Shown piece after piece: positions 1-64,000 of a stretch of 64,000 nucleotides of DNA. Origin of the DNA: Candidatus Berkelbacteria bacterium (lineage in GTDB: Bacteria; Patescibacteriota; UBA1384; JACPKC01); the NCBI GenBank assembly GCA_016198415.1, contig JACQIO010000016.1, positions 6,084 to 70,083 on the forward strand, read 5' to 3'. The notes beneath the pieces were generated by a model. The model worked only from the letters and a program-made list of their open reading frames with translations. It had not been told where the DNA came from and did not search any database. A program made the position numbers and the translations under genes. Numbering within the stretch: the stretch's first letter is position 1; every line of letters starts with the position of its first letter.

Positions 1-1
1 A

Positions 2-256
2 GCGCAGCTCCGCCTCCGAGAACTGATCGAGCGCCTCAAGCGGGATCCAGCCATCAAGGAGCTCGTCATTGCCACCAATCCCTCACTGGAGGGGGAGGCC
101 ACGGCGCTCTACCTGCAAAAGCAAATCACTGAGGCAGGCCTGAAGATCCAGATCACCCGCATCGCCCACGGGTTGCCGATGGGTGGGGACCTGGAGTACG
201 CCGATGCCGTCACCCTCACTCGGGCCATGGAGGGGAGACGAGCGTACTCCAGCTAA
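2..256 (+). CDS. recR: Recombination protein RecR, C-terminal part (5' end lies outside window)
   Basis: Frame ending at TAA 254-256 translates ...[53 protein letters not shown], the Toprim/C-terminal signature of RecR. Confidence 0.8.
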
Positions 257-294
257 ATTCGAAGCACGAAACCGTTTGGGTTTTTATGCGTCGC

Positions 295-323
295 TTGACG
301 TTTCCATCCAAAGAGTCTACCCT
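295..323 (+). promoter_or_regulatory. sigma70-like promoter candidate TTGACG-N17-TACCCT
   Basis: TTGACG at 295-300, 17-nt spacer, TACCCT at 318-323, upstream of the Zn-ribbon ORF and cysS. Confidence 0.3.
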
Positions 324-383
324 CGCACTCAATTAGGAGCTATCTGGCTTGGTCGACATGGTCGCGAGCCAAAGGGAGGGTAG

Positions 384-557
384 ATGGCACAGCAGACGTA
401 CTTTTGCCTGGAGTGCAAGCAGGAGACGGCGCTCCGCAGCTGCGAGCTCTGTGGCGAGCAGACCGAGGCGCTGAACGTCAAGGACGATCCATTGCTCGGC
501 CAATCCACGAATGGCCTGGCCTACTCAACCGGCCACGAGGACGATCTATACCTGTAG
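384..557 (+). CDS. Small zinc-ribbon protein (57 aa, CxxC-x9-CxxC); not in ORF track because <60 aa
   Basis: ATG 384 preceded by SD GGGAGGG (374-380). Translates [30 protein letters not shown]..., stop TAG 555-557. Four Cys in zinc-ribbon spacing. Confidence 0.5.
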   Translation: MAQQTYFCLECKQETALRSCELCGEQTEALNVKDDPLLGQSTNGLAYSTGHEDDLYL

Positions 558-2008
558 CCATCCAGCTCCACAACACGCGGACCCGTCGTCTCGAGCCCTT
601 CCAGCCCCTTCAACCCAACGAGGCCGGCATCTACACCTGTGGGCCAACGGTCTACCAGTACACCCACCTGGGGAACTTTCGGACCTACGTGGTGTCTGAT
701 CTCCTCCGGCGCCTCTTGGAGTACCAGGGTTTCGCCGTCAAACACGTCATGAACATCACGGACGTTGGCCACCTGGTGGGGGATGGGGACGAGGGCGAGG
801 ATCGGTTGGAAGTGGGTGCCAAGCGAGAGGGCAAGACTGCCTGGGAGATTGCCAGCTACTACACCGATGCCTTCCTCCACGATCTTGCTCGCCTCAACCT
901 CCGTCAGCCCCACGTCCTGCCGCGGGCAACTCAGCACATCCCCGAGCAGATCGCCCTCATCGAGCAGCTGGAGACCAAGGGCTTTACGTACCGAACGGGC
1001 GACGGGATCTACTTTGAGACCAGCAAGTTGTCAGACTACGGATCCCTCCTTGGTCAGGACCGAGACCAGCTCTTGGCTGGGGCGCGGGTTGAGGTCAACC
1101 CAGAGAAACACCACCCCGCCGACTTTGCGTTGTGGAAGTTTTCGGAGGACAGAAGACAGACGACAGAGGACAGAGCCGATTCGTCCTCCGTCATCCGTCC
1201 TCCGTCATCCGAAAGAAGGCAGATGGAGTGGGACTCGCCCTGGGGCGTCGGCTTCCCGGGCTGGCACATCGAGTGTTCGGCCATGAGCGTCAAGTACCTC
1301 GGCCAGCCGTTCGATCTTCACATTGGTGGCGAAGACCTCGTTTTCCCGCACCACACGAACGAGAGTGCTCAGACAGAGGCGGCCACCGGCCAGCCCCTCG
1401 CCAACTACTGGCTCCATGGGGCGTTCATGAGCGTTGATGGCGCCAAGATGAGCAAGTCGCTCGGCAATACCTACACCGTCGAGGACGTGGTCAAGCGGGG
1501 CCACGATCCATTGGCGTTCCGCTACCTCACGCTCCAGACCCACTACCGCAAACCGCTCAACTTTACCTGGGAGGCGGTCCAGGCGGCCGATCAGGCGCTC
1601 GCCAACCTTCGGGCCCTCGTCCGCGAGCTTCCAGAAGAGGGGACCGAGCTCGATCCTGCTACCGAGGAGGAGTTTCGGACCCACATCGGCCATGATCTGG
1701 GCCTGCCGCAGGCGCTGGCGCTCTTCTGGGACGTGCTCAAATCAGACCGAGAAGCAGGGGAAAAGACCACAGCCGTTCAACACTGGGACCAGGTTTTTGG
1801 CTTGGGCTTGGCCGATCAACTCGGGAAGCTCGAAGAAATTCCGACCGAGGTGAGTGCCCTGGTGGCCAAGCGCGAGCAGGCGCGGGGAGCGGGGGAGTAC
1901 GGCCAGGCCGACGAGCTTCGATCCAAGCTGACTGACCTGGGCTACACCGTCGACGACACCCCCGACGGTCCCAAGGTCCATCGAGTCGAAAAGCCAACAG
2001 AACTGTAG
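404..2008 (+). CDS. cysS: Cysteine--tRNA ligase (class I aaRS). Maximal ORF given. Homology to CysRS begins near nt 557-560 ([10 protein letters not shown]...), so the true start is probably a non-ATG codon overlapping the Zn-ribbon ORF
   Basis: HIGH-type motif [14 protein letters not shown] motif ([10 protein letters not shown]), WHIECSAM zinc-site motif. About 22-aa low-complexity insertion before WDSPWG. No SD before ATG 404. Confidence 0.9.
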
Positions 2009-2014
2009 ACTCTT

Positions 2015-2775
2015 TCACCACCCCACCTACACACCGGAAGTGTAGGTTGGGTGGTGTTATAATGCGGGCATGGCAGTCCGGCACGAATCGATCATTACCG
2101 GCGAGGTCTATCACGTCTTTAATCGTGGCGTTGAGAAGCGAGATCTGTTTATTGACGATGTCGATCGTCAGCACTTTCTCGATGTCCTCAGCTTCTACCT
2201 AGACGAAGTTCAGGCAACCCGCTTCTCATTTCTCACCACAAAGCAGCGACAAAGAATGCTGCAGAAAATGCCCACGCATCCGCGCGTTGAGATCTTGGCC
2301 TACTGCCTGATGGGCAACCACTTCCACCTGATCATCCGCCAGTTGGGCGACGAGGGGATTCGGCGATTTCTCCACCGGGCGCTGAACAGCTACGCTCGAT
2401 ACTTCAACACCCGATACGAGCGAGTCGGTGCGCTCTTCCAGGGTCGATTTCGTGCTGTCCGGGTGACGAGTGATGCCCAGCTTCTTCACCTGATCCGTTA
2501 CCTTCATCTCAACCCATACGTGAGCCATCTTGTGGAGACGCTCGACTCGTACACGTGGAGCTCTCACCCCCTCTATGCTGCCCAACGAGAGACACGACTC
2601 GTCCGCATCACTCAAGGCATGAGTTTCTTTGACAATGACCCAGAGCGATACCGGAAGTTCCTTGAGGATTATCAGGAGTACGCACGTTCGTTGCATCTCC
2701 TCCGGGACATCGCCGAGCAAAGCCGCTGATTTCACACCACCACCCTTTCACTCCGGAAGTGTAGGTGGTGTGGTG
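2015..2775 (+). mobile_element. IS200/IS605-family-like minimal element: Y1 (HUH) transposase gene flanked by subterminal hairpins
   Basis: Left hairpin CACCACCCCACCTACAC-ACCGGAA-GTGTAGGTTGGGTGGTG (2015-2055), right hairpin region with the same CCGGAAGTGTAGGTGGTGTGGTG core (2733-2775), both start with TTTCAC(C). Extended -10 (TGtTATAAT 2054-2062) immediately before ATG 2070 suggests a leaderless transcript. Confidence 0.55.
2070..2729 (+). CDS. IS200-like / REP-associated tyrosine transposase (Y1 HUH transposase, COG1943/RAYT-like)
   Basis: 219 aa. N-terminal YHVFNRG, HUH motif LMGNHFHLII, catalytic-Tyr region SYARYFNTRYERVGALFQGRF typical of Transposase_17/RAYT proteins. Confidence 0.85.
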   Translation: MAVRHESIITGEVYHVFNRGVEKRDLFIDDVDRQHFLDVLSFYLDEVQATRFSFLTTKQRQRMLQKMPTHPRVEILAYCLMGNHFHLIIRQLGDEGIRRFLHRALNSYARYFNTRYERVGALFQGRFRAVRVTSDAQLLHLIRYLHLNPYVSHLVETLDSYTWSSHPLYAAQRETRLVRITQGMSFFDNDPERYRKFLEDYQEYARSLHLLRDIAEQSR

Positions 2776-2791
2776 AGGGGTTAGGGTGGGC

Positions 2792-2820
2792 TTGACAGAT
2801 GCCACATCCTGGTGTATCAT
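2792..2820 (+). promoter_or_regulatory. Near-consensus sigma70 promoter TTGACA-N17-TATCAT
   Basis: TTGACA 2792-2797, 17-nt spacer, TATCAT 2815-2820, directly after the IS200-like right end, pointing into an ORF-free region. Confidence 0.5.
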
Positions 2821-2826
2821 CTCGCT

Positions 2827-3526
2827 GTTCCTGGCGCTTCAATCACATGGTTCCTCTTCGCGCCGGGGACGTTCACAACAAAGATGGAGGCGGGCTGGGA
2901 TGCGCACCCCTAGCCACCACGCCTCCTCGTTCCGGCCCTTGTTGGTCGGACGAAAGCCTGGTGCGCACCCTGGGTCCGGTGAGCGTTTGACGCTCCAAGC
3001 CGTACCCAAGGTTCATGGCCTCGCCCTTGCGCCGGTTCGAACCCGGCTGCCACTCATTTGGTTTGTCGGGCGAGGCAAACCGGAGGCGGTGATCTGACCA
3101 GCGATCCGGGCTGGTTAGGGAGATCAAGATCATCGCTGATGCGGGAGCGTCGTGCCGAGGGCTGGGCCTCGGCACTGTCACTGGATTCCCGGAAGAACTG
3201 GGTCCAGGATGCTCCGGGACGGAGAGAGCTGCGCTGGTGGTTGACTCCCACCTAAGCCAACTCGGCTGCTCTCCTCCTATCCCACCCGTCACCCCCACTC
3301 GCGGGACGCGTGCCAGGCCTTCGGGTCTGGACCCACGAGCGGGGCTTGCAGGCCGCACTGCGTGGCCACCCACGAAGACCTCCACTTCCCCCACCGAAGC
3401 GCGCGATGGGGCCCCGGGATCACTCGGCGGAGGCACTCATGAGGAGTCGGCGGGGTGCGTTGCACCCACCCGGGGCACCACCCCGTCGACCTCCTCCCAC
3501 AAAAAGCGCCGTAGGGCGCACACACC
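2827..3526 (+). ncRNA. Candidate non-coding transcript or decayed gene remnant (no credible ORF on either strand)
   Basis: About 0.9 kb between tnpA and the next gene. Only short Arg/Pro/Gly-rich overlapping ORFs. Consensus promoter upstream, canonical T-arm-like hairpin GCCGGTTCGAACCCGGC at 3031-3047, GC hairpin near the 3' end. Confidence 0.2.
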
Positions 3527-3560
3527 GGGCCGGCTCATCGCGAGCCGGCCCTTCCTCATG
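3527..3560 (+). terminator. Terminator-like GC hairpin GGGCCGGCTC-ATCGC-GAGCCGGCCC followed by TTCCTCAT
   Basis: Perfect 10-bp stem seen directly. Weak U-tract, as usual in a GC-rich genome. Confidence 0.3.
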
Positions 3561-3570
3561 TCATCACCAA

Positions 3571-3599
3571 TTGACAACCGCCGCGCCTTCAGGTATGGT
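3571..3599 (+). promoter_or_regulatory. sigma70 promoter TTGACA-N17-TATGGT
   Basis: TTGACA 3571-3576, TATGGT 3594-3599. SD GAGGAG precedes ATG 3710. Confidence 0.5.
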
Positions 3600-3709
3600 G
3601 ACGCGTTCTTGCACCAGAACAATTCGGACAACGAAACGCTCCTTTTGGGGCGCGTTCTGCGTGCAGACAGATCACACGCGGGCGTGGCCCGCATGAGGAG
3701 AAAGTCAAA

Positions 3710-5278
3710 ATGTTCAAAGTTCTGTTCGTTCAAACCATCGGCCTCGTCATGACCCTCGGCCTCGCTGGGCTGGCGCTCGGGAGCCTCCGGCTCCTCTGGG
3801 CAGCGCACCGGGACAATGGGTCCTACTCGTCCCGAACGCCGTGTTGGCCGGAGCGCCGGACCTGGTGGCTGCGGGGTGCCAGTTGCATCGTGGCTGCCTG
3901 GAGTGCGTACGCACTGGGGAGGATCTTGGCGCCAGACACCTGGCTCTGGTTCTTCCTGGTCACGTACACGACGACCTGGCTGACGCTCTCTACGCACCTC
4001 AGCCGGACGATGTGGCGGACCAACTCCCGTCAGCCGCGGATCCATCGCCTCTCATGGGGTGTGGCGATCTTCGCACTGATGGGTGGCACCATGACCGTCC
4101 TCGCGACCACTTGGTCCCTGTTCATGGTGGCGGCAATCTTTGTTGCCCTGCCACGGATCTGGGAGTGGTGGTCCGAGTGGTTCCAGGATGTGCGGTACCG
4201 CCGGCACCGGCCGGTCGCCGCGCTCGGCATGGGGCTGGCGATCCTCGTCGGCCTGAGCTGGATCACAGTCATGAGCGGGCGCGTTGCCATCGAAGCCCTC
4301 TTGGGGACGAAGGTTATCGTGCGGGCCGGCGGAGTCGTTACGCCGCCGCCACCTCCGCCGCCGGTGGCGCTTCCCAAGTGGATCCTCGGCAAAGGGGTCT
4401 GGATCGTCAACCTTGACCACGCCGAGGGCGGGGACCTCGAGGCCATCGTGGCGAAGGCCAAGAAGTACCACGCCGACCACCTCCTGGTGAAGCTCTTTGA
4501 CTCAGAGTGGGATGAGGGGCCGTGGATCCCGTTTCACGGCGCCGACATCCGCCCGGTGGCCAAGGAGCTCATCGCGCTCGCCCACGCCGAGGGCATCAAG
4601 GTCTACCTCTGGGGGTACGTCTACGGCAAGCGGACCCAGTGGGAGATCGGGCTCGTCCGGGAGTGCCTCATGCTCAACCCCGACGGCTTTGTCTATGACG
4701 CCGAGGGGGAGTGCAAGAAGGAGGGCCGAACCGAGAACCTGGAGGAGATCTGCCGGTCGGTTACGGAATGGCGGGACAAGTACCGGCCGAACGCACTGCT
4801 CGGGTTCTCGTCGTTCGACGGGACGATCATGCACGCCGACGGAGGGTTCCCGTACGCGGTCTTCGACCGCTACTGCGAGGTCTTCATCCCCCAGTGTTAC
4901 TGGAAGGATGATGCCACCGGCACTCCAGCCGATCGTCTCAGCTGGGCGTCGGAGCAGTGGGTCGCCTCGGCGGCCAAGTACCGTGCGCGGGGGGCAGGCA
5001 AGTCGTTCGATCGAATCCTCCCGGCTGGCCACGCCTACGACCCCAGACTCAACAGTAACCTTCGGGAGATCCCGTATGAGGAGGTCGTGGACTTCCTTGA
5101 ACGGGCCGAAGGCTTCTGGGGGGTGTCGCTGTACACCTACGAGTTTATGGGGCCGGAGCAGTGGCAGGGCTTCCGGGACGGGCCCGGGTCGCTCCGGGAG
5201 AAGGCCGAGCGGTACGGCGAGGAGCTGCGCAAGGCGCGGGAGGCTAAGCGTAGCGGCAAGAAGGGAAAGGAGGGCTGA
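3710..5278 (+). CDS. Polytopic membrane protein with poly-Pro linker and C-terminal TIM-barrel glycoside-hydrolase-like domain (GHL/DUF4015-type guess), Lys-rich tail
   Basis: 522 aa. About 6 N-terminal hydrophobic helices, PPPPPPP linker, then WIVNLDHAEGGD...IKVYLWGYVYG...LNPDGFVYDAEGE. Good SD. Domain assignment by similarity only. Confidence 0.8.
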   Translation: MFKVLFVQTIGLVMTLGLAGLALGSLRLLWAAHRDNGSYSSRTPCWPERRTWWLRGASCIVAAWSAYALGRILAPDTWLWFFLVTYTTTWLTLSTHLSRTMWRTNSRQPRIHRLSWGVAIFALMGGTMTVLATTWSLFMVAAIFVALPRIWEWWSEWFQDVRYRRHRPVAALGMGLAILVGLSWITVMSGRVAIEALLGTKVIVRAGGVVTPPPPPPPVALPKWILGKGVWIVNLDHAEGGDLEAIVAKAKKYHADHLLVKLFDSEWDEGPWIPFHGADIRPVAKELIALAHAEGIKVYLWGYVYGKRTQWEIGLVRECLMLNPDGFVYDAEGECKKEGRTENLEEICRSVTEWRDKYRPNALLGFSSFDGTIMHADGGFPYAVFDRYCEVFIPQCYWKDDATGTPADRLSWASEQWVASAAKYRARGAGKSFDRILPAGHAYDPRLNSNLREIPYEEVVDFLERAEGFWGVSLYTYEFMGPEQWQGFRDGPGSLREKAERYGEELRKAREAKRSGKKGKEG

Positions 5279-5282
5279 GCAG

Positions 5283-5326
5283 AGGTCCGTGGGGAGCAAT
5301 CCCCCGGACCTCTTTCCTTTTTGGGC
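5283..5326 (+). terminator. Intrinsic terminator GAGGTCCGTGGGG-agcaat-CCCCCGGACCTC + TTTCCTTTTTGGG
   Basis: 12-bp GC stem followed by T-rich tract immediately after stop of 3710..5278. Confidence 0.65.
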
Positions 5327-5553
5327 TGCTTCTGGTCGTAACGACCTCGGCGCGTCTACAAATGACCAATAATCAAACTCCAATAACCAGACAAGTTCCA
5401 ATATCCAATGTTCAGTTTGGTTATTCGGACCTTCGGTTATTGTCTGATCATTGAGGCTTGGTCATTGGTCATTGCCTCGCGCACCCTGCTCCTATTGAAC
5501 CACCCCTGTTGGCAGCGTCGAATGGGTCTGCGGCCGGGTGAACATCAAGGCAT

Positions 5554-5582
5554 TGACAGGAGGAGAGGTACGTGCTAGACTC
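5554..5582 (+). promoter_or_regulatory. sigma70 promoter TTGACA-N17-TAGACT
   Basis: TTGACAGG 5554-5561 and TAGACT 5577-5582, about 250 nt upstream of ATG 5834 (long leader). Confidence 0.35.
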
Positions 5583-5833
5583 CCGAGTTCGCTGCTGGTA
5601 CAGTGCGTTCAGAGGGACGCACGTCCAGTTGCTTTCCACCAAGTAGAACGTCATTCCACTCTGGTCCGGCTAGGAGCTGGGAGAGTTGTCTGCGAGCCTT
5701 GCTCAACGACTTTGCCCCTCCTTCCCAGCTGTCCCCTGAGGATACTCGAGCTCGCTCCGCTTGCCGGAGAGGGTACGTGGCCTGGCTGGACCAGAGGGAA
5801 TGACACTTAAGGAGGGGATCGTGGGGCACGACT

Positions 5834-8548
5834 ATGACCAACGAAACTCTCCGAAGTGGCACCCAATCTCCTGAAACGAACCGGCCGGACAACGCGCCGG
5901 CTTTTGGCGTTGTGGGTGAGCGACTGGCCGCCCTCGGCGAGCGCATCCGCTCGGGGTTCGCAGAGGGTCGCGAGCAGGCGATGGCCGCCGCCCGCGGGCG
6001 GATTGCGGCTGCTCCCACCCTGGAAGCGGCTGCGGCCGAGGGGCTCAAGGATCGCCTGACGCCAGAACTCAAGGCCGCCCAAGAGCGCGATGGCACTGCC
6101 TGGTACAACCAAGCCCGCGCCTGGCTCAAGCATCCCGAGGTTCGCAAGGCCCGGACTGGTCTCTCCATCGCTGCCACCGGCGCCGGCTTCTTTGGGCTGG
6201 CCACCGCTAACCTGCCGCTCGTGGCCGGTGCGGTGGCGGCTCGCTTTGGCCTGGCCGCCCTCGGTTCCTACAACCTGGCCCAAGAAATCCAACTCAACCG
6301 CGATCTCCATAAGGACACTAGCCGCGAACTCACGGGGCTCGAAAAGCTCGTCGGCGTCTTCACGCGGCGTGGCCAGGGCCTCGATGAGGCAACTGTGGCC
6401 GGGATGAGTCGCGATCAAGCCCAGGCCCGGATTGCCGCGACGGTCGCGACGGCCCGGGCGGCCGATATCACCGATGCCCGTGCCATCAGCCAGCAAGCCG
6501 CCTTTGATCAACTGCTCGTCAAGTCGACGCTCAGTGCCCAGACCGAGAAGCGCTTGGAACAACTTCGCAGCGCAATGGCAGCTCGCCTGATTCGAGCTGA
6601 GCGGGGCTTGGGCAAGCGCGCTGCCCTCGATGAGGCCGAGGTGACTGCCTACGCGGTGACTCATCAAGCGGCGATCGATCAAGCCATCGCCGAGCGCGAG
6701 GCCAAGCGGGGCGAGTGGGAGCAGACGAACGGTCAGACGCTCAGCAAGACGAGCGCGCTTGTTCGCGGTCACGCTCAAGCACGTGCCGACGTTGCCACGG
6801 TCCTGGCCGGTGCTGAGATCCAGCTGCCAGCCGCCCGCACGCAGGCCAAGCACCGAACGATCCTCTCCGGTCTGATTGGTCTGGGGATGGGCGCCCTGTC
6901 TCTCTTCATGGGTGGCGTAAGTAAGCTGGAGTCCGCCAAGGACGCAGCTGAGGCCGCTGCCACTGGCGTGACCCCGGACGTGGCCGGCCCGCCTGATGCC
7001 ACAACTTTGGGAGAGACGCCAGTGCCCCGACCCGGTTTGCCGATCCCAGCGCCTGCAGCGGCGGCGCCGGCACATGAGGCTGGTGGTCTTGGCCGTGAGG
7101 CGCTCCAGAACGCTGGGACGGCCGCGCGCGCCATCGCCAGCGGGCGTGAGCACTTCCATGCCAATCTTGTCGACACGCTCCGGGCCGGCCTGGAGCAGGC
7201 TGACTACCAAGGCACCACCCAGCCAATCCACGCGGCGGTCAATGCCCTGGTCCACAACCACCTGACCGACGGCTTTGATCTGTCCGTGGTCAACACGGAG
7301 AATGGCCAGTCGCTCGCGCAGTACCTCCTCTACCACGCGGACGAGCTGGCTGACCCAGCCAATGAGGCCAAGCTCTACGATCTCCTGTCCCATGACTTCT
7401 CAACCGCTGAGCTGGGTGAGCGGATGGCGCTGGCCGTGACTGGTGAGGTGGACGCGTCCGCGCTCGAATCAACCGTTGGGGCTGCCGCAACTGCCGCTGA
7501 GGGCGCGGCCGGAGCGCAGGAAGTCTTTGTCAACGAGCACGTCCAGGCTGCTCTCGATGCCCTTGAGTCCACAGAGACGCGGGGCGTGGTCACGCCGGAC
7601 CAGGTGGCCCCGCTCAACCGATTGATTCTCAAGAGTGAGGATGTCCGTGAGGCGTTGGCCCTCGAGGGTCCCCACGGTGGTGAGACTAATCAGATTACGA
7701 ACGTAGAGAGACTCCACGCAGGCCAGGCCGCTCCTGCGGTGACACACCTGAGCGACGGTCGGCTCCGACTCATCTACATGTTAGACGGTCGGGATATGTC
7801 TCTTGAGCCGGTGGCCGATCCGCAGAAGCTGACGGTCACCCTCGACTCAGCCGGCCACGTTGTCAAGGCCGAGAGCGAGCTCCTGGAGCACGGGAATTGG
7901 ATGAAGGATCCGGAAACGTATCCAGAGCCGGTTCCAGCAGCGCCGGCTGAGCCCGTGCCCGCACCAGAGGCCGTCAAGCCTGGCAACTTCACGGTTGTTG
8001 AGGATGGTCCAACCCAGTCACCGGTAACTGTGGCCACGTCGCCCAGCTTCACGGTCGTAGAGGATCGGGCGACCCTGCCTGTCGAGTCTGCACCAGCGTC
8101 AGTGACCCCAGTTCCAGCCGAGGCACCCCCGCAAATCGCTGCCCCAGCCGAACCGACCGAGCCAGAGGCACCGACTGCTCCGGTGACGACCGAGGAAGTC
8201 AAGGCGACGCCGATTCCTACCGAGGCGCCACCGGCTGAGGCAGTCGTCGAAGAGACCGAGCAGCCGAACCGCACGGTCCTTGACCCCAACCAACCCTGGC
8301 TGACGCTCCCGCCTGAGGGATCCGAAGAGACAGCTGAGGTGGAACCAGAAGCGGCCAAGCCAGAGGAGTCGACTGAGGACACGCCGAACATTACTGCAAC
8401 ACCCACTGATGTAGCCACGCCAGTTCCCACAGAGGAACCACCGGCCGAAGCGTCGGAACCAGTGGTTCGGGAGTCACCTCTCGCCAAGCCGTCGGATGGT
8501 GAGGTGGCACCCACGCCAACTGGCAAGTACGAGGCGGTTGGTATCTAA
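5834..8548 (+). CDS. Large (904 aa) Ala-rich membrane/surface protein with Pro/Glu/Thr/Val-rich repetitive C-terminal half
   Basis: N-terminal region with hydrophobic segments (LSIAATGAGFFGLATANLPLVAGAVAARFGLAALG). C-terminal PEPVPAAPAEPVPAPE... with internal direct repeat NFTVVEDGPTQSPVTVATSPSFTVVEDRATLPV. SD AAGGAGGGG upstream. The 528-aa antisense ORF is rejected. Confidence 0.75.
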   Translation: MTNETLRSGTQSPETNRPDNAPAFGVVGERLAALGERIRSGFAEGREQAMAAARGRIAAAPTLEAAAAEGLKDRLTPELKAAQERDGTAWYNQARAWLKHPEVRKARTGLSIAATGAGFFGLATANLPLVAGAVAARFGLAALGSYNLAQEIQLNRDLHKDTSRELTGLEKLVGVFTRRGQGLDEATVAGMSRDQAQARIAATVATARAADITDARAISQQAAFDQLLVKSTLSAQTEKRLEQLRSAMAARLIRAERGLGKRAALDEAEVTAYAVTHQAAIDQAIAEREAKRGEWEQTNGQTLSKTSALVRGHAQARADVATVLAGAEIQLPAARTQAKHRTILSGLIGLGMGALSLFMGGVSKLESAKDAAEAAATGVTPDVAGPPDATTLGETPVPRPGLPIPAPAAAAPAHEAGGLGREALQNAGTAARAIASGREHFHANLVDTLRAGLEQADYQGTTQPIHAAVNALVHNHLTDGFDLSVVNTENGQSLAQYLLYHADELADPANEAKLYDLLSHDFSTAELGERMALAVTGEVDASALESTVGAAATAAEGAAGAQEVFVNEHVQAALDALESTETRGVVTPDQVAPLNRLILKSEDVREALALEGPHGGETNQITNVERLHAGQAAPAVTHLSDGRLRLIYMLDGRDMSLEPVADPQKLTVTLDSAGHVVKAESELLEHGNWMKDPETYPEPVPAAPAEPVPAPEAVKPGNFTVVEDGPTQSPVTVATSPSFTVVEDRATLPVESAPASVTPVPAEAPPQIAAPAEPTEPEAPTAPVTTEEVKATPIPTEAPPAEAVVEETEQPNRTVLDPNQPWLTLPPEGSEETAEVEPEAAKPEESTEDTPNITATPTDVATPVPTEEPPAEASEPVVRESPLAKPSDGEVAPTPTGKYEAVGI

Positions 8549-8694
8549 GTCACGAACGTAGATCACGTAGCCCGTTGAGGCTGCTTCCCGTCCAGGAGGG
8601 CGGGGAGAGGGCCTGAAGGGGAAGGCAGGTTCCTTCACAACTTGGGGAAGACAAAACATTTTTGCCCGCAAGGGCACGGAGGGAGTACGAGACA

Positions 8695-9621
8695 ATGAAG
8701 AGGTATTTTTCAACGGTGACGGTGACGGTGACGGTGCTGCTCGCGATGGCGATGGTTCTGGTCTTGCTGGGTACGAACCCGGTGCAGGCCAAGGAGACGC
8801 CGCCGCGGAGTGGGTTCTGGGACTTCAAGTGGATCCTCGGGGGCTGGGACGACTGGAAGAAGGTCGGCGTCAAGGCGATGCTCCTGGTCGGCGTGCCGGC
8901 CGAGTATCACCCGGACGACAGCTGGAACTTCGACGACCCGAACACCGGGTTGCCGCAGGGTCTCCAGCTCCGCCTGATCACGGTCGGCGACTCGGTCCGC
9001 AAGGAGATCGATGGCGATGGGGCTGAGTTCGTGGTCCACATGAACAACGACGGCGCCCCGGGCTGGACCGAGGTTGGTCGGTGGCCGACCACCTTCGTGG
9101 ACACCACGATCGATCTCAGCGGTCGCAAGCCGGGTCCGCTGATCATCCGCGCCTACCTGGATGCGGGTGATCACGACGAGGACTCGTACGAGTTGCTCGG
9201 ACGGTGGATCATCCCCCGGGAACAGGTGTTCCGGGCGATGGGCATGGAACCGCCGGCTCGGCCGGGGGATGCCATCCTGCCTCAGGGAACCCTGACCGGC
9301 ACCGTGCTGGTCACCCTGGAAGGTGGGAGCATCGCCGAGGGCTGGGTCTCGGTCTACTGGGACGACCCCAACACCCCGGCTGCCGACTGGCTGAAGATCA
9401 TTAGTCGGCCCGTCCTGGGTCCGACCTACTTCGAACAGGTGCCGGCTGGTCGCGTGACCATCCGGATCTACGACCCGACCGGCACCCAGTGGGAAGTCCC
9501 TGGGCCGGAAGCGCTCCTGTTCCCCGAACTTCGCCCTGGGGGGATGGCCGAGATTCGGATTCGCAGGGTGAAGACGACCGGCGGCCCGACCGCCAGCACA
9601 GGAGGAGGTGGGGTGCGATGA
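8695..9621 (+). CDS. Secreted hypothetical protein (signal peptide)
   Basis: MKRYFSTVTVTVTVLLAMAMVLVLLGTNPVQA signal peptide. SD GGAGGGAG before ATG 8695. (GGTGAC)x3.5 tandem repeat encodes the TVTVTV stretch. Confidence 0.75.
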   Translation: MKRYFSTVTVTVTVLLAMAMVLVLLGTNPVQAKETPPRSGFWDFKWILGGWDDWKKVGVKAMLLVGVPAEYHPDDSWNFDDPNTGLPQGLQLRLITVGDSVRKEIDGDGAEFVVHMNNDGAPGWTEVGRWPTTFVDTTIDLSGRKPGPLIIRAYLDAGDHDEDSYELLGRWIIPREQVFRAMGMEPPARPGDAILPQGTLTGTVLVTLEGGSIAEGWVSVYWDDPNTPAADWLKIISRPVLGPTYFEQVPAGRVTIRIYDPTGTQWEVPGPEALLFPELRPGGMAEIRIRRVKTTGGPTASTGGGGVR

Positions 9622-10622
9622 ACGAGCACCTGAAGAAGACGGCCAGGCGCCCAATGTCGAACGGGACGCTCTGGCTGGTGCTGGTGGTCGCGCTCTGCGC
9701 GCTCTCGCCGGCTTTCGCGTTCGACGCGTCTAACGTCTGGTACTGGGAGAACTACGGCGGGGACAAGCGGAACCCGCTCGGAGTTCGTTCCTGGAGCCAG
9801 TACCGCGACTGGTTCATCTCGGCGGCTGGGCAGAACGATCTCCGGCGGGTCAACCTCCTGCCGGAGGTGGCCGAGAAGATGCTGGAGATGGTCAACCAGC
9901 GGCGCTGGGACGGCCGGGTCTACACCTGGCCGGACGGCTGGTCGGCGCGCCTGTCCAAGGCGGTGGTCAAGAAGGGTGATCGGTACGACGCCCTCACCTT
10001 CAACCCCGCCGGCGTGACGGAGGTGAACGTCGAGGTCGCGTGGAAGGGCCAGAGCTCCGAGACGGTCTACCGCGTGGAGGTCTGGCAACCCGACGGCATC
10101 GGGTGGTCGCTGGACACGTTCCCCAAGTGCGTGAACGGGGGCGTGTTCAGCATCCTGACCATCAAGCCGCCGCCTCCGCCGGTGATTCCGCCCCGGACGC
10201 CGATTCCGCCGGAGACGCCGCCGCCCACTTACCGCTACCGGCCGGTGTCGGTGCCGGGGATCGCCCTCAACTACGGCGAGCACCGGTCCGCGGAGGTGAA
10301 GGGCAACCTGGGTGCCTTCCTGGGGGTCCTGGGTAAGTGGCTGGGAAAGCCGGTCACCAACTTGAGCTTCGCGACGGGTGCCGTGACCGGTGCTAACGCG
10401 TACGCCCAGGGCGGGCAGGTGGGAGCGGTGTCGGCGGTCACGGGACCGATCGACGTCCGCAACGCCCAGTTCCAGGGCCAGGGGCAAGGCCAGCTGACCA
10501 TCGTCCCCATCGTGAACAACGTTGGGGACGGGAATGCTGGCTCGGCGGCTGGGGCTGGGACGGTGACCGCGCCGGTCATCCAGGCCCCGGGCGGGGCCGG
10601 CCCCATCGAGATCAACGACTAA
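9618..10622 (+). CDS. Secreted hypothetical protein with Pro-rich linker and C-terminal QGQGQG-TIVPIVNN module
   Basis: Start ATGA overlap with upstream gene. Signal peptide MNEHLKKTARRPMSNGTLWLVLVVALCALSPAFA. IKPPPPPVIPPRTPIPPETPPP linker. C-terminal NAQFQGQGQGQLTIVPIVNNVGDGNAGSAAGAGTVTAPVIQ. Confidence 0.75.
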   Translation: MNEHLKKTARRPMSNGTLWLVLVVALCALSPAFAFDASNVWYWENYGGDKRNPLGVRSWSQYRDWFISAAGQNDLRRVNLLPEVAEKMLEMVNQRRWDGRVYTWPDGWSARLSKAVVKKGDRYDALTFNPAGVTEVNVEVAWKGQSSETVYRVEVWQPDGIGWSLDTFPKCVNGGVFSILTIKPPPPPVIPPRTPIPPETPPPTYRYRPVSVPGIALNYGEHRSAEVKGNLGAFLGVLGKWLGKPVTNLSFATGAVTGANAYAQGGQVGAVSAVTGPIDVRNAQFQGQGQGQLTIVPIVNNVGDGNAGSAAGAGTVTAPVIQAPGGAGPIEIND

Positions 10623-10796
10623 CCAGCCGGCTCACTCGCGCTTCGGCGCGGATGGGCTCGGCTCTCTGGAGGGAAGGAGGGGAAACCCCACTCCACTGCG
10701 CAAGCGGTGGGGTGGGGGAGTACCTCCTCTGCTTGAACACTCGAGCCGAGGCGCGTACTCCGCGAGACAGAGATTACAACCCGAGGAGGACAACCC

Positions 10797-11399
10797 ATGA
10801 GCAAGTTGCTCACCCTGATCGCCGTTGTGCTGATGGCGATCCCGCAAGCGGCATTCGCGACGGAGGACGGCGTGCACGTCGCGGTCCTGCAGGCCGAGGA
10901 GCTGGCCACGGAGGAGAACAACAACTCCGAGGTCGGGCAGACCCAGACGGTGGATGACGGCGTTCGCTGGGTCGCGATCGAGCCGCCGCAGGTGGAGCTG
11001 CCGGCGCCCCGCATCGAGATGCATCCGGCGACCCTGACCCCCTGGGTCAAGCGGGTCAGCGGCTGCCCGCACTGCGAGCACTGCCAGGCCGAGTCCCAGC
11101 AGCGGACCGACCACGGTCAGGTCCCGAACACCGAGTCGGTGTCGACGCTGCTCGAGCGGTTCATGGGCCGGCCGATCACGCTTCCCGGATCGGGATCGGA
11201 GCAGCAGAACCCGGTCAACATCCAGCTGCTCAACGTGCAGACACTGCCCCCGACGGTTCACCAGCTGGAGCCGACCACATTCCAGCCCACCGAGGAGCAG
11301 ATGCTGCGGGCCCGGTTCCTCTGGGAGGAGCGCGTCCGGCAAGGACTCGAGTCCGACCCTGCCGGCATCGTCGACGGAGGGAGGTACAAGAGCGAGTAG
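10797..11399 (+). CDS. Secreted small hypothetical protein (CPHCEHC motif)
   Basis: Signal peptide MSKLLTLIAVVLMAIPQAAFA. 200 aa. No recognisable domain. Confidence 0.7.
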   Translation: MSKLLTLIAVVLMAIPQAAFATEDGVHVAVLQAEELATEENNNSEVGQTQTVDDGVRWVAIEPPQVELPAPRIEMHPATLTPWVKRVSGCPHCEHCQAESQQRTDHGQVPNTESVSTLLERFMGRPITLPGSGSEQQNPVNIQLLNVQTLPPTVHQLEPTTFQPTEEQMLRARFLWEERVRQGLESDPAGIVDGGRYKSE

Positions 11400-11619
11400 A
11401 ACTGGGGGTCTGACGGCCTGAACCACCACGGGGTGTGTTCGGGCCCTGCCTTCCCACGTCAACACCCGCGTGACCGTCACCGTTTCGATCGCAACTCGAG
11501 AGCGAGTGAGACTGAGCGGTTGGCACAAGGGGGACCGTTGACTGGGGAAGTATAGGAACAGGAGCGGCGTCGAGCGGTCGGTCTCGACCGATAGTGCAAC
11601 GGAAGGGAGGTGAGACAAT

Positions 11620-12519
11620 ATGCAAAAGATTCTTTCTCTGCTCGGAGTGGCGGGCCTCTTGATGGTAGCAGCTGGACCATCAACTGCTGCTGCCCAAGAT
11701 GCCTTTGCCGACCCGATCTTTGCTGGTTTCAACCTCAACTGGGTCAGCAATGCTCAGTTCCAGGGCCAGGGACAAGGTCAGCAAACGATTGTTCCCATTG
11801 TCAATAACAACGGGACCAACAACGCTGGGTCTGCCTCGGGTGCCGGGAACGTGACCGTTCCGGTCATCCAGGTGACGCCGGCGCCAACTGCCGGGACGCC
11901 TGTTTCAGGCGGTTCTGGCACTGGTACGTGCAATGCCAACGCCAGTTGCGCAACCGTTCCGGTCACGATGGACCCGGCCAGGCCGGCGATCATTGTGAAC
12001 GGTGGTGACGCGAATGCGGCGGCTGCGGCCTCGGCGGCCACAGCCGGCAACGGTGGTGGTGGCGAGAACGGTGACGGCGGTTCGTCCGCTGCGTCGAGCT
12101 CGTCTGCTGCCAACGCTGGTGGCAATGAGAACGGCGCCGGTGGTGCCAATGCGGCTGCGGCTGCATCGGCTGCTTCAACTGGTGGCGGTAAGGGTGGCAA
12201 CGGTGGCGGGAGCGCCGCTGCCTCAAGTGCTGCCAATGCCGGTGGCAAGGACGGGGCGAGTGCGGCGGCTGCGGCCGCGGCTGGCCCCAATGCCAACGCG
12301 GAAGCCAGGGCCGGTGACGGCAAGGCGGAAGCTAAGGCTGAGTCCAAGAGCGAACCAACCAAGGTTGCTCTGGCCAAGGGCGCGCTCCCTAAGGAGCTCC
12401 CCAAGGCTGGTGCCGAGGCTGGTGCGCTGGCCGTTGGTCTGACCACGCTGACAGGCGCTGGTTCAGCCCTCCTGGCTCGCAAGCGTAAGCTTGACCTGGC
12501 TGACCTCATCGTCGGCTAA
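11620..12519 (+). CDS. Secreted Ala/Gly/Asn-rich surface protein with N-terminal QGQGQG-TIVPIVNN module and C-terminal LPxAG-type sortase-like sorting signal
   Basis: Signal peptide MQKILSLLGVAGLLMVAAGPSTAAA. NAQFQGQGQGQQTIVPIVNNNGTNNAGSASGAGNVTVPVIQ. C-terminus LPKAG + hydrophobic stretch + RKRK tail. Confidence 0.75.
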   Translation: MQKILSLLGVAGLLMVAAGPSTAAAQDAFADPIFAGFNLNWVSNAQFQGQGQGQQTIVPIVNNNGTNNAGSASGAGNVTVPVIQVTPAPTAGTPVSGGSGTGTCNANASCATVPVTMDPARPAIIVNGGDANAAAAASAATAGNGGGGENGDGGSSAASSSSAANAGGNENGAGGANAAAAASAASTGGGKGGNGGGSAAASSAANAGGKDGASAAAAAAAGPNANAEARAGDGKAEAKAESKSEPTKVALAKGALPKELPKAGAEAGALAVGLTTLTGAGSALLARKRKLDLADLIVG

Positions 12520-12556
12520 GGACGCTCTGGTTGGCTGGTACCAGCTGACTGGAGGC

Positions 12557-12590
12557 AAAGAGACCCCGCCCGGGGTCTCTTTGTGTTGGT
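12557..12590 (+). terminator. Intrinsic terminator AAAGAGACCCCG-CC-CGGGGTCTCTTT + GTGTTGG
   Basis: Perfect palindromic GC stem flanked by A and T tracts after stop of 11620..12519. Could act bidirectionally. Confidence 0.55.
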
Positions 12591-12745
12591 ATCACCTTAG
12601 TCCTCCCCTTGCCAACCCCTCCTCCTGACACGCTCATTTCAACACGTCACTTCCTCAAAGACACTCTTCGTTCCTGACGGCCGAAGTTTCTTTGGGAGCG
12701 TGATGCGTCGAAATGGGGATGGTATCCGCCTTTGGCGGATGGATT

Positions 12746-12800
12746 GGTATCTGTGTGATCTGCGAGTCGCCAGGGAGGCGACCTATGTATCTGTGGTGTG
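12746..12800 (-). repeat. Box-hairpin-box intergenic repeat, copy A (minus orientation)
   Basis: RC reads CTCACACCACAGATACATAGG - GTCGCC..GGCGAC hairpin - CAGATCACACAGATACC. Homologous to copies at 19516-19575 and 43484-43543. Confidence 0.5.
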
Positions 12801-12812
12801 AGCTACCCCTGC

Positions 12813-12841
12813 TTGACAGAGCACCGAGAACGCGGTACCCT
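12813..12841 (+). promoter_or_regulatory. Promoter candidate CTTGACAGAG-N17-TACCCT (weak -10)
   Basis: Shares the CTTGACAG -35 context with promoters at 2792 and 13597. Points into the ORF-poor region. Confidence 0.25.
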
Positions 12842-13064
12842 CCGTCCAGCTGAACGCAGCTTTACCTTTGTGAGAGCAACCCACCGGACCTGATGTTGTC
12901 GGCACGGCCGGTAACCAGTGAAGGGGACGTCAGGTCCCGGTGGGTTCACACGAATTGACGGCTGGCTGTCGCTGGGCTCGGGCCGTGAGGCCGTAGGCCC
13001 CGGGGCTTACACCGAGCACGCCGTGGTCTCAGGAGCCACGGATGGCGCCGAGCTAGCCGTCTCA

Positions 13065-13106
13065 ACAACTGGATCCCGCCGGATTAACCCCCCCGACCGG
13101 CGGGAT
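13065..13106. repeat. Perfect 14-bp inverted repeat hairpin CTGGATCCCGCCGG-attaacccccccga-CCGGCGGGATCCAG
   Basis: Seen directly. Lies inside the ORF-poor region 12830-13500. Confidence 0.5.
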
Positions 13107-13511
13107 CCAGCACCAGAGCCCTGCCCTGGTCCACCTTCCCCCAACCAGGGTGGGGTTCCCAGAGCGCCGGACCCGTGCCGGGTCTGGGCGTTGGTGCGAC
13201 CTCTCGCCCGAGCGAGAGGTATCCGGTGAGGAGAACAGAGGTGGGACGGACTCCGTGGCAGAGTTCCTCCGCTCCCAAAGAGCGTGGGCCAACCACCACG
13301 GTGACACCTCGGCACGGCGGAGCCGCGCAGTGCCAGTTGGGGGATTCACATCGCTGACGAACGCCGAGCCCTGGCTCCGGATCGCGTCGGCCTTGCCCCT
13401 AGCCGTCCAGTTTTTCTTGAGCCTGAACGTCCCACCCCTCCCGGGACGTTCACCGCTCGACCCCCTGAAGAGTCCGCCCACGTGCGGACTCTTCCTCTGT
13501 CATGCGGGCAA

Positions 13512-13586
13512 GGGTGAACGTGAATGGTGAAAGGAGAAGGCAGCGTGACGCTTTGCGCTGTACCTTTCACTTTTCACGTTTCACCC
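13512..13586. repeat. GTGAAAG/C heptad-repeat hairpin element, copy 1
   Basis: Forward arm GGGTGAACGTGAATGGTGAAAGGAGAAGG, 20-nt palindromic spacer, reverse arm TACCTTTCACTTTTCACGTTTCACCC. Confidence 0.6.
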
Positions 13587-13596
13587 AAGGTACCCC

Positions 13597-13626
13597 TTGA
13601 CAGGTGGTCGGCATCTGCAGTATCTT
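13597..13626 (+). promoter_or_regulatory. sigma70 promoter TTGACA-N18-TATCTT (homologous to the promoter at 2792)
   Basis: CTTGACAGGTG...ATCTGCAGTATCTT aligns with CTTGACAGATG...ATCCTGGTGTATCAT at 2791-2820. Confidence 0.4.
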
Positions 13627-13632
13627 GCCCCA

Positions 13633-14184
13633 GCAACCTAACAAGTTGACAGAAATCCCTGGGCGAGTGTCTGGTGGGCTGAGGCTCGCCAACATGACGC
13701 AGCGAGGCACCTCGCCTGCGCCCGTTCGAACCTGCTGCAGAAGAATGGAGAGGCGAGTAGACGTTTATCAGCCTCGCTCAGGGATTCACATAACAAGTTC
13801 ATCTGGCTAGCCCCAGGGCCCTGTGGGCATCGGAGACGTCCCTGACCTCGGTCAGGACCGGTGCGCGCATCCTCCTTGAGAAGCGGAGGGGTGAAAGGCT
13901 CGGCTTCCAACAAAGCCCGTCGTGTGATCTCCGGTTCAGCCGCTTCGGCTTGGTGATCACCTTCGGACTTGGCCGATCTTGCCAGATGAACCCTCTTGAA
14001 CGTTCGGTTGGTGGGCGAGGAGTCGTACGCGACCTCTCCCACCGGCCCAACGCCAGCGGCCGGGCCGCGAGCTCCTACCTGGTCCACCTTCCCTAACCAG
14101 CGGAGTCGCGCGGTGCGGCTGCCTCAACGCAGACGGACGACGAGGGCCCCTGTGCCCCCAGAGCATCTCGCGTCCATCTGCCCC
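13633..14184 (+). ncRNA. Candidate non-coding transcript between a promoter and a strong terminator (no credible ORF)
   Basis: About 580 nt. Contains GGAGGGGTGAAAGGCTCGGCTTCCA and GAATCCCGGCC, which loosely resemble RNase P CR-I/CR-V, but the match is too weak to call. Confidence 0.2.
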
Positions 14185-14220
14185 GAATCCCGGCCCTCAA
14201 AGCCGGGATTCACCTTTTCC
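14185..14220 (+). terminator. Intrinsic terminator GAATCCCGGC-cctcaaa-GCCGGGATTC + ACCTTTTCC
   Basis: Perfect 10-bp stem then T-tract, followed by a half-arm of the TTTCAC repeat (CGTTTCACCC). Confidence 0.6.
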
Positions 14221-14243
14221 GTTTCACCCGCTACAGTACGCTT

Positions 14244-15248
14244 ATGTCCACCCTTGATGATCGGAAATCGAAACTCTACGAGCTCCTCAAGCTTGAGGAG
14301 AAAGACGCCCGGATTCGTGCAATCGAGGCGCTGATGGCCGCGCCCAATTTCTGGGCCGATCAAACCCAGGCCACGCAGCTCAGCACTGAACTGGCCCGGC
14401 TCAAACAGACTATTGCCGAGTGGGAAATAGCCGAGACCGATGATCAGGTTCGGGCGCTGGAACTGAAGTCGCTCCTCTCTGGTAAGTACGACGCCAGCAA
14501 CGCCATCGTCAGCTTCCACGCCGGCGCCGGGGGGACCGAGGCCATGGACTGGGCCGGAATGCTCCGGCGGATGATTGAGCGTTGGGCCGAAGGTCGGGGT
14601 TTGCCGGTGACGGAAATCGAGCAGTCGCTCGGTGAGGAGGCCGGCCTCAAGTCCGCCACCCTCAAGATTGCCGGCGAGCACGCCTACGGCTATCTCAAAG
14701 GGGAGGCCGGCGTTCACCGCCTGGTCCGGATCTCGCCGTTCGACGCCGATAAAGCCCGCCATACTTCTTTTGCGCTCATTGAGGTGGTGCCCGAGCTCGC
14801 AGATCTGGGCGATGTGGTGATCGACGAGAAAGACCTCCGGACCGATCTCTTCCGCTCCGGCGGCAAGGGTGGTCAGAACGTCAACAAAGTGGAAACGGCC
14901 GTTCGGATCACGCACCTCCCCACCGGCCTGGTTGCCACCAGCCAGAACGAGCGGTCTCAGGCTCAGAATCGAGCGCTCGCAATGGGCGTCCTGGTTGCCA
15001 AGCTCCAGGCCTTGGCGCACGAGCAGCGGCTCGAGCAGATTGGCGAGCTCAAGGGCGAGCACCGGAAGGTGGAGTGGGGGAGTCAGATTCGCTCCTACGT
15101 CCTCCAGCCCTACCAACTGGTCAAGGATCTCAGGACCGGGCATGAGGAGAGTGATGCCGAGGCTGTCCTTGAGGGCAGGAAGCTGCAGGGGTTTATGGAT
15201 GCCTACCTTGCGTGGCAGGCCACACAAGGGGTGAAACGTGAAAGGTAA
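14244..15248 (+). CDS. prfB: Peptide chain release factor 2
   Basis: SPF motif (RISPFDADKARHTSF) and GGQ motif (GGKGGQNVNKVETAVRITH). Single uninterrupted ORF with no CTT-TGA-C frameshift site. Last 6 codons plus stop lie inside the GTGAAAG repeat. Confidence 0.9.
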   Translation: MSTLDDRKSKLYELLKLEEKDARIRAIEALMAAPNFWADQTQATQLSTELARLKQTIAEWEIAETDDQVRALELKSLLSGKYDASNAIVSFHAGAGGTEAMDWAGMLRRMIERWAEGRGLPVTEIEQSLGEEAGLKSATLKIAGEHAYGYLKGEAGVHRLVRISPFDADKARHTSFALIEVVPELADLGDVVIDEKDLRTDLFRSGGKGGQNVNKVETAVRITHLPTGLVATSQNERSQAQNRALAMGVLVAKLQALAHEQRLEQIGELKGEHRKVEWGSQIRSYVLQPYQLVKDLRTGHEESDAEAVLEGRKLQGFMDAYLAWQATQGVKRER

Positions 15249-15303
15249 AAGGTGAAAGGTGCACGGAGACAGCCCGTTTCACGATTCACCTTTCACGTTT
15301 CAC
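15228..15303. repeat. GTGAAAG/C heptad-repeat hairpin element, copy 2 (overlaps prfB 3' end)
   Basis: GGGGTGAAACGTGAAAGGTAAAAGGTGAAAGGTG - cacggagacagcccg - TTTCACGATTCACCTTTCACGTTTCAC. Confidence 0.6.
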
Positions 15304-15371
15304 TCGTCTAGAGTTCTCGAGGCCTCTCGGGTATGCTGGCGCTGAGCATCGGTGACCAGAAAGGATGACGC

Positions 15372-15674
15372 ATGCCCGGCATGTTCGATCAAATGAAGGC
15401 GATTGCCAAGGCCAAGAAAGTCCAGAACGACCTGAAAAAGACCGAGATTGAGGCGAGCGGGGGCGATGGCGCCGTGACGGTGGTCTTTACCGGCGAACTC
15501 AAGCTCCAGTCCATCACGATTGCCGAGCGGATGCTCGCACCGGAGCGCAAGCAGGAGCTCGAGCGGCTCATCAAAGACACCATGACCCAGGCGATGCAGC
15601 AAGCCCAGGCCTTGGCGGCCGAGAAGACGCGCGAGGTCATGAAGCAAATGGGCGTCAACCTGCCGGGACTCTAG
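15372..15674 (+). CDS. ybaB: Nucleoid-associated protein YbaB/EbfC
   Basis: 100 aa, MFDQMKAIAKAKKVQNDLKK...LPGL. Typical YbaB length and coiled-coil composition. Confidence 0.85.
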   Translation: MPGMFDQMKAIAKAKKVQNDLKKTEIEASGGDGAVTVVFTGELKLQSITIAERMLAPERKQELERLIKDTMTQAMQQAQALAAEKTREVMKQMGVNLPGL

Positions 15675-15677
15675 GTT

Positions 15678-16104
15678 GGTGAAAGGTGAAACGTGAAAGG
15701 TGAAACGACCACGATCAACCTCTCCCGGCCTCATTACCGTCTCGATGCTTGGAAGGAATCACTCAAGCTGGCCAAACTGATCTACGAGCTCAGTCAACGC
15801 TTCCCCGACTCTGAACGGTATGGGTTAGTCAGTCAGATGCGTCGGGCGGCAGTCTCGGTATTGAGTAACATCGCGGAGGGCGCAGCGCGGAATAGCAGAA
15901 AGGAATTTGCCCAGTTTCTCTCAATTGCTCAGGGGTCACTCAGTGAGCTTGAAGCCCAGGTGATCATTTCACAGGAGCTTGGCTATATTGCAGATTCAGC
16001 AGAGGTGCTTGAGCTCCTCGATCGGGTATCTCGTCTTGTCGGTGGATTGCAGAGGAGTTTGCGATGACCCTGGACCTTTCACGTTTCACATTTCACCTTT
16101 CACC
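15678..16104 (+). mobile_element. GTGAAAG-repeat stem whose loop carries a four-helix-bundle protein gene (rRNA-IVS-like cargo element)
   Basis: Forward arm GGTGAAAGGTGAAACGTGAAAGGTGAAACG (15678-15707) and reverse arm CCTTTCACGTTTCACATTTCACCTTTCACC (16075-16104) flank the ORF. Same arms as the cargo-less hairpin copies. Confidence 0.5.
15693..16067 (+). CDS. Four-helix-bundle protein (23S rRNA intervening-sequence protein family, TIGR02436-like)
   Basis: LAKLIYELSQRFPDSERYGLVSQMRRAAVSVLSNIAEGAARNSRKEFAQFLSIAQGSLSELEAQ matches the family consensus. GTG start lies inside the repeat arm. Confidence 0.8.
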   Translation: MKGETTTINLSRPHYRLDAWKESLKLAKLIYELSQRFPDSERYGLVSQMRRAAVSVLSNIAEGAARNSRKEFAQFLSIAQGSLSELEAQVIISQELGYIADSAEVLELLDRVSRLVGGLQRSLR

Positions 16105-16107
16105 ACT

Positions 16108-16689
16108 ATGAAACTCATCGTCGGTCTTGGAAATCCAGGCAAGGAGTACGCCCAGACGCGTCACAACGTTGGGTGGATGGTGCTCGATCGACTGGCGGAG
16201 CAGCTGGGGACCCATCCGTGGTCGCACTCGGAGAAGTTTACGGCTGAGTTGGCTGAGATAGGGGAGGGGATTCACAGAACAATCCTCCTCAAGCCCACCA
16301 CCTTCATGAACAACTCTGGGCGGGCCGTGGAACGACTCCGCCACTTCTCCAAGCTCGAGCCAGCGGACATTGTGGTTGTCCACGACGAGCTGGCGCTTCC
16401 CCTGGGGTCAATGCGCGTGCGGCTGGGCGGAACCTCGGCCGGCCACAACGGGGTAGGCTCAATCATTCACCACCTTGGAACCGAGGCGTTCTGGCGGGTT
16501 CGGATTGGGATCGAGCAGCCAGGCGCAACTCGACCGTACGGGGAGCAGTCGGACTTTGTCCTGGGACGGTTCAGCGCCGAGGAGCGAGTCATCATTGCGC
16601 CCGTCATTGACCGAGCGGTGGCACTCCTGGTAGACTTCAGCTCTTCAGGAACCCTCAGCGACGAGACCATCACCATTCCAGCAGCGTAA
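16108..16689 (+). CDS. pth: Peptidyl-tRNA hydrolase
   Basis: MKLIVGLGNPGKEYAQTRHNVGW... catalytic His motif. Start chosen at the MKLIVGLGNPG ATG rather than the longer ORF. Confidence 0.9.
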   Translation: MKLIVGLGNPGKEYAQTRHNVGWMVLDRLAEQLGTHPWSHSEKFTAELAEIGEGIHRTILLKPTTFMNNSGRAVERLRHFSKLEPADIVVVHDELALPLGSMRVRLGGTSAGHNGVGSIIHHLGTEAFWRVRIGIEQPGATRPYGEQSDFVLGRFSAEERVIIAPVIDRAVALLVDFSSSGTLSDETITIPAA

Positions 16690-16746
16690 CCACTGGTGGG
16701 AGATCGCCAGCGTCGTGGCGGTCGTTCGGACCACGAAAGGAGCCTG

Positions 16747-17685
16747 ATGGCTAAGCCAGCAGACAAGGCCGAGAAGCCGACTCGGCGGAGCCCAAAGAAG
16801 CGATCGGCGCCGGTGGCTGAGGAGCGTCAGAGCGAGGTGAGCTCAGACCCGGCGCTCGAGGCGGAGGTGCTGGACGCGGAGTCGGGCAGCCAGCTTGTGG
16901 ATGAGACGCAGGTGGCGGCCGAAGGGTACGAGCACGGGACGGACACTGATGCCGTGGTGCCGGCCGAGGTGGAGGCGATCCACACGGACACGCCCGTGGT
17001 CCACGAGGCTTCCCGGGAGAAGAAGCGAGCGAGCGAGGCGCCGCCAACTCGGCGGACCGCCACCAAGCCCAAGCGACGGAGCGTTCGCTACCAGCAAGCG
17101 ATCGCCACGCTCAATCTCACCAAGAGCTACCCACTCAGGGCGGCTTTGGAGCAAGCCGTGGCCGGCTCCTACACCAAGTTTGACGGCACGGTGGAGCTGC
17201 ATGTCCGTCTTGCCCCCAAGAAGCGGGGTGAGCCGGTGGCGCTCCGGGGCCTAGTCCAGCTCCCCCACGGGTCCGGCAAGCCGGTCAAGGCGGCCATTCT
17301 CACCGAGGAACTGATCGCAACCATTGCCAAGGAGAAGAGCACGGACTGGGATATCCTCATTGCCCCCAAGTCGCTCATGCCCAAGGTGGCGACGATCGCC
17401 AAGATCCTCGGACCGCAAGGGAAGATGCCGAGCCCCAAAGCCGGCACGGTTTCTAACACGCCCGAGGACGTCCTGGCCTCGATCCAGTCCGGCCGGATTG
17501 AGTACCGGACGGATGCCGGCGGCATTGCCCACCTGCCGATTGGGAAGACCTCCTGGCCAGCGTCCAAGCTCGAGGAGAATGCCCGGGCGATCCTAGGGGC
17601 GTTGCCCCTCGTCCAGTTGACCTCGGTCACCGTGGCTGCCACAATGGGGCCAGGCGTGCGGGTTGATCGGACCAGTCTCAGCTAG
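16747..17685 (+). CDS. rplA: 50S ribosomal protein L1 with a ~115-aa Lys/Ala/Glu-rich N-terminal extension
   Basis: C-terminal 200 aa align with L1 (VELHVRLAPKKRGEPVALRGLVQLPHGSGK...ILGPQGKMPSPKAGTV). SD AAAGGAG before ATG 16747. Confidence 0.85.
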   Translation: MAKPADKAEKPTRRSPKKRSAPVAEERQSEVSSDPALEAEVLDAESGSQLVDETQVAAEGYEHGTDTDAVVPAEVEAIHTDTPVVHEASREKKRASEAPPTRRTATKPKRRSVRYQQAIATLNLTKSYPLRAALEQAVAGSYTKFDGTVELHVRLAPKKRGEPVALRGLVQLPHGSGKPVKAAILTEELIATIAKEKSTDWDILIAPKSLMPKVATIAKILGPQGKMPSPKAGTVSNTPEDVLASIQSGRIEYRTDAGGIAHLPIGKTSWPASKLEENARAILGALPLVQLTSVTVAATMGPGVRVDRTSLS

Positions 17686-17710
17686 CACTCCGGCGCGCTT
17701 CCCAACCTGG

Positions 17711-18334
17711 ATGATCAAACGAAGGACCCACCCCGGGTTATTCATCGCCTTTGAAGGCTTGGACGGATCCGGTTCAGACATTCACGCAGCGGCCCTGGCT
17801 CGGCTCCTCAGCCGTGACGGGTACAGGGTTGTCCTTCGCCATGAGCCCACCAACAGCATGATCGGTGGGCTCATTCGTGCCCGTCTGGCGGGGGAGTGGG
17901 AGATTGCGCCGGAAACGCTCCAACTCCTCTTCACGGCCGATCGAGCTGAGCACCTCCGGAGCATGATTCTCCCTGGCCTTGAGGCTGGCAAGATCGTCAT
18001 CTGCGATCGCTACGTCCTCTCGGCGCTGGCCTACAACGTGGTCTTAGTCAACGACCGCGAGTGGCTCCGTGCCCTCAACAAGCGCTTCTTGAAGCCGGAT
18101 GTGACGTTCCTCATTCAGGTTGATCCCAAGATCTGCGCGCGTCGGCTGAAAGAGATGCACCTGGAGCTCGAGCTCCATCGGGAAGAGTCCAAGCTAAAAC
18201 ACGTCTGGCGCGAGTACCAGGCCCTGGCGGCGGAGTTTGATGGCGTCCACGTCATCGACGGCGAACGGGACGATGTGGCGATCATTGACGAGATTGCCGA
18301 GCGTGCCAAGGAGGCCCTGAACGAGCGGGCGTGA
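17711..18334 (+). CDS. tmk: Thymidylate kinase family protein with non-canonical P-loop (GLDGSGSD instead of GxxGxGK[ST])
   Basis: IAFEGLDGSGSDI aligns with the IVIEGLEGAGKTT P-loop. DRYVLSALAY matches the Tmk DR(Y/H) motif. P-loop Lys is absent. Confidence 0.7.
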   Translation: MIKRRTHPGLFIAFEGLDGSGSDIHAAALARLLSRDGYRVVLRHEPTNSMIGGLIRARLAGEWEIAPETLQLLFTADRAEHLRSMILPGLEAGKIVICDRYVLSALAYNVVLVNDREWLRALNKRFLKPDVTFLIQVDPKICARRLKEMHLELELHREESKLKHVWREYQALAAEFDGVHVIDGERDDVAIIDEIAERAKEALNERA

Positions 18335-18347
18335 GTTGCCGTACCCC

Positions 18348-18376
18348 TTGACGGTGGGGAGCTCGCAGGGTACCAT
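18348..18376 (+). promoter_or_regulatory. sigma70 promoter TTGACG-N17-TACCAT upstream of rplJ-rplL (about 150-nt leader, probable L10 leader)
   Basis: TTGACG 18348-18353, TACCAT 18371-18376. Confidence 0.45.
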
Positions 18377-18529
18377 CCGGTCAGATTGGTCCCGGAGACT
18401 GCAGGGGTCCGCCGCACTGGCGGACTGAAACCACCACCCTGCTGAGGGCCGTGAACGACCGTGTGCGTTCTCACCTCGTGTCTCGCCGGTCGGCGGGATT
18501 TTTGTATCAAGAAAAGAGTTTGGAGACGC

Positions 18530-19060
18530 ATGGCCAAAACACGGGCCCAAAAAGAGGCGCAACTGGCTCACTTGGTGAGCGATGTGGCGGGCAAGGCGAC
18601 GGTCTTTACGCGCTACGCCGGCTTGACGGTTCGGGACATGGAGACGCTGCGCGCGGATCTCCGCCGGGTGGGCGGAACGTACCGGGTCAGCAAGACGACC
18701 CTCCTGGCCAAGGCGCTTGAGCAGGCCGGGATCACCGATGTCCCAGCCGAGATCCTCTCCGTCCAACTGGCGATCGCTACCAGCCCCACGGACGGGGTGG
18801 AGGCGGGGAAGATCGTGGTTGGCTTTGCCAAGACCAATGAGTCCATCCAGATCCTTGGCGCCTTGATCGACGGGACCTTTGTTGGCGAGGCCGGGGTCCG
18901 CGCGCTGGCCGCGCTGCCGAGCCGAGCCGAGCTGTACGCCAGGCTGGTGGGGAGCCTCAACGCGCCCCTGTCTGGACTGGTCAACGTCCTGGCCGGCAAT
19001 CTCCGCGGGTTGGTGACGGTCCTCAAGCAGTATCAAGCGAAGGTCGCAAGTAGTCAGTAG
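18530..19060 (+). CDS. rplJ: 50S ribosomal protein L10
   Basis: [45 protein letters not shown]... typical L10. Confidence 0.9.
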
Positions 19061-19080
19061 TCAGTGACGAAAGGAACCCA

Positions 19081-19506
19081 ATGGCCGATGAAGCCAAGAC
19101 AGAAGCAACCAAGCCAGAGGCGAACCCAAAATTCACCAAACTCATCGAGGAGATCAAGGGACTCTCGGTGATGGAACTCTCTGAGCTCGTCAAAGCGCTC
19201 GAGGATGTGCTAGGCGTGAGCGCGGCGGCTCCAGTCGCGATGGTCGCGGCCGGTGGTGCCGCTGGTGGTGCCGCGGCTGCGGAGGAGGAGAAGTCCAGTT
19301 TCACCCTCGACCTGACCGACGCTGGCGCGCAGAAGATCGCCGTTATTAAGGCGGTCCGGGAGATTCGCCCCGATCTGGGTCTGAAAGAGGCCAAGGACCT
19401 GGTGGACGGCGCACCCAAAGAAGTCAAGAAAGACCTGCCCAAGGATGAGGCGGAAGCCGCCAAAGGGAAGCTTGAGGCCGCCGGGGCCAAGGTTGAGTTG
19501 AAGTAA
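19081..19506 (+). CDS. rplL: 50S ribosomal protein L7/L12
   Basis: Ala-rich hinge, C-terminal [57 protein letters not shown]. Confidence 0.9.
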
Positions 19507-19515
19507 CTCGCTCGG

Positions 19516-19575
19516 CTTACACCACAGATACACAGGTCGCCTCGCGGCGACAGGCAGATCTCACAGATATCACGA
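19516..19575 (+). repeat. Box-hairpin-box intergenic repeat, copy B (immediately upstream of the tRNA operon)
   Basis: CTTACACCACAGATACACAGG - GTCGCCTCGCGGCGAC - AGGCAGATCTCACAGATATCACG. Confidence 0.5.
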
Positions 19576-19641
19576 ATCGAGCCTTGAGGGCTCTACGTGC
19601 GATCAGATCTGACGAATACGATGGCGTATTGGTCAGATCGA

Positions 19642-19717
19642 CGGCGCGTAGCGCAGCCAGGGAGCGCACTACGTTGGGACGTGGAGGACGTGGGTTCAAA
19701 TCCCATCGCGCCGGCCA
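19642..19717 (+). tRNA. tRNA-Pro (anticodon GGG), CCA encoded. Hand-fold gives a 6-nt anticodon loop
   Basis: Acceptor CGGCGCG/CGCGCCG, D-arm GCGC-AGCCAGGGA-GCGC, anticodon arm CTACG-TTGGGA-CGTGG, T-arm GTGGG-TTCAAAT-CCCAT, discriminator G, CCA. Confidence 0.75.
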
Positions 19718-19759
19718 GTTCGGACTATGAGGGTAGCCTCGTCGTTCGATACTCAATAG

Positions 19760-19837
19760 TTGGGCCAGTAGCTCAGTGGTGAGAGCGGCGGGGCTTTCAA
19801 CCCCAGCAGGTCGTGGGTTCAAATCCCATCTGGTCCA
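19760..19837 (+). tRNA. tRNA-Glu (anticodon TTC), no encoded CCA
   Basis: Acceptor GGGCCAG/CTGGTCC, D-arm GCTC-AGTGGTGA-GAGC, anticodon loop CTTTCAA between G-rich and C-rich stems, T-arm GTGGG-TTCAAAT-CCCAT. Variable region appears longer than usual. Confidence 0.6.
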
Positions 19838-19843
19838 CACACC

Positions 19844-19920
19844 GCAGACGTAGCTCAACTGCGCAGAGCACCCCCGTGGTACGGGGGAAGATGCGGGTTC
19901 AAATCCCGTCGTCAGCTCCA
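19844..19920 (+). tRNA. tRNA-Thr (anticodon GGT), CCA encoded
   Basis: Acceptor GCAGACG/CGTCAGC (one A-A mismatch), anticodon arm CCCCC-GTGGTAC-GGGGG, T-arm GCGGG-TTCAAAT-CCCGT. D-loop lacks canonical GG. Confidence 0.7.
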
Positions 19921-19937
19921 GGGCCTACCCTGGCCCA

Positions 19938-19970
19938 GGGCCCCCTCGGTAAGGAGGGGGCCCTTCCCTT
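19938..19970 (+). terminator. Intrinsic terminator GGGCCCCCTC-GGTAAG-GAGGGGGCCC + TTCCCTT after the tRNA cluster
   Basis: Perfect 10-bp GC stem and T-rich tail. Confidence 0.55.
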
Positions 19971-20035
19971 GCCACTTCCCTCGTTCCACTTCTCAAGTGA
20001 AAATTGACAAGTGGAGAGTGTGGTAGGATCGGCGG

Positions 20036-21322
20036 ATGCGGATGCAGCCCTTCACCGTTCTCGCGACTGAGGGCCAGGCCCGGCGGGGACGAATCACGAC
20101 GGCGCATGGCACCATCGAGACACCGGCTTTTGTGCCGTGTGCCACGCATGGGTCGATTCGCGGAGTGCCGACGGATCGATTGAGACCTCGCCGCTCCCTT
20201 CGACCTCGCTCAGGACCGGCCTCCGCCTCGGGAGAGTCCGACATCACTCCCGGGGAGATCCCGCGGCTCGAACTGATCCTCTCCAACATTTATCACCTGA
20301 TGCTCCGGCCGGGGATTGAGGCGATCGAAGCGCTCGGTGGCATCCACCGGTTCATGGGGTGGGAGCGCGCGATCATCACGGATTCCGGTGGTTTCCAAGC
20401 CTTTGTGTTCGCGGAACGAACATCCTCCCGAAGCTCGAAGAACGAAGGGGGACCAGCCCAACTGCGCCAAGGCTTCGCTGGACAACCATCCTTGCGGATG
20501 TCGGAAGAGGGGATGACCTTCCGGTCACACCTCGATGGCTCGACGCACCTCCTGACGCCGGAATCAGTGATCGAGATGCAAGAGCGGATCGGGGTCGACA
20601 TCGGCACCTGTTTGGACGTTTGCACTGGCTTTCCGGTGCCCGAACGCGAGGTCGCGCAGGCGGTCGATCAAACCAATCGCTGGGCCGAGCGCTCGATCGG
20701 TCACTGGTCAAGTGTCACTGGTCAACTGTTACTGTACGGCATGGTGCAAGGGAGTATCTACGAGGACCAGCGCCGTCGATCGGCTGAGTTCATTCGAGCA
20801 CTGCCGTTCGCTGGGTTTGCGATTGGCGGCAACATGTACACCTTTGGGGCGACCCTCGCCGAGCTCGCAGCCCAGAAGCCACGGATGTGGGAGGTGGTTG
20901 GCTACACCGCCTCGCTTCTGCCAGAGGACAAGCCGCGGCACCTCTTGGGGGTAGGGGAGCCGAGCGACCTGATTGCTGGGGTCAAGCAGGGGATCGACAC
21001 CTTCGATTGCGTCATGGCGACGCGGATTGCTCGGCACGGGTCCGCTTGGGTCCGGACCGAGCCGGAGGGGTGGGCCTATCGGCGCGAGAATCTCCGGTCG
21101 GCCGAGTTTTCCCGATCGACGGCACCCATCGATGCGCGGTGTGCCTGCCTAGCTTGCCGCCGGCGTGTGCCGCGGGGGTACCTGCGCCACCTCCTGGTCG
21201 AACAGGATCCGGTGGCGGCTGAGCTCCTCACCCTCCACAACCTGACCTTCCTGGCCACGCTCATGGCCGAGATTCGCTCAAGCCTCGAGGTGGGGACGTT
21301 CACGGACCGCTTTGGCGGTTGA
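20036..21322 (+). CDS. tgt: Queuine tRNA-ribosyltransferase with two low-complexity insertions
   Basis: GQARRGRITTAHGTIETPAFVP, YHLMLRPG, DSGGFQ, C-terminal zinc site CACLACRRRVPRGYLRHLL. About 25-aa Arg/Pro/Ser-rich insertion after IRGVPTD. Confidence 0.9.
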   Translation: MRMQPFTVLATEGQARRGRITTAHGTIETPAFVPCATHGSIRGVPTDRLRPRRSLRPRSGPASASGESDITPGEIPRLELILSNIYHLMLRPGIEAIEALGGIHRFMGWERAIITDSGGFQAFVFAERTSSRSSKNEGGPAQLRQGFAGQPSLRMSEEGMTFRSHLDGSTHLLTPESVIEMQERIGVDIGTCLDVCTGFPVPEREVAQAVDQTNRWAERSIGHWSSVTGQLLLYGMVQGSIYEDQRRRSAEFIRALPFAGFAIGGNMYTFGATLAELAAQKPRMWEVVGYTASLLPEDKPRHLLGVGEPSDLIAGVKQGIDTFDCVMATRIARHGSAWVRTEPEGWAYRRENLRSAEFSRSTAPIDARCACLACRRRVPRGYLRHLLVEQDPVAAELLTLHNLTFLATLMAEIRSSLEVGTFTDRFGG

Positions 21323-21717
21323 CAACGGGCCCACTAACAGGTATACTCGAGCCTGCAATGACCCCCGACGAGGCACGACGAATCCCACCAGCCGGCGAGC
21401 CAATCGCACCGGCCCCAGTGGCTGAGCCGAACGTCCAGAGTGGTGACATCCTGCCCATCCCTGAGTCAAGCGGTCCTCCGGAAGCTGCCCCGGCCGCGGA
21501 GACGGTTCAGAGCGAGTTGATTGAACCGACACCAGACCAATCGACACCAACGTCTCCAGCGCCTCAGACCGAAGCCAAGCCCGGTGTTGCTGCCGATCCG
21601 CCCCATCCCGAGACCAAGCCAGTCGCCCAGAGCTCTGTGGTCGCAGGACCCAACGGGGCCGTCACGGGCCTGCCCAGCATCGAAGCCACCGTTGGCACGC
21701 TCACCAACGCCGCCTAA
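21319..21717 (+). CDS. Pro/Ala/Glu-rich low-complexity hypothetical protein
   Basis: ORF overlapping the tgt stop (ATGA). No domain. Real coding status uncertain. Confidence 0.35.
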   Translation: MTTGPLTGILEPAMTPDEARRIPPAGEPIAPAPVAEPNVQSGDILPIPESSGPPEAAPAAETVQSELIEPTPDQSTPTSPAPQTEAKPGVAADPPHPETKPVAQSSVVAGPNGAVTGLPSIEATVGTLTNAA

Positions 21718-21780
21718 GGCGCTCATCACGCCGTCGTCCCGTCACTCCTCCTCTGGTACAATGGACTGGAGCGAGTCACA

Positions 21781-24261
21781 TTGACGGGTTTTGCATTTCT
21801 CCTCCTGATACTGGGACTGGCTGGGGCTGGTGGCTGGCTCTGGCTTGATCGTTATCGAGAACGATTGGGGAGTGAGCGCGCCCGAGACCTCGTCCTCTTG
21901 AAGGTCCTAGTCCCCAAGGAGTCTGGTGAGTCGCAAGACGAGACCGGAAAGCGAGACTTCCGGGAAACGATGTCGGTGGCGGAGCAGTTCCTGGCCAGCT
22001 TTGCCTCGCTCCACAAAGAGGGGCTCCTGGAGTGGATTCCCGGTCAGCCCACCATTAGCTTGGAGTTCGTGGCCAAGAACGGGCTCCTGACGTTCTACAT
22101 TGCTGTCCCCAAGGCGTTCCGAGAGCTGGCCGAGCGGCAGCTTCACAGCTACTACCCCTACGCCCAGATCGAGCCGAGCGAAGCGTTCCGCATCTTTTCC
22201 GAGACGGTCTATCCGGAGGGCATGTACGTCAAAACCAAGAAGACGTACGTCCTCCCTATCAAAACCTACAAGGAGCTCGAGAGCGATCCGCTGAACGCCA
22301 TCACCAACGCCTTCAGCAAGCTCCCCGATGGAGTCAATGCCGGGTTCCAGCTCCTCCTCCGGCCCACCTCGGGAGCCTGGCGGGACAAGACCGTCCACGC
22401 CGCCAAATCGGTGGCGCAAGGCAAGAATCTGACCAAATCGCACTGGGCGCTTCAGGCGCTCAATGCGGTTGTGTCCTCGCTTCGCAGTGGCGGAGCCGCG
22501 GCTGAGGAGAAAGAGAAGGAGAAGGAGACCGTTCGCCTGACGCCCATCCAAGAAGAAGTGATGAAGGGAATCCAGGAGAAGGGGAGTAAGGTCGGTTTCT
22601 CGGCCCAGCTGCGGGTGATTGTCCTGTCTCCCACCTCCACCAACGAGGCCAAGATCGCCCTGGACAACATCGCCTCGTCGCTCGGCCAGTACACCGCGCC
22701 CGAGATGAACTACCTGAAGAAAGTTGGGGCGACGGACGCCAAGCAGTTTGCCACCGATTTCATCCTCCGCCGGTTCCGAGAGCGCGCCCCGTCGTCCATC
22801 CTCAACACCGAGGAGCTGGCTTCCCTCTACCACGTGCCCAACGAGTTCATTGAGACGCCCAACATTGAGTGGCTGGCCGCTCGGACCATGGCGCCCCCAT
22901 CTAACTTACCGCCGGAGGACCCCAACGCCGTCATCCTCGGCAAGAGCGTCTACCGAGGTGAGGAGCGGCCGGTCAGGATCAAGCAGGACGATCGGCGCCG
23001 TCACCTCTACTCGATTGGAAAAACTGGCGTGGGCAAGACGACGCTCTTCATCCACCAGATCGAACAGGACATCAAGGCGGGCCGAGGGGTGGCGTACCTG
23101 GATCCCAATGGGGACGCCATCGAGTCGATTCTGACGATCATTCCCAAGGAGCGGGCCGAGGACGTCGTCCTCTTTGATCCGGCCGACCTGGAGCGGCCGA
23201 TGGGACTCAACGTCCTTGAGTGGAAGCGGCTGGAAGACCGCGACTTCCTGGTGGCCGAGTGGCTGGAGATCTTCTACAAGCTCTTTGATCCCAATCGAAC
23301 CGGCATGGTCGGTCCGCAGTTTGAGCACTGGGGGCGGAACGCCTCGCTCTCCGTCATGGCCCGGCCCGGTGGGGGGACGCTCATCGATATCCCACGGCTC
23401 TTCACGGACGATGCGTTCCGGGACGACACGCTCCGGTACGTGACCGATCCGGTCGTCAAGGCATTCTGGGAGCAACAGATGGCCAAGACCGCTGACTTCC
23501 ATAAGTCGGAGATGTACAACTACTTCATCAGTAAGTTCGGTCGTTTCATGACGAACGATCTCATTCGCAACATCATTGGCCAGACCAAGAGCGCCTTCGA
23601 CATTCGCGAGTTGATGGATGGCCATAAGATCTTCCTGGTCAACTTGAGTAAGGGGAAGATTGGTGAGACCAACTCTCACCTGCTGGGTATGATCTTAGTG
23701 GCCAAGATGCAGGTGGCGGCCTTTCAGCGCGCCGACACGCCCGAGGCAGATCGGAAAGACTTCTACCTCTACGTGGATGAGTTCCAGAACTTCACCACCG
23801 ACACGTTCAAGACGATTCTCTCTGAGGCACGGAAGTACCGCCTGAACCTCAACATCACCAACCAGTACATTGCCCAGTTGCCAGAAGAGATTCGAGACGC
23901 TGTCATCGGCAACGCCGGGACCCTCATCTCCATGCGCGTGGGCGCGGCTGACGCTGAGTTTCTCGAGAAGGAGTTCCCCAACGTGACCGAGCACGACCTC
24001 GTCAACCTGCCCTTTGCGAGCTCCTACACCAAGCTCCTGATTGACGGGACACCCACCAAGCCGTTCTCGATGATGACCATCAAGACGGCCACTCCGCCGA
24101 ATGCGGAACTGGGAGCGGCCATCCGTGAGCTCTCGCGCCTCAAGTATGGGAAGGAGAAGCGGCAGGTTGAGCAGGAGATGGAACAGCGCTACCAAGCCAA
24201 GAATCCCTTTGCACCAGACAATCTTCACATTCCGGACGTGCCGCCGGGACGGGAAGGGTAG
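21781..24261 (+). CDS. Membrane-anchored P-loop ATPase, type IV coupling protein (VirD4/TraG/TrwB)-like, paralog 1
   Basis: TTG start, one N-terminal TM helix. Walker A SIGKTGVGKTTL, VAYLDPNGD (as TrwB VIVDPNGD), FDPADLERPMGLNVLE, Walker B DFYLYVDEFQNF, NQYIAQLPEE. Confidence 0.8.
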   Translation: MTGFAFLLLILGLAGAGGWLWLDRYRERLGSERARDLVLLKVLVPKESGESQDETGKRDFRETMSVAEQFLASFASLHKEGLLEWIPGQPTISLEFVAKNGLLTFYIAVPKAFRELAERQLHSYYPYAQIEPSEAFRIFSETVYPEGMYVKTKKTYVLPIKTYKELESDPLNAITNAFSKLPDGVNAGFQLLLRPTSGAWRDKTVHAAKSVAQGKNLTKSHWALQALNAVVSSLRSGGAAAEEKEKEKETVRLTPIQEEVMKGIQEKGSKVGFSAQLRVIVLSPTSTNEAKIALDNIASSLGQYTAPEMNYLKKVGATDAKQFATDFILRRFRERAPSSILNTEELASLYHVPNEFIETPNIEWLAARTMAPPSNLPPEDPNAVILGKSVYRGEERPVRIKQDDRRRHLYSIGKTGVGKTTLFIHQIEQDIKAGRGVAYLDPNGDAIESILTIIPKERAEDVVLFDPADLERPMGLNVLEWKRLEDRDFLVAEWLEIFYKLFDPNRTGMVGPQFEHWGRNASLSVMARPGGGTLIDIPRLFTDDAFRDDTLRYVTDPVVKAFWEQQMAKTADFHKSEMYNYFISKFGRFMTNDLIRNIIGQTKSAFDIRELMDGHKIFLVNLSKGKIGETNSHLLGMILVAKMQVAAFQRADTPEADRKDFYLYVDEFQNFTTDTFKTILSEARKYRLNLNITNQYIAQLPEEIRDAVIGNAGTLISMRVGAADAEFLEKEFPNVTEHDLVNLPFASSYTKLLIDGTPTKPFSMMTIKTATPPNAELGAAIRELSRLKYGKEKRQVEQEMEQRYQAKNPFAPDNLHIPDVPPGREG

Positions 24262-24267
24262 GGGAGG

Positions 24268-27200
24268 ATGCTGACCATCATTCTCCTCCTCATTCTCGCG
24301 GTGGCCGGTTGGTTTGGCTGGCGGGCCTTCCAGCAGTGGCGCTTGGCCCGCCGGGCCGAGGAGTACGCCGGCTGGCTGGGCTCGCAGCGCTCGATCATTC
24401 TCCACGTCCTCGTCCCCAAGAACAACGAGAAGACGCCCCTGGCGGCCGAGCAGTTCTTTGCGGCCATCCACGGCGTCTTCCGGGAGGGCGCTGACTTTCA
24501 GGAGCAGATCAGCTTTGAGCTGGTCAGTCACGACACCTTCATCCATTTCTACCTCCACGTCCCAGCCCACCTCAAAGAGTTCGTTGAGGGCCAGCTCTAC
24601 GCCCAGTACCCGCAGATTGAGATTCAGGAGGTCGAGGATTACCTGACGCCGCTCGTGCCTTCCCAGGCGATGCTCGGTGCCGAGCTCGTCCAGACCAAGG
24701 ACCCGGTCTATCCCATTCTGACCTTCCAGAATTTCACCGTTGATCCGCTCTCGGGGATCACGGCCGTGCTCGGCAACCTCGGTGCGGGCCAGCAGCTCTA
24801 CGTGCAGATCGTCATCAAGCCGGTTGCCGAGTCCTGGCAGGAGCGAGGCGTCAAGTTTGTGGCTGCCAAACGACTCGGCGTTCCGCTCAAAAAGCCGAGC
24901 GGCTTTGTCCAGCTCATCGGGGTGGCCAGTCGCGTGGTCGTCAGTATCCTCCAGACCATCTTCCTACCGTCTGGTGGGGGCGGGGAAGGGGCGGCTGAGG
25001 CGGCGCCCGCCAAAGAGCCGGACAAGCGGCCCGAACTCTCGGCGCCAGAAGAAGCGGCCTTGAAGGGGATTGAGTCCAAGGTCACCAAGTTGGGGTATGC
25101 CGTCAGGATTCGTCTCCTCGCCGTCGCGTCGGATCCCTACACCGCCCGGAGCCGGATTGAGGCGATCAGCGGTGCCTTCAAGCAGTTCAACACCAATAAC
25201 CTGAACGGCTTTCGCTCGGCGATTGTGGACCAGGTTGAGCCATTCCTCCACGCCATGAAGGCGCGTGAGTTTGCTGGCGACGGCATGATTCTCAACACCG
25301 AGGAGCTGGCCTCGCTCTACCACTTGCCGTCGGTCAGCGTGGAGACCCCCAATATGATGTGGGCCGGGAGCAAGAAGGGGGAGCCTCCGGCCAACCTACC
25401 GGTAGCCGGCCGAGACGACGAGTCAGACATCACCTTCCTGGGCATGACGGACTTCCGGAACAATCGGCACAAGTTTGGGATCAAGTCGAAAGATCGCGGT
25501 CTCCACATGTACACCATCGGCAAGACCGGCACGGGGAAGTCAACCCTCCTCCTCAACATGGTCATCGACGATATCCAGAAGGGGAAAGGGGTGGCGGTGG
25601 TTGATCCACACGGGCAGCTCATTCAAGACGTCCTCGAGCGTCTCCCACCCCACCGGACGAACGACGTCATCTACTTCAATCCGGCCGATCGAGATCACCC
25701 GATCGGTTTCAACCTGTTTGAGAGCGTTGATCCAGACCTTCGCAACGTCGTGGCCTCTGGCATCCTGAGCATCTTCAAGAAGCTTTGGGCCGACTCCTGG
25801 GGCCCGCGACTTGAGTACATCCTTCGGAATGCCATCCTCGCCCTCATGTACTATCCGGACACGACCCTCCTGGGGATCAACCGGCTCTTGACCGATCCAG
25901 CCTATGAGCGGCGGGTGATTCGCAAGGTGACCGATCCCGTGGTCCGAGACTTCTTTGAGAACGAGTACGACATGTACGATCCCAAGTTCCGCCGTGAGGC
26001 GATCGCGCCCATTCAGAACAAGGTGGGCCAGTTCCTCTCCTCGAGCACCATCCGCAACATCCTCGGTCAACCGCAGAGCTCCTTCAACATGCGCGAGGTC
26101 ATGGACGAGGGGAAGATTCTGCTCCTGGATCTCTCGATTGGCCGGATTGGTGAAGACAACGCCTCGCTCCTTGGTTCCATGCTGATCACCAAGATTCAGT
26201 TGGCGGCGATGAGTCGGGCCGATATCCCAGAGGCCGAGCGGCGCGACTTCTACCTCTACGTTGATGAGTTCCAGAACTTTGCCACCGAGTCCTTTGCCGT
26301 CATTCTCTCTGAGGCTCGGAAGTACCACCTCAATCTGAGCCTGACGAACCAGTACATTGCCCAGATGCCAGAGGTAGTGGCTAAGGCCATCTTTGGGAAC
26401 GTCGGCACGATTATTTCGTTTCGAGTTGGTCCGAGCGATGCGGCTGGCCTGGCCAAAGAGTTTGAGCCAGTCTTTGAGTCGCAGGACCTGATCAACCTCG
26501 ATAACTACCACATCTACGTGAAGATGGCGATCGATGGGGTGACGCGGCCGGCGTTCTCGTCCAAGACGTTACCGCCCATGAATGTCCAGCCAAGCCGGGA
26601 GAACTACGAGAAGGTTGTTCGGGTATCCAGAGAGCGCTACGCCTCACCACGCGTCTTTGTGGAACAGAAGATTCAGGACTGGGCGGACGACGTCCAGGTC
26701 AAGCAGGCGCAGGAGTGGCGCCGGAAGATTGAGGAGCGAGAGCAGGGGAGTGGTGGCACCCCGGGGACGCCACCCTCACCAGCTGGGGCCAGTCAGCCGC
26801 GACCGGAACCGCGCCGGGAGCCGGAGTACCGCAATCGGAACGACTTTGTGAAGTTTGTCGACGATACCAAGCCGACTCCATCGCCAGCGCCACGCTCAGT
26901 TGCTCCACGACCCCCAGCGGCGCCGAGTGGCCAGGGTGGCCGGCCCTCCTCCAATCGGGATGCCGATCGGAGTCGTCGGTCTCGAGGAGGGAGGAATCGC
27001 CGTGGTCCCGCTGGATCTGGAGGGCAGGGGAGTGGTCAGGCCCCATCCACTGGATCTCGGCCGAGCGGGCCACCGAGAACTCGCGGGCCGGAGCAGGGGA
27101 GTCGACCAGCTCCAGCAGCTCTGAGCCCGAGTCAACCACAACCGGCGCAGCCGCCCAAACAAGAGGGGAGTGCCGAACCCATTCGACCCAACCCACCGCC

Positions 27201-27363
27201 AGCGCCACGATCGGTGTCGGCTGTACCAGCGCGACCAATCATCTCAGCAGAGGACATCCAGGCCCTGAGAGAAGCGGCCGGGGCTGAGCCGGAGGCGGAC
27301 CTCGGCACGCTCACTCCCGGTGAAGAGATCTCGCTTCACGATGACCGGGACGTCACACCCTAG
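24268..27363 (+). CDS. Membrane-anchored P-loop ATPase, T4CP-like, paralog 2 with ~230-aa Pro/Arg/Gly/Ser-rich C-terminal tail
   Basis: Same motif set as paralog 1 (TIGKTGTGKSTL, VAVVDPHGQ, DFYLYVDEFQNF, NQYIAQMPE). SD GGGAGG before ATG 24268. Confidence 0.8.
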   Translation: MLTIILLLILAVAGWFGWRAFQQWRLARRAEEYAGWLGSQRSIILHVLVPKNNEKTPLAAEQFFAAIHGVFREGADFQEQISFELVSHDTFIHFYLHVPAHLKEFVEGQLYAQYPQIEIQEVEDYLTPLVPSQAMLGAELVQTKDPVYPILTFQNFTVDPLSGITAVLGNLGAGQQLYVQIVIKPVAESWQERGVKFVAAKRLGVPLKKPSGFVQLIGVASRVVVSILQTIFLPSGGGGEGAAEAAPAKEPDKRPELSAPEEAALKGIESKVTKLGYAVRIRLLAVASDPYTARSRIEAISGAFKQFNTNNLNGFRSAIVDQVEPFLHAMKAREFAGDGMILNTEELASLYHLPSVSVETPNMMWAGSKKGEPPANLPVAGRDDESDITFLGMTDFRNNRHKFGIKSKDRGLHMYTIGKTGTGKSTLLLNMVIDDIQKGKGVAVVDPHGQLIQDVLERLPPHRTNDVIYFNPADRDHPIGFNLFESVDPDLRNVVASGILSIFKKLWADSWGPRLEYILRNAILALMYYPDTTLLGINRLLTDPAYERRVIRKVTDPVVRDFFENEYDMYDPKFRREAIAPIQNKVGQFLSSSTIRNILGQPQSSFNMREVMDEGKILLLDLSIGRIGEDNASLLGSMLITKIQLAAMSRADIPEAERRDFYLYVDEFQNFATESFAVILSEARKYHLNLSLTNQYIAQMPEVVAKAIFGNVGTIISFRVGPSDAAGLAKEFEPVFESQDLINLDNYHIYVKMAIDGVTRPAFSSKTLPPMNVQPSRENYEKVVRVSRERYASPRVFVEQKIQDWADDVQVKQAQEWRRKIEEREQGSGGTPGTPPSPAGASQPRPEPRREPEYRNRNDFVKFVDDTKPTPSPAPRSVAPRPPAAPSGQGGRPSSNRDADRSRRSRGGRNRRGPAGSGGQGSGQAPSTGSRPSGPPRTRGPEQGSRPAPAALSPSQPQPAQPPKQEGSAEPIRPNPPPAPRSVSAVPARPIISAEDIQALREAAGAEPEADLGTLTPGEEISLHDDRDVTP

Positions 27364-27703
27364 CACTCCCTCACCCCACTCCCCTGCACTGACCGGGGGA
27401 GAGGGGGAGGAGGCGCACCGTTTTATGTCAGTCGTTCGGCTGCGCCCGATTGTCTCCACGATCACTCACCCGTCGTTTGATCCCGGAGGTGGTGGATGAT
27501 GGGTACGCGATTGGACGTGACGGGTTGCTGGCCGGATCACCGCCCGCCATGCCAGTATTGTCGTACAACTTACATTGTACGACACGCCATCAGGTTGGGT
27601 AACGCCTTCCACTGTTGAGGACTCCCCCGCCGCCCCTTCTCCTACTCTGTCAGGTCTCGAGGCTCCAGCATGCGCTCTGTGGCGTTTTCTCTGCTAAGAC
27701 GAC

Positions 27704-28630
27704 TCACGCCCTGTTCGACTTGACCTTTTGCCACACAATCAGGAGCTGGGCCGCCAGGAAGATCGAGCTGTAGACGCCCACGATCACCCCGATGAGCAGG
27801 GCGCTTGTGAAGGCACGGATCGAACTCCCCCCCAGCAGGAGGAGTGTGGTCAGTACCAGTACGAGCGTGAGGGATGTGCTGATCGATCGGACGACCGTCT
27901 GTGCCACCGAGACGTTGACGACGTCCTCAAACGGTGCCGTTGGGTTTCTGAGGAGATTCTCGCGGATCCGATCGTACGTGACAATCGTATCGTGGACGGA
28001 GAAGCCCATGACGGTCAGCATGGCCGTGATGAAGAGCGAGTCGACCTCGTAGCCAAAGAGGTGGCCAAGGAGGGCAAAGGCGCCCACGGTGATCAGGAGG
28101 TCGTGGAGGAGCGCAATCACAGCCGTCACACCAAAGCGCCAGGAGTTGGTGGGGGCAGGGACGCGCCGGAAGGCCCAGGCAATGTAGAGGATGATTGCAC
28201 CCGAGGCCAAGACGATCGCCCAGATGGCCTTGCGGGTCAGATCCTGGCCCACGGTTGGGCCGACGTTCTCAAACCGTAGCTCCTCCCACTCGCCCACCTC
28301 GCTGAGCGTCGTTCGGAGCCGGTCCAGCTCCTCGCTCGACGCTCGGGTTCGGATGAGGAAGCTCGCCTCATCGGTTGGGGCCACGCTCGCGGCTGGGATG
28401 ATCCCCGCTGCCTCGGCCTGGGTGACTCGGTCTCGGAGATTTTCACTGGCCACCGGTGCCAGGTAGCGGAGCTCTAGGAGCTGACCGCCCGTGAAGTCGA
28501 TCCCGATCCGGAGACCGTACCCCCACAGGAGGGCCACGCTCGCCAGGGTCAGGACCAAGGACAAGGTGAACCACATACGCCGCTGTGCCAACCAGCGGAC
28601 AACTTGAGGGTTACTGGAGTTGTTTGGCAT
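27704..28630 (-). CDS. secF: Protein translocase subunit SecF
   Basis: Six-TM SecF topology, GIDFTGGQLLELRY, C-terminal RND-like helices. Confidence 0.9.
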   Translation of the reverse strand: MPNNSSNPQVVRWLAQRRMWFTLSLVLTLASVALLWGYGLRIGIDFTGGQLLELRYLAPVASENLRDRVTQAEAAGIIPAASVAPTDEASFLIRTRASSEELDRLRTTLSEVGEWEELRFENVGPTVGQDLTRKAIWAIVLASGAIILYIAWAFRRVPAPTNSWRFGVTAVIALLHDLLITVGAFALLGHLFGYEVDSLFITAMLTVMGFSVHDTIVTYDRIRENLLRNPTAPFEDVVNVSVAQTVVRSISTSLTLVLVLTTLLLLGGSSIRAFTSALLIGVIVGVYSSIFLAAQLLIVWQKVKSNRA

Positions 28631-29909
28631 AGCGGGCCACTCCGTTGAGATTGAGCCTGAGTAGCGTTCGGCTCACGGTCACGGCCGTGAACATGGAGAC
28701 CAGAATGCCGATGGCGAGCGTGACGGCAAAGCCGCGGACCAGACCGGTCGTTGTGTAGTAGAGAATGGCGGCCGTAATCAGCGAGGAGACGTTCGAGTCC
28801 AAGATGCTCGACCACGCCCGGCGGAACCCGTCTTCAACGGCCTCGGCACTCCCCTTTCCGCCCCGAATCTCCTCACGCATTCGCTCAAAGATAAGGATGT
28901 TGGCGTCGACGGCCATGCCAATCGAGAGGATGAAGCCGGCAATGCCTGCCAGGGTGAGCGTGACGGGAATGATCTCAAAGAGCGCCAGGGTAATGATCCC
29001 GTAGATCATGAGGGCCATCGTGGCCAGGAATCCCGGCAGGCGGTAGTAGAGGATCATGTAGAGCGCCACCAGTAAGAGACCAACGACGCCGGCCAGGAGG
29101 CTCTCTTGGACCGAGAGTGCTCCGAGCGTCGCCCCGATCGTCCGTTCTTCCACCAGCTCAACGGGCACGGGCAGGGCGCCGGCGTTCAACTGGATGGCCA
29201 GCTCCTTGGCCTCGTCGATGCTGAAGCCGCCACTAATGATCGCGGTCCCATCGGTGATCTCGCTCTGGACCGTTGGAGCCGTGATCAGTTCCTCGTCTAG
29301 GAAGACCGCGATCGGCTGACCAAGGTGGGACTCAGTCAAGGCGCGGAACTTCTCACGGCCGTCGGCGTTGAAGTCGAGCTGGACCACGGGCGAGCTCCCC
29401 AGCCCCAGGCTCCCGGTTGCCCCGGATTGATCAAAGCTGACGCTGGCTCGCGTCAGGTCGGCGCCGGTCAGATCCGTTGGGGCAAAGCTCCCCACAAACG
29501 TTGCTCGGATGCCCTCGTCACCCTCCAGGGCCGGCTGCCAGAACTCAAGCCGGGCCGTCCGGCCAATTAGAGACTTTGCCTCACCAACGTCTTGGACCCC
29601 CGGTAGCTCCACCAAAATGGCCTCTCGCTCCCCCACTCGGCTGGTCTGAATGACCGGTTCGGCCACGCCCAGGGCATCGACGCGGCGGCGAATCGCTTCC
29701 TGAACGCCGGCGATCGCATCGTCCTGTTCGTTCGGCTCGACCGTCGCCAAATCAAGCTCGTAGACCAGCTGCGTCCCCCCTTGGAGATCCAAACCCGGGT
29801 GGAGGCGGACGCCCTTCACAAACCACACGTCCGTTGGCCACGCGAACATACCGGCCACGACCGTGAGAAGTGCAATCAACCAGAATGTCCACCACGTGCG
29901 TCGGCGCAT
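28611..29909 (-). CDS. secD: Protein translocase subunit SecD (start taken at internal Met MRRRTWW, just downstream of manC stop)
   Basis: LDLQGGTQLVYELD periplasmic domain and SecD TM bundle. The longer ORF would overlap manC by 107 nt. Confidence 0.9.
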   Translation of the reverse strand: MRRRTWWTFWLIALLTVVAGMFAWPTDVWFVKGVRLHPGLDLQGGTQLVYELDLATVEPNEQDDAIAGVQEAIRRRVDALGVAEPVIQTSRVGEREAILVELPGVQDVGEAKSLIGRTARLEFWQPALEGDEGIRATFVGSFAPTDLTGADLTRASVSFDQSGATGSLGLGSSPVVQLDFNADGREKFRALTESHLGQPIAVFLDEELITAPTVQSEITDGTAIISGGFSIDEAKELAIQLNAGALPVPVELVEERTIGATLGALSVQESLLAGVVGLLLVALYMILYYRLPGFLATMALMIYGIITLALFEIIPVTLTLAGIAGFILSIGMAVDANILIFERMREEIRGGKGSAEAVEDGFRRAWSSILDSNVSSLITAAILYYTTTGLVRGFAVTLAIGILVSMFTAVTVSRTLLRLNLNGVARYAKQLQ

Positions 29910-29916
29910 CGTGCTC

Positions 29917-30999
29917 CTAGAGGTACTGCCGGAGCCCTTCATTGGTGAGGAGCTCGACGACCTTCTTGACCTCTTGCGATCGTTCTTTTGGAGTGACCAG
30001 GAGGGCGTCGGGGGTGTCAACAATCACCAGCCCGGAGACGCCAATCGTCGCGATCAGCTTCTCAGGAGGACCGTACACGAGCGTATTCTGTGTATCAATC
30101 CCCCGCCAGTGTGCCTTGACGAGATTGCCGTGCTCGTCGGCTTGCTCAGCGAGCTGCTCGGAGAGCATATGCCAATCTCCCAGATCAGCCCAGCCAAAGT
30201 CGCCGCGGACGGTCCGGACCTCGCTTGAGTCCATCTTCTCAATCACCGCGTAGTCAATCGATTTCGCTTCCATCCTGGCGAACGCAGCGTGCAGTGCGTC
30301 TTCGTTCTTCTTCTCGAGTGCGTCGATGATCGCTGGCAACTGGCGACCGATGGATGGTGCAAACCGTTCGTAGGCGTCCATAAAGCGTTGTGGCGTCCAC
30401 AGGAAGTAGCCACCGTTCCAGAGGTAGTTGCCCTCAGCGAGAAACTGCTTGGCGGTCTTGGCGTCTGGTTTCTCGCGCTGGCCTTCGAAGGCGAAGACGT
30501 GGACTCCGCCACGCGTTTCGAGTTCCTCGCCGACCTTGAGGTAGCCGAGGTTTGTGTTTGGGAACGTTGGCGGCAGGCCAATGTTGACCATCACGCCGAG
30601 CTCACGGACTAGCGCCTCGCCGACCGAGAACGTTGCCCGATACATCGCCGGATTCTTGATGTGGTGGTCAGCCGGCATGAGGATCATCGGCTCGTCAGCG
30701 CCGACCCGTGACATCCAGGCGGCGACGAACGCCATGGCCGGGCCGGTATCACGCCGTTCCGGCTCGATGATGTAGTGGTCCTTGGGGACCTTCGGTAGGA
30801 GGCGGTGGACGACTGGCGCAAACGGGCCGATCGTCGAGATGTACGTGTTCGCTGGGGTCGCGAGTCCGTCGAGCCGCTTGACCGTTTCCTCGAGCATGGT
30901 GAGCTCAGTGACGAGCTGGGCAAACTGCTTTGGCTGCGTGAACCGGCTCCGTGGCCAGAGTCGCGTCCCCGATCCCCCGCACATGATGACGTAGTTCAT
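29917..30999 (-). CDS. Mannose-1-phosphate guanylyltransferase (GDP-mannose pyrophosphorylase) family
   Basis: MNYVIMCGGSGTRLWPRSR...KQF nucleotidyltransferase signature. 360 aa. Confidence 0.85.
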   Translation of the reverse strand: MNYVIMCGGSGTRLWPRSRFTQPKQFAQLVTELTMLEETVKRLDGLATPANTYISTIGPFAPVVHRLLPKVPKDHYIIEPERRDTGPAMAFVAAWMSRVGADEPMILMPADHHIKNPAMYRATFSVGEALVRELGVMVNIGLPPTFPNTNLGYLKVGEELETRGGVHVFAFEGQREKPDAKTAKQFLAEGNYLWNGGYFLWTPQRFMDAYERFAPSIGRQLPAIIDALEKKNEDALHAAFARMEAKSIDYAVIEKMDSSEVRTVRGDFGWADLGDWHMLSEQLAEQADEHGNLVKAHWRGIDTQNTLVYGPPEKLIATIGVSGLVIVDTPDALLVTPKERSQEVKKVVELLTNEGLRQYL

Positions 31000-31613
31000 G
31001 CTCCTCCCTGTGTTCCGGGTACGCTACCAGAAGCCGAGTGCCGTCGCAAACCAAGGTGGTGCTCGATGATCTGGGCGACCTCCTCGACCGCCTCATCGAG
31101 CTTCCCTGCTCGGTTGATCACGGTCGCTTCACAGACGTCTTGCTGCTCCATTTCACGCTGAGCAATCGCGAGCCGCCCCGCGATGTCTTGCTCCGTCATC
31201 ATTGGTCGGGTCCGACGCAGCCGATCCGGCATGTCGCCGAGCGACTCGTAGGCAATGAAGATGGCCAGCGTGCCGGGAAAAGTACGCTTGTAGCTGACCA
31301 CGCCGCGGACGTCGATCGCTGAACGTGGCACTGGGTACTGGCCCCGATCCAAGATCTCCCGGAGGTGGCGGATTTGGGTGCCGTAGCGGTGGTGGTCGAA
31401 CTCCTCCCACTCTAGGAACGCCCCAGCCTCAATGAGGCGCGTGAACGCCTCTTCACTGACAAAGTGATACTTATCCTCGCCTGGCGTCCGTTGCGGGCGG
31501 GTTGTCGTCGTCTTGTAGAACTCAAGGTTCGGAAACATCGGGACGATGCGATCAATGATGACGTTCTTCCCTACTCCAGAGGGTCCAACGACGAGAACTG
31601 GTACGGGTTTCAT
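30996..31613 (-). CDS. gmk: Guanylate kinase
   Basis: P-loop GPSGVGK, TTRPQRTPGEDKYHFV guanylate-binding motif. Confidence 0.85.
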   Translation of the reverse strand: MKPVPVLVVGPSGVGKNVIIDRIVPMFPNLEFYKTTTTRPQRTPGEDKYHFVSEEAFTRLIEAGAFLEWEEFDHHRYGTQIRHLREILDRGQYPVPRSAIDVRGVVSYKRTFPGTLAIFIAYESLGDMPDRLRRTRPMMTEQDIAGRLAIAQREMEQQDVCEATVINRAGKLDEAVEEVAQIIEHHLGLRRHSASGSVPGTQGGA

Positions 31614-31720
31614 GTGGCGAGTATATCGAACTCACGGCGAATGGCACCCTTTCGTATGTGTTCCCCGGTATCCACTTCGGGAGTTGATACCCCGAGACAC
31701 ATCGGGAGATGGCAGTGCAT

Positions 31721-32509
31721 TTAGCCTTGAAGTGAGTCGAAGACGTGTTGGAGGTCGGGTGCCAGGGGGCTCTTCATCACGACGCGCTCTTGGCGGAGTG
31801 GGTCGGTAAACGTGAGCGATGTCGCGTGGAGGAACTGGCGATCGAGGCCAAGGGATTTGCTCACTTCCCTGCTCTCCTTGGTGCTGTACATTGGGTCGCC
31901 GATGATCGGGGTGCCTGCGTCGAGGAGCTGAACGCGCAGCTGGTGGGTCCGGCCCGTCTTGGGCCGAAGCTCCAGCCAACACAGGCGCGTGCCTACTTCT
32001 TGGTTCAACCCTAAGGGTCGAACCAAGAACCGATCGATCACATGGAAGTCGGTTTCGGCGGGTTTCGGCGTGCGCTTCTCCCAAGAAAACGAGAGGTGTT
32101 TCACGCCCTGTCGTGTGTCCTCCCCCACTCTCCCGATCGACCCACGGAGTGTCCCACGTTCGCCTGGATCGCCCAGGACGAGGGCTTGGTAGACCTTCTC
32201 AACCGTCCGCGCTCGGAACTGATCCTGGAGTGCTGTCAGCGTCTCTGGATCCTTGGCCACCAGGATGATGCCGGAGGTATCAGTATCGAGTCGGTGAACA
32301 ATCCCTGGTCGTAGATCGTCTGAGGAGAAGTTCCTTGTGATCTCCGGTACGTTCGCCCTCAGCCAGTTGGCCAGCGTCTCTCCCGCGTGCTTTGCGCCGG
32401 GGGCAGGATCGCGTCCTACCATCGCCTCGGGCGAGGGCGGATGGACAACCAGGCCGGGCGGTTTCTCAAGCGCCAACCAGCGTGCTGTCTCGTGAAGAAT
32501 CCGAATCAA
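31721..32509 (-). CDS. RluA-family pseudouridine synthase
   Basis: Catalytic HRLDTDTSG motif. 262 aa without S4 domain. Confidence 0.85.
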   Translation of the reverse strand: MIRILHETARWLALEKPPGLVVHPPSPEAMVGRDPAPGAKHAGETLANWLRANVPEITRNFSSDDLRPGIVHRLDTDTSGIILVAKDPETLTALQDQFRARTVEKVYQALVLGDPGERGTLRGSIGRVGEDTRQGVKHLSFSWEKRTPKPAETDFHVIDRFLVRPLGLNQEVGTRLCWLELRPKTGRTHQLRVQLLDAGTPIIGDPMYSTKESREVSKSLGLDRQFLHATSLTFTDPLRQERVVMKSPLAPDLQHVFDSLQG

Positions 32510-32528
32510 TTGAGAGCCTCACTGCCAA

Positions 32529-33578
32529 CTACTGAGCGTCTGGTTCCGGTACCGGTGGCCTGAGGGTCGGTTGACTCTCCCCGACTGCAAGTCCCTCAGC
32601 GGTGTCTGGGGCGTCGAGTTGCAAGACCCGATCAACCTTTTCTGCCAGACGGATGTAGTCTGACTGGACAGAGTCAGAGACATTCTTTGCGTTCGTGATA
32701 TGTTTCCCCAAAACCCGCACGCCGTCGCCGAACTTGTGGGTTTCCTGCTGAATGGCCCGGACCGTGGTCAGGACCTGGTGGGCCATGCGGTTCAGACGCT
32801 GGCCCTCTAGGCCAACCATGATGGTGCGCAGGTAGTAGAAGAACGTAGCGGGACTGGTCACAATCACCTTCTCGGCTGCTGCATGATCGTAGAGATCGCG
32901 GAACTTGTCGTTGGTCACCAGCTCGTAGTAGACGGACTCGCTCGGCACGTACATGACGGCAAAGTCAACGGTGCCTTCGTCTGGGAGGAGGTACTTCTTG
33001 CTGATCTCATTGACCCGTCCACGGAAGTCTCGTCTGAAGGCGTTGGCGTAGTTGGTCTTCTCACGTTCGTCTGAAGACTGAAGGTAGCGGTTGAAGTTCT
33101 CCAGCGGGAACTTGGCGTCAATTGGCACAATGCCAGCCTGAAGCTTGATGGCGGCATCGACGATATCGCCGGTCGTAAACCGGTACTGGAAACGAAGCAT
33201 CTCGGCCGGCAGGGCTTGAGCGAGCATGTCCTTGAGTCCCTGCTCACCCAGTCCTCCGCGGAGCTTCGGTGACTTGAGGAAGTCCTGGAACTGCGTCAGT
33301 TGCGTCCCAATCTGGCTCATGGTGCCGAGTTCGCGGTGGACTTGTCCCACCACCGTGGCTGCTCGGTCAAGTCGTTCATTGATGGCCTTGGTTGTGGCGT
33401 CAATCCGCTCTTGCATCCCTTGGATGTTTTGATTGAGCAGGACGGCGGACTGATCATTAGCGCGGGACTGCTCAATCTCGCGCAAGCGCCGCAGGACAAT
33501 CGCAAAGCCTACGCCGAGTCCGACGGCGAGGAGAACGAGTCCAACAATCAGAATGAGTTCCATACCCCGCATTATCAA
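32529..33578 (-). CDS. rmuC: DNA recombination protein RmuC
   Basis: N-terminal TM, long coiled-coil, C-terminal RmuC domain (KYLLPDEGTVDFAVMYVPSESVYYEL). Confidence 0.85.
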   Translation of the reverse strand: MIMRGMELILIVGLVLLAVGLGVGFAIVLRRLREIEQSRANDQSAVLLNQNIQGMQERIDATTKAINERLDRAATVVGQVHRELGTMSQIGTQLTQFQDFLKSPKLRGGLGEQGLKDMLAQALPAEMLRFQYRFTTGDIVDAAIKLQAGIVPIDAKFPLENFNRYLQSSDEREKTNYANAFRRDFRGRVNEISKKYLLPDEGTVDFAVMYVPSESVYYELVTNDKFRDLYDHAAAEKVIVTSPATFFYYLRTIMVGLEGQRLNRMAHQVLTTVRAIQQETHKFGDGVRVLGKHITNAKNVSDSVQSDYIRLAEKVDRVLQLDAPDTAEGLAVGESQPTLRPPVPEPDAQ

Positions 33579-33595
33579 TCATTCATCATGAATCA

Positions 33596-36517
33596 TCAAT
33601 CATAGTCCCGGAAGGGATTGTTTGGATTCGGATCAAACTTTCCTGCCTTGATCGCTTCAACGGTCTCGACGATGAGTTGTCGAGTTGACTCCATCAAAGG
33701 CTCGTCGGGTTCGATCACACCCTCCAGATCGTGCTCGACAAAGTCCAGGACCACGCGCTTGGGCATGTGGCCAAACTGCTGCTGGTAGGCAAGAGCATAG
33801 ATCCGAATGGGGACGTTCTCCCTAGCCTTCTTGGTTGCTTCCTTCTGATCAGTGACGTGACTGGTCTTGAAATCGCGGATCTCATCACGGCTGGTGAAGA
33901 TGGCGTCCATGCGACCACTGATCCTTGTGCCCGGCAGACCGAGCTTGAAGCTGTGCTCCACCAGCTCGGGGACGGCCTGCGTGTGAGCTCGCTTCACGAA
34001 TCGTTGGAGCGTCTCTTGGCCGTGCTCAAACTGTCGGTTCTCGTCCGCCTTTGACTCAAAGCCTTCGCTCTTCCATGCCTCGCTGTAGCGGCGGAGCACG
34101 TCGTCGAGAGTCGGGCTCTTCCCCTCTTTCCGGAATCTGTGGTAGGCCTCGATGGCCGAGTGAATCGCGTTTCCATAGACCAAGTGACGACTCGGCTCCT
34201 GCGGCGCCTTGAGGACGTAGCGCCAGTAGAACTGGTAGGGATCCTGCTGGTAGCACTCGATCGCGGCTGGTGAGAGGAACAGGAGGCCATCGTAGGTGGG
34301 CAGCTGAATCGTTGGCTTGACCGGCAGACTCGGTGCAAACTCGTGCAGGCGAGCCATTGGTTCCACCACGGAGAGTGGCTCGGGGGCCTGCGTCAGTTCG
34401 AGCGCCTCGAGGACAAACGGACTGATCTTGCCCGCCCGCGTTCCACTGCCAGAGCGTTCGGCGCCAGAGAGAATGAGCTGCTGCTTGGCCCGGGTCATTG
34501 CCACGTACATCAGGCGCCGCTCCTCTGCGAGGTGCCCGTCACCCGTCGGCAGCTCTTCGGCGATCAGTTGGCCCGGCAGCTCGATGGGATCGCGTCGGCG
34601 CCGGGCCGGGAATCGGCTGTTGGTCAAGCTCGGGAGGAAGATCGTATCAAACTCTAGCCCCTTGGCCGCGTGGACGGTCATCACCTGCACCGCCGGAGTA
34701 TCCGGGCCAAGGCTGACGCTCGGCGGTACCACCGATCCCAGGAGTTCGTCGAGCTGGTCAACAAACGCGAAGGCAAAGGGATCGCGGCCCGCATCGAGAT
34801 AGCTCTTGATGGCCTCAAAAACGGCGGCAATGTTCTGAATCATGACCAATCGATCGGGCTCGGGGGCCTCGAGAAAGAGCGACCGTTGCGTGCCACTGTC
34901 CGCCTGGTCCAGGGTGAGTACCCCGCGCTCGCGCAAAAACTGGTAGAGAATCTCACCCGGGTTCTTGGTGCCGATCATGGCTCGGTAGCGGACAAGATCG
35001 TCGCGAAAGGCCTCAATTGCTGCCTGGCCTGACTCAGGCACTCGTTGCCACGCGACCGAATGAGGATCATGGAGCACGTCGTGGATACCCCGATTGCCTC
35101 GTCGCGAGGCATCGTTGAAAGGCAGGATCCACTCTGGCTCGAGGTGGTAGTAGGGACTGAGTGCCAACTTGAGGTGGGCGAGGGAATCATCGGTCCGGGT
35201 CAGACACTTGAGGAAGGCGACGATCCCGCGGATCTCCGGCCGAGCCGTGAAGCCCTGATCCTTGCTGGTTCGGTACGGGAGCCCAGCGGTAGTGAGGGCT
35301 GAGGTGACTGAGCTGATCAGGGAGTTGGAACGAACCAAGATGGCGATGTCCTGGAGCGGCACCTGCATTGATCGCTGTTGGATCTCAGTGGCGAGGGCGG
35401 CGAGTTCGTCGGCCTCATGAACGTACCACCGGAACACGGGTTGACTCCCCGGCTCCTGCCCGTGGAGTCGTTTCTGGATGTCGAGTTTACTCTCTAAGCG
35501 ATCGGGATCATTGTGACGGATCAGCCGGTAGGCGCTGTCAAGAATCGACTGCGTCGAGCGATAGTTCTCCGTCAGGACCACCTGCGCAGCCTTTGGAAAG
35601 TCCTTGATGAAGCCCAGGATGTTTGAGACGGCCGCTCCACGGAACTTGTAGATGGCTTGGTCATCATCGCCAACGACCGTGAGATTCCGAGACGGTCCGA
35701 GAAGCCGCTTGACCAATTGGTACTGGGCGATGTTCGTATCTTGGAACTCATCAACAAGGACGAACGAGAACTGTTGCTGCAGCCGCGCCCGGATGGTCGG
35801 ATGGGCATCGAGGAATGTCACCAAGCGCAGGATCTGGTCGCCAAAGTCGATGACGCCTTTCTCGGCCTTGAACTCCTCATACGCCGCATAGATGGTGGCA
35901 ACGTCCAGCTGGCGCCGTGCTTCCTGAACTTCATCCTCATTGCTGGCCTGTGCCAGGAGTTGCTCGGCAACAACCCGGTACCGGGCCGGTGTTACCAGCT
36001 CATCTTTGGCCCGTGAAATGACGGTCAAGATCGGCTGGATGAATTTGCGTGGATTGCCCAGTGGCCGAAGCTCTGCTAGGCCCTCGATCGCATCGAATCG
36101 ATCAGCCAGGAAGATGGCCTGCTCGTTCGCCCCCAAGACCGAGAACTCAGGTGGCAAGCCGAGGTCGAGCGCGTACTCACGTAGGAGCTGATCGCCAAAG
36201 GCATGAAAGGTGGCAACGGTGGCGCCGGTCTGGCCGTACGGTAGGAGCTGGTCAACCCGAGCTTCCATCTCCCCTGCCGCCTTCTCCGTGAAGGTTAGTG
36301 CCAAGATCTCACTTGGCTTGGCTAGGCCTTCAGCAACTAGCCAGGCCACCCGGTGCGTCAGGACCTTGGTCTTGCCGGTGCCGGCTCCCGCCACCACTAA
36401 CAGAGGTCCTGTGCCATGGGTGACGGCCCGGCGTTGGGCGGCGTTCAGGCTCTCTAGGAGGGTGTCCGTCGGCTGAGTCGGGACCGACGGTGTGGTTGGA
36501 GATCGAGGCTTGACCAT
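33596..36517 (-). CDS. UvrD/PcrA-like superfamily-1 helicase fused to a C-terminal PD-(D/E)xK RecB-family nuclease domain (AddA-like)
   Basis: Walker A AGAGTGKT, UvrD motifs throughout. C-terminal GRMDAIFTSRDEIRDFKTS nuclease motif. Confidence 0.85.
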   Translation of the reverse strand: MVKPRSPTTPSVPTQPTDTLLESLNAAQRRAVTHGTGPLLVVAGAGTGKTKVLTHRVAWLVAEGLAKPSEILALTFTEKAAGEMEARVDQLLPYGQTGATVATFHAFGDQLLREYALDLGLPPEFSVLGANEQAIFLADRFDAIEGLAELRPLGNPRKFIQPILTVISRAKDELVTPARYRVVAEQLLAQASNEDEVQEARRQLDVATIYAAYEEFKAEKGVIDFGDQILRLVTFLDAHPTIRARLQQQFSFVLVDEFQDTNIAQYQLVKRLLGPSRNLTVVGDDDQAIYKFRGAAVSNILGFIKDFPKAAQVVLTENYRSTQSILDSAYRLIRHNDPDRLESKLDIQKRLHGQEPGSQPVFRWYVHEADELAALATEIQQRSMQVPLQDIAILVRSNSLISSVTSALTTAGLPYRTSKDQGFTARPEIRGIVAFLKCLTRTDDSLAHLKLALSPYYHLEPEWILPFNDASRRGNRGIHDVLHDPHSVAWQRVPESGQAAIEAFRDDLVRYRAMIGTKNPGEILYQFLRERGVLTLDQADSGTQRSLFLEAPEPDRLVMIQNIAAVFEAIKSYLDAGRDPFAFAFVDQLDELLGSVVPPSVSLGPDTPAVQVMTVHAAKGLEFDTIFLPSLTNSRFPARRRRDPIELPGQLIAEELPTGDGHLAEERRLMYVAMTRAKQQLILSGAERSGSGTRAGKISPFVLEALELTQAPEPLSVVEPMARLHEFAPSLPVKPTIQLPTYDGLLFLSPAAIECYQQDPYQFYWRYVLKAPQEPSRHLVYGNAIHSAIEAYHRFRKEGKSPTLDDVLRRYSEAWKSEGFESKADENRQFEHGQETLQRFVKRAHTQAVPELVEHSFKLGLPGTRISGRMDAIFTSRDEIRDFKTSHVTDQKEATKKARENVPIRIYALAYQQQFGHMPKRVVLDFVEHDLEGVIEPDEPLMESTRQLIVETVEAIKAGKFDPNPNNPFRDYD

Positions 36518-36546
36518 GCTCCAACTGTACCAGACCGAGCGGAGCC

Positions 36547-37578
36547 TTACCGTGGCTGAATCGATTCGAGGATTCGCTGGAAGAGGCCTCGGCTCCCGGC
36601 GCTCTCGCGAAGCTCAAGGGCTCGCGCCGCTTGGTCGCCTGGCAGCGTCATGAAGCCTTTGAGTTCGCCCTCAGTCGTCATGAACGCTCTGAGTCCTCCC
36701 GCTTCCTTGATGAGCTCACACCGTTGGCCGTTGCAGGTATTGTTCGCCTCATCAAAGGTGGTGATGGGGGTGATGGTGAACGAGAGTCGCTCCACAAAGT
36801 AGTACCGACCATCCTCGGCCAGGGTTGGGTGGCCATAAGCCTTGGGATAAGCAAGCTTGATCCCGTGCTCGCCGAGTGACACGGTCTGCCACGTCTCGTA
36901 ACTGGGAGCATCTGGAAAGCCCAAGCTGGCGAGGATGGTGTCCCTGGAATTTTGGAGTGCTCCACCGACACAGAACCGAAACGTCAGTACGACGCTCACG
37001 TTCCCGTTCGGCCGTGGCACCAAGTAGGCTTCCCGGCGGCACCCGTCCTCGTCCGGGAGTTGGACGGTGGCGTAGAGTCGCTCGCCAATCCGGACCACCT
37101 CAAACGTATCCATCCGTGCGCCGCGTTCCTCAAAGGCTCGGTAGGCCTGTGAGGCCAGGCGGAGGTAGTCGATCAGCTGGAAGGCGAAGGCGTCGTTCCC
37201 AAGAGTGAAGACAACTCGGCTGCTCGTAGTGTCAAAGCGAACCGGCATAGCGGGCGGATACCGAAGGGCGACGTCCGAGGACGTTTCCCAGTATGTTTTC
37301 CAATCCTGGGAGGGCGGTGCGACGTCCCGCGTCTGCACGTCCTGCTCGGCAAGTTTCTTGCCGGGGTTCTCGGCGGACTGCCACTGCCCTTCGCCCTGGG
37401 CTGCGGTATCGAGCTGGACGCCCAGCTGATCGGCTGGAACCAAGCCACGCAAGAGTCCAGTGGATCGGTTCGGATGAGTGACCTGCCAGAGCGCGAGGGC
37501 AGCGACGATGAGCACGCTCGCCGCCACCAGCAGACGTGCCGATGAACCCCGCTGCATGAGGTACGAGCGTGACTTCAT
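36547..37578 (-). CDS. Membrane-anchored hypothetical protein
   Basis: N-terminal signal-anchor helix. 343 aa. No recognisable motif. Confidence 0.6.
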   Translation of the reverse strand: MKSRSYLMQRGSSARLLVAASVLIVAALALWQVTHPNRSTGLLRGLVPADQLGVQLDTAAQGEGQWQSAENPGKKLAEQDVQTRDVAPPSQDWKTYWETSSDVALRYPPAMPVRFDTTSSRVVFTLGNDAFAFQLIDYLRLASQAYRAFEERGARMDTFEVVRIGERLYATVQLPDEDGCRREAYLVPRPNGNVSVVLTFRFCVGGALQNSRDTILASLGFPDAPSYETWQTVSLGEHGIKLAYPKAYGHPTLAEDGRYYFVERLSFTITPITTFDEANNTCNGQRCELIKEAGGLRAFMTTEGELKGFMTLPGDQAARALELRESAGSRGLFQRILESIQPR

Positions 37579-37693
37579 TCCTGAACTCTAGCGAGCTTGG
37601 AGAAAAATGCAACGCTTCGAGACGGGTATCGCCTACTCGTTTTACGGACGTGCGACGTATCACGGGCTGACGGTTCTCGACCTCGAGCGACCG

Positions 37694-38356
37694 TCAATCC
37701 GTCACGAACGGCACAAAGACAAAGCCGGGATGGCGCTGCTCGTCGAACTCGCCTGTCTCTAGCTTCTCGAGCCGAATGATCTCAGAACCAACCGGCAGGA
37801 CAATTCGTCCACCAACCTCCACCTGCTCTTGCCACGCTGCGGGGACCGCGCTCGCGCTGGCGGCACCAATGATCCCATCAAAGGGCGCCTCATCGGGTAG
37901 GCCTGGCTCGGCGTTCTGACAGAGAATCTGACAGACCCCACGGTCAGCAAGTGAGTAACGACTGACGGTGTGCTCAGCCAGGTCTGCGAGCTCGGGAATG
38001 CGCTCGATCCCAATCACCCTCCCCCGCTTCCCATGCTGAGATACAATGTGTGACAGGAGTGCCGTTTGCCAGCCGGAGCCGCAGCCAACGTCCAGGATGG
38101 TGTTGCCCGGCTGAGGATCAAGCAGCTCGAGCATGAAGGCGACGGTATACGGCTGGGAGATGGTCTGGCCGTGGCCAATTGGTAGCGGCGTGTTCTCGTA
38201 GGCGCGATCACGAAGGCTGTCCGGGACAAAGTCAGCTCGATCAATCTCACGGAAGGCTCGAATGATCGAATCACTCTCTAGCACACCGGTCTCAACCAGC
38301 CCGTCGACGAGCTGGTCGTTCTGACTCAGCGTAGTCAACCTACGTTCGTAGTCCAT
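37694..38356 (-). CDS. pcm: Protein-L-isoaspartate O-methyltransferase
   Basis: SAM-binding LDVGCGSGW, TISQPYTVAFMLELL. Confidence 0.85.
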   Translation of the reverse strand: MDYERRLTTLSQNDQLVDGLVETGVLESDSIIRAFREIDRADFVPDSLRDRAYENTPLPIGHGQTISQPYTVAFMLELLDPQPGNTILDVGCGSGWQTALLSHIVSQHGKRGRVIGIERIPELADLAEHTVSRYSLADRGVCQILCQNAEPGLPDEAPFDGIIGAASASAVPAAWQEQVEVGGRIVLPVGSEIIRLEKLETGEFDEQRHPGFVFVPFVTD

Positions 38357-39104
38357 AGCCGCGGCGGAATAGGAACTCGGTGAGTAAGCCCAGGACGAGG
38401 ACCGAGCCGATCACCATGACGTAGCCCACGGTTGCGTTGCCCTCGCTAAAGCCAATCATCGAATGACGAATGCCGTCAATGAAGTAGAAGAACGGGTTCC
38501 ACTGAGCGATCGCCCGGAGGCTCTCCGGGAGCATATCGAGCGTGTTGAAGACACCGCCCACAAAGCTGAGGGGTGTGATCACGAACGTGCCGAGAATGTT
38601 CAGCTGCTCAAAGCCCTTGGCCCAGAGGCCAACAATGATGCCCAGGAAGCCAAAGACAATCGAGACCGCCACGAGGTAGAAGAGGAAGAGCCAGAAGTGA
38701 CTGATGGTGGCAGCTGAGAAGAAGATGGCAATCACGTAGATCCCCACGCCTACGGTCAGTGAGCGGATGACAACGCCCACAATGAAACCTAAGATCATCT
38801 CCGCGTAAGAGAGTGGCGAGACGAGGATCTCCTCAATGTGCCGGGCAAAACGGGCAAAGTAGATGGAGCTGGAGCTCTGGCCAAAGGCCGCGCCAATCAC
38901 GCTCATCATAAGGACGCCGGGCAAGACAAAGTCGATGTAGGAGTGGCCGCCAATCTCACTGATCCGCTGGCCGACCACCTGGCCAAAGACAAAGATGTAG
39001 AGCAGCGCACTGATCCACGGGGTCACGAGCGTCTGGCCGGAGACGCGGAAGAAGCGCTCCACCTCGCGTCGCATAATGGTGTACAGGCCAATCCAGTTGC
39101 CCAT
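38340..39104 (-). CDS. ABC-2 type transporter permease
   Basis: Six predicted TM helices. Overlaps the upstream ATPase gene stop. Confidence 0.8.
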   Translation of the reverse strand: MGNWIGLYTIMRREVERFFRVSGQTLVTPWISALLYIFVFGQVVGQRISEIGGHSYIDFVLPGVLMMSVIGAAFGQSSSSIYFARFARHIEEILVSPLSYAEMILGFIVGVVIRSLTVGVGIYVIAIFFSAATISHFWLFLFYLVAVSIVFGFLGIIVGLWAKGFEQLNILGTFVITPLSFVGGVFNTLDMLPESLRAIAQWNPFFYFIDGIRHSMIGFSEGNATVGYVMVIGSVLVLGLLTEFLFRRGYGLRT

Positions 39105-39865
39105 TACTTTTTCCCTACTTTCTCACGGTTCTTGGCGTCTCTCGTGAACTTGAGGTACGTGTCTTCCAGTCGGCCGCCCTTCGTCAGATTCTTCATGCTG
39201 TCATCGGCCACGATCGTGCCATCGACAATGATCACACACCGTTCGCACAGCTGCTGCACCTCCTCAAGGTAGTGTGAGGTGAAGAAGATCGTCTTCCCCT
39301 CTTTATTGAGCCCTCGAAGATACTCCCAGAGTTCCAGCCGGAGCTCCACGTCAACGCCAGCCGTTGGTTCGTCGAGGACGAGGAGTTGTGGGTCGTGCAT
39401 GAGGGCCCGGGCCAGAATCGCCCGGCGCTTGAGCCCGCCAGAGAGCTGACCGAATGGCTTCTGAGCGTGCTGCTCCAGTTCAAAGCGCTTCAAGAGCTCC
39501 TTGATGCGTTCGCCTCGATCGTACCCAGGCATGCCATAGTAGCCACCCATGTAATCGAGGATCTTCCAGAGCGGCGCAAAGATGTCCACGTTGAACTCTT
39601 GTGGCGAGAGCCCAATCTGCCGGCGCGCCTGGCGGTACTGGGACTGGACGTCATAGCCGTAGACCTCAATCGCCCCCTCTGTGAAGGTTGAGATGCCGGT
39701 CGTGCAGTGGATCGTGGTGGACTTGCCGGCGCCGTTCGGTCCCAGGAAGCCAAAGAACTGACCCTGCGGAATCGTCAGGGTGATGTTGTCCACCGCCAGT
39801 GTTTTCCCGTAGCGCTTGGTGAGATCGCGGATCGCCAGCGCCGGAGTGTTTGGGCTCGTCGTCAC
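39104..39865 (-). CDS. ABC transporter ATP-binding protein
   Basis: Walker A GFLGPNGAGKSTT, signature LSGGLKRR, Walker B LLVLDEPTAGVD. Confidence 0.9.
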   Translation of the reverse strand: MTTSPNTPALAIRDLTKRYGKTLAVDNITLTIPQGQFFGFLGPNGAGKSTTIHCTTGISTFTEGAIEVYGYDVQSQYRQARRQIGLSPQEFNVDIFAPLWKILDYMGGYYGMPGYDRGERIKELLKRFELEQHAQKPFGQLSGGLKRRAILARALMHDPQLLVLDEPTAGVDVELRLELWEYLRGLNKEGKTIFFTSHYLEEVQQLCERCVIIVDGTIVADDSMKNLTKGGRLEDTYLKFTRDAKNREKVGKK

Positions 39866-40113
39866 CGGTCCTCCAGCTTGGCGAACCGTGGTCCCTGGTA
39901 GCCGTACTCCGGTTTGTCAACGTGCTCGACGAACATCTCGTACGGCCGGACGCAGAGGGGACGATCACCGTACTCGGCCTGGTAGACCACCATCGACTCG
40001 CCGGTTTCAGTGTGCCGGGCGACGCCCAAAACAGTGTACTCTTTTCCCTTGAAATGCCGATATCGACCAGCTGGAAGCGTCTTCACCTGGTCGATCGACG
40101 TGGCTTCGGTCAT
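39862..40113 (-). CDS. DUF1653-family small protein
   Basis: YRHFKGKEYTVLGVARHTETGESMVVYQAEYGD matches the DUF1653 pattern. Confidence 0.7.
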   Translation of the reverse strand: MTEATSIDQVKTLPAGRYRHFKGKEYTVLGVARHTETGESMVVYQAEYGDRPLCVRPYEMFVEHVDKPEYGYQGPRFAKLEDR

Positions 40114-40670
40114 TCCTCCTCCTTGAACGTACCTTCTACGACGTGGTCCTCGGTGATGCCGTCGAGGCCCATGATCTCAGTTTCCTCGGTGATGACAACG
40201 CGGGTGAGGCCCCGAAGATCCTCGCTCGAGTTATAGGTGAGCCGGTATGTGTCATCGTCTGTGCGCTCAAGGCGACCGGTCGAGAGGACGCGCGAACCGT
40301 CAGTCAGCCACCCTTCGTAGAAGCGACCAGTTGCTGGACTTGGCAGCGAGGCAGTCACGGTATGATCAAAGCGTCCGTTGACGTACGTCCGAGTTGCACT
40401 CCCCGATCCTGTCCGTCCGGCCACGGGTGTGAGCGTAATGGTAGCGGCGTGGGTCTCCTGCCCGTTGGTCCGGAGATTGATGGTGGTCCGGTTCGTACTG
40501 GTACCGGCAGACGTAACAGCGGACGATGTGGTCGAGGTGCCCTCCGCTAACGGCACCGGGGTTGTATCTCTGTCACGCTGCGTTGGCAGGAGTTTCTGGT
40601 CCCAGGCGATCCAGCCGAGGAGCAGAATAGCAAGCACGATCCAGAGGTATACCCAGGGAGAACTTCTCAT
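40110..40670 (-). CDS. Membrane-anchored Thr/Ser-rich hypothetical protein
   Basis: N-terminal TM. 4-bp overlap with the downstream gene (operon with the ABC genes). Confidence 0.6.
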   Translation of the reverse strand: MRSSPWVYLWIVLAILLLGWIAWDQKLLPTQRDRDTTPVPLAEGTSTTSSAVTSAGTSTNRTTINLRTNGQETHAATITLTPVAGRTGSGSATRTYVNGRFDHTVTASLPSPATGRFYEGWLTDGSRVLSTGRLERTDDDTYRLTYNSSEDLRGLTRVVITEETEIMGLDGITEDHVVEGTFKEEE

Positions 40671-40873
40671 GAAATGAGTCTAGTCCTCTTCCCCGGTATC
40701 GTCCATACATTATACGACCGTCTGATGTGTGAAGAGCGCTGCGTATAGGGTGACGTTCAGTGATCGTATCGTTCCAGCGACATGACTACAAAGCCTTGGT
40801 CGTGGATCTCGTCGGCGTTCCAGACGGGTAGGTCGCGGGTGTGGAGGACGTCGGAGATCCGCCGCATCGCGCG

Positions 40874-41341
40874 CTACGGTCGGTCTCGGTTCGCCAGGAT
40901 GATGAGGCCCACAATGACGAGGAGGAGCGGCCAGAGTTTCCCAAAGACGATCAGGCTGACCACGCCCAGGTTGCCAAGGAGAAAGACCACGCCCAGGAGA
41001 ATGAGGATCACTGCCCACCAGGTCTTGATCCCGGCTCGCTCGGCCATGGCCTCCAAATCCTCACCGAGCGCCTCGGCTCGCTCCCCAAGCTCTTCGGCGT
41101 TCGTCCTGACCACCTTCTCCACCGCCTTACTCCCATGGTAGGACTGGCTCGGCACGAGGATCCAGAGGATGAGGTAGAGGACGAGCCCTCCCCCGCCCCA
41201 GAGCGTCAGGAGGACAAAGAGAACGCGAACCAGTGTGGCATCAATATTGAGGTGCTCGGCAATGCCGCCGGCCACCCCGGCAATGACGCGGTCGGTCTCG
41301 GATCGGTAGAGACGCTGCTTGGTGGTCTTGGTCATACGCAC
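40874..41341 (-). CDS. PspC-domain membrane protein
   Basis: YRSETDRVIAGVAGGIAEHLNIDATLVRVLFVLL is the PspC domain, followed by extra TM helices. Confidence 0.8.
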   Translation of the reverse strand: MRMTKTTKQRLYRSETDRVIAGVAGGIAEHLNIDATLVRVLFVLLTLWGGGGLVLYLILWILVPSQSYHGSKAVEKVVRTNAEELGERAEALGEDLEAMAERAGIKTWWAVILILLGVVFLLGNLGVVSLIVFGKLWPLLLVIVGLIILANRDRP

Positions 41342-41353
41342 TCAGTATACCAG

Positions 41354-41941
41354 CTACCGCTGGAGGAAATCGTCAAGCAACCGGACCTGCTCGGCAGTTG
41401 AGAGTGGCTGGAGGGTCCCCGCAGCCAGTCGCTGTCGGGTGGCCTCGGCCAGTGCCAGGGCTGCGGTCACCGAAACATTGAGACTCTGGACCAGCCCGCG
41501 CATGGGGATCATGGCCACCGCATCAGCCACCTCGAGAGCTCGTGTAGACAGGCCAGCCTTCTCGTTGCCCACCAGGAAGGCGAGCCGCGGACCCGTCAGA
41601 TCAAGCTCGTAGAGATCCTTGGCCTCGGCCGCCAGGGCGAGGGCAATCGTCTGATAGCCGTCTGACCTCAGTGTGTTGATCCCAGCATCAATTGACCGGT
41701 GGATTGAGAAGTCCAGCCAGCGGTTGGCGCTGGACGAGCTCGCCTTGCCCACCTGTCGGGGATTGAACGGCGCCTCTCGCGCAAACACACAGTGGACGCG
41801 TTGGACGCCCAAGGCATCGGCTGTGCGCAGGATCGCCGCGGCATTGTGCGGATCGTGCATGTCTTCCAGGAGCACCGTCAGGCCGGCCTGTCGCTGCTCG
41901 ACCACCCGACGGAGTCGCTGGTGCCGTGCCTCAGTCACCAT
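41354..41941 (-). CDS. TrmH/SpoU-family tRNA/rRNA 2'-O-methyltransferase
   Basis: LEDMHDPHNAAAILRTADALGV and C-terminal SPOUT knot motifs. Confidence 0.85.
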   Translation of the reverse strand: MVTEARHQRLRRVVEQRQAGLTVLLEDMHDPHNAAAILRTADALGVQRVHCVFAREAPFNPRQVGKASSSSANRWLDFSIHRSIDAGINTLRSDGYQTIALALAAEAKDLYELDLTGPRLAFLVGNEKAGLSTRALEVADAVAMIPMRGLVQSLNVSVTAALALAEATRQRLAAGTLQPLSTAEQVRLLDDFLQR

Positions 41942-42434
41942 GGCGGAGGGGTCGAAGTGGTGAGGCGAGCGTGACCGCCACGAGTGAGAGCGTAATCCCG
42001 GCCGAGAGGAGGCAGTAGAGGCAGTAGGCGTTCAGGATGACGGCTTGTATGTAGAACAGGCCGAGCGTCGTGAGGCTTCCCAGCCCGACGAGGAGCCAGA
42101 GTCCTCGTCGTCGCATCTGAACCGTCAAGCGCGCTGATGGCAGCGTCACGAGGAAGACGGCCAGGTAGTAGAACGCGCCTAGGAGTGCGATGGGAATCGG
42201 TCCCAGTGTGGCGTACTCGCTCGTGAGCACCAGCTCACAGCCACCCACCGTGCAGGGCGGGATCGTCCCAAGGAAGTGCTCGACCGTCAGGTAGGTCGCA
42301 TCAGCCAGGCCCACGAGCGCGAGGCCGCGGACGATCAGCCAGGCCGAGGCGGCCGGTGTCTTACTGCCCAAGTTCGGTGCGGACGAGCGTGCGGAGGGTG
42401 TCATAGCTGTTGGGGTTGTCGATCTTCTTCCCAT
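41931..42434 (-). CDS. Vitamin K epoxide reductase (VKOR) family membrane protein
   Basis: Multi-TM protein with CTVGGC active-site pair. Adjacent to DsbA-like gene. Confidence 0.75.
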   Translation of the reverse strand: MGRRSTTPTAMTPSARSSAPNLGSKTPAASAWLIVRGLALVGLADATYLTVEHFLGTIPPCTVGGCELVLTSEYATLGPIPIALLGAFYYLAVFLVTLPSARLTVQMRRRGLWLLVGLGSLTTLGLFYIQAVILNAYCLYCLLSAGITLSLVAVTLASPLRPLRHGD

Positions 42435-43005
42435 TCAAGATGAAGGTGGGCGTGGCGGTCACTTGCGCAACGTTGCCGGACCGAACATCGGCCTGGACAG
42501 CCTCCTTGGTTTCCGGCCGGTCCAGGGTCTCCCGGAAGAGGGCGAGATCGAGCCCAAGGTCCTCGGCGTAGGTGGCGAAGACGTCCGTGGGATCGTCGAG
42601 CTCGGACCACTCAGGCTGGCGTTCGTAGAGAAGATCGTGCATGGGGAAGAACTTGCCCTGCTCCCCGGCGGCCTCGGCGGCATGTGCAGCGGCCCGCGCG
42701 TTGGAGTGAATGTTGTCCAGCGGAAAGTGTCGGTAGATCACGCGGAGTTCCTGGGGCGGAAACTCGGTCTTGAGTTGGCGCAGCAGTTCAAAGAAGAACC
42801 GGCAAGCCGGACACTGGAAGTCGCCGTACTCAATAAGGGTCACCCGCGCCGACTCGTTGCCGGTTGACCACTCGTCCGTTGCCACCTCGGCCACAGACTG
42901 AGGGATCGTCACAGGTGCAGTGACTTGCTTGGCGTCGAAGAACGCAATTCCCACCACCAAGCCGATGATGCCCAGCGCCGCTAACGTCCAACCCCAACTT
43001 CCCAT
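42361..43005 (-). CDS. DsbA-family thioredoxin-fold oxidoreductase (secreted)
   Basis: N-terminal signal anchor, CPAC active site (GDFQCPACRFF). Confidence 0.8.
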   Translation of the reverse strand: MGSWGWTLAALGIIGLVVGIAFFDAKQVTAPVTIPQSVAEVATDEWSTGNESARVTLIEYGDFQCPACRFFFELLRQLKTEFPPQELRVIYRHFPLDNIHSNARAAAHAAEAAGEQGKFFPMHDLLYERQPEWSELDDPTDVFATYAEDLGLDLALFRETLDRPETKEAVQADVRSGNVAQVTATPTFILNGKKIDNPNSYDTLRTLVRTELGQ

Positions 43006-43022
43006 GACAACTCCTTCTCTCC

Positions 43023-43463
43023 TTAGGTCTGCTCGTACCGGCCCATCAGCTCGGCGTGGTTGACGATGTGACCTTCCATCGCTGCTTCGAGGTCGGCCTT
43101 CGCCGTGGAAGGCGGCAGCTCGAGGAGGGTATCGAGCGCGAACACCTTGAAGTAGTAGCGATGCTCGCGGTCGGGTGGACAGGGACCGTGGTAGCCGGTG
43201 GTCTTTGCACTCGTGGTGCCCTCAACCCCACCCCGCGGGACTGTCCCGGCCGGGATCTCGGTCAGTGTTGGGTCGAGATTCCAGACCAGCCAGTGGACCC
43301 AGAGGCCGACCGGCGCATCTGGATCGTCGACGATGAGCGCCAGGCTCTTGGTCCCGTCCGGCACGTCGGCAATCGCAAGCGGCGGACTGACATCGCCACC
43401 TTGGCAGGTGTATCGAGTCGGAATTGCACCACTCTGCTCAAAGGCAGGCGAAGTTAGCTTCAC
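43023..43463 (-). CDS. YbhB/YbcL-family (PEBP) protein; start set at GTG matching the family N-terminus (ORF track extends to 43511 through the repeat)
   Basis: VKLTSPAFEQSGAIPTRYTCQGGDVSPPLAIADVPDGTKSLALIVDDPDAP aligns with YbhB MKLISNDL...DPDAP. Confidence 0.8.
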   Translation of the reverse strand: MKLTSPAFEQSGAIPTRYTCQGGDVSPPLAIADVPDGTKSLALIVDDPDAPVGLWVHWLVWNLDPTLTEIPAGTVPRGGVEGTTSAKTTGYHGPCPPDREHRYYFKVFALDTLLELPPSTAKADLEAAMEGHIVNHAELMGRYEQT

Positions 43464-43483
43464 GGCTCCAGCTCCGATCCCAG

Positions 43484-43543
43484 CATCTGTGTGATCTGTG
43501 TGCCCCGACAAATCTGCCGGGGCCTGTGCATCTGTGGTGTGAG
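43484..43543 (-). repeat. Box-hairpin-box intergenic repeat, copy C (upstream of PEBP gene)
   Basis: RC reads CTCACACCACAGATGCACAGG - CCCCGGCAGATTTGTCGGGG - CACACAGATCACACAGATGCTG. Confidence 0.5.
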
Positions 43544-43544
43544 A

Positions 43545-44105
43545 CTAATCTTTGGCTGCGTCAATCACCTCTTGGGCGCCGTCCACGGACGAGACGAGGA
43601 CGTCCTTGACCGCATCCACCGCCGTCCCGCCCACCTCGCCGGCGCCCTTCAAGGCACCGGTCACGGCGGACTTGGTGACCGCTCCCACATCGCCACCCAC
43701 CTCGCGCGTGGCGTCAATTAAACTCATGACGACGGCTTTGGCGGCCTCGGCGGTGTCTTCTCCAGTCTCCCCGGCTTCACTGACGGCCGTACTGGCCACT
43801 TCCCCAGCGGCCGTGGTCAGGTCGCCGCCTACCTGAGAGACGCCCTCAATGACGCCGCGGGCGACGCCGCGAATCCCATCGAGCGTGCTCGCACCAGCCT
43901 CAGCTGCACCCTCAATCGCCCCTCGGGTGACGTCGCTGACGACTGCCACGAGTTTCTCGGCCACATCGCCGGTCCCGCCTAGAGCGGTCTTGGTGGTATC
44001 GGCCACCGTCTGGGCGGCCGTGCCAGCCACGTCCCCGGCTGTCCCCAAGACGCCCATCAAGGCATCGTGTGCCTGTTTACCCAACTCTCCTAGTGGATGA
44101 GCCAT
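43545..44105 (-). CDS. Ala/Gly/Thr/Val-rich repetitive hypothetical protein
   Basis: Strong SD GAGGAGGAA 4 nt before ATG. Periodic GxVAxTAxxxVxDxxxxA repeats. 186 aa. Confidence 0.6.
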   Translation of the reverse strand: MAHPLGELGKQAHDALMGVLGTAGDVAGTAAQTVADTTKTALGGTGDVAEKLVAVVSDVTRGAIEGAAEAGASTLDGIRGVARGVIEGVSQVGGDLTTAAGEVASTAVSEAGETGEDTAEAAKAVVMSLIDATREVGGDVGAVTKSAVTGALKGAGEVGGTAVDAVKDVLVSSVDGAQEVIDAAKD

Positions 44106-44267
44106 CGTTCCTCCTCTCAGCTGATTTTCTCCACTCTAGCGCACGGTCTGCGTACCTCCAAGCCCAGTTGGACACAGCTTGACACCCCCTCAACCCTCCA
44201 GCTAGCCTCAACTCCAGAGCGTGCCGCTGGCACCTCAACATCTTGTGGAAGAACGGAGGTGAGCGCT

Positions 44268-45815
44268 GTGACGGAAGTCAACGGACTCACCAAGCTGGTC
44301 GGAGCATACCGACCCACCCGGATCGAACCCTTTCTCCTGAGATTCTTGCAACTAGCCGACGCGCAACCGTTGGTGGGAGAGATCGAGCTCGATGAACCAA
44401 CAACCATCAAGCCGCCCCGCGAGGAGTCGGTCTGTTGGTTTGAACACGAGGGCAGCGTGGCCCTGACCGTGACGGTCGAGATTGCGTCCGAGCGTCACAC
44501 CACTCACCAGGTGGCACGGCTCTACGCGGCGGGATCCAAGAAGCGCGGGATCGTCCTCCTTGGGCCACTCGAGCATCGGATGGTTGAGCTGGCTGCAGCT
44601 CACGGCGTCACCTACAGGGGCCGCCACCGACAGAGTCAAGATCGGAAGAGCGAGGCAGATCCCAAGGCGCTCAAGCGACTCGAGGACCTAATGCTTCGTC
44701 TCAGAGAAGAGGTCTCTGCCCTGGGGCCGGCAAACCTCGACCGCATCACCAAGGTGGTGAACGAGCTCGTCCGCAGGGTGGCCGCGCTCGAGAAAGTTGC
44801 CACTGAACCCCGCACCGACGAGGGTTCGAGCGGGCACAGTGAGCTCATCGAGCGGCTGGCCAGGAAAGTCGAAGGTCGCTCGGACGACACCGCTGCGCTC
44901 CAGAATCAGGTGGGCAGGCTGGCGGAGGAGCTCAATCGACAAGGGGCACTGCTCAGGGGGCAGCGCGCCCCGGAGGTCGAGATCAGTTCAAGCCCGACGG
45001 CCCTGGACCAGTTTGAGCGGGCCATCGATCGGCTCAGGACTGCCTCCCAGTGGCACGGGAACGAGCTGGGTCAACTCAAGGAGGCGCTGGAGCAGGGGCT
45101 GGGTGAGCTTTCGGCTCGGCTCCAAGTCTGCGAGGGGCAGCTGGTCGAGTGGTCGCCAAACGCCGCGGCAGAGCCCGAACCCAGCAACTGGCGGCTCGAG
45201 GTCGAGTTGGCGTTGGCTGGGCTCACGGCGCGGATCGACGCCCTGGTAGTGGATCGCAACGTCGCCGAAGATGACCTGCGCTCTCGGGTCGTGACCCTGG
45301 AGATCCGCTTGGCCGAACAGGCCGAGGCTTTCCAGATCCGACTTGCGGCGCTGGAAGCTCGGCAGGCTGACGCGACTTCCGAGGTGGAGGAACAGGAGGA
45401 TCAACAAGAAGAGGACGAAATCGACGAGGACGTCGATCCCCTTCACCTTGTCCTCTTCGCTGTCTACCGGTGCGCCGACGATCAGAGTATCACGACCAAC
45501 CGCCGGAACTGGGACCGGTGTCTGTGGCGCAAGCACCTTCTCCCCATTCCGGTCTCCCAGCTGGTCCGTGATCTCCGGGAACGGTTGCGGAGCTGGAACG
45601 GCAAGCCGGTCACGGAAGCGGTTGCCGAACAGCTCTACGACTACCTCCCCCAGAAAGTCCGGCGCTACGCCAAGCGCCAGGCTGTCCTAACCGTGGCGCG
45701 CTGTATCGTCGATGGCTTCTTTGCCCGCGGCTTGGGCAAGGATGGCCGGCTCACGTTGGACGACGAGGACGCGGTTGCGGCGTTCACGGCCACGCTCGTC
45801 ACCCTCGACGACTAG
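44268..45815 (+). CDS. Coiled-coil hypothetical protein with acidic C-terminal segment (GTG start after SD GGAGG; ORF track extends to 44097)
   Basis: N-terminal globular region, long heptad-like Ala/Leu/Glu/Arg stretches, EEQEDQQEEDEIDEDVD acidic patch. Confidence 0.55.
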   Translation: MTEVNGLTKLVGAYRPTRIEPFLLRFLQLADAQPLVGEIELDEPTTIKPPREESVCWFEHEGSVALTVTVEIASERHTTHQVARLYAAGSKKRGIVLLGPLEHRMVELAAAHGVTYRGRHRQSQDRKSEADPKALKRLEDLMLRLREEVSALGPANLDRITKVVNELVRRVAALEKVATEPRTDEGSSGHSELIERLARKVEGRSDDTAALQNQVGRLAEELNRQGALLRGQRAPEVEISSSPTALDQFERAIDRLRTASQWHGNELGQLKEALEQGLGELSARLQVCEGQLVEWSPNAAAEPEPSNWRLEVELALAGLTARIDALVVDRNVAEDDLRSRVVTLEIRLAEQAEAFQIRLAALEARQADATSEVEEQEDQQEEDEIDEDVDPLHLVLFAVYRCADDQSITTNRRNWDRCLWRKHLLPIPVSQLVRDLRERLRSWNGKPVTEAVAEQLYDYLPQKVRRYAKRQAVLTVARCIVDGFFARGLGKDGRLTLDDEDAVAAFTATLVTLDD

Positions 45816-45980
45816 TCACAGAGGCAGTCGTCACCCAGGCCCCGGTATCACGCCGGGGTCTCATCATGTCCGCACATCCCCTACAGACGTGTCATTCATG
45901 AAATTTCGGGGAACACGTCTGATGGAACACTGGTGGGACACCGACAAGCCCGCTCCCGCTTCTCGAAGTGTTGAAGCCCC

Positions 45981-46022
45981 CCCATCCACCCTTATACTAC
46001 CATGCTATATAGCATGGTAGTA
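45981..46022. repeat. Perfect AT-rich 40-bp palindrome between convergent genes (probable bidirectional terminator or binding site)
   Basis: CCCTTATACTACCATGCTATA|TAGCATGGTAGTATAAGGG seen directly. Stands out in a GC-rich background. Confidence 0.5.
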
Positions 46023-46037
46023 TAAGGGTCTATACGC

Positions 46038-47129
46038 CTAGCGTTTTGACCTCCGATAGCCAGCTGTCACGGCCTCGGGCTCGGTGGCGAAGCAGGCCTC
46101 CGGCTTGGTCCGCTCGTAGAACTCGCCGCCCGGGACGTGGTAGATCATCGACTGGGCGTTCCCTTTGATTGCACGATCCAGTGGGCAGTCTGTGGTTGCG
46201 GCTTGGGGAATCGCCTCGTTGTAGTCGGGACGATTGGTCGATCCTGATGGTGTCGAGGAGGTGGTCGGCGCGTCCTCGCAGGCACCCCAGAGTCCTCTCC
46301 CCTCCTCCCGGGCCTCGGCCGCAAGCTCGGCAAAGTGATCGGCAAACCGGACGTTCGGCGGGATGGTCAGCGTGCTTGCAAACCCCTCAGCCACCAGGAC
46401 CTCGTTCACGAACGTTTTGCCCACCGTCACGTACGCGAGCGTCCGCCCATACTTATCGAACGGCTCGACGTCCCGCTCCAGCCTCACTCGCTGGCCGTCG
46501 ACGAGCTCTCGGTTTCGCTCTACTGCGGCCTGCCCATAGCAGTCATTCTTGCCGAGCGTGGTCTCCGGCGTGTCGATCCCAATGTAACGGACCCGTTCCC
46601 CTCCCTCGACCTCAATCGTGTCCCCGTCAATCACGCTCGTGACCAAGACCCCTTCCAATCCAACCCCCGGGGTTGGATGGTTGGCCGAGATGCTTGGCGA
46701 ATCATCAATCAGCGGGTCCGCATCGTCGCTCTCCTGGTTAGCATTGGCCGGAATCCCAAAGAGCTGTTGAGTAGATGGAGTTGGCGTGCCCACGATTACC
46801 GGCGTGGCTAGCCCTTGCGCCGAGGTCCCCAAGTCTCCAAGCGGTGTCGAAGCGTTCTCGCTGCGCTGTGGTGTCGCCGGCGATGCTGGTCTTACTGGTA
46901 CTCGGCTCGATACAGGGTCATCGGTGGTCGGACGGATCTCCCCTTGGATACCTGCCTGCGGGCGGGGCAGGCTTGACAAGTGGCGAGGGGGAAGTGTCTG
47001 GTCAGTGTTCGCATGAGTCGACTGAATCTGAGGCCGTCCCTCGCTGACGGGCAGGTCTTGCCGTCCAAGCCAGACAAGGCCGACGATCACAATCAGCCCC
47101 ATCCCCCATCGCCATGGCTTGGTACGCAT
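46038..47129 (-). CDS. Membrane-anchored thermonuclease (SNase-like) with Pro/Ser/Thr linker and C-terminal Cys-containing conserved domain
   Basis: SNase core (VTSVIDGDTIEVEGGERVRYIGIDTPETT...YGRTLAYV). C-terminal CPLDRAIKGNAQSMIYHVPGGEFYERTKPEACF. Confidence 0.8.
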   Translation of the reverse strand: MRTKPWRWGMGLIVIVGLVWLGRQDLPVSEGRPQIQSTHANTDQTLPPRHLSSLPRPQAGIQGEIRPTTDDPVSSRVPVRPASPATPQRSENASTPLGDLGTSAQGLATPVIVGTPTPSTQQLFGIPANANQESDDADPLIDDSPSISANHPTPGVGLEGVLVTSVIDGDTIEVEGGERVRYIGIDTPETTLGKNDCYGQAAVERNRELVDGQRVRLERDVEPFDKYGRTLAYVTVGKTFVNEVLVAEGFASTLTIPPNVRFADHFAELAAEAREEGRGLWGACEDAPTTSSTPSGSTNRPDYNEAIPQAATTDCPLDRAIKGNAQSMIYHVPGGEFYERTKPEACFATEPEAVTAGYRRSKR

Positions 47130-47585
47130 TGTTTCACTATACCGGCATCATCGATGCGCAAGACAGAAGTCTCGAGGGAGCGTCCAGAACCAGACGGCCG
47201 TCACGTTATGGACTCTTGCGGCCGCCATTCAATTGTGCGGTCGATCACAAGATCGAACGAACCCGCCTCGGGCGGGGAAACCACTCGTCGAGTGGGATCG
47301 TGGGGAGTGGAAGTCGTTTAGCTTGACGCTCACCTGTCGCCCGTCTTGACACCAGGTTCAGGATGGTGGTACGCTCGCCCGTCTTGCGCTGAGCTGGCGC
47401 GAGACAAATCTCATTGTGGAGTGTGGAACCTTCACAACCCACAGCTCAACCGCCCCGGTGTCATGACCGCCACAAGGCGGTGGATTCACTGCGGCACCAC
47501 CACCGGCAGGAAGTTCGCTGGCCGGCCTTTCGAGCGGTGCTCAAGGTTGGTCCGCGTCCAGGCCTGTCGTTAGGAGGATGAAAGG

Positions 47586-48602
47586 ATGCGTAAGGAGAAA
47601 GAAACGACGCAGCCGACTTGCGAGTGCTGCGTCGAGCACCGAAAGGTGCTTGGAGATCTCACCTGGAGGCGCTCGATGCTTGCGATCGTGCTGATTGGCT
47701 TCCTGGCATTGGGTGTCACCCTGATCTCAAACATGACAAGCGACACCAACGAACCTGAAGAGCTGATAGGGTTCGTCCTGACTCTCGTGGGCCTGGTCTG
47801 GGGTTTCGTATCGGCGCTGATCAGCCTCGCAACTGTGCGCACCCACTTCCTGTTCGAGGACGAGACCGGCTTGGTCCACGTTCACGACGAGGAGCCCGTG
47901 CTGATCAAGGTCTTCAACGAGGGCTCCAGGGAGTACCTGATCCGGATCACGCGCGCTATCCCGACGAACGACGTGAAGGTTATGGCGCAACTTGCCAAGT
48001 TCTTTGAGCTTCCGCCGGGTGTCCTACGGATTCGCGGACCAATCGTCAAGGTGACCCACGAGGTTCTTCGAGGGACCGGAGGTGGTTTCCTGGGCGATCT
48101 CAGCTGGGAAGTGAAGGGATGCAACCTGGTTGCTGACAACGACCTGTTTATTCGCTTCCAGCGTTGTGATGAACGAGGCGGGGTTGAGGTCTCGTTCGAC
48201 CACGTGTTCCGATTCTTCGTCCTTGCCAAGGGAAGGCCAGGGCAGGTTGGGAGCGTTGAGAATCTACTACGGCTGGCGATGCGATCAAGCATGAACCATG
48301 AAGCGGCCGAGGCAAGCAGAGAGGAGGCCGCCAAGCTCCGCGCTGCTTGCCAGGCCTTGAGCCAGGGATTCAGCGACGCCGTCTCGGTTCTTGTTCGTGG
48401 AGAGGAGCGGAGTCAGGTTTGCGCCAAGGCGCGGGATGCTCTGGTGATGGCCATGGCCAACGCTGCCACCGATCTCGGTGACCAGTCGATGTTCGTGAGC
48501 TTCGGGCGGGCGCTCCAAAAGGCTCGAGGTGAGATCGAGTCTGCCAAAGCAGGACGCCGAGGCAAGAGAAAGAAGGGGACCGAGCCGTCGCCGGCCTCGT
48601 GA
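47586..48602 (+). CDS. Hypothetical membrane protein (2 TM) with C-terminal Lys/Arg tail
   Basis: 338 aa. N-terminal CECCVEH. Slightly lower GC than neighbours. Confidence 0.6.
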   Translation: MRKEKETTQPTCECCVEHRKVLGDLTWRRSMLAIVLIGFLALGVTLISNMTSDTNEPEELIGFVLTLVGLVWGFVSALISLATVRTHFLFEDETGLVHVHDEEPVLIKVFNEGSREYLIRITRAIPTNDVKVMAQLAKFFELPPGVLRIRGPIVKVTHEVLRGTGGGFLGDLSWEVKGCNLVADNDLFIRFQRCDERGGVEVSFDHVFRFFVLAKGRPGQVGSVENLLRLAMRSSMNHEAAEASREEAAKLRAACQALSQGFSDAVSVLVRGEERSQVCAKARDALVMAMANAATDLGDQSMFVSFGRALQKARGEIESAKAGRRGKRKKGTEPSPAS

Positions 48603-48649
48603 CGGCATAAGATAGATCGCTACCGCGGCCAGGAGCTGCGGGGCACGCA

Positions 48650-48690
48650 CAGGACCACCTGGAAACGGGTGGTCCTGTCTCGTTGCTGTA
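48650..48690 (+). terminator. Intrinsic terminator CAGGACCACC-tggaaac-GGGTGGTCCTG + TCTCGTTGCTGT
   Basis: Perfect 10-bp stem after stop of 47586..48602. Confidence 0.5.
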
Positions 48691-48756
48691 CTTGTCATTG
48701 GTTCAGCAGGCCGCGCCCCCTCCACTCCCGGAGTGTCCCGGCGCGGATTAGAGCTC

Positions 48757-49089
48757 CTACCCGAGCAGTTTCTCGAGATGTCCCGTCAGTTCGGACTTAT
48801 CCACGAGGCCGACGGTCTGGCCGGCCGGCTTGCCGCCCTTAAAGTAGATCGTCGTCGGAATGCTCATGACGCCAAAGCGCATCGAGATCGGCGACTCCTC
48901 ATCCACGTTCACCTTGAAAAAGTTGATTCGGTCCTGGTACTCGGCCACCACCTCGTTCCACATTGGCTCCATGGCCTTACACGGTCCACACCAGACGGCC
49001 CAGAAGTCAACAACGACCGGCCGCGTCTTGGATCCTTCAATCACCTTCTGGTCAAACGTAGCCTGGGTGAGGTCTTGGGCGTCGCTCAT
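48757..49089 (-). CDS. trxA: Thioredoxin
   Basis: WCGPC active site. 110 aa. Confidence 0.9.
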   Translation of the reverse strand: MSDAQDLTQATFDQKVIEGSKTRPVVVDFWAVWCGPCKAMEPMWNEVVAEYQDRINFFKVNVDEESPISMRFGVMSIPTTIYFKGGKPAGQTVGLVDKSELTGHLEKLLG

Positions 49090-49143
49090 ACGTCTCCTTT
49101 GCTCCGTTCGATCCTGCTCCAGTATTCGGAGGCGGTCAAGGGC

Positions 49144-49200
49144 GGTGAAAGGTGAAACGTGAATCGTGAAAGGACAGACCTTTCGCGTTTCACCTGTCTG
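49144..49200. repeat. GTGAAAG/C heptad-repeat hairpin element, copy 4 (between trxA and nrdJ)
   Basis: GGTGAAAGGTGAAACGTGAATCGTGAAAGG - acagac - CTTTCGCGTTTCACC. Confidence 0.6.
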
Positions 49201-49211
49201 GATTCACTAGA

Positions 49212-51890
49212 CTACGCACACTTGCTGTAGCCGCAGCTGGTGCAGTCCATGCAGCCTTCGCGGAAGGTCAGGGTGCCACCACAGTTGGGACAGGCGGGGG
49301 CGTGACCCAGGTCGGCCAGCCGCACCTTCTCGGCGGTGGCAACGGCCGTTCCCCCACTCGCTAACTGAGCGCCCGTGCCATCGGCGGTGGCGCGGACCGG
49401 TGGAATACCGGGTGCGCCAGCCAAGACGTCGCCTGGCCCTGTCACCAGTGGCGGCTCACTTGTCCCGTCTTTGAACTCGAGCGCTAACTCACCCTGGCCG
49501 CGTTGAATGTGGCGGGTCAAGACCTGGGCGATCGCATCTGGGACGGAGAGGACCATCCCATTCTCGGTCCAGAGCGGACTCGGTCCCCGGATTCCCTTCA
49601 GTTCATCGATGACCTCCTCAATCTTGACGCCCGCTCGGAGCGCCAGTGAGGCCAGGCGTGAAATCGCCTCGGTCTTGGCGGCAAAGAAGCCGCCGGTCTT
49701 GCCGAGCGCCGTGAAGAGCTCAAAGGGTTGGCCTTGCTCGTCATCGTTGACGGTCAGGTACATGCTCCCGTAGGCCGTTGGGACCTTGTAGGTAGTCCCG
49801 CGCATGGTGTCCGGACGCTTCCGAGGCGTGATGCCCACCGCCGTGGCCAGGGCGCTGGCGGCGCTCCCCTGCCCCTGCTTGGCCAGGGCATTGGAGTCGT
49901 TCGATTCGGTCAAGTTGAGGACCTGGACATCGCGTGAACCATCGCGGTAGACCGTGCCCCCCTTGCAGCCGAGGTCGTACATGAGCCGGTAGAGCTCCCC
50001 CACTTGCTCGCGGGTGTAGTCGTTCGGGACGTTGCAGGTCTTGGAAATCGATGAGTCAATCCAGCGTTGAATAGCGGCCTGGACGCCGATGTGCTCTTCC
50101 GGCGCCAAGTCCATCGCCGTCACAAAGTAGTCCGGCTTCTCCTGTCCGGGGTGGGTGGCCTGCCAGCGCTCGTAGACCTCGACGGTCTCCTCATGCATGC
50201 CCAGGCGGGACTTGCGCTGGTACGTCCAGTAGTAGAAGGGTTCAATGCCGGTGGAGGTACCGACCATCGTGCCGATGGTCCCATTGGGTGCCTGGGTATT
50301 GAGGGTGACGTTGCGGAGGCCGCGCTCCTTGATGGTGGCCCGGATCTCCTCCGGGAGCGTCTGAATGAACCCAGTCTTCAGGTGCTTGGCGGCCTTGAAC
50401 TGCGGGAAGCTGCCCTTCTCAGCTGCCAGCTCCGTGCTCATTCGGTAGGACTCGACCGTGAAGAACTCGTAGAGCGCATCGATGAACTGATTCCCCTCGG
50501 GGCTTCCGTAGCGGATGCCGAGGTTGATCATCATCTCGGCCAGGCCCATGGTGTTCAGGCCAACCCGCCGCTCAGAGAGCTGCTGCTTACGATTCTCCTC
50601 AAAGAAGTACGGCGTGGCGTCAATGACGTTATCGAGGAATCGGGTGGCGGCGCGGATGGTCTGGCGGAGCTCGTCCCACTTGACGCCCTGGATCGCTTCC
50701 TCGGTGGTGTGGGCGGTCTGGGCCTGGTACTCGTCCTTGACGAACTTGGCAAAGTTGACGGCCCCCAAATTACAGACGCCCCACTCCGGCAGGCCTTGCT
50801 CCCCGCACGGGTTGGTGCAGAGGATCGGGGCAAAGTAGGCCGACGGGCTCATCGCGTTGTAGCGATCCATGAAGAAGAGGCCGGGCTCGGCGCTTGCCCA
50901 GGCCGAGTCGATCATCTGCTCCCAGAGCTCCTTGGCGCGGATCGTTCGATAGACCTTGACCTTCTTCCCCGCTGCCTTCCATGTGTCTAGGTTGCCGTCC
51001 CACGCCTCGTCGTAGTCAGGATCGTCTCGATCCGGGAAGACCAGCTGCCACTCCTTGTCCTCCCGGGCGGCTGTCATGAAGTCGTCCGTGATGCCGACGG
51101 AGATGTTGGCGTTCGTGATCTTGCCCATCTTGGTCTTGGAGACAATGAAGTCTTCGATGTCCGGATGCCAGACGTTCAGGATGAGCATGAGGGCACCCCG
51201 GCGGGAGCCGCCCTGCTCAATGAGGCCGGTGGCGAAGCTGTAGAGGCTGCCCCAGCTGACGGCACCGGAGCTCCGGCCGTTGACGCCTTTGACGTGGTCG
51301 TACCGAGGCCGGAGACTGGAGAGGTTGATGCCCACCCCGCCACCTCGGGAGAAGACCTCGTTCATACTTCGGAGGACGTCGATGATCCCGTCGCGGGAGT
51401 CGCGCGGGCTCGGCAGGACGTAGCAGTTGTAGTACGTCAGGGCTTGCTTGGTGCCGCCACCAGCCAGAATCCGGCCACCCGGGATGAACTTCCAGTCGGT
51501 CAGGGCCGCCCGAAACTCGGCCTCCCAGAACTTCCTGAGCTTTTGGGTTGGCTCAACCGCGGCCATCCCCTTGGCGAGCCGGGCATGCATCTGGGCTGGA
51601 TCGGTTTCCACCGGCCGGTCGACGTGTTCGTCGGTCCGCATCACCTCAGAGCCATCAACGCGGAGCCGAACGGTGATCTGCTCATCCGCAATCTTGGTGA
51701 TCGTCCCAATTTCCCGCTGGCTCGTTTCCAGGTTGGTACAGACCACCACCGTGTCTCCCACCTCCATCGCACCCTTGCGGCGGTCCTTGGTGGCGTAGCG
51801 GTCCAGGAAGATTTTGTAGCCGATCTCGTTCAGGGCGTTGACGGTGGCGGTCTTGGGATCGTAGTTGGTGGTGGCAACGTTGGTGGCCAT
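49212..51890 (-). CDS. nrdJ: Class II (adenosylcobalamin-dependent) ribonucleotide reductase NrdJ with C-terminal zinc ribbon
   Basis: TNPCGEQ active-site Cys, radical-transfer region, C-terminal CPNCGG...CMDCTSCGYSKCA. Start set at ATG after SD GAGGAGGG (ORF track starts at TTG inside the repeat). Confidence 0.9.
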   Translation of the reverse strand: MATNVATTNYDPKTATVNALNEIGYKIFLDRYATKDRRKGAMEVGDTVVVCTNLETSQREIGTITKIADEQITVRLRVDGSEVMRTDEHVDRPVETDPAQMHARLAKGMAAVEPTQKLRKFWEAEFRAALTDWKFIPGGRILAGGGTKQALTYYNCYVLPSPRDSRDGIIDVLRSMNEVFSRGGGVGINLSSLRPRYDHVKGVNGRSSGAVSWGSLYSFATGLIEQGGSRRGALMLILNVWHPDIEDFIVSKTKMGKITNANISVGITDDFMTAAREDKEWQLVFPDRDDPDYDEAWDGNLDTWKAAGKKVKVYRTIRAKELWEQMIDSAWASAEPGLFFMDRYNAMSPSAYFAPILCTNPCGEQGLPEWGVCNLGAVNFAKFVKDEYQAQTAHTTEEAIQGVKWDELRQTIRAATRFLDNVIDATPYFFEENRKQQLSERRVGLNTMGLAEMMINLGIRYGSPEGNQFIDALYEFFTVESYRMSTELAAEKGSFPQFKAAKHLKTGFIQTLPEEIRATIKERGLRNVTLNTQAPNGTIGTMVGTSTGIEPFYYWTYQRKSRLGMHEETVEVYERWQATHPGQEKPDYFVTAMDLAPEEHIGVQAAIQRWIDSSISKTCNVPNDYTREQVGELYRLMYDLGCKGGTVYRDGSRDVQVLNLTESNDSNALAKQGQGSAASALATAVGITPRKRPDTMRGTTYKVPTAYGSMYLTVNDDEQGQPFELFTALGKTGGFFAAKTEAISRLASLALRAGVKIEEVIDELKGIRGPSPLWTENGMVLSVPDAIAQVLTRHIQRGQGELALEFKDGTSEPPLVTGPGDVLAGAPGIPPVRATADGTGAQLASGGTAVATAEKVRLADLGHAPACPNCGGTLTFREGCMDCTSCGYSKCA

Positions 51891-51900
51891 GACCCTCCTC

Positions 51901-51963
51901 ATGAATGGTGAAAGGTGAATGGTGAAAGGTGAAACGCCCAAACCTTACGTGTCACGCTTCACC
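51901..51963. repeat. GTGAAAG/C heptad-repeat hairpin element, copy 5 (between nrdR and nrdJ; supplies nrdR stop and nrdJ RBS region)
   Basis: ATGAATGGTGAAAGGTGAATGGTGAAAGGTGAAACG - cccaaacc - TTACGTGTCACGCTTCACC. Confidence 0.6.
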
Positions 51964-52433
51964 TCGATCCTTTCCCCCTCTTTCTGTTGGTCAGCGAGGA
52001 TCTTACCGAGTTCCGTTTCAAAGGCCTCCAGGTCCTCAAAGGATCGGTAGACCGAGGCAAAGCGCAGGTAGGCAATCGGGTCGAGCTGCTTCAAGTGGCC
52101 CAGGACTTGTTGACCGATCTGCTCCGAGCTGACCTCGTCTTTGCAGGTGGCGTAGAGATCGCGTTCGATGGCATCCACCAGCTGCTCGGCGTGCTCGGCC
52201 ACGGCTGACCGCTTCTCCCCAGCCTGGTGAATGCCCGCCAAGAGCTTCTCCTTAGAGAAGGGCTCGCGCCGGCCGTCCCGTTTGACCACCATGAGATTCA
52301 GGACTTCAATCCGCTCAAACGTGGTGAAGCGGAACTGGCAGGCCATGCACTCGCGCCGACGGCGAATCGCTTGCTCGTCTTCGCGCGAGTCAATCACTCG
52401 AGTCTCGCCCTTATTGCAGTGCGGACAAACCAT
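51945..52433 (-). CDS. nrdR: Transcriptional repressor NrdR
   Basis: Zn ribbon MVCPHC...CMAC plus ATP-cone. About 15-aa C-terminal extension ending VKRDT encoded by the repeat. Confidence 0.9.
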   Translation of the reverse strand: MVCPHCNKGETRVIDSREDEQAIRRRRECMACQFRFTTFERIEVLNLMVVKRDGRREPFSKEKLLAGIHQAGEKRSAVAEHAEQLVDAIERDLYATCKDEVSSEQIGQQVLGHLKQLDPIAYLRFASVYRSFEDLEAFETELGKILADQQKEGERIEVKRDT

Positions 52434-52606
52434 ACTGGCTCCTTGGCCGGGAAAAAGAACAGGTTGGGTAAAACCCAACATCTTGTGTTCCCTCACTTAG
52501 TCTAGGCACTAGATCTTGTGGTGCAAGTGGACAAGCTGGGGATAATCTGCTGTACTCCACCCAGGTTTTGAACCTGAAGTATCTGAGGATGAAAGGAGGG
52601 AGGCAG

Positions 52607-53629
52607 ATGAGCCTCGCACCATTGATTGAGCGGCAGGTCGAGGCCGAGGCTGAGCACCGCCTGCTGTTCCAGCGGCTCGATCACGCCCGGACCGTAACGC
52701 TCCGCGAACTGCTGACCGATGCTGCGGCTCCAGAGCGGCTTCAGGCTCCGTGGCTGAACCTTGCAGTCATCCAAACTCGTTTTGGTCGTGCTACTGAGTG
52801 GCTGCATCAACATCAGGGAGTTGGCCGGGTGCGTGGCTGGCAGCACCTGGGCCCGGTCTTCTTCCAAGCCAGTCCCCTCGCTGAGGACGAGGCGGAGCAC
52901 AGCCGTCGGCTGGCTGACCCGTATGGGTTCTGCTACGCCGAGCGCTTTCAGGATTTACCGGCTCAAGCTGCGTACTTGGTGACCAACTACGGGAGTACGC
53001 CCGTTGGTATGGAGGAAGGATGGCAGCGTGGCTGGACCCTCTGGCCGCTCTCGGGCTTTAGTTCGCTGCTCTGCTTTGGAGGCGATGCAGTGTGGCGGGA
53101 GTACTTCCGCTCAAGACGGACGGCGGTTGGGAATCGCGTGCCGGACTGGCCAAGCCTCTTGGGAGTGGGCGGTGCGGTCGCCACTGAGTACCTGGTTCGG
53201 CTCGTGATTCACGATCTCGGACACAGCTTCCTGCCCACCATCGGACCGCTGCGTGAGTCCTACCACAACGTGATGATGCTCCGGGCTGGCGGTGGACCAG
53301 GACTGGTCGATCCCGGCTCGGACTGGGAATCCCTCGTGCTTGCTGAGTGCACGGATCCGTACTTCCCCATGCAGGCAGCCCGCCTCCTGGAATCGTGGCG
53401 CGATCGGATCGGGGAACTCACGCCCGTCCAGCGGTTCCTCCTTAACCTGTGGTCGCGCTGGTACGTGCCAACGTGCTCTAGGCGCCGGCAGCGCTACTGG
53501 GGCTTACGGCCCCGGATGGATGAAGGAGCCTGCTGCCGGCAGGCGGATCGGGTCCTGGATGCGATCGTGGTTGGTGGGTTCGCTGCCTACCATGATCGAG
53601 ATGACAAACGGGTGACACTGAGGAGGTGA
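52607..53629 (+). CDS. Hypothetical protein (Trp/Arg-rich)
   Basis: SD GGAGGGAGG before ATG 52607. No recognisable domain. Confidence 0.55.
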   Translation: MSLAPLIERQVEAEAEHRLLFQRLDHARTVTLRELLTDAAAPERLQAPWLNLAVIQTRFGRATEWLHQHQGVGRVRGWQHLGPVFFQASPLAEDEAEHSRRLADPYGFCYAERFQDLPAQAAYLVTNYGSTPVGMEEGWQRGWTLWPLSGFSSLLCFGGDAVWREYFRSRRTAVGNRVPDWPSLLGVGGAVATEYLVRLVIHDLGHSFLPTIGPLRESYHNVMMLRAGGGPGLVDPGSDWESLVLAECTDPYFPMQAARLLESWRDRIGELTPVQRFLLNLWSRWYVPTCSRRRQRYWGLRPRMDEGACCRQADRVLDAIVVGGFAAYHDRDDKRVTLRR

Positions 53630-53636
53630 GAAAAGG

Positions 53637-53906
53637 ATGGAGGAAATCGAGCACGCGTCAGACGAACAGGTGGCAGCCAAAATGAAGCTTGGGGCCACTC
53701 GGCGTCGCGAGGGCGAGCCGATGGTCTACAAGGTGCCACTGGAGTGGCTCGCGCACCGTGCGCCCCACATGAAGCAGGCGCAGGTCTGGCAGAGTCCGGA
53801 GGGCGAGCTCAAGTTGCGGGGTGATCACCACCAGCGTGGGACGATCACGCCCCTGACGGTGGACAGCATCGAGCACGCGCTCGGGCTGCTCCGCCAGATG
53901 ACGTGA
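53637..53906 (+). CDS. Small hypothetical protein (89 aa)
   Basis: SD GAGGAGGTGAG before ATG. Tightly packed after the previous gene. Confidence 0.5.
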   Translation: MEEIEHASDEQVAAKMKLGATRRREGEPMVYKVPLEWLAHRAPHMKQAQVWQSPEGELKLRGDHHQRGTITPLTVDSIEHALGLLRQMT

Positions 53907-53993
53907 CCAGTGGGCCGGGGATCTTCTTCTCCGGCCCACTCTTTGTCTATGCACGCTCATCACGAGCCCGCACCAGAATGCTATGCTGATCCT

Positions 53994-54575
53994 ATGCCAT
54001 ACAAGCCAAGCGCAATGCTCACACTCGTCCGGCGGGCTCACGGGTCGCAGTCTCGGTCTGGCGGACGCATCCCGTATTGGCATCATTGCGCAGGTGTTGC
54101 GGAACTACTGGCGTGGGCGTTCGAGCGTTCCGGTGAAATACCAGAACCGGTGGCCTACGAAGACTTCCACCTCGCCGCGCTTGGCCACGATCTCTACGAA
54201 GACACTGAGGTAACGCGCGCCGAGATCATTGACGCATTCGGCCCGCGCGTTGACGAACTCATCGAGGCGCTCACCAACCGTCAGGGCGATGATCACCAGG
54301 CCGCGTACCATCGGCAGATCGCTACCGGCCCCGAAGAGGCTCGGCTCATCAAGCTCTGCGATCTCATTGACAACACGCTGAGTGTGGCTGAGGCGCTCCC
54401 CGAGCTTGGTCAGGACTGGGTCAAGAACACCTTCCTACCGATTGTGTCGGGAATGCAAACGGTAGTCCTCGCCGCGACGTACCCAACCTTCCCGGTCACG
54501 GGCAGGGTCCTCGGAGAGCTTCTTGCCTACGTATCCACCCGCCTGGATCACGCCCTCCAGCGGGATGATGCCTAA
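53994..54575 (+). CDS. HD-domain phosphohydrolase (HD_4-like)
   Basis: H...HD...D metal ligands (HHCAGVAELL, ALGHDLYEDT, CDLIDN). Confidence 0.7.
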   Translation: MPYKPSAMLTLVRRAHGSQSRSGGRIPYWHHCAGVAELLAWAFERSGEIPEPVAYEDFHLAALGHDLYEDTEVTRAEIIDAFGPRVDELIEALTNRQGDDHQAAYHRQIATGPEEARLIKLCDLIDNTLSVAEALPELGQDWVKNTFLPIVSGMQTVVLAATYPTFPVTGRVLGELLAYVSTRLDHALQRDDA

Positions 54576-55480
54576 GAGTCCCCGGTGGTTGCGCGGCTCT
54601 CCAGGGTGACGGGAGTGTCGGAACCAGTCTTTGTGGGTTGCACGAGTTGAATCTGCTTGTTTGAGAAGTCCGGATACGGTTCCGGATAGTGGACGACGCG
54701 ATAGGCCTTGAGGTGATCCACGTCGGTCTGGGTGAGTCGTTCGTCGGCAAAGAGTGCCTCGGGGAAGTACGGGACGAGGTCGAGTGTTTGGAAGAGCTCA
54801 ATGAGCGGACGCCAGATCCAGTCTCGCTCCTGCCAGGTGAGGCGGTCGAGGTCGTGGAGGATGATGAGCAAGAGGAGGATGCTCTCGCTCAAGATGGGGA
54901 CGATAATGAGGCTCGTCGTCGTGCCGTCGTTGATGAGGATCAGCCCGGCCCAGAGAATGGCACTCAGGACCAGGAGACTCAGCCAGAGCGCCACCGGCAT
55001 CTCGTCTTGGACGTTGTGCGTCACGCCACTGTGGCCGCGCAGGAGATCGCGCAGCTCGTAGAGCATGTGATCAAGGAGCTGCCGTTGCCGGTCAGTCTTG
55101 ACCTTGAGGGAGAGGATAAAGGCGTTGAGGGCTTGGAGTTCAGGGAGGGTCTTGGTGAAGTCGGTCAGTCGGTAATCGAGCTGGGCCTGGAGGTAGCGAT
55201 CAACATGTCCGAGGTACAGAGCCGCCTCGTCGGCATCGAAGACCTTGGTCAGCTGACGCAAGCTAAAGAGCTGGCCATCCATCTCTCGGAGCGTTGTCCG
55301 GAGGCTGCTCAGTCGGTCGTTCTGCTGGGAGATGGAGAAGCCCAGGAGGATGGCGAAGGTGAACGTGGCAATCGAGAGGAGCGTGTCAAGGACAGGCGAC
55401 TCCACCTTGCCGGGGAGAAGGATGGCGAACGCCAGGAAGATAAGGTAGCCAGCCGTGAGAATCGGTACGTAGCGTCGCAC
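54572..55480 (-). CDS. Hypothetical integral membrane protein (4-5 TM)
   Basis: Hydrophobic helices at both ends, 302 aa. Confidence 0.6.
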   Translation of the reverse strand: MRRYVPILTAGYLIFLAFAILLPGKVESPVLDTLLSIATFTFAILLGFSISQQNDRLSSLRTTLREMDGQLFSLRQLTKVFDADEAALYLGHVDRYLQAQLDYRLTDFTKTLPELQALNAFILSLKVKTDRQRQLLDHMLYELRDLLRGHSGVTHNVQDEMPVALWLSLLVLSAILWAGLILINDGTTTSLIIVPILSESILLLLIILHDLDRLTWQERDWIWRPLIELFQTLDLVPYFPEALFADERLTQTDVDHLKAYRVVHYPEPYPDFSNKQIQLVQPTKTGSDTPVTLESRATTGDS

Positions 55481-55510
55481 TCCCCCTCCTTGCGCAGACC
55501 CCCTGGCGGG

Positions 55511-56722
55511 CTACTTGAGCTTCCGGCGGATGAAGGCCGGGACCTCGAGCTCGTCGTCTTCAACGTGGGGCGAGAGGTCAGCTGGATCGGCTGGACCGGC
55601 TTGCGGGGTGGACTGAGGCTGTGGCTGATACTGGGGATAACTTGGTTGCGGTTGCTCACGGCTGGGGAACCCAAAGCCGCGGCCGGTCAGCGCGCCCAGG
55701 CGGTTGCTCGGCTTGGTGGCCTGGGGCATCGGCTCTGAGGTGGCCTGGGGCTTGGCACCCTGGCGATCTCGAATCTCGTCAAAGCCGGTCGCGATGACCG
55801 TGATCTTCACCTCGCCCGCCATCGCCTCATCAATGATTGAGCCAAAGATAATGTTGGCATCGGTATCGGCAGCTTCGGTGATGGTCTTGGCGGCCTCGTC
55901 GATCTCGTACATCGCCAGGTCCGGTCCACCGGTGATGTTGAAGAGGATCCCCTTGGCGCCCTCAATCGAGAGCTCCAGGAGCGGTGAGTCGATCGCAGCT
56001 CGAGCGGCCTCGACAGCGCGGTTGTCGCCGGTCCCGTACCCAATGCCCATGAGTGCACTGCCAGCATCGGCCATGATGGTCCGGACGTCGGCAAAATCGA
56101 CGTTGATGATGCCGTGGAGCGTGATGAGGTCGGAGATGCCCTGGACGCCCTGGCGGAGGACGTCGTCCACAATCCCAAAGGCATCCATGAGTGAGGTCTT
56201 CTTATCAATGATCTGGAGGAGGCGGTCGTTGGGGATGACGATGAGGGTGTCCACCTTGTCCTTGAGTTCCTGGATCCCCAGCTCGGCCACCTTCTTGCGT
56301 CGAGCCCCTTCAAACGTGAATGGCTTGGTGACCACGCCAACCGTCAGCGCCCCGAGCTCCTTGGCAATCTGGGCCACGAGCGGCGCGGCGCCGGTCCCAG
56401 TGCCACCACCCATGCCACAGGTGGCAAAGACCATGTCGGCACCCTTGAGGACCTCATAGATCTCGTCCTTGTTCTCCTCAGCGGACTTGCGGCCAACTTC
56501 AACATCGGCCCCGGCGCCAAGGCCACCCGTCGTTTCCTTCCCAATCTGGACCTTCGTGGGTGCCTTGTTGTCTAAGAGGGCCTGCGAGTCGGTGTTGATG
56601 GCAATGAACTCAATGCCCTTCACCTTCGCCTCAATCATGCGATTGATGGCGTTACATCCACCACCACCACAGCCAGCGACTTTGATGATGGCAAACGACT
56701 CGATTTCGCTACTCTGGCTCAT
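55511..56722 (-). CDS. ftsZ: Cell division GTPase FtsZ
   Basis: GGGTGTG tubulin signature, NTDSQAL, Pro/Gln-rich C-terminal linker and conserved C-terminal tail. Confidence 0.95.
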
Positions 56723-56740
56723 CGAGCGCTCTCCTTATCC

Positions 56741-57991
56741 TTATGGAAGTAGTTGTTTGAAGAAATCCCGAGCTTTCCCGACCACCCCCTCCACATTGTC
56801 TAAGGAAAAGGATTTCGCGTGTGGTTCATGGGGCGTTTTCCCCTGAAGTCCCCAGAGAACCAAACCAACGCTGGTAGCGTACGTTGGGTCATCCAGCTTG
56901 TCAACGCTGCCTGCAAACTCCGTAATCGGCCGGCCAAGTTTGGCCGGCAGGTGGAGATTCTGCTTGGCCATCTCCACGAGGCCATGAAGCTGGGAACCGC
57001 CCCCGGTGAAGACGGCGCCGGCCGGGAGCGTCCCGTCCTTACCGATCTTGCGGAGCTCGTCGTTGACCATCATGAAGAGCTCGGAGAGGCGGGCCTCAAT
57101 GATCTCAGCAATGTAGCGGAGCTTGGGGCGCTCGAGCTCGCTCGGATCGATGGTGGTCAGGTCGATCGTGTCGATGTCACGGACGTCTTCTTTCAAGGCG
57201 GTGCCGTACTTGATCTTGATCGCCTCTGCTAGATCGATGGAGGTCTTGAGCCCAATCGCAATGTCGTTGGTGATGTGCATCGATCCAACCGGCAGGACCG
57301 CGGCGTGGACCAGATCCCCTTCCTCGTAGACCACCACGCCGGTGGTCCCCGCGCCAATATCAATGAGGACCACCCCGCTCTCACGCTGCCGTTTCGTCAA
57401 GAGCACCTCGGCGGTGGCGAGTGGCGAGAAGACGAGCTGGTCCACCTCCAGCCCGGTCTGATTGACGGCTCGGAGGGCGTTCTTCATGGCTGGTGACGGG
57501 CAGCTGACCACGTGTGCTTCCACCTCCAGGCGAATCCCTGTCATCCCCACTGGATCGACAATCCGATCCTCCGCATCCACCGTGAACCACTTGGGGAGGA
57601 CATGGACAATCTCTCGATTAGCCGGCATCGCAATCGCTCGGGCGGCTTCAATGACGCGGTCAACGTCCTGGGCCGTGATCTCGCCGTCCGGCCGAGAAAC
57701 GGCGATGACGCCTTTGGAGGCGATGCTTTCCACCTGAGCGCCACCCAGTCCAACGATGGCGTTCTTGAGGGGCTGTCCAGCGGTGCGTTCCACCTCCTCA
57801 AGGACGGCTGAGATCGACGAGACCGTTTCCTCCACGTCCACCACCTGTCCGCGCCGGAGTCCGGCGTTCGGCGTCTTGGTCATGGAGAGGATCTCTATGC
57901 CACCCTCGGCATAGTGTCCCGCGCAGGCCGCAATCTTCGTTGTCCCAATGTCGAGTCCCAGCACAATGTTCGATTGGGCCATGGGTGCCAA
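56741..57991 (-). CDS. ftsA: Cell division protein FtsA
   Basis: Actin-fold motifs (LDIGTTKIAA, DIGAGTTGVVV). Confidence 0.9.
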   Translation of the reverse strand: MAPMAQSNIVLGLDIGTTKIAACAGHYAEGGIEILSMTKTPNAGLRRGQVVDVEETVSSISAVLEEVERTAGQPLKNAIVGLGGAQVESIASKGVIAVSRPDGEITAQDVDRVIEAARAIAMPANREIVHVLPKWFTVDAEDRIVDPVGMTGIRLEVEAHVVSCPSPAMKNALRAVNQTGLEVDQLVFSPLATAEVLLTKRQRESGVVLIDIGAGTTGVVVYEEGDLVHAAVLPVGSMHITNDIAIGLKTSIDLAEAIKIKYGTALKEDVRDIDTIDLTTIDPSELERPKLRYIAEIIEARLSELFMMVNDELRKIGKDGTLPAGAVFTGGGSQLHGLVEMAKQNLHLPAKLGRPITEFAGSVDKLDDPTYATSVGLVLWGLQGKTPHEPHAKSFSLDNVEGVVGKARDFFKQLLP

Positions 57992-58144
57992 CTCCTCTTC
58001 TGGAATGCGTAGGCTCAGTATACCCAGCGGTTTGAACGAGTGACAAGTTTTCTGCGGTGAGTCGCTCGGGTGTGGAAAACTTTCTCTCCTGAGCGAGGTG
58101 CTATAGTATGTCTTAAGTAGTTCAACGGTGCGAGGAGGTCATGA

Positions 58145-58348
58145 ATGGAAGATCCACTCCAGAGTCCTCAAGCGGTGCCAGCGAGTTCGCCAGTCCCAGC
58201 CGATCCAGCCATGCCGGCTGATCAGCCATTGCCGGCGGCCCCGCCTCCCGCCATGCCGGAAGAGCCAGCTCCGGCGCTGCCGGCCGATCCAGCCGGTCCT
58301 ATGCCAATGCCGGACCCACTGCCTGGCCAGGGCGACCAAGCGGCGTAG
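58145..58348 (+). CDS. Small Pro/Ala-rich ORF (67 aa), uncertain
   Basis: SD GAGGAGG 6 nt before ATG, followed by a hairpin terminator. Very low complexity. Confidence 0.3.
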   Translation: MEDPLQSPQAVPASSPVPADPAMPADQPLPAAPPPAMPEEPAPALPADPAGPMPMPDPLPGQGDQAA

Positions 58349-58377
58349 TTGCACGTTCGTTGAAGGTATGACCACGA

Positions 58378-58412
58378 GTGGCCCGGTTTCACCGGGCCAC
58401 TCGTCTTGTGGA
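58378..58412 (+). terminator. Intrinsic terminator GAGTGGCCCGG-tttca-CCGGGCCACTC + GTCTTGTGG
   Basis: Perfect 11-bp stem. Confidence 0.5.
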
Positions 58413-58489
58413 TAGATATCGAACGGTCGTGATCTGTCTGTGATACAATCAACAAAAGTAACCATCGTACTCGTACAAAGGAGGGGCAG

Positions 58490-59122
58490 ATGGATCCACG
58501 GAAAGTCACGTTGCTTCGCAGCGTGCTCTCACTCGTCGCCGTCGTAGCGCTCGGCGGTGGCGTCACCTACGCGTTGTTTACCAGTAACCAGGTGACGGTG
58601 TCACAGACCCAGGTCACCACGGGAAGCGCAGATCTGAAGATCTGCAACTCCCTGAACTCAACGCCGGCTGGATCGAATACCTGGAAGACCTCGGTCTCAC
58701 CACTGATCAACTTTGATGGAATCAGCCCGGGTGACTCCGATGTCGATATCTCGACTGGCGTCTCAATCTACGTTGGAAACGACGGCGGACAACTGCAAGA
58801 TAATCTGGGGGCTGAGTGCAATTCCTACGATGCGACCGTAACTGCCGGCAGCTCGACCGTCGACATGAAAATGGTTCCAGTCGTGACCGCAACCAGCTGC
58901 CCGAACCTCTCAGGAGATCTCCAGCTACGGTTCGGCTTTGATGGTACGTTCACAGCGTATAAGACGATCACGAATTGGGGCACGAACACCAGTGCGCTCG
59001 GTCCAACCTTTGCTGTGGACGATGCCAAGCTTCTCGCCATGCAGGCCAAGCTTGCCAACGGAGTCACCCTCCAAGACGAGAACTGCACCTTCGACGTCAA
59101 CTTCACGGGCGAACAGGTCTAA
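58490..59122 (+). CDS. TasA/camelysin-family (SipW-cognate) secreted protein
   Basis: N-terminus LSLVAVVALGGGVTYALFTSNQ matches the SipW-cognate signal (..LGGGTxAxFxD). 210 aa beta-rich. Confidence 0.75.
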   Translation: MDPRKVTLLRSVLSLVAVVALGGGVTYALFTSNQVTVSQTQVTTGSADLKICNSLNSTPAGSNTWKTSVSPLINFDGISPGDSDVDISTGVSIYVGNDGGQLQDNLGAECNSYDATVTAGSSTVDMKMVPVVTATSCPNLSGDLQLRFGFDGTFTAYKTITNWGTNTSALGPTFAVDDAKLLAMQAKLANGVTLQDENCTFDVNFTGEQV

Positions 59123-59179
59123 CTCACCCTAGGTAGAGTCCCGATTCTCGATCGGGACTCTCTCCTGTGGTGAGGTGCG

Positions 59180-59716
59180 ATGCGTATACTTGGATCCATC
59201 GTCAGTAGTCTGAGCTGGGTGATCCTCGGGATCGCGCTGCTCGTTGCCCTCTCCGGCCTCCCGATCCTGCCCGGTGGCTACCGCACGATGGCGGTAGTGA
59301 GCGGTTCGATGGAGCCAGCCCTAGCTGTTGGGAGTCTGGTGCTGACACAACAAATGCCTGATCCTAGTCTTCTCAAGATCGGCGATGTGATTAGCTTCCA
59401 GCAACCTGGGGCACCCGATCGGATCATTACTCACCGGATCGCAAGCATCGAGACGGTTGGGGCTACCCAGTTCTTTCGCACTCAAGGCGACGCCAATCCC
59501 ACGCTCGATTCGTGGAAAGTGAGCTATGGCCAGATTGTTGGCAAGGTCGTCCGCGACGCTCCCAGTCTTGGGTCTCTCATGCAGGCGCTTCGTACGCCCT
59601 GGGCAGTTGCAACCTTTGTCTGGATCCCAGTTCTCGCTCTTGCCTTCCACGAGCTCTACAAGATTCACACAATTCTCATGGAGCTCCAGCTGGAACATCG
59701 ACGGAGTCTCGCATGA
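59180..59716 (+). CDS. sipW: Signal peptidase I, archaeal/SipW type
   Basis: Catalytic VVSGSMEP box, TM anchor at both ends, 178 aa. Confidence 0.85.
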   Translation: MRILGSIVSSLSWVILGIALLVALSGLPILPGGYRTMAVVSGSMEPALAVGSLVLTQQMPDPSLLKIGDVISFQQPGAPDRIITHRIASIETVGATQFFRTQGDANPTLDSWKVSYGQIVGKVVRDAPSLGSLMQALRTPWAVATFVWIPVLALAFHELYKIHTILMELQLEHRRSLA

Positions 59717-60933
59717 CACTGCGGGGTCGGGCGTTATTGATTGGTGCTGCAAGCTTTGCTCTGACGGTCGTGGCAGGACACGCGATCGCTGCCTTTCTCG
59801 GTAACACCGTTATCATCACCGGTATTTCCATTACGACGTCAGGCGGTCCACTGATCTTCGCGGCTCGGCTCTTACCGACTGCCGATACCAAGCTTGTCGA
59901 GAGCGGACCAGATGATAACTTTGGTGCGGCGGACAATCTGTACGTCAGCTCAAAGGTTGGACGCAATGAACGGTCGTTGTTCCGGTTCGATCTGAGTGTC
60001 TTGCCGGCCAGTGCCAGTCTCCAAGCCTGTTCCCTCAATCTCTGGCTTGATGGTGCGCCGGGACGCGGGAGTCGCGATCATGCCGCGTACCGATTGAGCG
60101 ATCATGAGATCGACTGGGGTGAGGGCACGCACATCGGGACAGGGGCTGATCCGGGCGAGAGTAGCTGGGACTGGTTTGCCCAGCCGAACGCCTGGACCAC
60201 GCCGGGTGGTGATCTGGCAGCCACACCAACCGATACCATCGCGACCGGTGAGGAGAGCAACGTCTGGAGGGCCTGGAATGTCTTGCCGGACTGCGATCAG
60301 CTCCAAGAGCGGTCGTGGCTCGTGCGCGACACGGTCGAGGACGCGAGCGACACCCACCGCGCTCGGTACAAGTCCAAGGAAGAGACCCTCACGGAAGAGG
60401 ATCCCTATCTGGCCGTCTCGTTCAGCGCCGATCCGGCAACCACCGCCCACGTGGTGATCAACGAGGCCTTCTACGACGTCAGTTCGGGGCAGGGATCGGA
60501 GGGTGACAACGAGTGGGTTGAGCTCTACAACCCAACCGCTACCCCAATCGATCTAGCGGGTTGGCGGCTCTGCGACAGTCAGTCCTGTGTGATGGTTCCG
60601 GCGGGCACGATCATTCCCGCGACTGAGTTTCTCGTGGCAACGCCCAACGCCTCAACGTTCGATTACTGGACCGTCCCGGCCAACCGGCAACTCGTCTTAG
60701 GCGTGGATGAGATTGGGAATGGTTTGAGTAACGGCAGTGACGCGGTACTGCTGAAGGATGCGAGTAGTGTCTTGGTTGATGCGATGAGCTACGGAGGCAA
60801 CACGAGTGCGTTCAGTCCGTCGGTACCCGGCGTCGACCCAGGCTGGTCACTCCCCCGTCTCATGCCTGGTCACGATACTGACCAGGCCACTGACTTCTGG
60901 CCGAATCCCGATCCAACTCCTGGCACGTTGTAG
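59714..60933 (+). CDS. Secreted DNRLRE-domain plus lamin-tail-domain (LTD) protein
   Basis: DNRLRE-type NLYVSSKVGRNERSLFRFDLSVLP. C-terminal LTD HVVINEAFYD...GDNEWVELYNPTATPIDLAGWRLCD. Signal peptide. Confidence 0.8.
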
Positions 60934-60952
60934 ATGAAGCTGAGCTCGCCGC

Positions 60953-61690
60953 TTACTGACCAAAGTTGAGATCGATCTTGACCTTCCCGTGTTTGACGTC
61001 GCCAACGTCTTGATCCTCAGTGTCTCGGATATCGTTGTTACCAGCGTTGACGTCCTCGTCAACGTCTTCGTCAAGATCATTGTCAGTGTGCTGCCTGACA
61101 CTGACGTCACGGTCAACATCGACGTTCGTTTGATTGCGTGAGCCGTCGAGCGTGCCAGCGTTCTGAACGCTGATGGAGATATCGTCAGAGACCTTTAAAG
61201 ATTCAACCGGTACTGCTTGGCCGTTGACCGTGACCTCGGTGCTGCGCGCCTCACGGCCGGCTGAGTCCTTGACCTGGATGGAGACGGATGCATCCTCGGT
61301 CATGCCACTCACACTGCTCGCGCTGGCCATTGCCGGTGAATCGATCTGGATGCTCGTGGTGCCGGTTGAGCGATCCAGAGTGCCCGCTGCCGGTGGCGCG
61401 CTGGCCCCGCTTCCCGATGAGGCCTGGGCTTCCACGGAGACATCCACCGTCCGTGACTGATCTAATTCTGCGGTGGTGGTGGTTGCTCCACTGGCCGTCG
61501 GCGTTCCTCCGTTTGGGGTAACCTCAACGGCTTGACCGTTGAGGGTCAAGCTGACGGGCGTCGCCTCGGCTTGCATGCTCGCCACCTGACTGGCCGACCA
61601 GCGCGCACTCATAGCAATCACCGCCAGGGCCAGGAGACCCAGGACCAGCGGCAGTCGCTCAGATGGGATGGTCAGTGATGGGCGTTCCAT
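60953..61690 (-). CDS. Secreted Ser/Thr/Asp-rich hypothetical protein (start at MERPSL signal peptide)
   Basis: Signal peptide, repetitive VxV(S/D) segments. Convergent with the SipW cluster. Confidence 0.55.
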   Translation of the reverse strand: MERPSLTIPSERLPLVLGLLALAVIAMSARWSASQVASMQAEATPVSLTLNGQAVEVTPNGGTPTASGATTTTAELDQSRTVDVSVEAQASSGSGASAPPAAGTLDRSTGTTSIQIDSPAMASASSVSGMTEDASVSIQVKDSAGREARSTEVTVNGQAVPVESLKVSDDISISVQNAGTLDGSRNQTNVDVDRDVSVRQHTDNDLDEDVDEDVNAGNNDIRDTEDQDVGDVKHGKVKIDLNFGQ

Positions 61691-61766
61691 TGCCACCTCC
61701 TCGCCCCTTGACGCTCTTACCCTTGCACAGTTTCTCGTGGCGTGCAAGTGGATGGTTTCCAAGGAC

Positions 61767-62306
61767 TCATTTTACGGTCGAGAAGCGTCGAATGGTCTGC
61801 CTGATCTCATCAACAATCCCGTGAATGCAGGGAAGCTCCTGGGCCTCGCCTTCGTTCGCCCAGACGTAGTCAGAGAAGCTCCCCATCTCGAGCTTGACGT
61901 CGCCGCCGGCGTACTCGGCAGCGAACTTGACGAGGATTGCCGGCACGCCGTCGGGGCGGACGTAGGCGACACTATTGAGATACGCCAGCGACCGAGAGAT
62001 CGCAATCCCAGCCTCCTCCATCGCCTCTCGACTCAGAAGATCCTCAATGGCGTTCGGGAAGTCGATCACGCTCCCATTCATTCGGCCGGGGTGTGCCAGA
62101 TCGTAGTCTAGCCACTCAAACTTCCCCCCAATCACGCCGTACTTGCCTGGGTGAACGATCTCTCGATCATGCCGCTTGAGCAGGAGGCAGCGCCCATCGG
62201 AACGCCGGTAGACCACCACGTTGGCCACCACATAGAACAGCTTCTCTGTCTTGGCCTGATCGATCGAAATTGCCTGAGCGGGATGCTGGACTACGGTGTC
62301 TGCCAT
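61767..62306 (-). CDS. NUDIX hydrolase
   Basis: Nudix box GGKFEW...REAMEEAGI. Confidence 0.8.
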   Translation of the reverse strand: MADTVVQHPAQAISIDQAKTEKLFYVVANVVVYRRSDGRCLLLKRHDREIVHPGKYGVIGGKFEWLDYDLAHPGRMNGSVIDFPNAIEDLLSREAMEEAGIAISRSLAYLNSVAYVRPDGVPAILVKFAAEYAGGDVKLEMGSFSDYVWANEGEAQELPCIHGIVDEIRQTIRRFSTVK

Positions 62307-62710
62307 CTTCCCTCCTGATCGTGAGCATGTCCAAGGAGATGTCTCAAGCCATGCCCGGCTAGGCCAAGTATCTCAGCTGGTGTGGTCGCACCAAAGTGAC
62401 CAACCTGCCGCCTGGCTTGCTCGAGTGAGATCACGATCGTGCCCAGGTGACTCGGCTGGTCCGATTCTGGCACCACCCTCCCGTGCTCCGTGTCGATCGT
62501 GATCGGGAGACTCAAGACATCCGTCGTTGTATCCTTGCCCCGATGTTGGTGATTCAGCACCCTCATACGTTCATCGGTCGTGAGCAGTATCTCGACCATC
62601 GCCTCACTCGATCCCCACTCATCGAACGTTCGCTGAAGCACTAAGCGCAGCTCCTCGGCTGGGATCGGAGACGGGACGTCCTCAATGAGTTCAACGTGGA
62701 GCGTGGGCAT
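62291..62710 (-). CDS. ybeY: rRNA maturation endoribonuclease YbeY
   Basis: Zinc motif HGLRHLLGHAH (H..H....H). Confidence 0.85.
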   Translation of the reverse strand: MPTLHVELIEDVPSPIPAEELRLVLQRTFDEWGSSEAMVEILLTTDERMRVLNHQHRGKDTTTDVLSLPITIDTEHGRVVPESDQPSHLGTIVISLEQARRQVGHFGATTPAEILGLAGHGLRHLLGHAHDQEGRWQTP

Positions 62711-63668
62711 GGCGGGCGTGCTTCACAATTGGCTGGGCTGGGTTGGGATAGGCAATCCGCTGGTGATGCATCGACTGAAGCGTTCGGATGAAGCTTTCCT
62801 TGATGGCGGCCACATCCTCATCGCTGAGATCGGCGAGATCGAGCTGGCGGTCCGCGTGCTTAATCCGAACCGCCTCGTCAACCATCTCAGCGAGCCGGGC
62901 CTTGGTGGGTTGCTTGACTGCTCGGGCCAGCGACTCCACGGCGTCGGCGAGCATAACCAGGGCCGTCTCCTTCCGCATCGGTTTTGGCCCTGGGTAGCGG
63001 AAGTCGCGCTTGTAGACACCTCGACCTCCCTGGAGTTGCTTAGCCTTTTGGTAGAAGAAGTAGACCAACGTGGTCCCGGCGTGTTCGGGGATGAACTGGA
63101 TGACCTCCTTGGGGATCTGGTACTGACGGGCCAGGTCCATGCCGTCAATGATGTGTTTGATGATGATGCCCGCGGATTCTTGGGGGGCGATGCTGGCGTG
63201 AGGGCTCTTCGCCTTCCCCACAAGATTCTCGATAAAGTAGGTGGGATTCTTGACCTTGCCAATATCGTGGTAGTAGCCACCAACTCGGGTCAGGACCGCA
63301 TTCGCGCCAATCTCACGGGCGGCCTCATAGGCTAGATGGGCAACCGCGATGCTGTGATGGTAGGTGCCGGGCGCCTCCTTCTGGAGTCGCGTCAAGAGGG
63401 GGTGAGAAAGGCTCTCGAGCCGAAAGAGTGATCGATAGGTTCTGATGAGATTTTGGACGACGGTCGAGCCGGTCAGGAACATGGCCGCCAAGACGAGTGA
63501 GACAATGAGGGATGACAGGACGAGCACCCCGGACATTCCCAGCACGTCGAGCTGGAGAGACTGCCCAAGGAAGTACCCAGCCAACACCACTAGAGATACT
63601 ACGATCGTGAGAGAAGTAATCAGCAGGGCGGCGTATCCGGTTGGTCCAAGGGAGCGCACAGGATCCAC
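62691..63668 (-). CDS. Membrane-associated HD-superfamily hydrolase (PgpH/YqfF family)
   Basis: N-terminal TM helices, HD motif HDIGKV, classic neighbour of ybeY. Confidence 0.8.
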   Translation of the reverse strand: MDPVRSLGPTGYAALLITSLTIVVSLVVLAGYFLGQSLQLDVLGMSGVLVLSSLIVSLVLAAMFLTGSTVVQNLIRTYRSLFRLESLSHPLLTRLQKEAPGTYHHSIAVAHLAYEAAREIGANAVLTRVGGYYHDIGKVKNPTYFIENLVGKAKSPHASIAPQESAGIIIKHIIDGMDLARQYQIPKEVIQFIPEHAGTTLVYFFYQKAKQLQGGRGVYKRDFRYPGPKPMRKETALVMLADAVESLARAVKQPTKARLAEMVDEAVRIKHADRQLDLADLSDEDVAAIKESFIRTLQSMHHQRIAYPNPAQPIVKHARHAHAPR

Positions 63669-63675
63669 TCTCTGG

Positions 63676-64000
63676 TTAGCGTGAGAGCTGTTGCTTGACC
63701 AGGGCCGAGACGCGCCTACCGTCCGCTTTACCCCTCACCTCGGCCATGACGGCCCCAATCACTCTACCCATGTCTGCCATGGTGGTTGCGTCGGCCTGAC
63801 CGATGGCTGTCTGGACCAGCGTCTGGAGCTCTTCATCGCTCAGCTGGGCTGGCAAGTATCGTTGCAGGATCTCGGCCTCATGGGCCTCTTTGTCAGCCAG
63901 CTCGTCCCGCTTGGCAGCGCGGTACTGGTCGATTGAGTCCTGACGCTGCTTGACCTCTTTTTGGAGGACCGGGATGACCTCGCTGTCAGTCAGGGGGTGG
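63676..64000 (-). CDS. yqeY: GatB/YqeY-domain protein (5' end outside window)
   Basis: C-terminus ...MADMGRVIGAVMAEVRGKADGRRVSALVKQQLSR* matches the YqeY consensus. Confidence 0.7.
   Translation of the reverse strand, partial: HPLTDSEVIPVLQKEVKQRQDSIDQYRAAKRDELADKEAHEAEILQRYLPAQLSDEELQTLVQTAIGQADATTMADMGRVIGAVMAEVRGKADGRRVSALVKQQLSR

Follow-up and report, generated by a model that had tools for sequence, protein, structure and literature searches.

Positions 2013-2776 of the Candidatus Berkelbacteria DNA analyzed here form a ~760-bp unit in which a Y1/HUH gene lies between two look-alike palindromes. We interpret this unit as a self-contained Y1 cassette of the REPtron/TIRtron type, made of a class 2 (RAYT/TIRYT-like, subclass 2.1-like) gene and its own cognate palindromes in direct orientation, and give this reading a probability of roughly 0.6. 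Within a very large family of the same build, the cassette is an ordinary case; it is not a classic IS200, nor was it shown to be a RAYT/REP system linked to the GTGAAA repeats of this DNA. For the window (the whole 64-kb stretch that was analyzed), the main outcome is a corrected annotation: a class 2 Y1 cassette that has its own cognate palindromes and is probably transcribed from a leaderless promoter (Table 1).

Table 1. Features of the Y1 cassette, in window coordinates
Feature	Position	Strand	Basis
TTTCAC, 5' foot of the left palindrome	2013..2018	+	Sequence reading, stem assignment
Left palindrome, left cassette end	2016..2056	+	Folding, direct repeat D16
Extended -10 element, TGtTATAAT	2055..2063	+	Sequence reading, homolog spacing
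Y1/HUH ssDNA endonuclease-transposase gene, class 2 (RAYT/TIRYT-like)	2070..2729	+	Pfam/NCBIfam matches, invariant residues, profile, fold
Right palindrome, degenerate copy of the left	2732..2776	+	Repeats D16 and I2, folding

The Y1 protein is related to TnpA-REP

The gene is intact and encodes 219 aa, from an ATG start to a TGA stop codon at 2727-2729. Its product matched the Pfam family Y1_Tnp (PF01797) at 29.8 bits (E 7e-7; cut-off 23) and gave a partial match to the NCBIfam family REP_Tyr_transpos (NF047646; 45.9 bits, below the cut-off of 80), while Pfam detected no Bac_DnaA_C or HTH tail domain. The HUH motif stands in the context N83-H84-F85-H86 (nt 2316-2327), with histidines H84 and H86 at nt 2319-2327. 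The catalytic tyrosine is Y144 (nt 2499-2501), within R-Y-L-H-L-N-P and 60 aa away from the HUH motif. Across an alignment of 40 homologs, H84-F85-H86 and Y144 are invariant, as are N148 and P149, and the window protein carries all of the invariant family residues (19/19).

A profile built from 40 sequences matched the E. coli TnpA-REP structure 4ER8 with an E value of 1e-4, as against 0.15 for ISDra2 TnpA. In the alignment to 4ER8, the HUH, tyrosine and W/S-tail positions correspond, Y144 aligning with Y115 and the tail motif of the window protein being WSS (aa 163-165). The AlphaFold model (pLDDT 95.2) likewise had 4ER8 as its best Foldseek match in the PDB (E 2e-7, TM 0.71 on target), followed by IS608 and ISDra2 TnpA, and its top 20 PDB fold matches were all Y1 transposases. 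The protein is RAYT-like rather than IS200-like, with 4ER8 as its nearest solved relative by both profile and fold. This upholds the RAYT-like assignment of the first-pass annotation, with which the Y---NP motif and the partial REP_Tyr_transpos match also agree. The length and motifs given there (219 aa, YHVFNRG at aa 14-20, HFH, and QGRF at aa 124-127) are all present, but QGRF had been taken for the catalytic-tyrosine region. It instead falls opposite W94-Q95 in E. coli TnpA-REP, a stretch that recognizes DNA, with F123 as the equivalent of W94 and Q95 retained as Q124.

The window contains a single Y1 gene, and no tnpB lies beside it. In the protein database, the Y1 protein forms a cluster of one member from one contig; no identical copy was found there, and the next relative is 52% identical. 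An antisense ORF of 169 aa within the gene (2226-2735) was taken as a by-product of high G+C content. ORFs of the region 2777-5278 gave no Pfam matches. An Rfam scan of 1900-3800 returned nothing real, its miRNA-family matches being the hairpin itself.

Two related palindromes bracket the gene

The left palindrome has 17-nt arms with one mismatch around a 7-nt loop, ACCGGAA, and folds at -16.9 kcal/mol (z -5.2; 0/200 shuffles equal it). Its right counterpart begins 2 nt past the stop codon of the Y1 gene and retains the 3' arm and the loop CCGGAA, but its 5' arm has diverged and its fold is weak (-10.8 kcal/mol, z -1.1; equaled by 26/200 shuffles). The two flanks (2016-2056 and 2735-2775) are 83% identical over 41 nt in direct register and 77% complementary over 43 nt in inverted register, each flank being itself palindromic. 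The loops agree at 6/7 positions in direct and 3/7 in inverted register, which favors the direct orientation. Thus, of the flanking hairpins with a common core described previously, the two related repeats stand and the left one is strong, whereas the right one is weak as a structure.

The core CCGGAAGTGTAGGT occurs exactly twice in the 64 kb, against 0.28 occurrences expected even with two mismatches allowed. A search of the 64 kb for further copies of the flank palindrome, from exact matches to three mismatches, returned none, and a 20-nt degenerate core searched against JGI metagenome contigs gave only two unrelated chance matches.

TTTCAC is found at the 5' foot of both palindromes, 5 nt past the cysS stop codon (TAG, 2006-2008) on the left and at 2730-2735 on the right, with a third copy inside the right palindrome (2746-2751), making three within ~90 nt of Y1 flanks. 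Both flanks do begin with this motif, as first proposed, but each time its CAC forms the stem base (2016-2018 on the left) and is not a separate upstream tag. The 5' GT[AG]G tetranucleotide is absent from the hairpin foot, which reads TTTCAC/CACC on the plus strand and CACCACC on the minus strand; in the flanks, GTAG is present only inside the 3' arm, adjoining the loop. No T-run follows either palindrome, and a terminator scan called neither. The left palindrome is a putative ssDNA binding site of the Y1 protein, and it may also be an end point of cysS transcription.

A probable leaderless promoter overlaps the left palindrome

The left stem ends in the TG of the extended -10 element, whose TATAAT (2058-2063) is separated by 6 nt from the ATG at 2070, not by 8 nt as initially reported for this element. 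Upstream of the ATG we found no -35 match (the sequence at 2035-2040 is CGGAAG) and no Shine-Dalgarno or GGAG-type motif. With a 6-nt spacer, transcription would be expected to start on the A of the ATG. Among homologs, the -10 box lies exactly 6 nt 5' of the ATG in 21/83, and all three motifs of this type in the window (extended -10 with 6-nt spacing) open ORFs of at least 205 aa. Given this strong comparative support, the Y1 mRNA is probably leaderless and starts at the ATG, in line with the leaderless promoter suggested at first pass. Many family members appear, from the same sequence comparison, to be transcribed in this way from a promoter abutting the upstream palindrome.

Most homologs share the palindrome-gene-palindrome layout

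The family comprises 10,524 clusters at 50% identity (E 1e-10 or better), and the homologs that we fetched come largely from Patescibacteria and Omnitrophota MAGs. Similarity between the upstream and downstream flanks exceeded the 99th percentile of mismatched pairs for 62 of 77 homologous genes. Perfect hairpins of at least 7 bp were present upstream in 50/77 and downstream in 47/77, compared with 14/246 control windows, at a median of 23.5 nt before the ATG and 5 nt after the stop codon. With the layout recurring in 62/77 genes, the flanking hairpins belong to the Y1 gene. The direct register of the flanks scored higher in 34 homologs and the inverted register in 24; the closest homolog (L081, 52% identity) is flanked by clean 37-nt inverted repeats (92%).

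The sequence of the palindrome is lineage- or species-specific and differs along with the protein, even between paralogs on one contig, where diverged paralogs each have a separate palindrome. Such joint change is predicted by protein-DNA co-evolution and not by a generic terminator. Several homologs (L023, L044, L045, L050, L055, L062, L068 and L078), as well as the second paralog on L081, have their own flank hairpin a third time, in frame within the ORF, inserted mostly before the HUH motif (aa 52-71); the window gene has no internal copy.

Two candidate features of the family were rejected. The repeats of L081 have TTTCCAC feet in the same place as TTTCAC in the window, but the close homolog L086 has no such foot, and TTTCAC was discarded as a recognition tag of the family at large. 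The idea of a non-coding partner conserved downstream was also dismissed: the ~930-nt gap after the L081 gene holds tRNA genes and has nothing in common with window positions 2777-3709.

The Y1 gene sits in a variable region

None of the 80 homolog loci has cysS near the Y1 gene, and on this ground cysS synteny was rejected as an indication that the Y1 gene is a fixed host gene. The two nearest Berkelbacteria relatives have the upstream order recR-small ORF-cysS in common with the window, and one of them (L089) also the downstream prfA...L7/L12; in both, the Y1 gene is absent after cysS. The gene sits in a variable region, although the relatives are distant (CysS 62-66% identical) and the absence could reflect loss instead of gain. 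The first-pass annotation had suggested looking for further copies and empty sites: this absence in two relatives bears on the second point, and no extra copy exists in the 64 kb. Multiple identical copies with IS200 ends, named there as the mark of an ordinary insertion sequence, were not observed either, the 64 kb holding one Y1 gene only. Elsewhere in the family, a 749-bp unit (P0044; L102 2434-3182) recurs at 100% identity, with sharp ends, in two places whose flanks are unrelated. Judged by this sequence comparison, at least one family member has demonstrably moved as a block of 749 bp.

We also considered that the gene is an immobile, domesticated host gene with an ssDNA-processing role unrelated to its own movement, the palindromes being terminators of cysS and Y1 and an operator of Y1. 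This reading is unlikely, yet several observations speak for it. The gene is single-copy in the 64 kb and has no identical copy in the protein database, its right palindrome is degenerate, and the left one lies directly behind the cysS stop codon and extends into the -10 region. Another homolog, P0115, was read on 22 contigs, and the 10 places shown all give the same genomic context, as expected of a domesticated gene; published RAYT groups are housekeeping-like (PMC5581495), and the family is rare on plasmids (13/72,556 records) and in phages (1/50,697). Against it, the position of the gene is conserved in none of the 80 homolog loci and the relatives have no Y1 gene at the syntenic site, while a homologous sharp-ended unit is found at full identity in two contexts. 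The palindromes have neither a T-run nor a terminator call, and they vary with the protein by lineage and between paralogs of the same contig. We favor the self-contained cassette, although its degenerate right palindrome and single copy suggest that its mobility in the Berkelbacteria genome is low or lost.

The GTGAAA heptad arrays are unlikely to be tied to the Y1 gene

The window does contain GTGAAA heptad arrays, in numbers far above chance (22 matches against 0.1 expected), and their inverted doublets at 13517-13595, 15221-15314 and 49135-49204 fold into long, REPIN-like hairpins. It had been proposed that the Y1 enzyme mobilizes these hairpins, with a TTTCAC core linking them to the Y1 flanks. 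The gene would then be a domesticated RAYT acting in trans on GTGAAA/TTTCAC heptad hairpins via TTTCAC, as RAYTs do with GTAG-tagged REPs. Besides the arrays themselves, the three TTTCAC copies in the Y1 flanks, the TTTCCAC feet of the closest homolog and the presence of only one Y1 gene in the window are in its favor. Nevertheless, from the 64 kb covered, about half of one contig, we consider it very unlikely. A RAYT is defined by having members of the dispersed family on either side of its gene, but the Y1 flanks are a different palindrome without heptad periodicity, and the nearest array is >10 kb away. Heptad arrays were found in 0/111 fetched loci, including the 80 homolog loci and the two Berkelbacteria relatives, and thus show no co-occurrence with Y1 homologs. 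The TTTCAC link fares no better, with the foot absent in L086 and its CAC being simply the stem base. Moreover, one array pair brackets another gene, encoding a 23S-rRNA-IVS-protein (23S_rRNA_IVP, 15669-16114), and this bracketed cassette is an insertion relative to L089, showing that the arrays have an association of their own.

We give equally little credence to the more specific proposal that the arrays are new heptad-built REPIN/MITE termini, mobilized in trans by the lone Y1 enzyme through the common TTTCAC foot. If true, the enzyme would be a RAYT that moves a family to which its own flanks do not belong, possibly with cargo such as the array-bracketed 23S_rRNA_IVP gene. The enrichment of TTTCAC in the Y1 flanks, within the 64 kb searched, leaves some room for this proposal, but none of the comparative results speaks for it.

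Least likely of all is an ordinary IS200/IS605 insertion sequence (TnpA subclass 1.1) with classic subterminal hairpins, which would fit the Pfam Y1_Tnp match, the IS200-like size of the unit and the two hairpins lying direct on the same strand like the ends of IS608 and ISDra2 (as their loops indicate), but not the class 2 tyrosine motif Y-L-H-L-N-P in place of Y---Q, the HUH context NHFH in place of DH[VI]H, a length of 219 aa plus WSS tail against about 150 aa (Table 1 of PMC6006769), the far better profile match to TnpA-REP than to ISDra2 TnpA, the lack of tnpB, or the lack of multiple near-identical copies in the 64 kb and in the protein database.

Proposed mechanism

For the favored cassette, a mechanism can be outlined on the model of IS608/ISDra2 TnpA and of TnpA-REP from E. 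coli. By analogy with these enzymes, the Y1 protein would bind the palindromes folded as hairpins in ssDNA, for example at the replication fork, with H84 and H86 holding a metal ion. Y144 would cut near the hairpin foot via a 5'-phosphotyrosine link, after which the ends would be rejoined. Such cut-and-rejoin chemistry would have brought the cassette to its present site in the past, and it may still move it. Comparison of the window with homologs further suggests that the extended -10 starts the mRNA at the ATG. With its TG lying within the left stem foot, it is conceivable, if speculative, that protein binding or hairpin extrusion could silence the gene's own promoter.

The family-level picture should be of some use for research on HUH enzymes and on genomes of the candidate phyla radiation, and defined short DNA substrates are now at hand for the biochemistry of a poorly studied Y1 subclass.

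Comparison with known systems

Like IS608 and ISDra2 of the IS200/IS605 group, the cassette combines a Y1 HUH fold with a build of one small gene and a same-strand hairpin near each end. It presumably shares their single-strand cut-and-rejoin mechanism, and the homologous P0044 unit behaves, like them, as a discrete mobile block. Subclass 1.1 proteins have DH[VI]H, Y[IV]ENQ and about 150 aa, and class 1 and class 2 differ in their tyrosine motif, Y---Q versus Y---NP (PMC6006769). The window protein differs from the IS200/IS605 group in being longer, with a C-terminal helical tail, in its Y---NP motif and in its much weaker sequence similarity; the cassette also has no tnpB and is not multicopy in the 64-kb window.

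The in-frame internal hairpin copies of several homologs recall subclass 2.4, in which REP copies lie inside the tnpA-REP gene. However, the window gene has no such copy, the insertions in homologs mostly precede the HUH motif instead of falling between HUH and tyrosine, and the family motifs are not the WQ and YIxNNP of that subclass.

With E. coli TnpA-REP (4ER8, subclass 2.2), the cassette shares the Y---NP motif, the single copy and the cognate palindromes flanking the gene. In contrast to that system, its palindromes have no 5' GT[AG]G tag, the equivalent of W94 is F, and the protein is ~55 aa longer, with a REP_Tyr_transpos score of 45.9 against the cut-off of 80. Unlike in RAYTs/REPtrons in the strict sense (subclasses 2.2, 2.4, 2.5, 2.7 and 2.8), whose palindromes are dispersed at high copy number, the 64 kb hold no palindrome copy beyond the two flanks, and these match better in direct register, whereas REP pairs are inverted.

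The closest likeness in motifs is with TnpA-Y1 subclass 2.1 (Quentin et al., 2018, PMC6006769), which equals Bertels RAYT Group 1 and TIRYT/TIRtron (Di Nocera et al., 2013, PMC3733652). This subclass is characterized by NH[YF]H, FQ or W[EQ], Y[IV]HLNP and an SS tail, with a median length of 238 aa and 58-67 aa between HUH and tyrosine (PMC6006769). The window protein appears to fit it, as placed by motif match to the published table and not by tree. It has NHFH, FQ (in LFQGRF), YLHLNP (YIHLNP in the family consensus) and WSS, its 219 aa compare with ~220-240 aa in the subclass, and its HUH-to-tyrosine distance falls within the range; position 2 of its tyrosine motif is L, as against I/V in the table. 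Low copy number and diverged paralogs are further traits in common with subclass 2.1/TIRYT. TIRtrons also have bracketing repeats, some of them partly or wholly self-complementary, sometimes overlapping the ORF ends and often not dispersed, but the cassette lacks GGGGWSAS, a motif that many TIRs have. Finally, Quentin et al. reported no REP-like structures adjacent to subclass 2.1 genes (PMC6006769), whereas the window and most of the homologs examined have clear hairpin flanks, often in direct orientation; the palindrome-gene-palindrome layout is the build of most members of this family.

Layout of the Y1 cassette

Both sides of the Y1 gene carry palindromes (table), as the first-pass annotation had claimed, and the two are related: aligned in direct register they are 83% identical over 41 nt, and they are 77% complementary over 43 nt. 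Directly aligned, the loops match at 6 of 7 positions, against 3 when one is inverted, so both palindromes lie on the same strand. The left one folds well as DNA (-16.9 kcal/mol, z -5.2; equalled by 0 of 200 shuffles). The right one is a poor folder (-10.8 kcal/mol, z -1.1), with a diverged 5' arm and a retained loop and 3' arm. The flanks have in common the 14-mer CCGGAAGTGTAGGT, which occurs nowhere else in the 64-kb window; even at 2 mismatches, 0.28 matches would be expected there. In each TTTCAC copy at the flanks, CAC is the stem base.

Past the right palindrome, no credible ORF was seen in 2777-3709 (~930 nt). This segment gave no Pfam match on four long frames, no Rfam match and no homology to the gap that follows the gene of the closest homolog. 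A near-consensus promoter, TTGACA-17-TATCAT, lies at 2792-2820, 16 nt past the palindrome.

Coordinates of features in the window and in comparison loci (L numbers)
Feature	Position	Strand	Remarks
cysS	404-2008		upstream neighbour of Y1 gene; TAG stop 2006-2008
TTTCAC	2013-2018, 2730-2735, 2746-2751		last is an extra copy
Left palindrome	2016-2056		41 nt, near-perfect; arms 17 nt, loop ACCGGAA 7 nt
Extended -10 TGtTATAAT	2055-2063	+	
Y1 gene	2070-2729	+	ORF, 219 aa
Right palindrome	2732-2776		begins 2 nt past TGA stop of Y1 gene
Non-coding element	~5552-5830		conserved core 5665-5735
Its counterparts	L089 11440-11950; L091 11600-11900		DNA-level conservation
Heptad arrays	13517-13595, 15221-15314, 49135-49204, 51898-51945		three inverted doublets, one solo
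Spaced heptad array pair	15669-15716, 16067-16114	+, -	inverted, 41 nt, 85% complementary
23S_rRNA_IVP / four-helix-bundle family gene	15693-16064	+	ORF, 124 aa; Pfam E 6e-36
Other -10-like hexamer 6 nt before start codon	47129-46038	-	363-aa ORF
Other -10-like hexamer 6 nt before start codon	31613-30996	-	205-aa ORF
In-frame hairpin copies in homologs	L023 10417-10437; L044 3740-3757; L045 3315-3338; L050 10154-10178; L055 10154-10171; L062 1122-1140; L068 623-640; L078 10171-10193; L081 12144-12176		

Hairpin flanks across the family

At 80 homologous loci, we compared the 150-nt upstream flank of each gene with its 150-nt downstream flank, taking mismatched locus pairs as the null. Species-representative genomes, chiefly MAGs of Patescibacteria and Omnitrophota, supplied the loci. 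Flank similarity exceeded the 99th percentile of mismatched pairs in 62 of 77 genes (direct register higher in 34, inverted in 24, equal in 4). Of the 77 genes, 50 are preceded and 47 followed by perfect hairpins of at least 7 bp, which occur in 14 of 246 control windows. The median distance is 23.5 nt from the upstream hairpin to the ATG and 5 nt from the stop codon to the downstream one. Flank similarity and hairpin counts thus establish palindrome-gene-palindrome as the normal layout of the family, and the window's copy is typical of it. The palindromes themselves are wholly different in sequence between lineages, and where diverged paralogs share a contig, every one has a palindrome of its own (L004, L040, L081).

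In one 20.5-kb locus (L027), the flank hairpin CCGGAGGTTGAACCTCCGGAGG has 6 more copies across the 20 kb, so at least some family members do have a dispersed REP-like population. Several homologs also carry a third copy of their flank hairpin inside the intact Y1 reading frame (table), mostly at aa 52-71, ahead of the HUH motif; the window's gene has none. These copies resemble the published subclass 2.4 trait of a REP inserted in tnpA-REP but differ in subclass and position.

Class of the Y1 protein

The protein matches Pfam Y1_Tnp above cut-off, while NCBIfam REP_Tyr_transpos scores 45.9 bits, under its cut-off of 80. An identical database entry, on a contig of 122,686 bp, is named 'transposase [Candidatus Berkelbacteria bacterium]', and the next relatives are only 45-52% identical. 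Residues invariant in an alignment of 40 homologs include H84 and H86 of the HUH motif and R143-Y144-x-H146-x-N148-P149. Searched as a profile, this alignment gives E 1e-4 for E. coli TnpA-REP (4ER8) but only 0.15 for ISDra2 TnpA. The AlphaFold model (pLDDT 95.2, pTM 0.90) likewise has 4ER8 as its best structural match (E 2e-7, TM 0.71 on target), followed by the IS608 and ISDra2 transposases. Because Y144 aligns with 4ER8 residue Y115, and FQGRF with W94-Q95, QGRF had been mislabelled as the catalytic-Tyr region.

In the TnpA-Y1 classification with motifs per subclass (Quentin et al. 2018, PMC6006769), the protein fits subclass 2.1 by its NHFH, FQ, Y-x-HLNP and WSS motifs, its 219-aa length and the 60 aa between HUH and Tyr. 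At the level of motifs, the protein is assigned to class-2 TnpA-Y1 with subclass-2.1 features. The counterparts of subclass 2.1 in other schemes are Bertels Group 1 and the 'TIRYT' described by Di Nocera et al. (PMC3733652).

A putative leaderless transcript

The extended -10 element noted earlier is present, with a spacer to the ATG of 6 nt rather than 8, so that a sigma-70-type promoter would start transcription at the A of the ATG. No Shine-Dalgarno sequence precedes this ATG. Among 83 homologous genes, 21 have a hexamer that matches a -10 at 5 or 6 of 6 positions and ends exactly 6 nt before the ATG, every other spacing combined is rare, and only 14 show a Shine-Dalgarno-like motif. The trait is common, not universal, since the closest clade (L085, L086) uses a Shine-Dalgarno sequence. 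Searching both strands of the window for a -10, 5-7 nt and ATG or GTG returned only 3 instances, all with a 6-nt spacer and followed by ORFs of 205 aa or more. As the other two also open long ORFs, a minority of genes in this genome are probably leaderless. The homologs and the three window instances provide good indirect evidence that the Y1 mRNA would be leaderless, as first suggested. The left stem ends in the TG of the extended -10, so that a protein on this palindrome might, speculatively, block the promoter and shut off the Y1 gene.

Proposed arrival and present mobility of the cassette

The two nearest Berkelbacteria (CysS 62-66% identical) have recR-small ORF-cysS upstream in common with the window, and one of them (L089) also the downstream prfA...L7/L12 block. 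Neither has a Y1 gene after cysS, and none of the 80 homolog loci has cysS within 10 kb of its Y1 gene. A conserved non-coding element lies directly after cysS in these relatives and 3.5 kb further on in the window; the Y1 cassette therefore sits in inserted or variable DNA. This element is a candidate unknown small RNA; it has its own TTGACA/TAGACT promoter, its core reads CTAGGAGCT.GGGAGAGTTGTC...TGCCCCTCCTTCCCAGCTG, and it has no Rfam match.

A homolog at 43% identity (P0044) lies in a 749-bp block with inverted-repeat ends that takes in 56 nt ahead of the ATG and 42 nt past the stop codon; the block is found at 100% identity in two unrelated flanking contexts (L102 2434-3182 and L106 125-873). 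Many short contigs end at the ends of this unit, as expected of a multicopy mobile element. Against mobility count the unchanged neighbours of another homolog (P0115) in 10 of 10 places listed, the single Y1 gene in the window, the degenerate right palindrome, and the rarity of the family among plasmid records (13 of 72,556) and phage records (1 of 50,697). We read the cassette as having arrived by Y1-type single-strand transposition, with activity now low or none; the main rival to this reading is a purely domesticated role for the Y1 gene.

GTGAAA heptad arrays

The heptad arrays are real (22 matches vs 0.1 expected), and comprise inverted doublets folding into long hairpins (-15 to -23 kcal/mol), one of them (15221-15314) between prfA and ybaB, as well as an inverted pair with wide spacing and a solo array. 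The first-pass annotation proposed that the Y1 enzyme mobilises them. TTTCAC is indeed enriched in the Y1 flanks, and the closest homolog (L081, 52% identical) has TTTCCAC feet. However, the nearest array is more than 10 kb from the Y1 gene, the flanks of this gene lack heptad periodicity, none of 111 fetched loci from other genomes contains arrays, the TTTCAC foot is unconserved in a close homolog (L086), and the spaced pair brackets a different gene, of the 23S_rRNA_IVP family. We consider such a link very improbable. In L089, ybaB and pth abut, whereas the window has the 23S_rRNA_IVP gene between them, so the ~400 bp bracketed by the arrays are an insertion. At 15669-16114, the arrays resemble the termini of a separate small mobile cassette.

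Other features of the window

At 19642-19717, ARAGORN places a tRNA whose two-base anticodon ('gg') is undetermined (Rfam tRNA score 52.3 bits), adjoining tRNA-Glu and tRNA-Thr. At 22798-26372, several direct-repeat families (identity 72-90%) keep a constant spacing of 2487-2490 nt, indicating two tandem paralogous genes.

Comparison with known systems

The cassette differs from IS200/IS605 in motifs and length, and is not multicopy in the 64-kb window: subclass 1.1 has DH[VI]H, Y---Q and ~150 aa, against NHFH, Y-x-HLNP and 219 aa here. It also departs from a strict RAYT/REP system, as the palindrome is not dispersed in the 64-kb window and carries no GT[AG]G tag, F takes the place of W, and the NCBIfam score is under cut-off. 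Like the TnpA of IS608/ISDra2 and TnpA-REP, the Y1 protein would be expected to recognise its hairpin on single-stranded DNA, using an HUH-bound metal and a tyrosine nucleophile. The palindrome-gene-palindrome layout matches the REPtron/TIRtron concept. The 2018 survey (PMC6006769) reported no REP-like flanks for subclass 2.1, although the homologs compared here are mostly hairpin-flanked. Altogether, the Y1 cassette is a further member of an already known kind of system, to which the family-wide regularities add some value: hairpin flanks in a subclass reported without them, fixed-spacing, putatively leaderless promoters, in-ORF palindrome copies in several homologs, and one unit caught in two contexts.

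Follow-up and report, generated by a model that had tools for sequence, protein, structure and literature searches.

What occupies the longest non-coding gap in a densely coded contig of a Candidatus Berkelbacteria (CPR) bacterium? Within the window, i.e. the whole 64-kb stretch of DNA analysed here, this gap covers positions 2730–3709. CPR genomes are compact, and those of CPR/Patescibacteria are small, with RNA family libraries covering them poorly. A sequence-only reading placed an ORF-free region at 2786–3700 and proposed a novel ncRNA, a tRNA fragment left as an att-site scar, or a decayed tnpB-type gene. The gap itself is real, but the candidate transcript (X) spans only ~2827–3555, with 3556–3709 assigned to the next gene. 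Our best reading, which we hold tentatively, is that X is an orphan structured ncRNA of ~730 nt with its own promoter and a terminator-like hairpin. The features that frame it are as follows.

2792–2820, + strand: sigma-70-type promoter, TTGACA-N17-TATCAT, 11/12 match, predicted start near 2827
~2827–3555, + strand: X, candidate ncRNA transcript of ~730 nt, non-coding, no Rfam family, stable predicted fold
3527–3551, + strand: 10-bp GC hairpin (GGGCCGGCTC/GAGCCGGCCC), arms 100% complementary, pairing probability 1.00
3571–3599, + strand: promoter of the 522-aa gene, TTGACA-17-TATGGT, with a 5'UTR conserved in the relative L081
3710–5278, + strand: 522-aa membrane-protein gene with its own promoter and terminator

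What the analysis shows directly is the promoter match, the lack of coding signal, a strand-specific excess of fold stability and a place in a lineage-specific insertion. The near-perfect sigma70 promoter reported at 2792–2820 is present and matches 11 of 12 consensus positions. Only six sites in the 64 kb (both strands) reach at least 10/12; five of these are intergenic, and 2792–2820 is joint best. Because strong sites are few and 5/6 of them intergenic, the sigma-70 consensus is informative in this genome. A promoter of the same type, conserved in L081, lies upstream of the 522-aa gene.

The region is free of credible genes, as first claimed, and holds only overlapping Arg/Pro/Gly-rich ORFs that lack codon signal and family matches. 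Codon periodicity is flat throughout, and in the six frames codon log-odds are at or below ~0 and peak at 0.18, compared with 0.32 ± 0.20 bits per codon in real genes. Searches of every ORF and of six full frames with stops masked gave no Pfam or NCBIfam match to X, and six-frame Pfam at E ≤ 5 revealed no TnpB/IscB domain (RuvC, OrfB_Zn_ribbon). A word search of 5.8 billion proteins with the concatenated six-frame translation found nothing, nor did tblastn searches of all fetched loci with pieces of the frames. A 187-aa minus-strand ORF has two HMMER matches among 1.84 billion representatives; both sum weak cadherin-like tandem repeats, and we reject them as artefacts of this addition. The proposal of a decayed tnpB-type gene is not supported: Pfam, NCBIfam, word search and HMMER gave no trace of one, and codon periodicity is absent. 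One or more small unannotated proteins, with a 65-aa ORF at 2900–3097 (inside a listed 103-aa ORF) as main candidate, would be suggested by a Shine-Dalgarno-like GGAGG at 2886–2890, 9 nt before the ATG at 2900. We regard this as highly improbable, given that the codon score of its frame, −0.16 to 0.01 bits per codon, does not exceed the 5th percentile of real genes, its third codon position is not the GC-highest, the homologue search for this ORF is empty, and the GGAGG is sequestered in a hairpin (pairing probability 0.98).

The elements around X are listed below.

2016–2775, + strand: RAYT/IS200-like cassette, adjacent to X and outside it
2070–2729, + strand: 219-aa Y1 transposase-like gene (Pfam Y1_Tnp, E 7e-7; NCBIfam REP_Tyr_transpos, E 5e-12, below the family cut-off)
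2016–2056 and 2735–2775: 41-nt palindromes of the cassette, flanking the 219-aa gene
2009–5536: lineage-specific inserted block between cysS and a conserved promoter plus leader
5650–5805: conserved leader RNA of ~150 nt, promoter at 5553–5581, downstream of cysS in several Berkelbacteria-like relatives

The neighboring element, read earlier as IS200-like, is a RAYT-like Y1 transposase cassette, and X lies outside its terminal palindromes. Directly 3' of cysS, seven distinct relatives carry the promoter and leader, whose orthologues in the window are at 5553–5805. Because the leader abuts cysS in these seven relatives, we interpret 2009–5536 as an inserted block; it contains the RAYT cassette, X, the 522-aa gene and an AT-rich palindrome (5361–5473). 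No target-site duplications or terminal repeats were found at the insertion edges. We also considered whether the X promoter is the ancestral post-cysS promoter, and rejected this: beyond the hexamers, only 5553–5581 aligns with the relatives.

X could also be a cluster of the REP/BIME type, which it resembles in adjoining a RAYT-like gene and in being rich in GC and hairpins. Unlike such clusters, however, it does not carry multiple copies of the RAYT palindrome: in the window this palindrome occurs at 2030 and 2749, plus one weak match at 48716, with none inside X. Neither internal nor dispersed repeats were found in X, and the REP/BIME option was rejected. Repeat tests on X were equally negative for a tandem array (CRISPR/TIGR-like), and no significant trans-complementarity was found between X and the rest of the window.

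Comparison with orthologous loci, one of the checks suggested with the original claim, shows that the block with X is missing at the syntenic position in 7/7 relatives that keep the cysS-leader junction. More broadly, X is absent from nine distinct cysS loci of Berkelbacteria-like relatives (11 with duplicates), whose CysRS proteins are 57–66% identical to that of the window. No homologue of X was found in 1.05 Mb of fetched loci, in a 20-mer scan of JGI metagenomes, in viral contigs or in phage and plasmid collections; specifically, blastn against the phage and plasmid collections gave no match to X, and two other 22–24-mers of X had no match in the viral contigs. Orphan status is expected, because the lineage is sparsely sampled (the 522-aa protein has one homologue, and the nearest CysRS is 66% identical). 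A literature search on CPR/Berkelbacteria ncRNAs returned nothing relevant.

The main rival explanation is that X is a non-functional remnant, carried in or made by the rearrangement that placed the RAYT cassette, along with the 522-aa gene, 3' of cysS and ahead of the conserved leader. Examples would be a gene decayed past recognition or mobile-element cargo, with the promoter-like site and the hairpins being fortuitous or vestigial. The absence of the block in all seven relatives, the failure to find a homologue in the collections searched, the position next to a Y1 transposase-like gene (a setting in which DNA with no function is plausible), and the zone from cysS to pth/L1, which is hypervariable among relatives, are all in keeping with it, as are the strongly negative z values of other gaps. 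We consider it somewhat less likely than the ncRNA reading. CPR genomes are compact, and X lies in the window's longest gap; codon periodicity and protein similarity have left no trace; and a decayed gene does not predict an 11/12 promoter or the excess of plus- over minus-strand stability in three subdomains.

This asymmetry is seen when X is folded. On the plus strand, 2826–3560 has a minimum free energy of −381 kcal/mol, compared with −327 for dinucleotide shuffles (54 lower; z −6.9), while the minus-strand fold has z −2.9. In all three subdomains the plus-strand z is more negative, which agrees with the direction of the promoter. A background sample of 26 positions (both strands) has a mean z of −1.8 and a minimum of −5.8. 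Counting against the ncRNA reading, other intergenic gaps in the genome likewise fold well, with z down to −6.3, and GC is 67%. Many helices of X have predicted pairing probabilities above 0.95, and the fold is predicted to comprise the following parts.

2827–2953, + strand: 5' hairpin set, pairing probabilities 0.84–1.00, subdomain z −3.95 (+) vs −1.14 (−); its members are an 11-bp stem (2827–2837/2860–2870), a 14-bp hairpin (2886–2926) and a hairpin at 2927–2953
2956–3318, + strand: central multi-branch domain, predicted from a single sequence, z −5.26 (+) vs −3.77 (−)
2956–2966/3308–3318, + strand: 11-bp long-range helix (GCCUGGUGCGC/GCGUGCCAGGC) closing the central domain, probability 0.99, span 363 nt
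3018–3076, + strand: predicted three-way junction, probabilities 0.87–0.98, with a 9-bp closing helix (3018–3026/3068–3076), a T-arm-like hairpin (3031–3047, loop UUCGAAC) and a small hairpin (3049–3062)
3319–3377, 3379–3433, 3441–3496 (17-bp stem) and 3506–3519, + strand: 3' hairpin series, probabilities 0.83–1.00; subdomain 3319–3560 has z −4.58 (+) vs −1.98 (−)

Within this fold, the hairpin in the three-way junction raises the question of a tRNA. The reported T-arm, GCCGG-TTCGAAC-CCGGC at 3031–3047 followed by TGCCACTC, is present, and as GCCGG-UUCGAAC-CCGGC it has the 5-bp stem and UUCRANY loop of a tRNA T-arm. The expectation for such hairpins is ~0.3 per 64 kb, counting both strands; the window has six, of which three are real tRNAs. 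Moreover, the 21-mer GCCGGTTCGAACCCGGCTGCC (3031–3051) is identical, in tRNA-Gly(UCC) genes of two viral contigs, to the T-arm and the four acceptor bases that follow it, and a scan of viral contigs with the 21-mer pattern matched tRNA-Gly genes only. Through this identity to the 3' part of tRNA-Gly(UCC), a tRNA fragment may have given rise to the T-arm piece. Specifically, the segment 3031–~3058 would be a tRNA-Gly 3' relic, either an att-type duplication or a tRNA pseudogene fragment from an integrating element, with the remainder of X being unrelated filler or an element remnant; the location of X within an insertion fits such an origin.

Several observations make this relic improbable. Likeness to the 3' half of tRNA-Gly(UCC) consists of the canonical 5-bp T-stem, the UUCGAAC loop and the 21 identical nucleotides, whereas X has no D-arm, anticodon arm or acceptor partner, and its acceptor 3' strand and CCA region are divergent. 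Identity with the foreign tRNA-Gly genes ends after TGCC, inside the acceptor strand (TGCCACTCATT vs TGCCCGCTCCA), unlike in usual att duplications, which normally retain the tRNA 3' end. ARAGORN (tRNA and tmRNA) calls only three tRNAs, at 19.6 kb, and none in the X region; in a 116-nt search (2960–3075), the best match of the tRNA clan is tRNA-Sec, with 11.8 bits and E 6.3, where the gathering score is 47. A matching 5' acceptor strand is indeed missing, as first noticed: the sole 7/7 partner, GGTGGTG at 2764, is G-U rich and lies 267 nt upstream, before the promoter, and the search within the X transcript returned no convincing partner. The 20-mer from this segment also arises by chance: the scan of JGI metagenomes yielded two chance matches, both in unrelated DNA where no tRNA is called. 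Finally, the neighboring genes examined include no integrase, and the next ten genes no recombinase. Of the att-scar idea, the 21 nt identical to tRNA-Gly(UCC) stand, but the acceptor end differs and an integrase was not found nearby, which leaves it weak. In the ncRNA that we favor, the T-loop hairpin may act as a module for tertiary contacts or for recognition by a protein or RNase, or may derive from the 3' end of a tRNA-Gly.

Known RNA families offer no better home for X. At gathering score, Rfam finds three tRNAs only in the whole 64-kb window, and at E ≤ 10 the intervals 2600–3900 and 2960–3075 return only noise (miRNA and snoRNA models, and the tRNA-Sec match at 11.8 bits). The covariance scan that the sequence-only reading had recommended (tmRNA, RNase P, 6S and OMEGA/HEARO-type RNAs) was thus run, and no family matched. 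For tmRNA, ARAGORN makes no call and Rfam has no match at E ≤ 10. Like tmRNAs, including two-piece and permuted forms, X embeds a T-arm in a much longer structured RNA; it differs in that its 3' strand TGCCACT cannot form G3:U70, and CCA is missing at the proper distance. RNase P RNA models are also unmatched at gathering score or E ≤ 10, and a loose resemblance by eye to CR-I/CR-V, 80 nt apart, was discarded as incompatible with the T-arm. An omega RNA/HEARO was rejected on three grounds: there is no TnpB/IscB frame and no Rfam match, and X begins after the right-end palindrome (2735–2775). GOLLD, ROOL, OLE and raiA have no covariance-model match at gathering score or E ≤ 10.

As a type of molecule, X still resembles OLE, GOLLD, ROOL, HEARO/omega and raiA RNAs in being several hundred nucleotides long, promoter-bounded and non-coding, with long helices and a multi-branch core, and these RNAs often lie near mobile elements or tRNA-like sequences. 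It differs in having neither TnpB/IscB nor another partner gene; moreover, those classes are defined by conservation, whereas X is a single sequence lacking covariation support. For the novel-ncRNA option, the promoter, the lack of coding signal, the strand-asymmetric fold and the lack of an Rfam family all hold, but a homologue and covariation are lacking. The ncRNA reading is unproven because no homologue was found, hence no covariation or selection signal.

At the 3' end, the reported 10-bp GC hairpin at 3527–3551 is present with fully complementary arms, and is probably the 3' end or a putative terminator of X. The tail that follows it, TTCCTCATGT, is T-poor and below the scan requirement of at least five T in eight bases; the terminator scan skipped this hairpin because its T-run is weak. 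On the minus strand, 3519–3506 is terminator-like with a T5 tail.

A poor U-tail is in keeping with another rival, in which X would be a very long leader, with transcription from 2792–2820 passing through a weak hairpin into the 522-aa gene as a second, regulated promoter. X also adjoins this gene on the same strand, and long structured leaders exist in these genomes, e.g. the ~150-nt leader at 5650–5805. The separate promoter claimed for the next gene was found, however, at 3571–3599, and the gene's own promoter and 5'UTR are conserved in L081. Among 5.8 billion clusters, the 522-aa protein has a single homologue, in L081, which is the only homologous locus; it shares the promoter and 5'UTR, whereas the DNA farther upstream is unrelated to X. 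As such, we find the long leader distinctly improbable. The 522-aa protein has no Pfam or NCBIfam domain, and no match in viral contigs or the PDB.

Under the structured-ncRNA reading, we infer the transcription of X, the ends of the transcript, its fold and any function. RNA polymerase would start ~7 nt after the near-consensus promoter, and the transcript would fold into the 5' hairpin set and then the 363-nt multi-branch domain closed by the 11-bp long-range helix. This domain would hold the T-loop-type hairpin in its three-way junction; the row of long 3' hairpins would come next, and the 10-bp GC hairpin at 3527–3551 would end the transcript. A further step, which we think unlikely, would make X the first representative of a new class of ornate, large ncRNAs (~730 nt) in this sparsely sampled Berkelbacteria lineage, characterized by the 363-nt core, the T-loop module and its own strong promoter, and possibly acquired with the membrane-protein gene. 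Should X prove to be a real RNA, it would join a small number of large structured ncRNAs proposed in the CPR radiation, and would show that lineage-specific cargo can include RNAs of this kind. At present it is a single-sequence candidate, of practical use as a target in metatranscriptomic work and, as Berkelbacteria genomes accrue, in searches for homologues.

The post-cysS leader provides a point of reference in the same genome and variable zone. It shares with X the promoter type and a structured non-coding transcript (predicted in the case of X), but the leader is conserved with covariation and X has neither. Specifically, the leader fold is supported by covariation in six aligned sequences (the window and five relatives), carries an anti-Shine-Dalgarno-like sequence and has no Rfam match. 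Its covariance model recovers every copy at 119–145 bits and finds nothing in X, so we rejected X as a duplicated leader copy. Judged from its sequence, the leader is a candidate cis-regulatory motif, and this by-product is maybe more immediately useful than X.

Simple longest-ORF tiling reveals dense coding across the window, part of a Candidatus Berkelbacteria (CPR/Patescibacteria) contig, with the longest gap in 64 kb (about 980 nt) falling between 2729 and 3710. This gap lies downstream of cysS, whose CysRS product (563-2005) has an identical counterpart in a Berkelbacteria entry, and directly upstream of the gene for a 522-aa membrane protein (3710-5278) that is 100% identical to NCBI HY375_01695. 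It holds a candidate noncoding transcript of about 730 nt (about 2827-3555, + strand), and the elements that the sequence-only reading had placed here are all present:

2792-2820, + strand: promoter of the candidate, TTGACA-N17-TATCAT, 11/12 match
3031-3047, + strand: T-arm-like hairpin GCCGG-TTCGAAC-CCGGC, then TGCCACTC
3527-3551, + strand: GC hairpin, perfect, 10-bp
3571-3599, + strand: second promoter, TTGACA-N17-TATGGT, for the next (522-aa) gene

Promoter sites reaching 10/12 are rare, with only six in the whole window, and 5/6 are intergenic; a match to the consensus is therefore predictive in this organism. The transcript would be bounded by the first promoter and the GC hairpin. Elsewhere, an orphan promoter-like TTGACA-18-TATCTT (10/12) occurs at 13597-13626 (+), in a gap between minus-strand genes, and the next 2.3 kb carry no + strand gene.

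An alternative, in which the region is a long read-through leader of the 522-aa gene, is quite improbable, since this gene has its own promoter and 5'UTR, both kept in L081, the sole homologous locus available. This 5'UTR (3600-3709, + strand; L081 370-483) is conserved, carries a hairpin CGCGGGC-NNNN-GCCCGC just 5' of the Shine-Dalgarno, and gives a weak Rfam match to RAGATH-10 (21.5 bits, E 0.32). A similar hairpin-plus-Shine-Dalgarno element lies upstream of a 105-aa gene in the relative locus L084.

We find that the region is not protein-coding, in agreement with the earlier view that no frame gives a credible protein. Its ORFs are overlapping frames rich in Arg/Pro/Gly, and codon-position GC is flat over 2800-3450, compared with a spread of 0.3-0.55 in flanking genes. 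With codon log-odds learned from 24 long ORFs in the window, real genes score 0.32 +/- 0.20 bits per codon, while the region is mostly below 0 in all six frames, with a maximum of 0.18 across about 100 nt of the minus strand. Neither its ORFs nor its six complete frames with stops masked match Pfam or NCBIfam, TnpB/IscB-type domains included. A concatenated six-frame query found no match among 5.8 billion protein clusters, a weak negative because that search scores no more than the 8000 candidates with the most words in common. A 187-aa minus-strand ORF, run with full HMMER against 1.84 billion representatives, returned two matches, and in both the score adds up about 20 weak ones of 25 bits to tandem repeats of cadherin-like type; tblastn with pieces of the frames yielded nothing above noise in any fetched locus. 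Coding of one or more small peptides is thus highly improbable, given the mostly negative log-odds and empty Pfam/NCBIfam searches. The decayed tnpB-type gene that had been offered as an origin, with a frameshift-tolerant search for TnpB/IscB remnants proposed as a check, is likewise unsupported, as there is no domain match (the stop-masked search found no such remnant), codon signal, or protein similarity.

As + strand RNA, 2826-3560 folds to a minimum free energy of -381.4 kcal/mol, whereas 60 dinucleotide shuffles reach -327 +/- 8 (z -6.9); z is -2.9 for the reverse strand. This asymmetry has the same direction as the promoter and is present in each subdomain separately, i.e. the 5' hairpins (z -3.95 on the + strand vs -1.14 on the - strand), the central domain at 2956-3318 (-5.26 vs -3.77), and the 3' part (-4.58 vs -1.98). 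Among 26 background positions of 735 nt, taken on both strands, z averages -1.8 (SD 1.7, minimum -5.8), so the region is the extreme of the sampled set by a margin that is not wide; good folds are also predicted for other intergenic gaps (5279-5833, z -6.3; 12510-13061, z -5.9). In the predicted structure, most helices have high pairing probability in the partition function (single-sequence thermodynamics); for example, an 11-bp helix (2956-2966/3308-3318) closes a 363-nt multi-branch domain, and a three-way junction (3018-3076) presents the T-arm hairpin, both with high probability. Such a T-loop hairpin would be a type of module for tertiary contacts or recognition by tRNA-processing enzymes.

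The gap at 12510-13061 is a second long noncoding one, with a minus-strand gene on either side; it is predicted to fold very stably on both strands (z -5.9 and -5.6), it contains a TTGACA at 12813 (+), and it has no Rfam match at gathering score.

The region belongs to no known RNA family. At gathering score, Rfam 15 finds three tRNAs at 19.6 kb and nothing else in the whole window. A covariance-model scan had been suggested for tmRNA, RNase P, and OMEGA/HEARO-type RNAs; with lax filters (E <= 10), 2600-3900 yields only miRNA- and snoRNA-type noise, and when the search is confined to 116 nt around the T-arm, tRNA-Sec comes up at 11.8 bits (E 6.3). ARAGORN calls neither a tRNA nor a tmRNA here, and the 3' strand TGCCACT has no usable 5' acceptor partner, consistent with the earlier failure to fold a full tRNA or confirm tmRNA or RNase P signatures. 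Membership was rejected for tRNA, tmRNA, RNase P, HEARO/omega RNA, GOLLD, ROOL, and OLE. The first of the three clustered tRNAs (19642-19717) could be atypical or else a pseudo-tRNA: its anticodon loop is shortened in the match to the Rfam tRNA model (52 bits), and ARAGORN labels it tRNA-???, giving an anticodon of two bases, '(gg)'.

For hairpins that carry a UUCRANY loop on a 5-bp stem, the expected number is about 0.3 per 64 kb (both strands), and six are observed, 3/6 in real tRNAs; a single additional one within 0.9 kb is thus suggestive without being decisive. In tRNA-Gly(UCC) genes on two viral contigs, the T-arm and the first four bases of the acceptor strand together read exactly as the 21-mer GCCGGTTCGAACCCGGCTGCC, which favors derivation of this piece from a tRNA-Gly fragment, an origin compatible with the other readings. 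However, identity ends there (ACTCATT in the window, CGCTCCA in the tRNA genes), and a 20-mer including the next base occurs on two JGI contigs where the surrounding DNA is unrelated and no tRNA is called, so such matches also arise by chance. We consider this origin unlikely; the proposed tRNA 3'-fragment att scar was compared with these foreign genes, the window having no tRNA-Gly of its own.

Homologues of the region were sought by nhmmer --max in 1.05 Mb of fetched loci, by three DNA pattern scans of viral contigs, by a JGI metagenome scan, and by blastn against phage and plasmid collections, with none found. A viral scan with the 522-aa protein also returned nothing, and among 5.8 billion clusters this protein has one homologue (54% identity, encoded in L081). 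The lineage is very sparsely sampled, and missing homologues thus say little either way. The window contains no other copy of the region or sequence complementary to it, and origins as a REP cluster, a tandem array, or a copy of the conserved leader that follows cysS in relatives were rejected.

On balance, we tentatively read the region as an ncRNA of about 730 nt on the + strand, an orphan that would be transcribed independently and be highly structured. Of the origins offered earlier, a novel ncRNA is the best supported (promoter, no coding signal, fold z of -6.9), but it is a single-sequence candidate with no homologue found. Should homologues with covariation or a discrete transcript be found, it would represent a new class of large ncRNA in CPR bacteria.

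To place the region in context, we compared nine distinct cysS loci of relatives (11 counting two duplicates; CysRS 57-66% identical), three named Candidatus Berkelbacteria and the rest from Logan, JGI, or NCBI contigs. Longer contigs share the upstream order IleRS-FtsW-L21-SecE-NusG-L11-DprA-TopA-RecR-55aa-CysRS. Directly 3' of cysS, seven distinct Berkelbacteria-like relatives (L084 = L085, L086, L087 = L088, L089, L090, L096) carry a TTGACA promoter and, after it, a conserved leader, structured and about 150 nt long. The leader precedes a gene for a giant Pfam-less protein in four of these (939-1166 aa; L086, L087/L088, L090, L096) and in the window, and smaller Pfam-less genes in L084/L085 and L089. 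Leader copies are:

window 5650-5805, + strand, between promoter 5553-5581 and the 904-aa gene
L084 11525-11669
L086 11737-11878
L087 11469-11608
L089 1821-1976
L090 3512-3653
L096 9984-10123

Outside the hexamers as well, the 5553-5581 promoter region can be aligned with that of the relatives, whereas the 2792 promoter cannot. Since the leader directly follows cysS in relatives but lies at 5650-5805 in the window, 2009-5536 is an insertion relative to the cysS-promoter-leader order of these relatives, composed of:

2016-2775: RAYT/IS200-like cassette, Pfam Y1_Tnp E 7e-7, NCBIfam REP_Tyr_transpos E 5e-12 (below cut-off)
about 2827-3555, + strand: candidate transcript with its own promoter
3710-5278: 522-aa membrane-protein gene with its own promoter and terminator
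5361-5473: AT-rich palindrome, right edge of the block

The cassette bears out the IS200-like neighbor noted earlier, and the proposed comparison with loci lacking it shows that the seven relatives keep the cysS-leader junction without the block. The palindrome is imperfect, its 34-nt arms being 79% complementary; it is conspicuous in a background of 62% GC and gives only miRNA-model noise in Rfam; the ends of the block carry no terminal repeats or target duplications. Synteny picks up again only at pth and rplA (15979-17685), which places the region in a hypervariable zone. Its position within the insertion and this zone favors a nonfunctional remnant of the insertion, a reading we hold to be doubtful, though worth weighing.

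Up to pth/rplA, the zone (5834-8548 and genes up to 15734) is full of proteins without a Pfam or NCBIfam family. The 904-aa protein has Pro/Thr/Glu/Ala-rich repeats and no tblastn match (E <= 1e-3) in three relatives' loci, L090-L092. Within cysS, 1140-1215 is a lineage-variable CysRS insertion of 27 residues, relatives' orthologues ranging from 443 to 552 aa.

The leader itself is a candidate new cis-regulatory motif. It has an invariant core, CUAGGAGCUG.GGAGAGUUGUC ... UUGCCCCUCCUUCCCAGCUGCCCC, with an anti-Shine-Dalgarno-like CCUCCU inside; RNAalifold on 6 sequences predicts 44 pairs, 15 with compensatory double changes, all copies score 119-145 bits under its covariance model, and Rfam holds no match.

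Clusters of GTGAAAG/GTGAAAC heptamers occur near gene ends, some of which they overlap, and may represent a family of terminators or repeats specific to this genome. At 13517-13584, 15222-15303, 49136-49200, and 51898-51969 the run directly faces its complement CTTTCAC, so that long hairpins can form, and at 15670-15709 and 16074-16103 the two runs are about 370 nt apart. The adjacent large genes at 21781-24261 and 24268-27363 (826 and 1031 aa) share DNA segments (repeat families D3, D8, D9, and D10) that are 72-90% identical at a 2487-nt offset, and are thus tandem paralogues.

Follow-up and report, generated by a model that had tools for sequence, protein, structure and literature searches.

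Organization of the locus

The window analysed here is a 64-kb stretch of DNA from a Candidatus Berkelbacteria (CPR) MAG, in which four consecutive genes encode proteins with predicted leaders:

8695..9621, + strand: G1, 308 aa, predicted secreted; first gene of the cluster, conserved (open reading frame, ribosome-binding site, leader)
9618..10622, + strand: G2, 334 aa, predicted secreted (open reading frame, leader)
10797..11399, + strand: G3, 200 aa, predicted secreted, with a CPHCEHC motif (open reading frame, ribosome-binding site, leader)
11620..12519, + strand: G4, 299 aa (open reading frame, leader)

Each gene is preceded by a GGAGG-type ribosome-binding site (Shine-Dalgarno). Every product opens with a hydrophobic stretch and then a small-x-small site, VQA↓K in G1, AFA↓F in G2, AFA↓T in G3 and AAA↓Q in G4, with all cleavage sites placed by eye and not by a prediction tool. 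The G4 leader, MQKILSLLGVAGLLMVAAGPSTAAA↓Q, is of the kind expected for the Sec signal peptide of LPXTG substrates. No Pfam or NCBIfam family matches any of the four proteins, save for a sub-threshold hit of Gram_pos_anchor on G4. The preliminary description of this DNA, which reported four consecutive leader-bearing genes without known domains, is borne out in this respect. It had also treated the four genes as one cluster; all four are present, but the conserved unit comprises only G1, G2 and G4, as none of the eight related contigs has an equivalent of G3.

Gene order in related genomes

The G1-G2-G4 arrangement recurs in eight related contigs, none of which has a G3 homologue, and wherever flanks are present the cluster adjoins cysS and/or prfB. 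The order cysS-(small ORF)-G1-G2-G4-prfB-ybaB-pth-rplA-tmk-rplJ is kept in contigs with a GC content of 35 to 60%, with partial versions in four more. Architectural G4 orthologues directly follow the G2 homologue in 8 contigs. Searches with tblastn found no G3 homologue in L082-L087, and no gene is called between the G2 and G4 homologues of L088-L090. The G3 gene recurs in L001, a Logan assembly made independently from the same sample, and appears to be an insertion between G2 and G4 peculiar to this lineage. A further gene lies upstream of the cluster:

5834..8548, + strand: G0, 904 aa, no leader, two hydrophobic segments, P/E/T/A-rich C-terminus

Weak collinear homology (E 8e-8, 191 aa) links G0 to a 944-aa protein of L088, the contig with the best-scoring G2 homologue, where its gene occupies the corresponding place ahead of the G1 homologue. 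The other related loci have no counterpart, and G0 is possibly an accessory gene of this sub-lineage only.

In each of the eight related contigs the gene just upstream of the G2 homologue is a G1 orthologue, with 20-30% identity. The stop codon of G1 overlaps the start of G2 (ATGA), and in 9/9 genomes the two frames overlap or are at most 15 nt apart. G1 has no relative in Pfam, NCBIfam or the PDB, and its single-sequence AF2 model is poor (all-beta, pLDDT 49.5). Its leader contains a repeat:

8713..8736, + strand: tandem repeat (ACGGTG)x4 (TRF: 4.0 copies, 100% matches), encoding TVTVTVTV in the G1 signal peptide

TRF thereby confirms the TVTVTV hexanucleotide repeat noted earlier. Five aligned G1 orthologues are all without it, and it appears to be an idiosyncratic insertion that keeps the reading frame of a single leader peptide.

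Architecture of G2

G2 consists of a leader, a globular N-domain, a Pro-rich linker, a conserved helix motif (G..L..LG.WLG.PVTN) and a G/A/S/Q-rich tail that ends in a module shared with G4. An exhaustive HMMER search of 1.84 billion representatives gave 15 hits and only 14 relatives of G2, and 3 of the sequences bear the NCBI name Candidatus Berkelbacteria. Judged by these matches, the G2 family is rare and restricted to the Berkelbacteria lineage.

9720..10166, + strand: globular N-terminal domain of G2, aa 35-183, modelled by AF2 as three helices followed by a beta sandwich or barrel

The AF2 model, built from 14 sequences, reaches block pLDDT values of 69-96 over residues ~41-170, and the invariant residues of the domain include W43, R51, D74, C171 and N173. 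The best PDB folds found by Foldseek are the SH3b cell-wall-targeting domains of ALE-1 and lysostaphin (1r77, 5leo), with weak scores (E 0.04-0.05, prob 0.7-0.8, TM 0.36) and no SH3b match by sequence or HMM. The modelled resemblance of the G2 head to SH3b domains is not significant (E 0.04).

The C-terminus of G4

G4 is made up of a leader, the module, an A/G/S/N-rich spacer and a C-terminal region with the features of a sorting signal:

12385..12516, + strand: putative G4 sorting signal, with LPKE-LPKAG (aa 256-264), a hydrophobic segment (265-286), RKRK (287-290) and the extension LDLADLIVG (291-299)

The 22 mostly hydrophobic residues followed by RKRK are typical of LPXTG substrates, and an atypical extension of 9 aa comes after them; these residues beyond the basic cluster had not been mentioned in the preliminary description. 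Residues 258-290 score 14.3 bits against PF00746 (Gram_pos_anchor; E 0.039), below the cutoff of 20, and TIGR01167 does not match the G4 of the window. The threonine of LPXTG normally forms the acyl-enzyme with sortase; here, position 4 is alanine (LPKAG, codon GCT). At the same position and in the same layout the orthologues carry LPKTG (five proteins), LPATG, LAKTG and LAKSG, and in all nine G4 proteins L[PA]x[TAS]G is followed by a hydrophobic stretch, then basic residues in a cluster, then an extension of 9-15 aa. The leader and the spacer are likewise kept in the orthologues. As the orthologues mostly end in LPKTG, the LPKAG of the window is best read as a derived LPKTG, a one-base variant (GCT vs ACN), and not as the separate LPxAG class first suggested. 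The underlying proposal of a sortase-type signal stands, because most orthologues have LPKTG at this position and several pass curated cutoffs (TIGR01167 in L083, L086 and L087; PF00746 in L083 and L087).

Canonical LPXTG substrates (PF00746 / TIGR01167) likewise combine a leader, a low-complexity wall-spanning region, an LPxTG-type pentapeptide, a hydrophobic stretch of ~20 residues and a basic cluster. They differ from the G4 family in the conserved 9-15-residue extension and in the second LPK(E/Q) that often precedes the LPKTG-type motif, and from the G4 of the window in its LPKAG, which falls under the cutoffs.

A Pfam scan of the ~48 ORFs of the window yielded no sortase family match, in agreement with the earlier statement that the window holds no sortase gene. 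A scan for the TLxTC motif gave no match in a plausible sortase ORF of the window, and ~100 kb of related flanks contain no sortase gene either. G4 is the only protein encoded in the window with an LPx[TA]G-type C-terminus. A sortase-assembled pilin, which would come with an adjacent pilin-specific (class C) sortase and with several LPXTG subunits bearing a pilin motif and an E-box, was considered and rejected, as G4 carries the only sorting signal and neither the cluster nor the eight related loci include a sortase.

These observations bear on whether G4 is a sortase substrate at all. It could instead be a tail-anchored type I membrane protein, in which the extension (..ADLIVG / ..AIENLx) forms a cytoplasmic tail and the LPKTG-like motif is vestigial or has another role. 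Such a protein would account for the extension in 9/9 proteins, for the decay of the motif to LPKAG and LAKSG in two genomes and for the lack of a sortase in any flank examined, but not for the retention of L[PA]x[TAS]G, often with its second LPK(E/Q), at the same position in nine otherwise low-complexity proteins, three or four of which pass the curated LPXTG HMM cutoffs. Sortases are moreover common in CPR bacteria, one family being found in more than half of the genomes, with a patchy distribution outside Microgenomates (PMC6744442). A membrane anchor of this kind is considered unlikely.

A module shared by G2 and G4

10455..10583, + strand: module copy in G2, aa 280-322, VRNAQFQGQGQGQLTIVPIVNNVGDGNAGSAAGAGTVTAPVIQ (BLASTP, tblastn coordinates)
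11743..11871, + strand: module copy in G4, aa 42-84, VSNAQFQGQGQGQQTIVPIVNNNGTNNAGSASGAGNVTVPVIQ (BLASTP, tblastn coordinates)

The C-terminal module of G2 and the N-terminal module of G4 are identical at 35/43 positions (BLASTP E 5e-10), which upholds the earlier report of a common module of ~45 aa, measured here as 43 aa. A six-frame search of the window found only these two copies. In G2 the module aligns with the tails of the orthologues (consensus ..QNVN....VVNTGxGxAxGSA..), and the region is predicted by AF2 to be disordered in the monomer (pLDDT ~30). G4 orthologues contain 1-3 copies in 7/8 contigs, with none recognisable in L083. The last copy in three of them has two cysteines 16 positions apart and symmetric about an NTGSG turn, which fits a disulfide-stapled hairpin. 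The window also codes for a VKOR/DsbA-like pair.

The module had been proposed to be a shuffled, mobile domain. Comparison with the orthologues points instead to a tail that is ancestral at the C-terminus of G2 proteins and to a unit that G4 proteins repeat (one to three copies), the two co-diverging within each genome. The G2 tail finds its best match in the G4 of its own genome in 8/9 genomes; that of the window scores 176 against its own G4 and at most 70 against foreign ones. In 7/9 genomes the score exceeds those of 500 composition-preserving shuffles, with z up to 18. The likeness is not a low-complexity coincidence, because the module is present in orthologues and is order-specific (shuffle z = 8-18 in 6/9 genomes). 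For L086 the match within the genome is weak (z 3.3) and not the row maximum, and in L083 the two proteins are alike in composition only (z 1.6).

At the nucleotide level, 19 of the 38 identical-residue codons in the 51-aa aligned region of the window differ synonymously (nucleotide identity 69%), as do 51-65% in L084, L086 and L087. A longer G2/G4 alignment of 205 columns has a mean column identity of ~80%. With half of the identical codons synonymously different, the match seems to be held at the protein level and not by fresh gene conversion; the differences argue against recent conversion between G2 and G4. Older conversion followed by purifying selection would yield the same within-genome similarity.

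A related explanation dispenses with any interaction: the G2 tail and G4 would be mere low-complexity, wall-spanning spacers, made alike by non-allelic gene conversion or slippage between adjacent genes and by a genome-wide amino-acid bias. The genes are indeed ~1 kb apart or less, their sequence is of low complexity, GC contents from 35 to 60% skew composition, L083 shows likeness of composition only and L086 a weak match. This explanation is improbable: the similarity is order-specific and far above shuffles in 7/9 genomes. The synonymous differences of 50-65% imply that any conversion is old and that the residues have been kept since, and both the placement (C-terminal in G2, N-terminal in G4) and the core VVNTGxG.A.GSA persist across very divergent genomes. 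As the module varies between species yet is matched within a genome, it is probably how G2 and G4 join on the cell surface.

A model for surface assembly

In the model put forward here, which is tentative and given a little less than an even chance, G4 serves as a stalk anchored in the wall, on which homotypic pairing of the module holds G2, itself co-expressed with G1. The G1-G2-G4 core would be a vertically inherited surface-protein cluster specific to Berkelbacteria. All proteins of the cluster, judging from their leaders, would be exported by Sec; by analogy, the LPK[T/A]G of G4 would be cleaved by a sortase and G4 linked to peptidoglycan, its low-complexity spacer crossing the wall and its N-terminal Q/N/G-rich module exposed. 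G2, whose frame overlaps or closely adjoins that of G1 (≤15 nt) and which may be produced along with it, would pair with G4 through the modules, probably as beta-hairpins that stack on or augment each other's sheet. Pairing would tether the globular, possibly peptidoglycan-binding head of G2, and with it G1, to the cell surface. Since pairing would demand matching sequences, rapid drift of the module from species to species would be possible only with concerted change in both genes, and the co-divergence seen in the sequences is the pattern expected from such pairing. Several points weigh against the stalk model: the composition-only likeness in L083 and the weak match in L086; the possible part of older gene conversion; the non-significant SH3b resemblance of the G2 head; the alanine for threonine in the motif of the window, which scores below the HMM cutoffs; the extension of 9-15 residues in all family members, atypical for LPXTG signals; the disorder left by AF2 in the G2 tail (pLDDT ~30); and the lack of a sortase in the 64-kb window and ~100 kb of related flanks.

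Comparison with known systems

The closest parallel is found in Streptomyces, where long chaplins fixed to the wall are proposed to anchor the short chaplins with the same domain (PMC8300730). Long chaplins (ChpA-C, with an LAXTG anchor) and short ones (ChpD-H) form a two-tier system in which a sortase-anchored protein with at least one ~40-aa module is proposed to hold or seed a secreted partner with the same module (PMC8300730). The arrangement of G4 and G2 is chaplin-like in its apparent logic and unrelated in sequence: PF03777 has no match at E<=0.1 in G1-G4 or at E<=1 in five G4 orthologues. Unlike chaplin domains, the Berkelbacteria module is Q/N/G-rich and not hydrophobic, and in G2 it is combined with a globular head of ~150 aa and a Pro-rich linker; the phylum differs (CPR), and rodlins are absent.

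Curli (CsgA/CsgB) also pair a surface-attached nucleator with a secreted partner, and their strand-turn-strand unit is Q/N- and G-rich with an (N/Q)xGxG(N/D)xA-like turn. By contrast, CsgE, CsgF and CsgG are absent here, the host is a monoderm CPR bacterium, and Curlin_rpt (PF07012, Sx5QxGxGNxAx3Q) has no Pfam match in G1-G4 or five G4 orthologues. Comparison of the module alignment with CsgA R1-R5 by hhalign gave a probability of 0.15%. Cohesin-dockerin systems and SLH-anchored scaffoldins resemble the model in that secreted proteins are held, by a terminal docking module, on a wall-anchored protein whose docking sites are repeated. They use heterotypic folded domains, whereas both partners here share one short sequence of low complexity, and Pfam searches of G1-G4 or the G4 orthologues gave no match to cohesin, dockerin or SLH.

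A rival reading is a functional amyloid or nucleated fibre, with G4 as wall-anchored nucleator (cf. CsgB, long chaplins) and many G2 modules stacked in register into a cross-beta fibre decorated with G2 heads. The module has a suitable Q/N/G-rich composition, a short hydrophobic strand and an N-x-G-x-G turn, the strong within-genome match is what amyloid cross-seeding needs, up to three copies are stacked in G4 orthologues, the G2 monomer tail is predicted to be disordered, and chaplins offer a precedent (PMC8300730). A fibre is harder to reconcile with the single module of G2, the conserved proline inside the hydrophobic strand (TIVPIV, NINPI, NINPV), the lack of any Curlin_rpt or chaplin match at E<=1, the negligible hhalign probability and the absence of dedicated secretion or chaperone genes, and it is deemed unlikely. 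An extension of the idea, equally speculative and not expected to hold, is that the module may be a species-specific, self-templating cross-beta "barcode", in which wall-anchored G4 would nucleate a fibre or lattice on the surface, built of G2 tails stacked in register and showing G2/G1 heads, with rapid co-divergence keeping assembly self-specific.

Implications for the CPR cell surface

CPR bacteria are presumed to live in attachment to other cells, and to our knowledge their surface proteins are almost entirely uncharacterised. The cluster is probably a core envelope component, because the housekeeping neighbourhood in which it lies is conserved among Berkelbacteria-like genomes of widely differing GC. 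It yields three new protein families (G1, G2 and G4) as well as a variant sorting signal in which L[PA]x[TAS]G is accompanied by a conserved extension at the C-terminus. The co-divergence of the module provides a concrete hypothesis for how domain-less proteins may be assembled on the CPR cell wall and, if true, a further, independent example of the chaplin principle in which an anchored copy holds a secreted copy. Should the barcode idea be true, the cluster would represent a new functional-amyloid or homotypic docking system anchored by sortase, with no earlier example described from CPR/Patescibacteria, and it could belong to the surface layer or the host-attachment apparatus of these episymbionts.

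Organization and conservation of the gene cluster

The cluster consists of four consecutive genes, G1 to G4, each preceded by a GGAGG-type ribosome-binding site and each encoding a hydrophobic leader with a small-x-small site at its end (cleavage sites were read by eye).

Features of the cluster and its 3' flank (window positions)
8695-9621, + strand: G1
8713-8736: (ACGGTG)x4 repeat, encoding TVTVTVTV in the G1 leader
9618-10622, + strand: G2
10797-11399, + strand: G3
11620-12519, + strand: G4
12520-14243: 1.7 kb stretch between G4 and prfB, 62.5% GC

The stop codon of G1 and the start codon of G2 overlap as ATGA. Pfam and NCBIfam contain no domain matching any of the four proteins, with the exception of a sub-threshold hit of Gram_pos_anchor to the C-terminus of G4 (14.3 bits, with a cutoff of 20). 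Open reading frames, ribosome-binding sites, leaders and domain searches thus bear out the preliminary description of four consecutive secreted proteins devoid of known domains, and the tandem DNA repeat encoding a TV run in a signal peptide is likewise present as described. This repeat is an insertion relative to the G1 orthologues which keeps the reading frame, and it looks incidental. The stretch between G4 and prfB contains no convincing ORF, promoter or terminator, no Rfam match, and no similarity to the ORFs found at the same position in relatives.

Homologues of G1, G2 and G4 follow each other in this order in all eight related contigs compared (L082-L084 and L086-L090; L085 duplicates L084), with those of G1 and G2 overlapping or at most 15 nt apart in all genomes, while G3 has no counterpart in these contigs. 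Therefore, the four-gene cluster first described exists in the window, but the conserved unit is one of three genes, G1-G2-G4. In the longer related contigs the cluster lies, as in the window, between cysS and prfB-ybaB-pth-rplA-tmk-rplJ-rplL-tgt plus a TraG-like gene. As the same arrangement is found in contigs ranging from 35% to 60% GC, it is old and vertically inherited.

The interval between cysS and G1 (2070-8548) holds about 6.5 kb of lineage-specific DNA, where relatives have only 0.4-1.1 kb.

Features of the cysS-G1 interval
2070-2729: IS200/Y1 (REP-associated tyrosine transposase-like) gene
3710-5278: unannotatable 522-aa ORF, no counterpart in the related contigs
5834-8548, + strand: gene for a 904-aa protein, just before G1

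Among the related contigs, only L088, which has the best-scoring G2 homologue (P0002), encodes a counterpart of the 904-aa protein at this position: a protein of 944 aa with weak homology to it. L088 also carries a Y1 transposase 44% identical to that of the window, on the opposite side of its cluster. Further downstream, two large tandem genes (21781-24261 and 24268-27363, + strand; 826 and 1031 aa) give weak matches to TraG/VirD4/TrwB coupling proteins; their position 3' of tgt is conserved in relatives, in which the gene there is labelled DUF8128. A tRNA at 19642-19717, adjoining tRNA-Glu and tRNA-Thr, scores 52 bits with the Rfam tRNA model, with its anticodon left undetermined by ARAGORN ('tRNA-???', anticodon gg).

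The G1 and G2 families

G2 is identical to the NCBI entry 'hypothetical protein HY375_01710 [Candidatus Berkelbacteria bacterium]', encoded on a contig of 122.7 kb. Among 1.84 billion representatives scanned exhaustively with HMMER, 14 are related to G2, with 26-41% identity over the matched stretches; two of these are likewise annotated as Berkelbacteria MAGs. The family is thus both uncommon and restricted to this lineage. Word-indexed protein searches were ineffective with this low-complexity family: G2 returned only itself, its family alignment, swamped by low-complexity words, brought back just two proteins, and a two-module profile gave 29 candidates, none at E<=10. A PrfB-seeded scan of genome contigs for synteny found only PrfB loci at 43-54% identity, none with the cluster, and 74 pattern matches in JGI metagenome contigs included no further family member.

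Members of the G1 family are about 270-310 aa long with a conserved start (..PPxPGF..W(I/L)(L/F)GG..); single-sequence AF2 predicts an all-β protein for G1 at low confidence (pLDDT 49.5). G2 is composed of a leader, a globular domain, a Pro-rich linker, a conserved helix motif (G..L..LG.WLG.PVTN) and a G/S/N/Q-rich tail which is disordered in the monomer model. The globular domain (residues ~41-170) is well predicted, with block pLDDT of 69-96, and its sole fold resemblance is a weak one to SH3b peptidoglycan-targeting domains (E 0.04). Profile searches of PDB sequences with both families gave nothing below E 0.2, and Foldseek gave no meaningful match among viral structures. The G1, G2 and G4 families are without relatives in Pfam, NCBIfam or the PDB.

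The module shared by G2 and G4

A module common to the C-terminus of G2 and the N-terminus of G4 had been described, and the alignment of G2 residues 280-322 with G4 residues 42-84 confirms it (35/43 identical, E 5e-10); it is Q/N/G-rich, and the 64 kb window holds no third copy. Eighteen copies, from seven contigs and two further G2-family tails, align to a core of ..Q/N-rich..NVN....(V/I)V(V)NTGxGxAxGSAxxxGxQ.., to which the window module, QGQGQGQxTIVPIVNNxGxxNAGSAxGAG, conforms.

In Smith-Waterman comparisons the best match of the G2 tail is the G4 of its own genome in eight of nine genomes; the window tail scores 176 with its own G4 and at most 70 with foreign ones. In seven of the nine, none of 500 composition-preserving shuffles reaches the score of the own-genome pair (z 5.6 to 18), the exceptions being L083, in which the similarity is compositional only, and L086, in which it is weak. 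Like-with-like pairing is proposed as the reason why the module drifts between species and yet stays matched within a genome. It is unlikely that the match reflects neutral concerted evolution of two spacers through old gene conversion. The module DNA shows no sign of fresh conversion: between the window copies, 19 of the 38 codons for identical residues differ synonymously, and the likeness is therefore maintained at the protein level.

G4 orthologues consist of a leader, module copies, low-complexity spacers and a C-terminal signal, with one to three copies in seven of eight contigs and none recognisable in the L083 homologue.

G4 orthologues with three module copies
L082, 11094-11969
L086, 5554-6507
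L087, 11182-12048

In these three, the last copy alone contains two cysteines 16 positions apart (NV.C.T.VVNTGSG.A.GSC), symmetric about the NTGSG turn, a pattern which suggests a disulphide-stapled β-hairpin nearest to the putative wall anchor.

The C-terminal sorting signal of G4

The window G4 ends in LPKE-LPKAG, 22 hydrophobic residues, RKRK and LDLADLIVG. The pentapeptide is LPKTG in five orthologues and LPATG, LAKTG and LAKSG in one each, often with a second LPK(E/Q) upstream. In all nine C-termini of the family a hydrophobic stretch and a basic cluster come next, and then a conserved extension of 9-15 residues (window 12490-12516; variants ..ADLIVG, ..KLIVG and ..AIENLA/M), which is unusual for LPXTG signals. 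The curated cutoffs of TIGR01167 and PF00746 are passed by three and two orthologues, respectively. With LPKTG in most orthologues and cutoffs passed, the LPKAG of the window, whose Ala codon lies at 12406-12408, reads as a single-base derivative of LPKTG; the sortase-type elements reported earlier are present, but an LPxAG class of its own is not. The window G4 falls outside strict LPXTG membership, because its pentapeptide lacks Thr and its scores are below the cutoffs, while orthologues qualify; in its working G4 would resemble LPXTG proteins.

The conserved extension and the decayed pentapeptides would also fit a plain membrane-anchored protein, as would the lack of any match to a sortase family among the ~48 window ORFs scanned, in agreement with the earlier observation that the window has no sortase gene. 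This alternative is considered quite improbable.

A possible mechanism of surface tethering

The most economical reading, put forward tentatively, is that G4 would be a sortase-anchored stalk exposing its module or modules, which would pair homotypically with the same module at the C-terminus of G2, so that G2, together with G1 as its co-translated partner, would be tethered to the wall. A bolder variant, in which G4 nucleates cross-β polymerisation of G2, is weakened by the single module of G2 and by a conserved Pro inside the module strand, and is regarded as rather unlikely.

Extracytoplasmic disulphide machinery is encoded elsewhere in the window by two overlapping genes.

Disulphide-related genes
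41931-42434, - strand: VKOR family
42361-43005, - strand: DsbA/Thioredoxin_4

This pair (41931-43005) is of the MdbA/VKOR type, which is reported as typical of CPR bacteria (Patescibacteria) and which in Actinomyces has been connected with the sortase-dependent assembly of pili (PMC6744442). Its presence may bear on the cysteine pairs in the modules of G4 orthologues and on the CPHCEHC motif in G3. A 473-aa protein with a CBM96-like module plus a Lamin Tail Domain, encoded at 59512-60933 (+ strand), is also likely to be surface-located or secreted.

Comparison with known surface systems

The same logic of anchored and secreted copies has been proposed for the chaplins, with their wall-anchored long and secreted short forms (PMC8300730). 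Streptomyces-type chaplins resemble the arrangement proposed for G4 and G2 in this respect but have no sequence relationship to G1-G4, and no Pfam chaplin HMM matches the cluster proteins. Domain scans exclude pilins, and profile comparison excludes a relationship of the module to curli. Literature on Berkelbacteria sortases and surface proteins or on Patescibacteria LPXTG proteins yielded general CPR papers only, none on the G1, G2 or G4 families. Surface systems in which one copy of a common module is anchored by a sortase and another is secreted are not known from this phylum. The cluster would thus be of a known kind, an anchored/secreted-copy surface system; what is new is its occurrence in a phylum without described examples, built from three new protein families.
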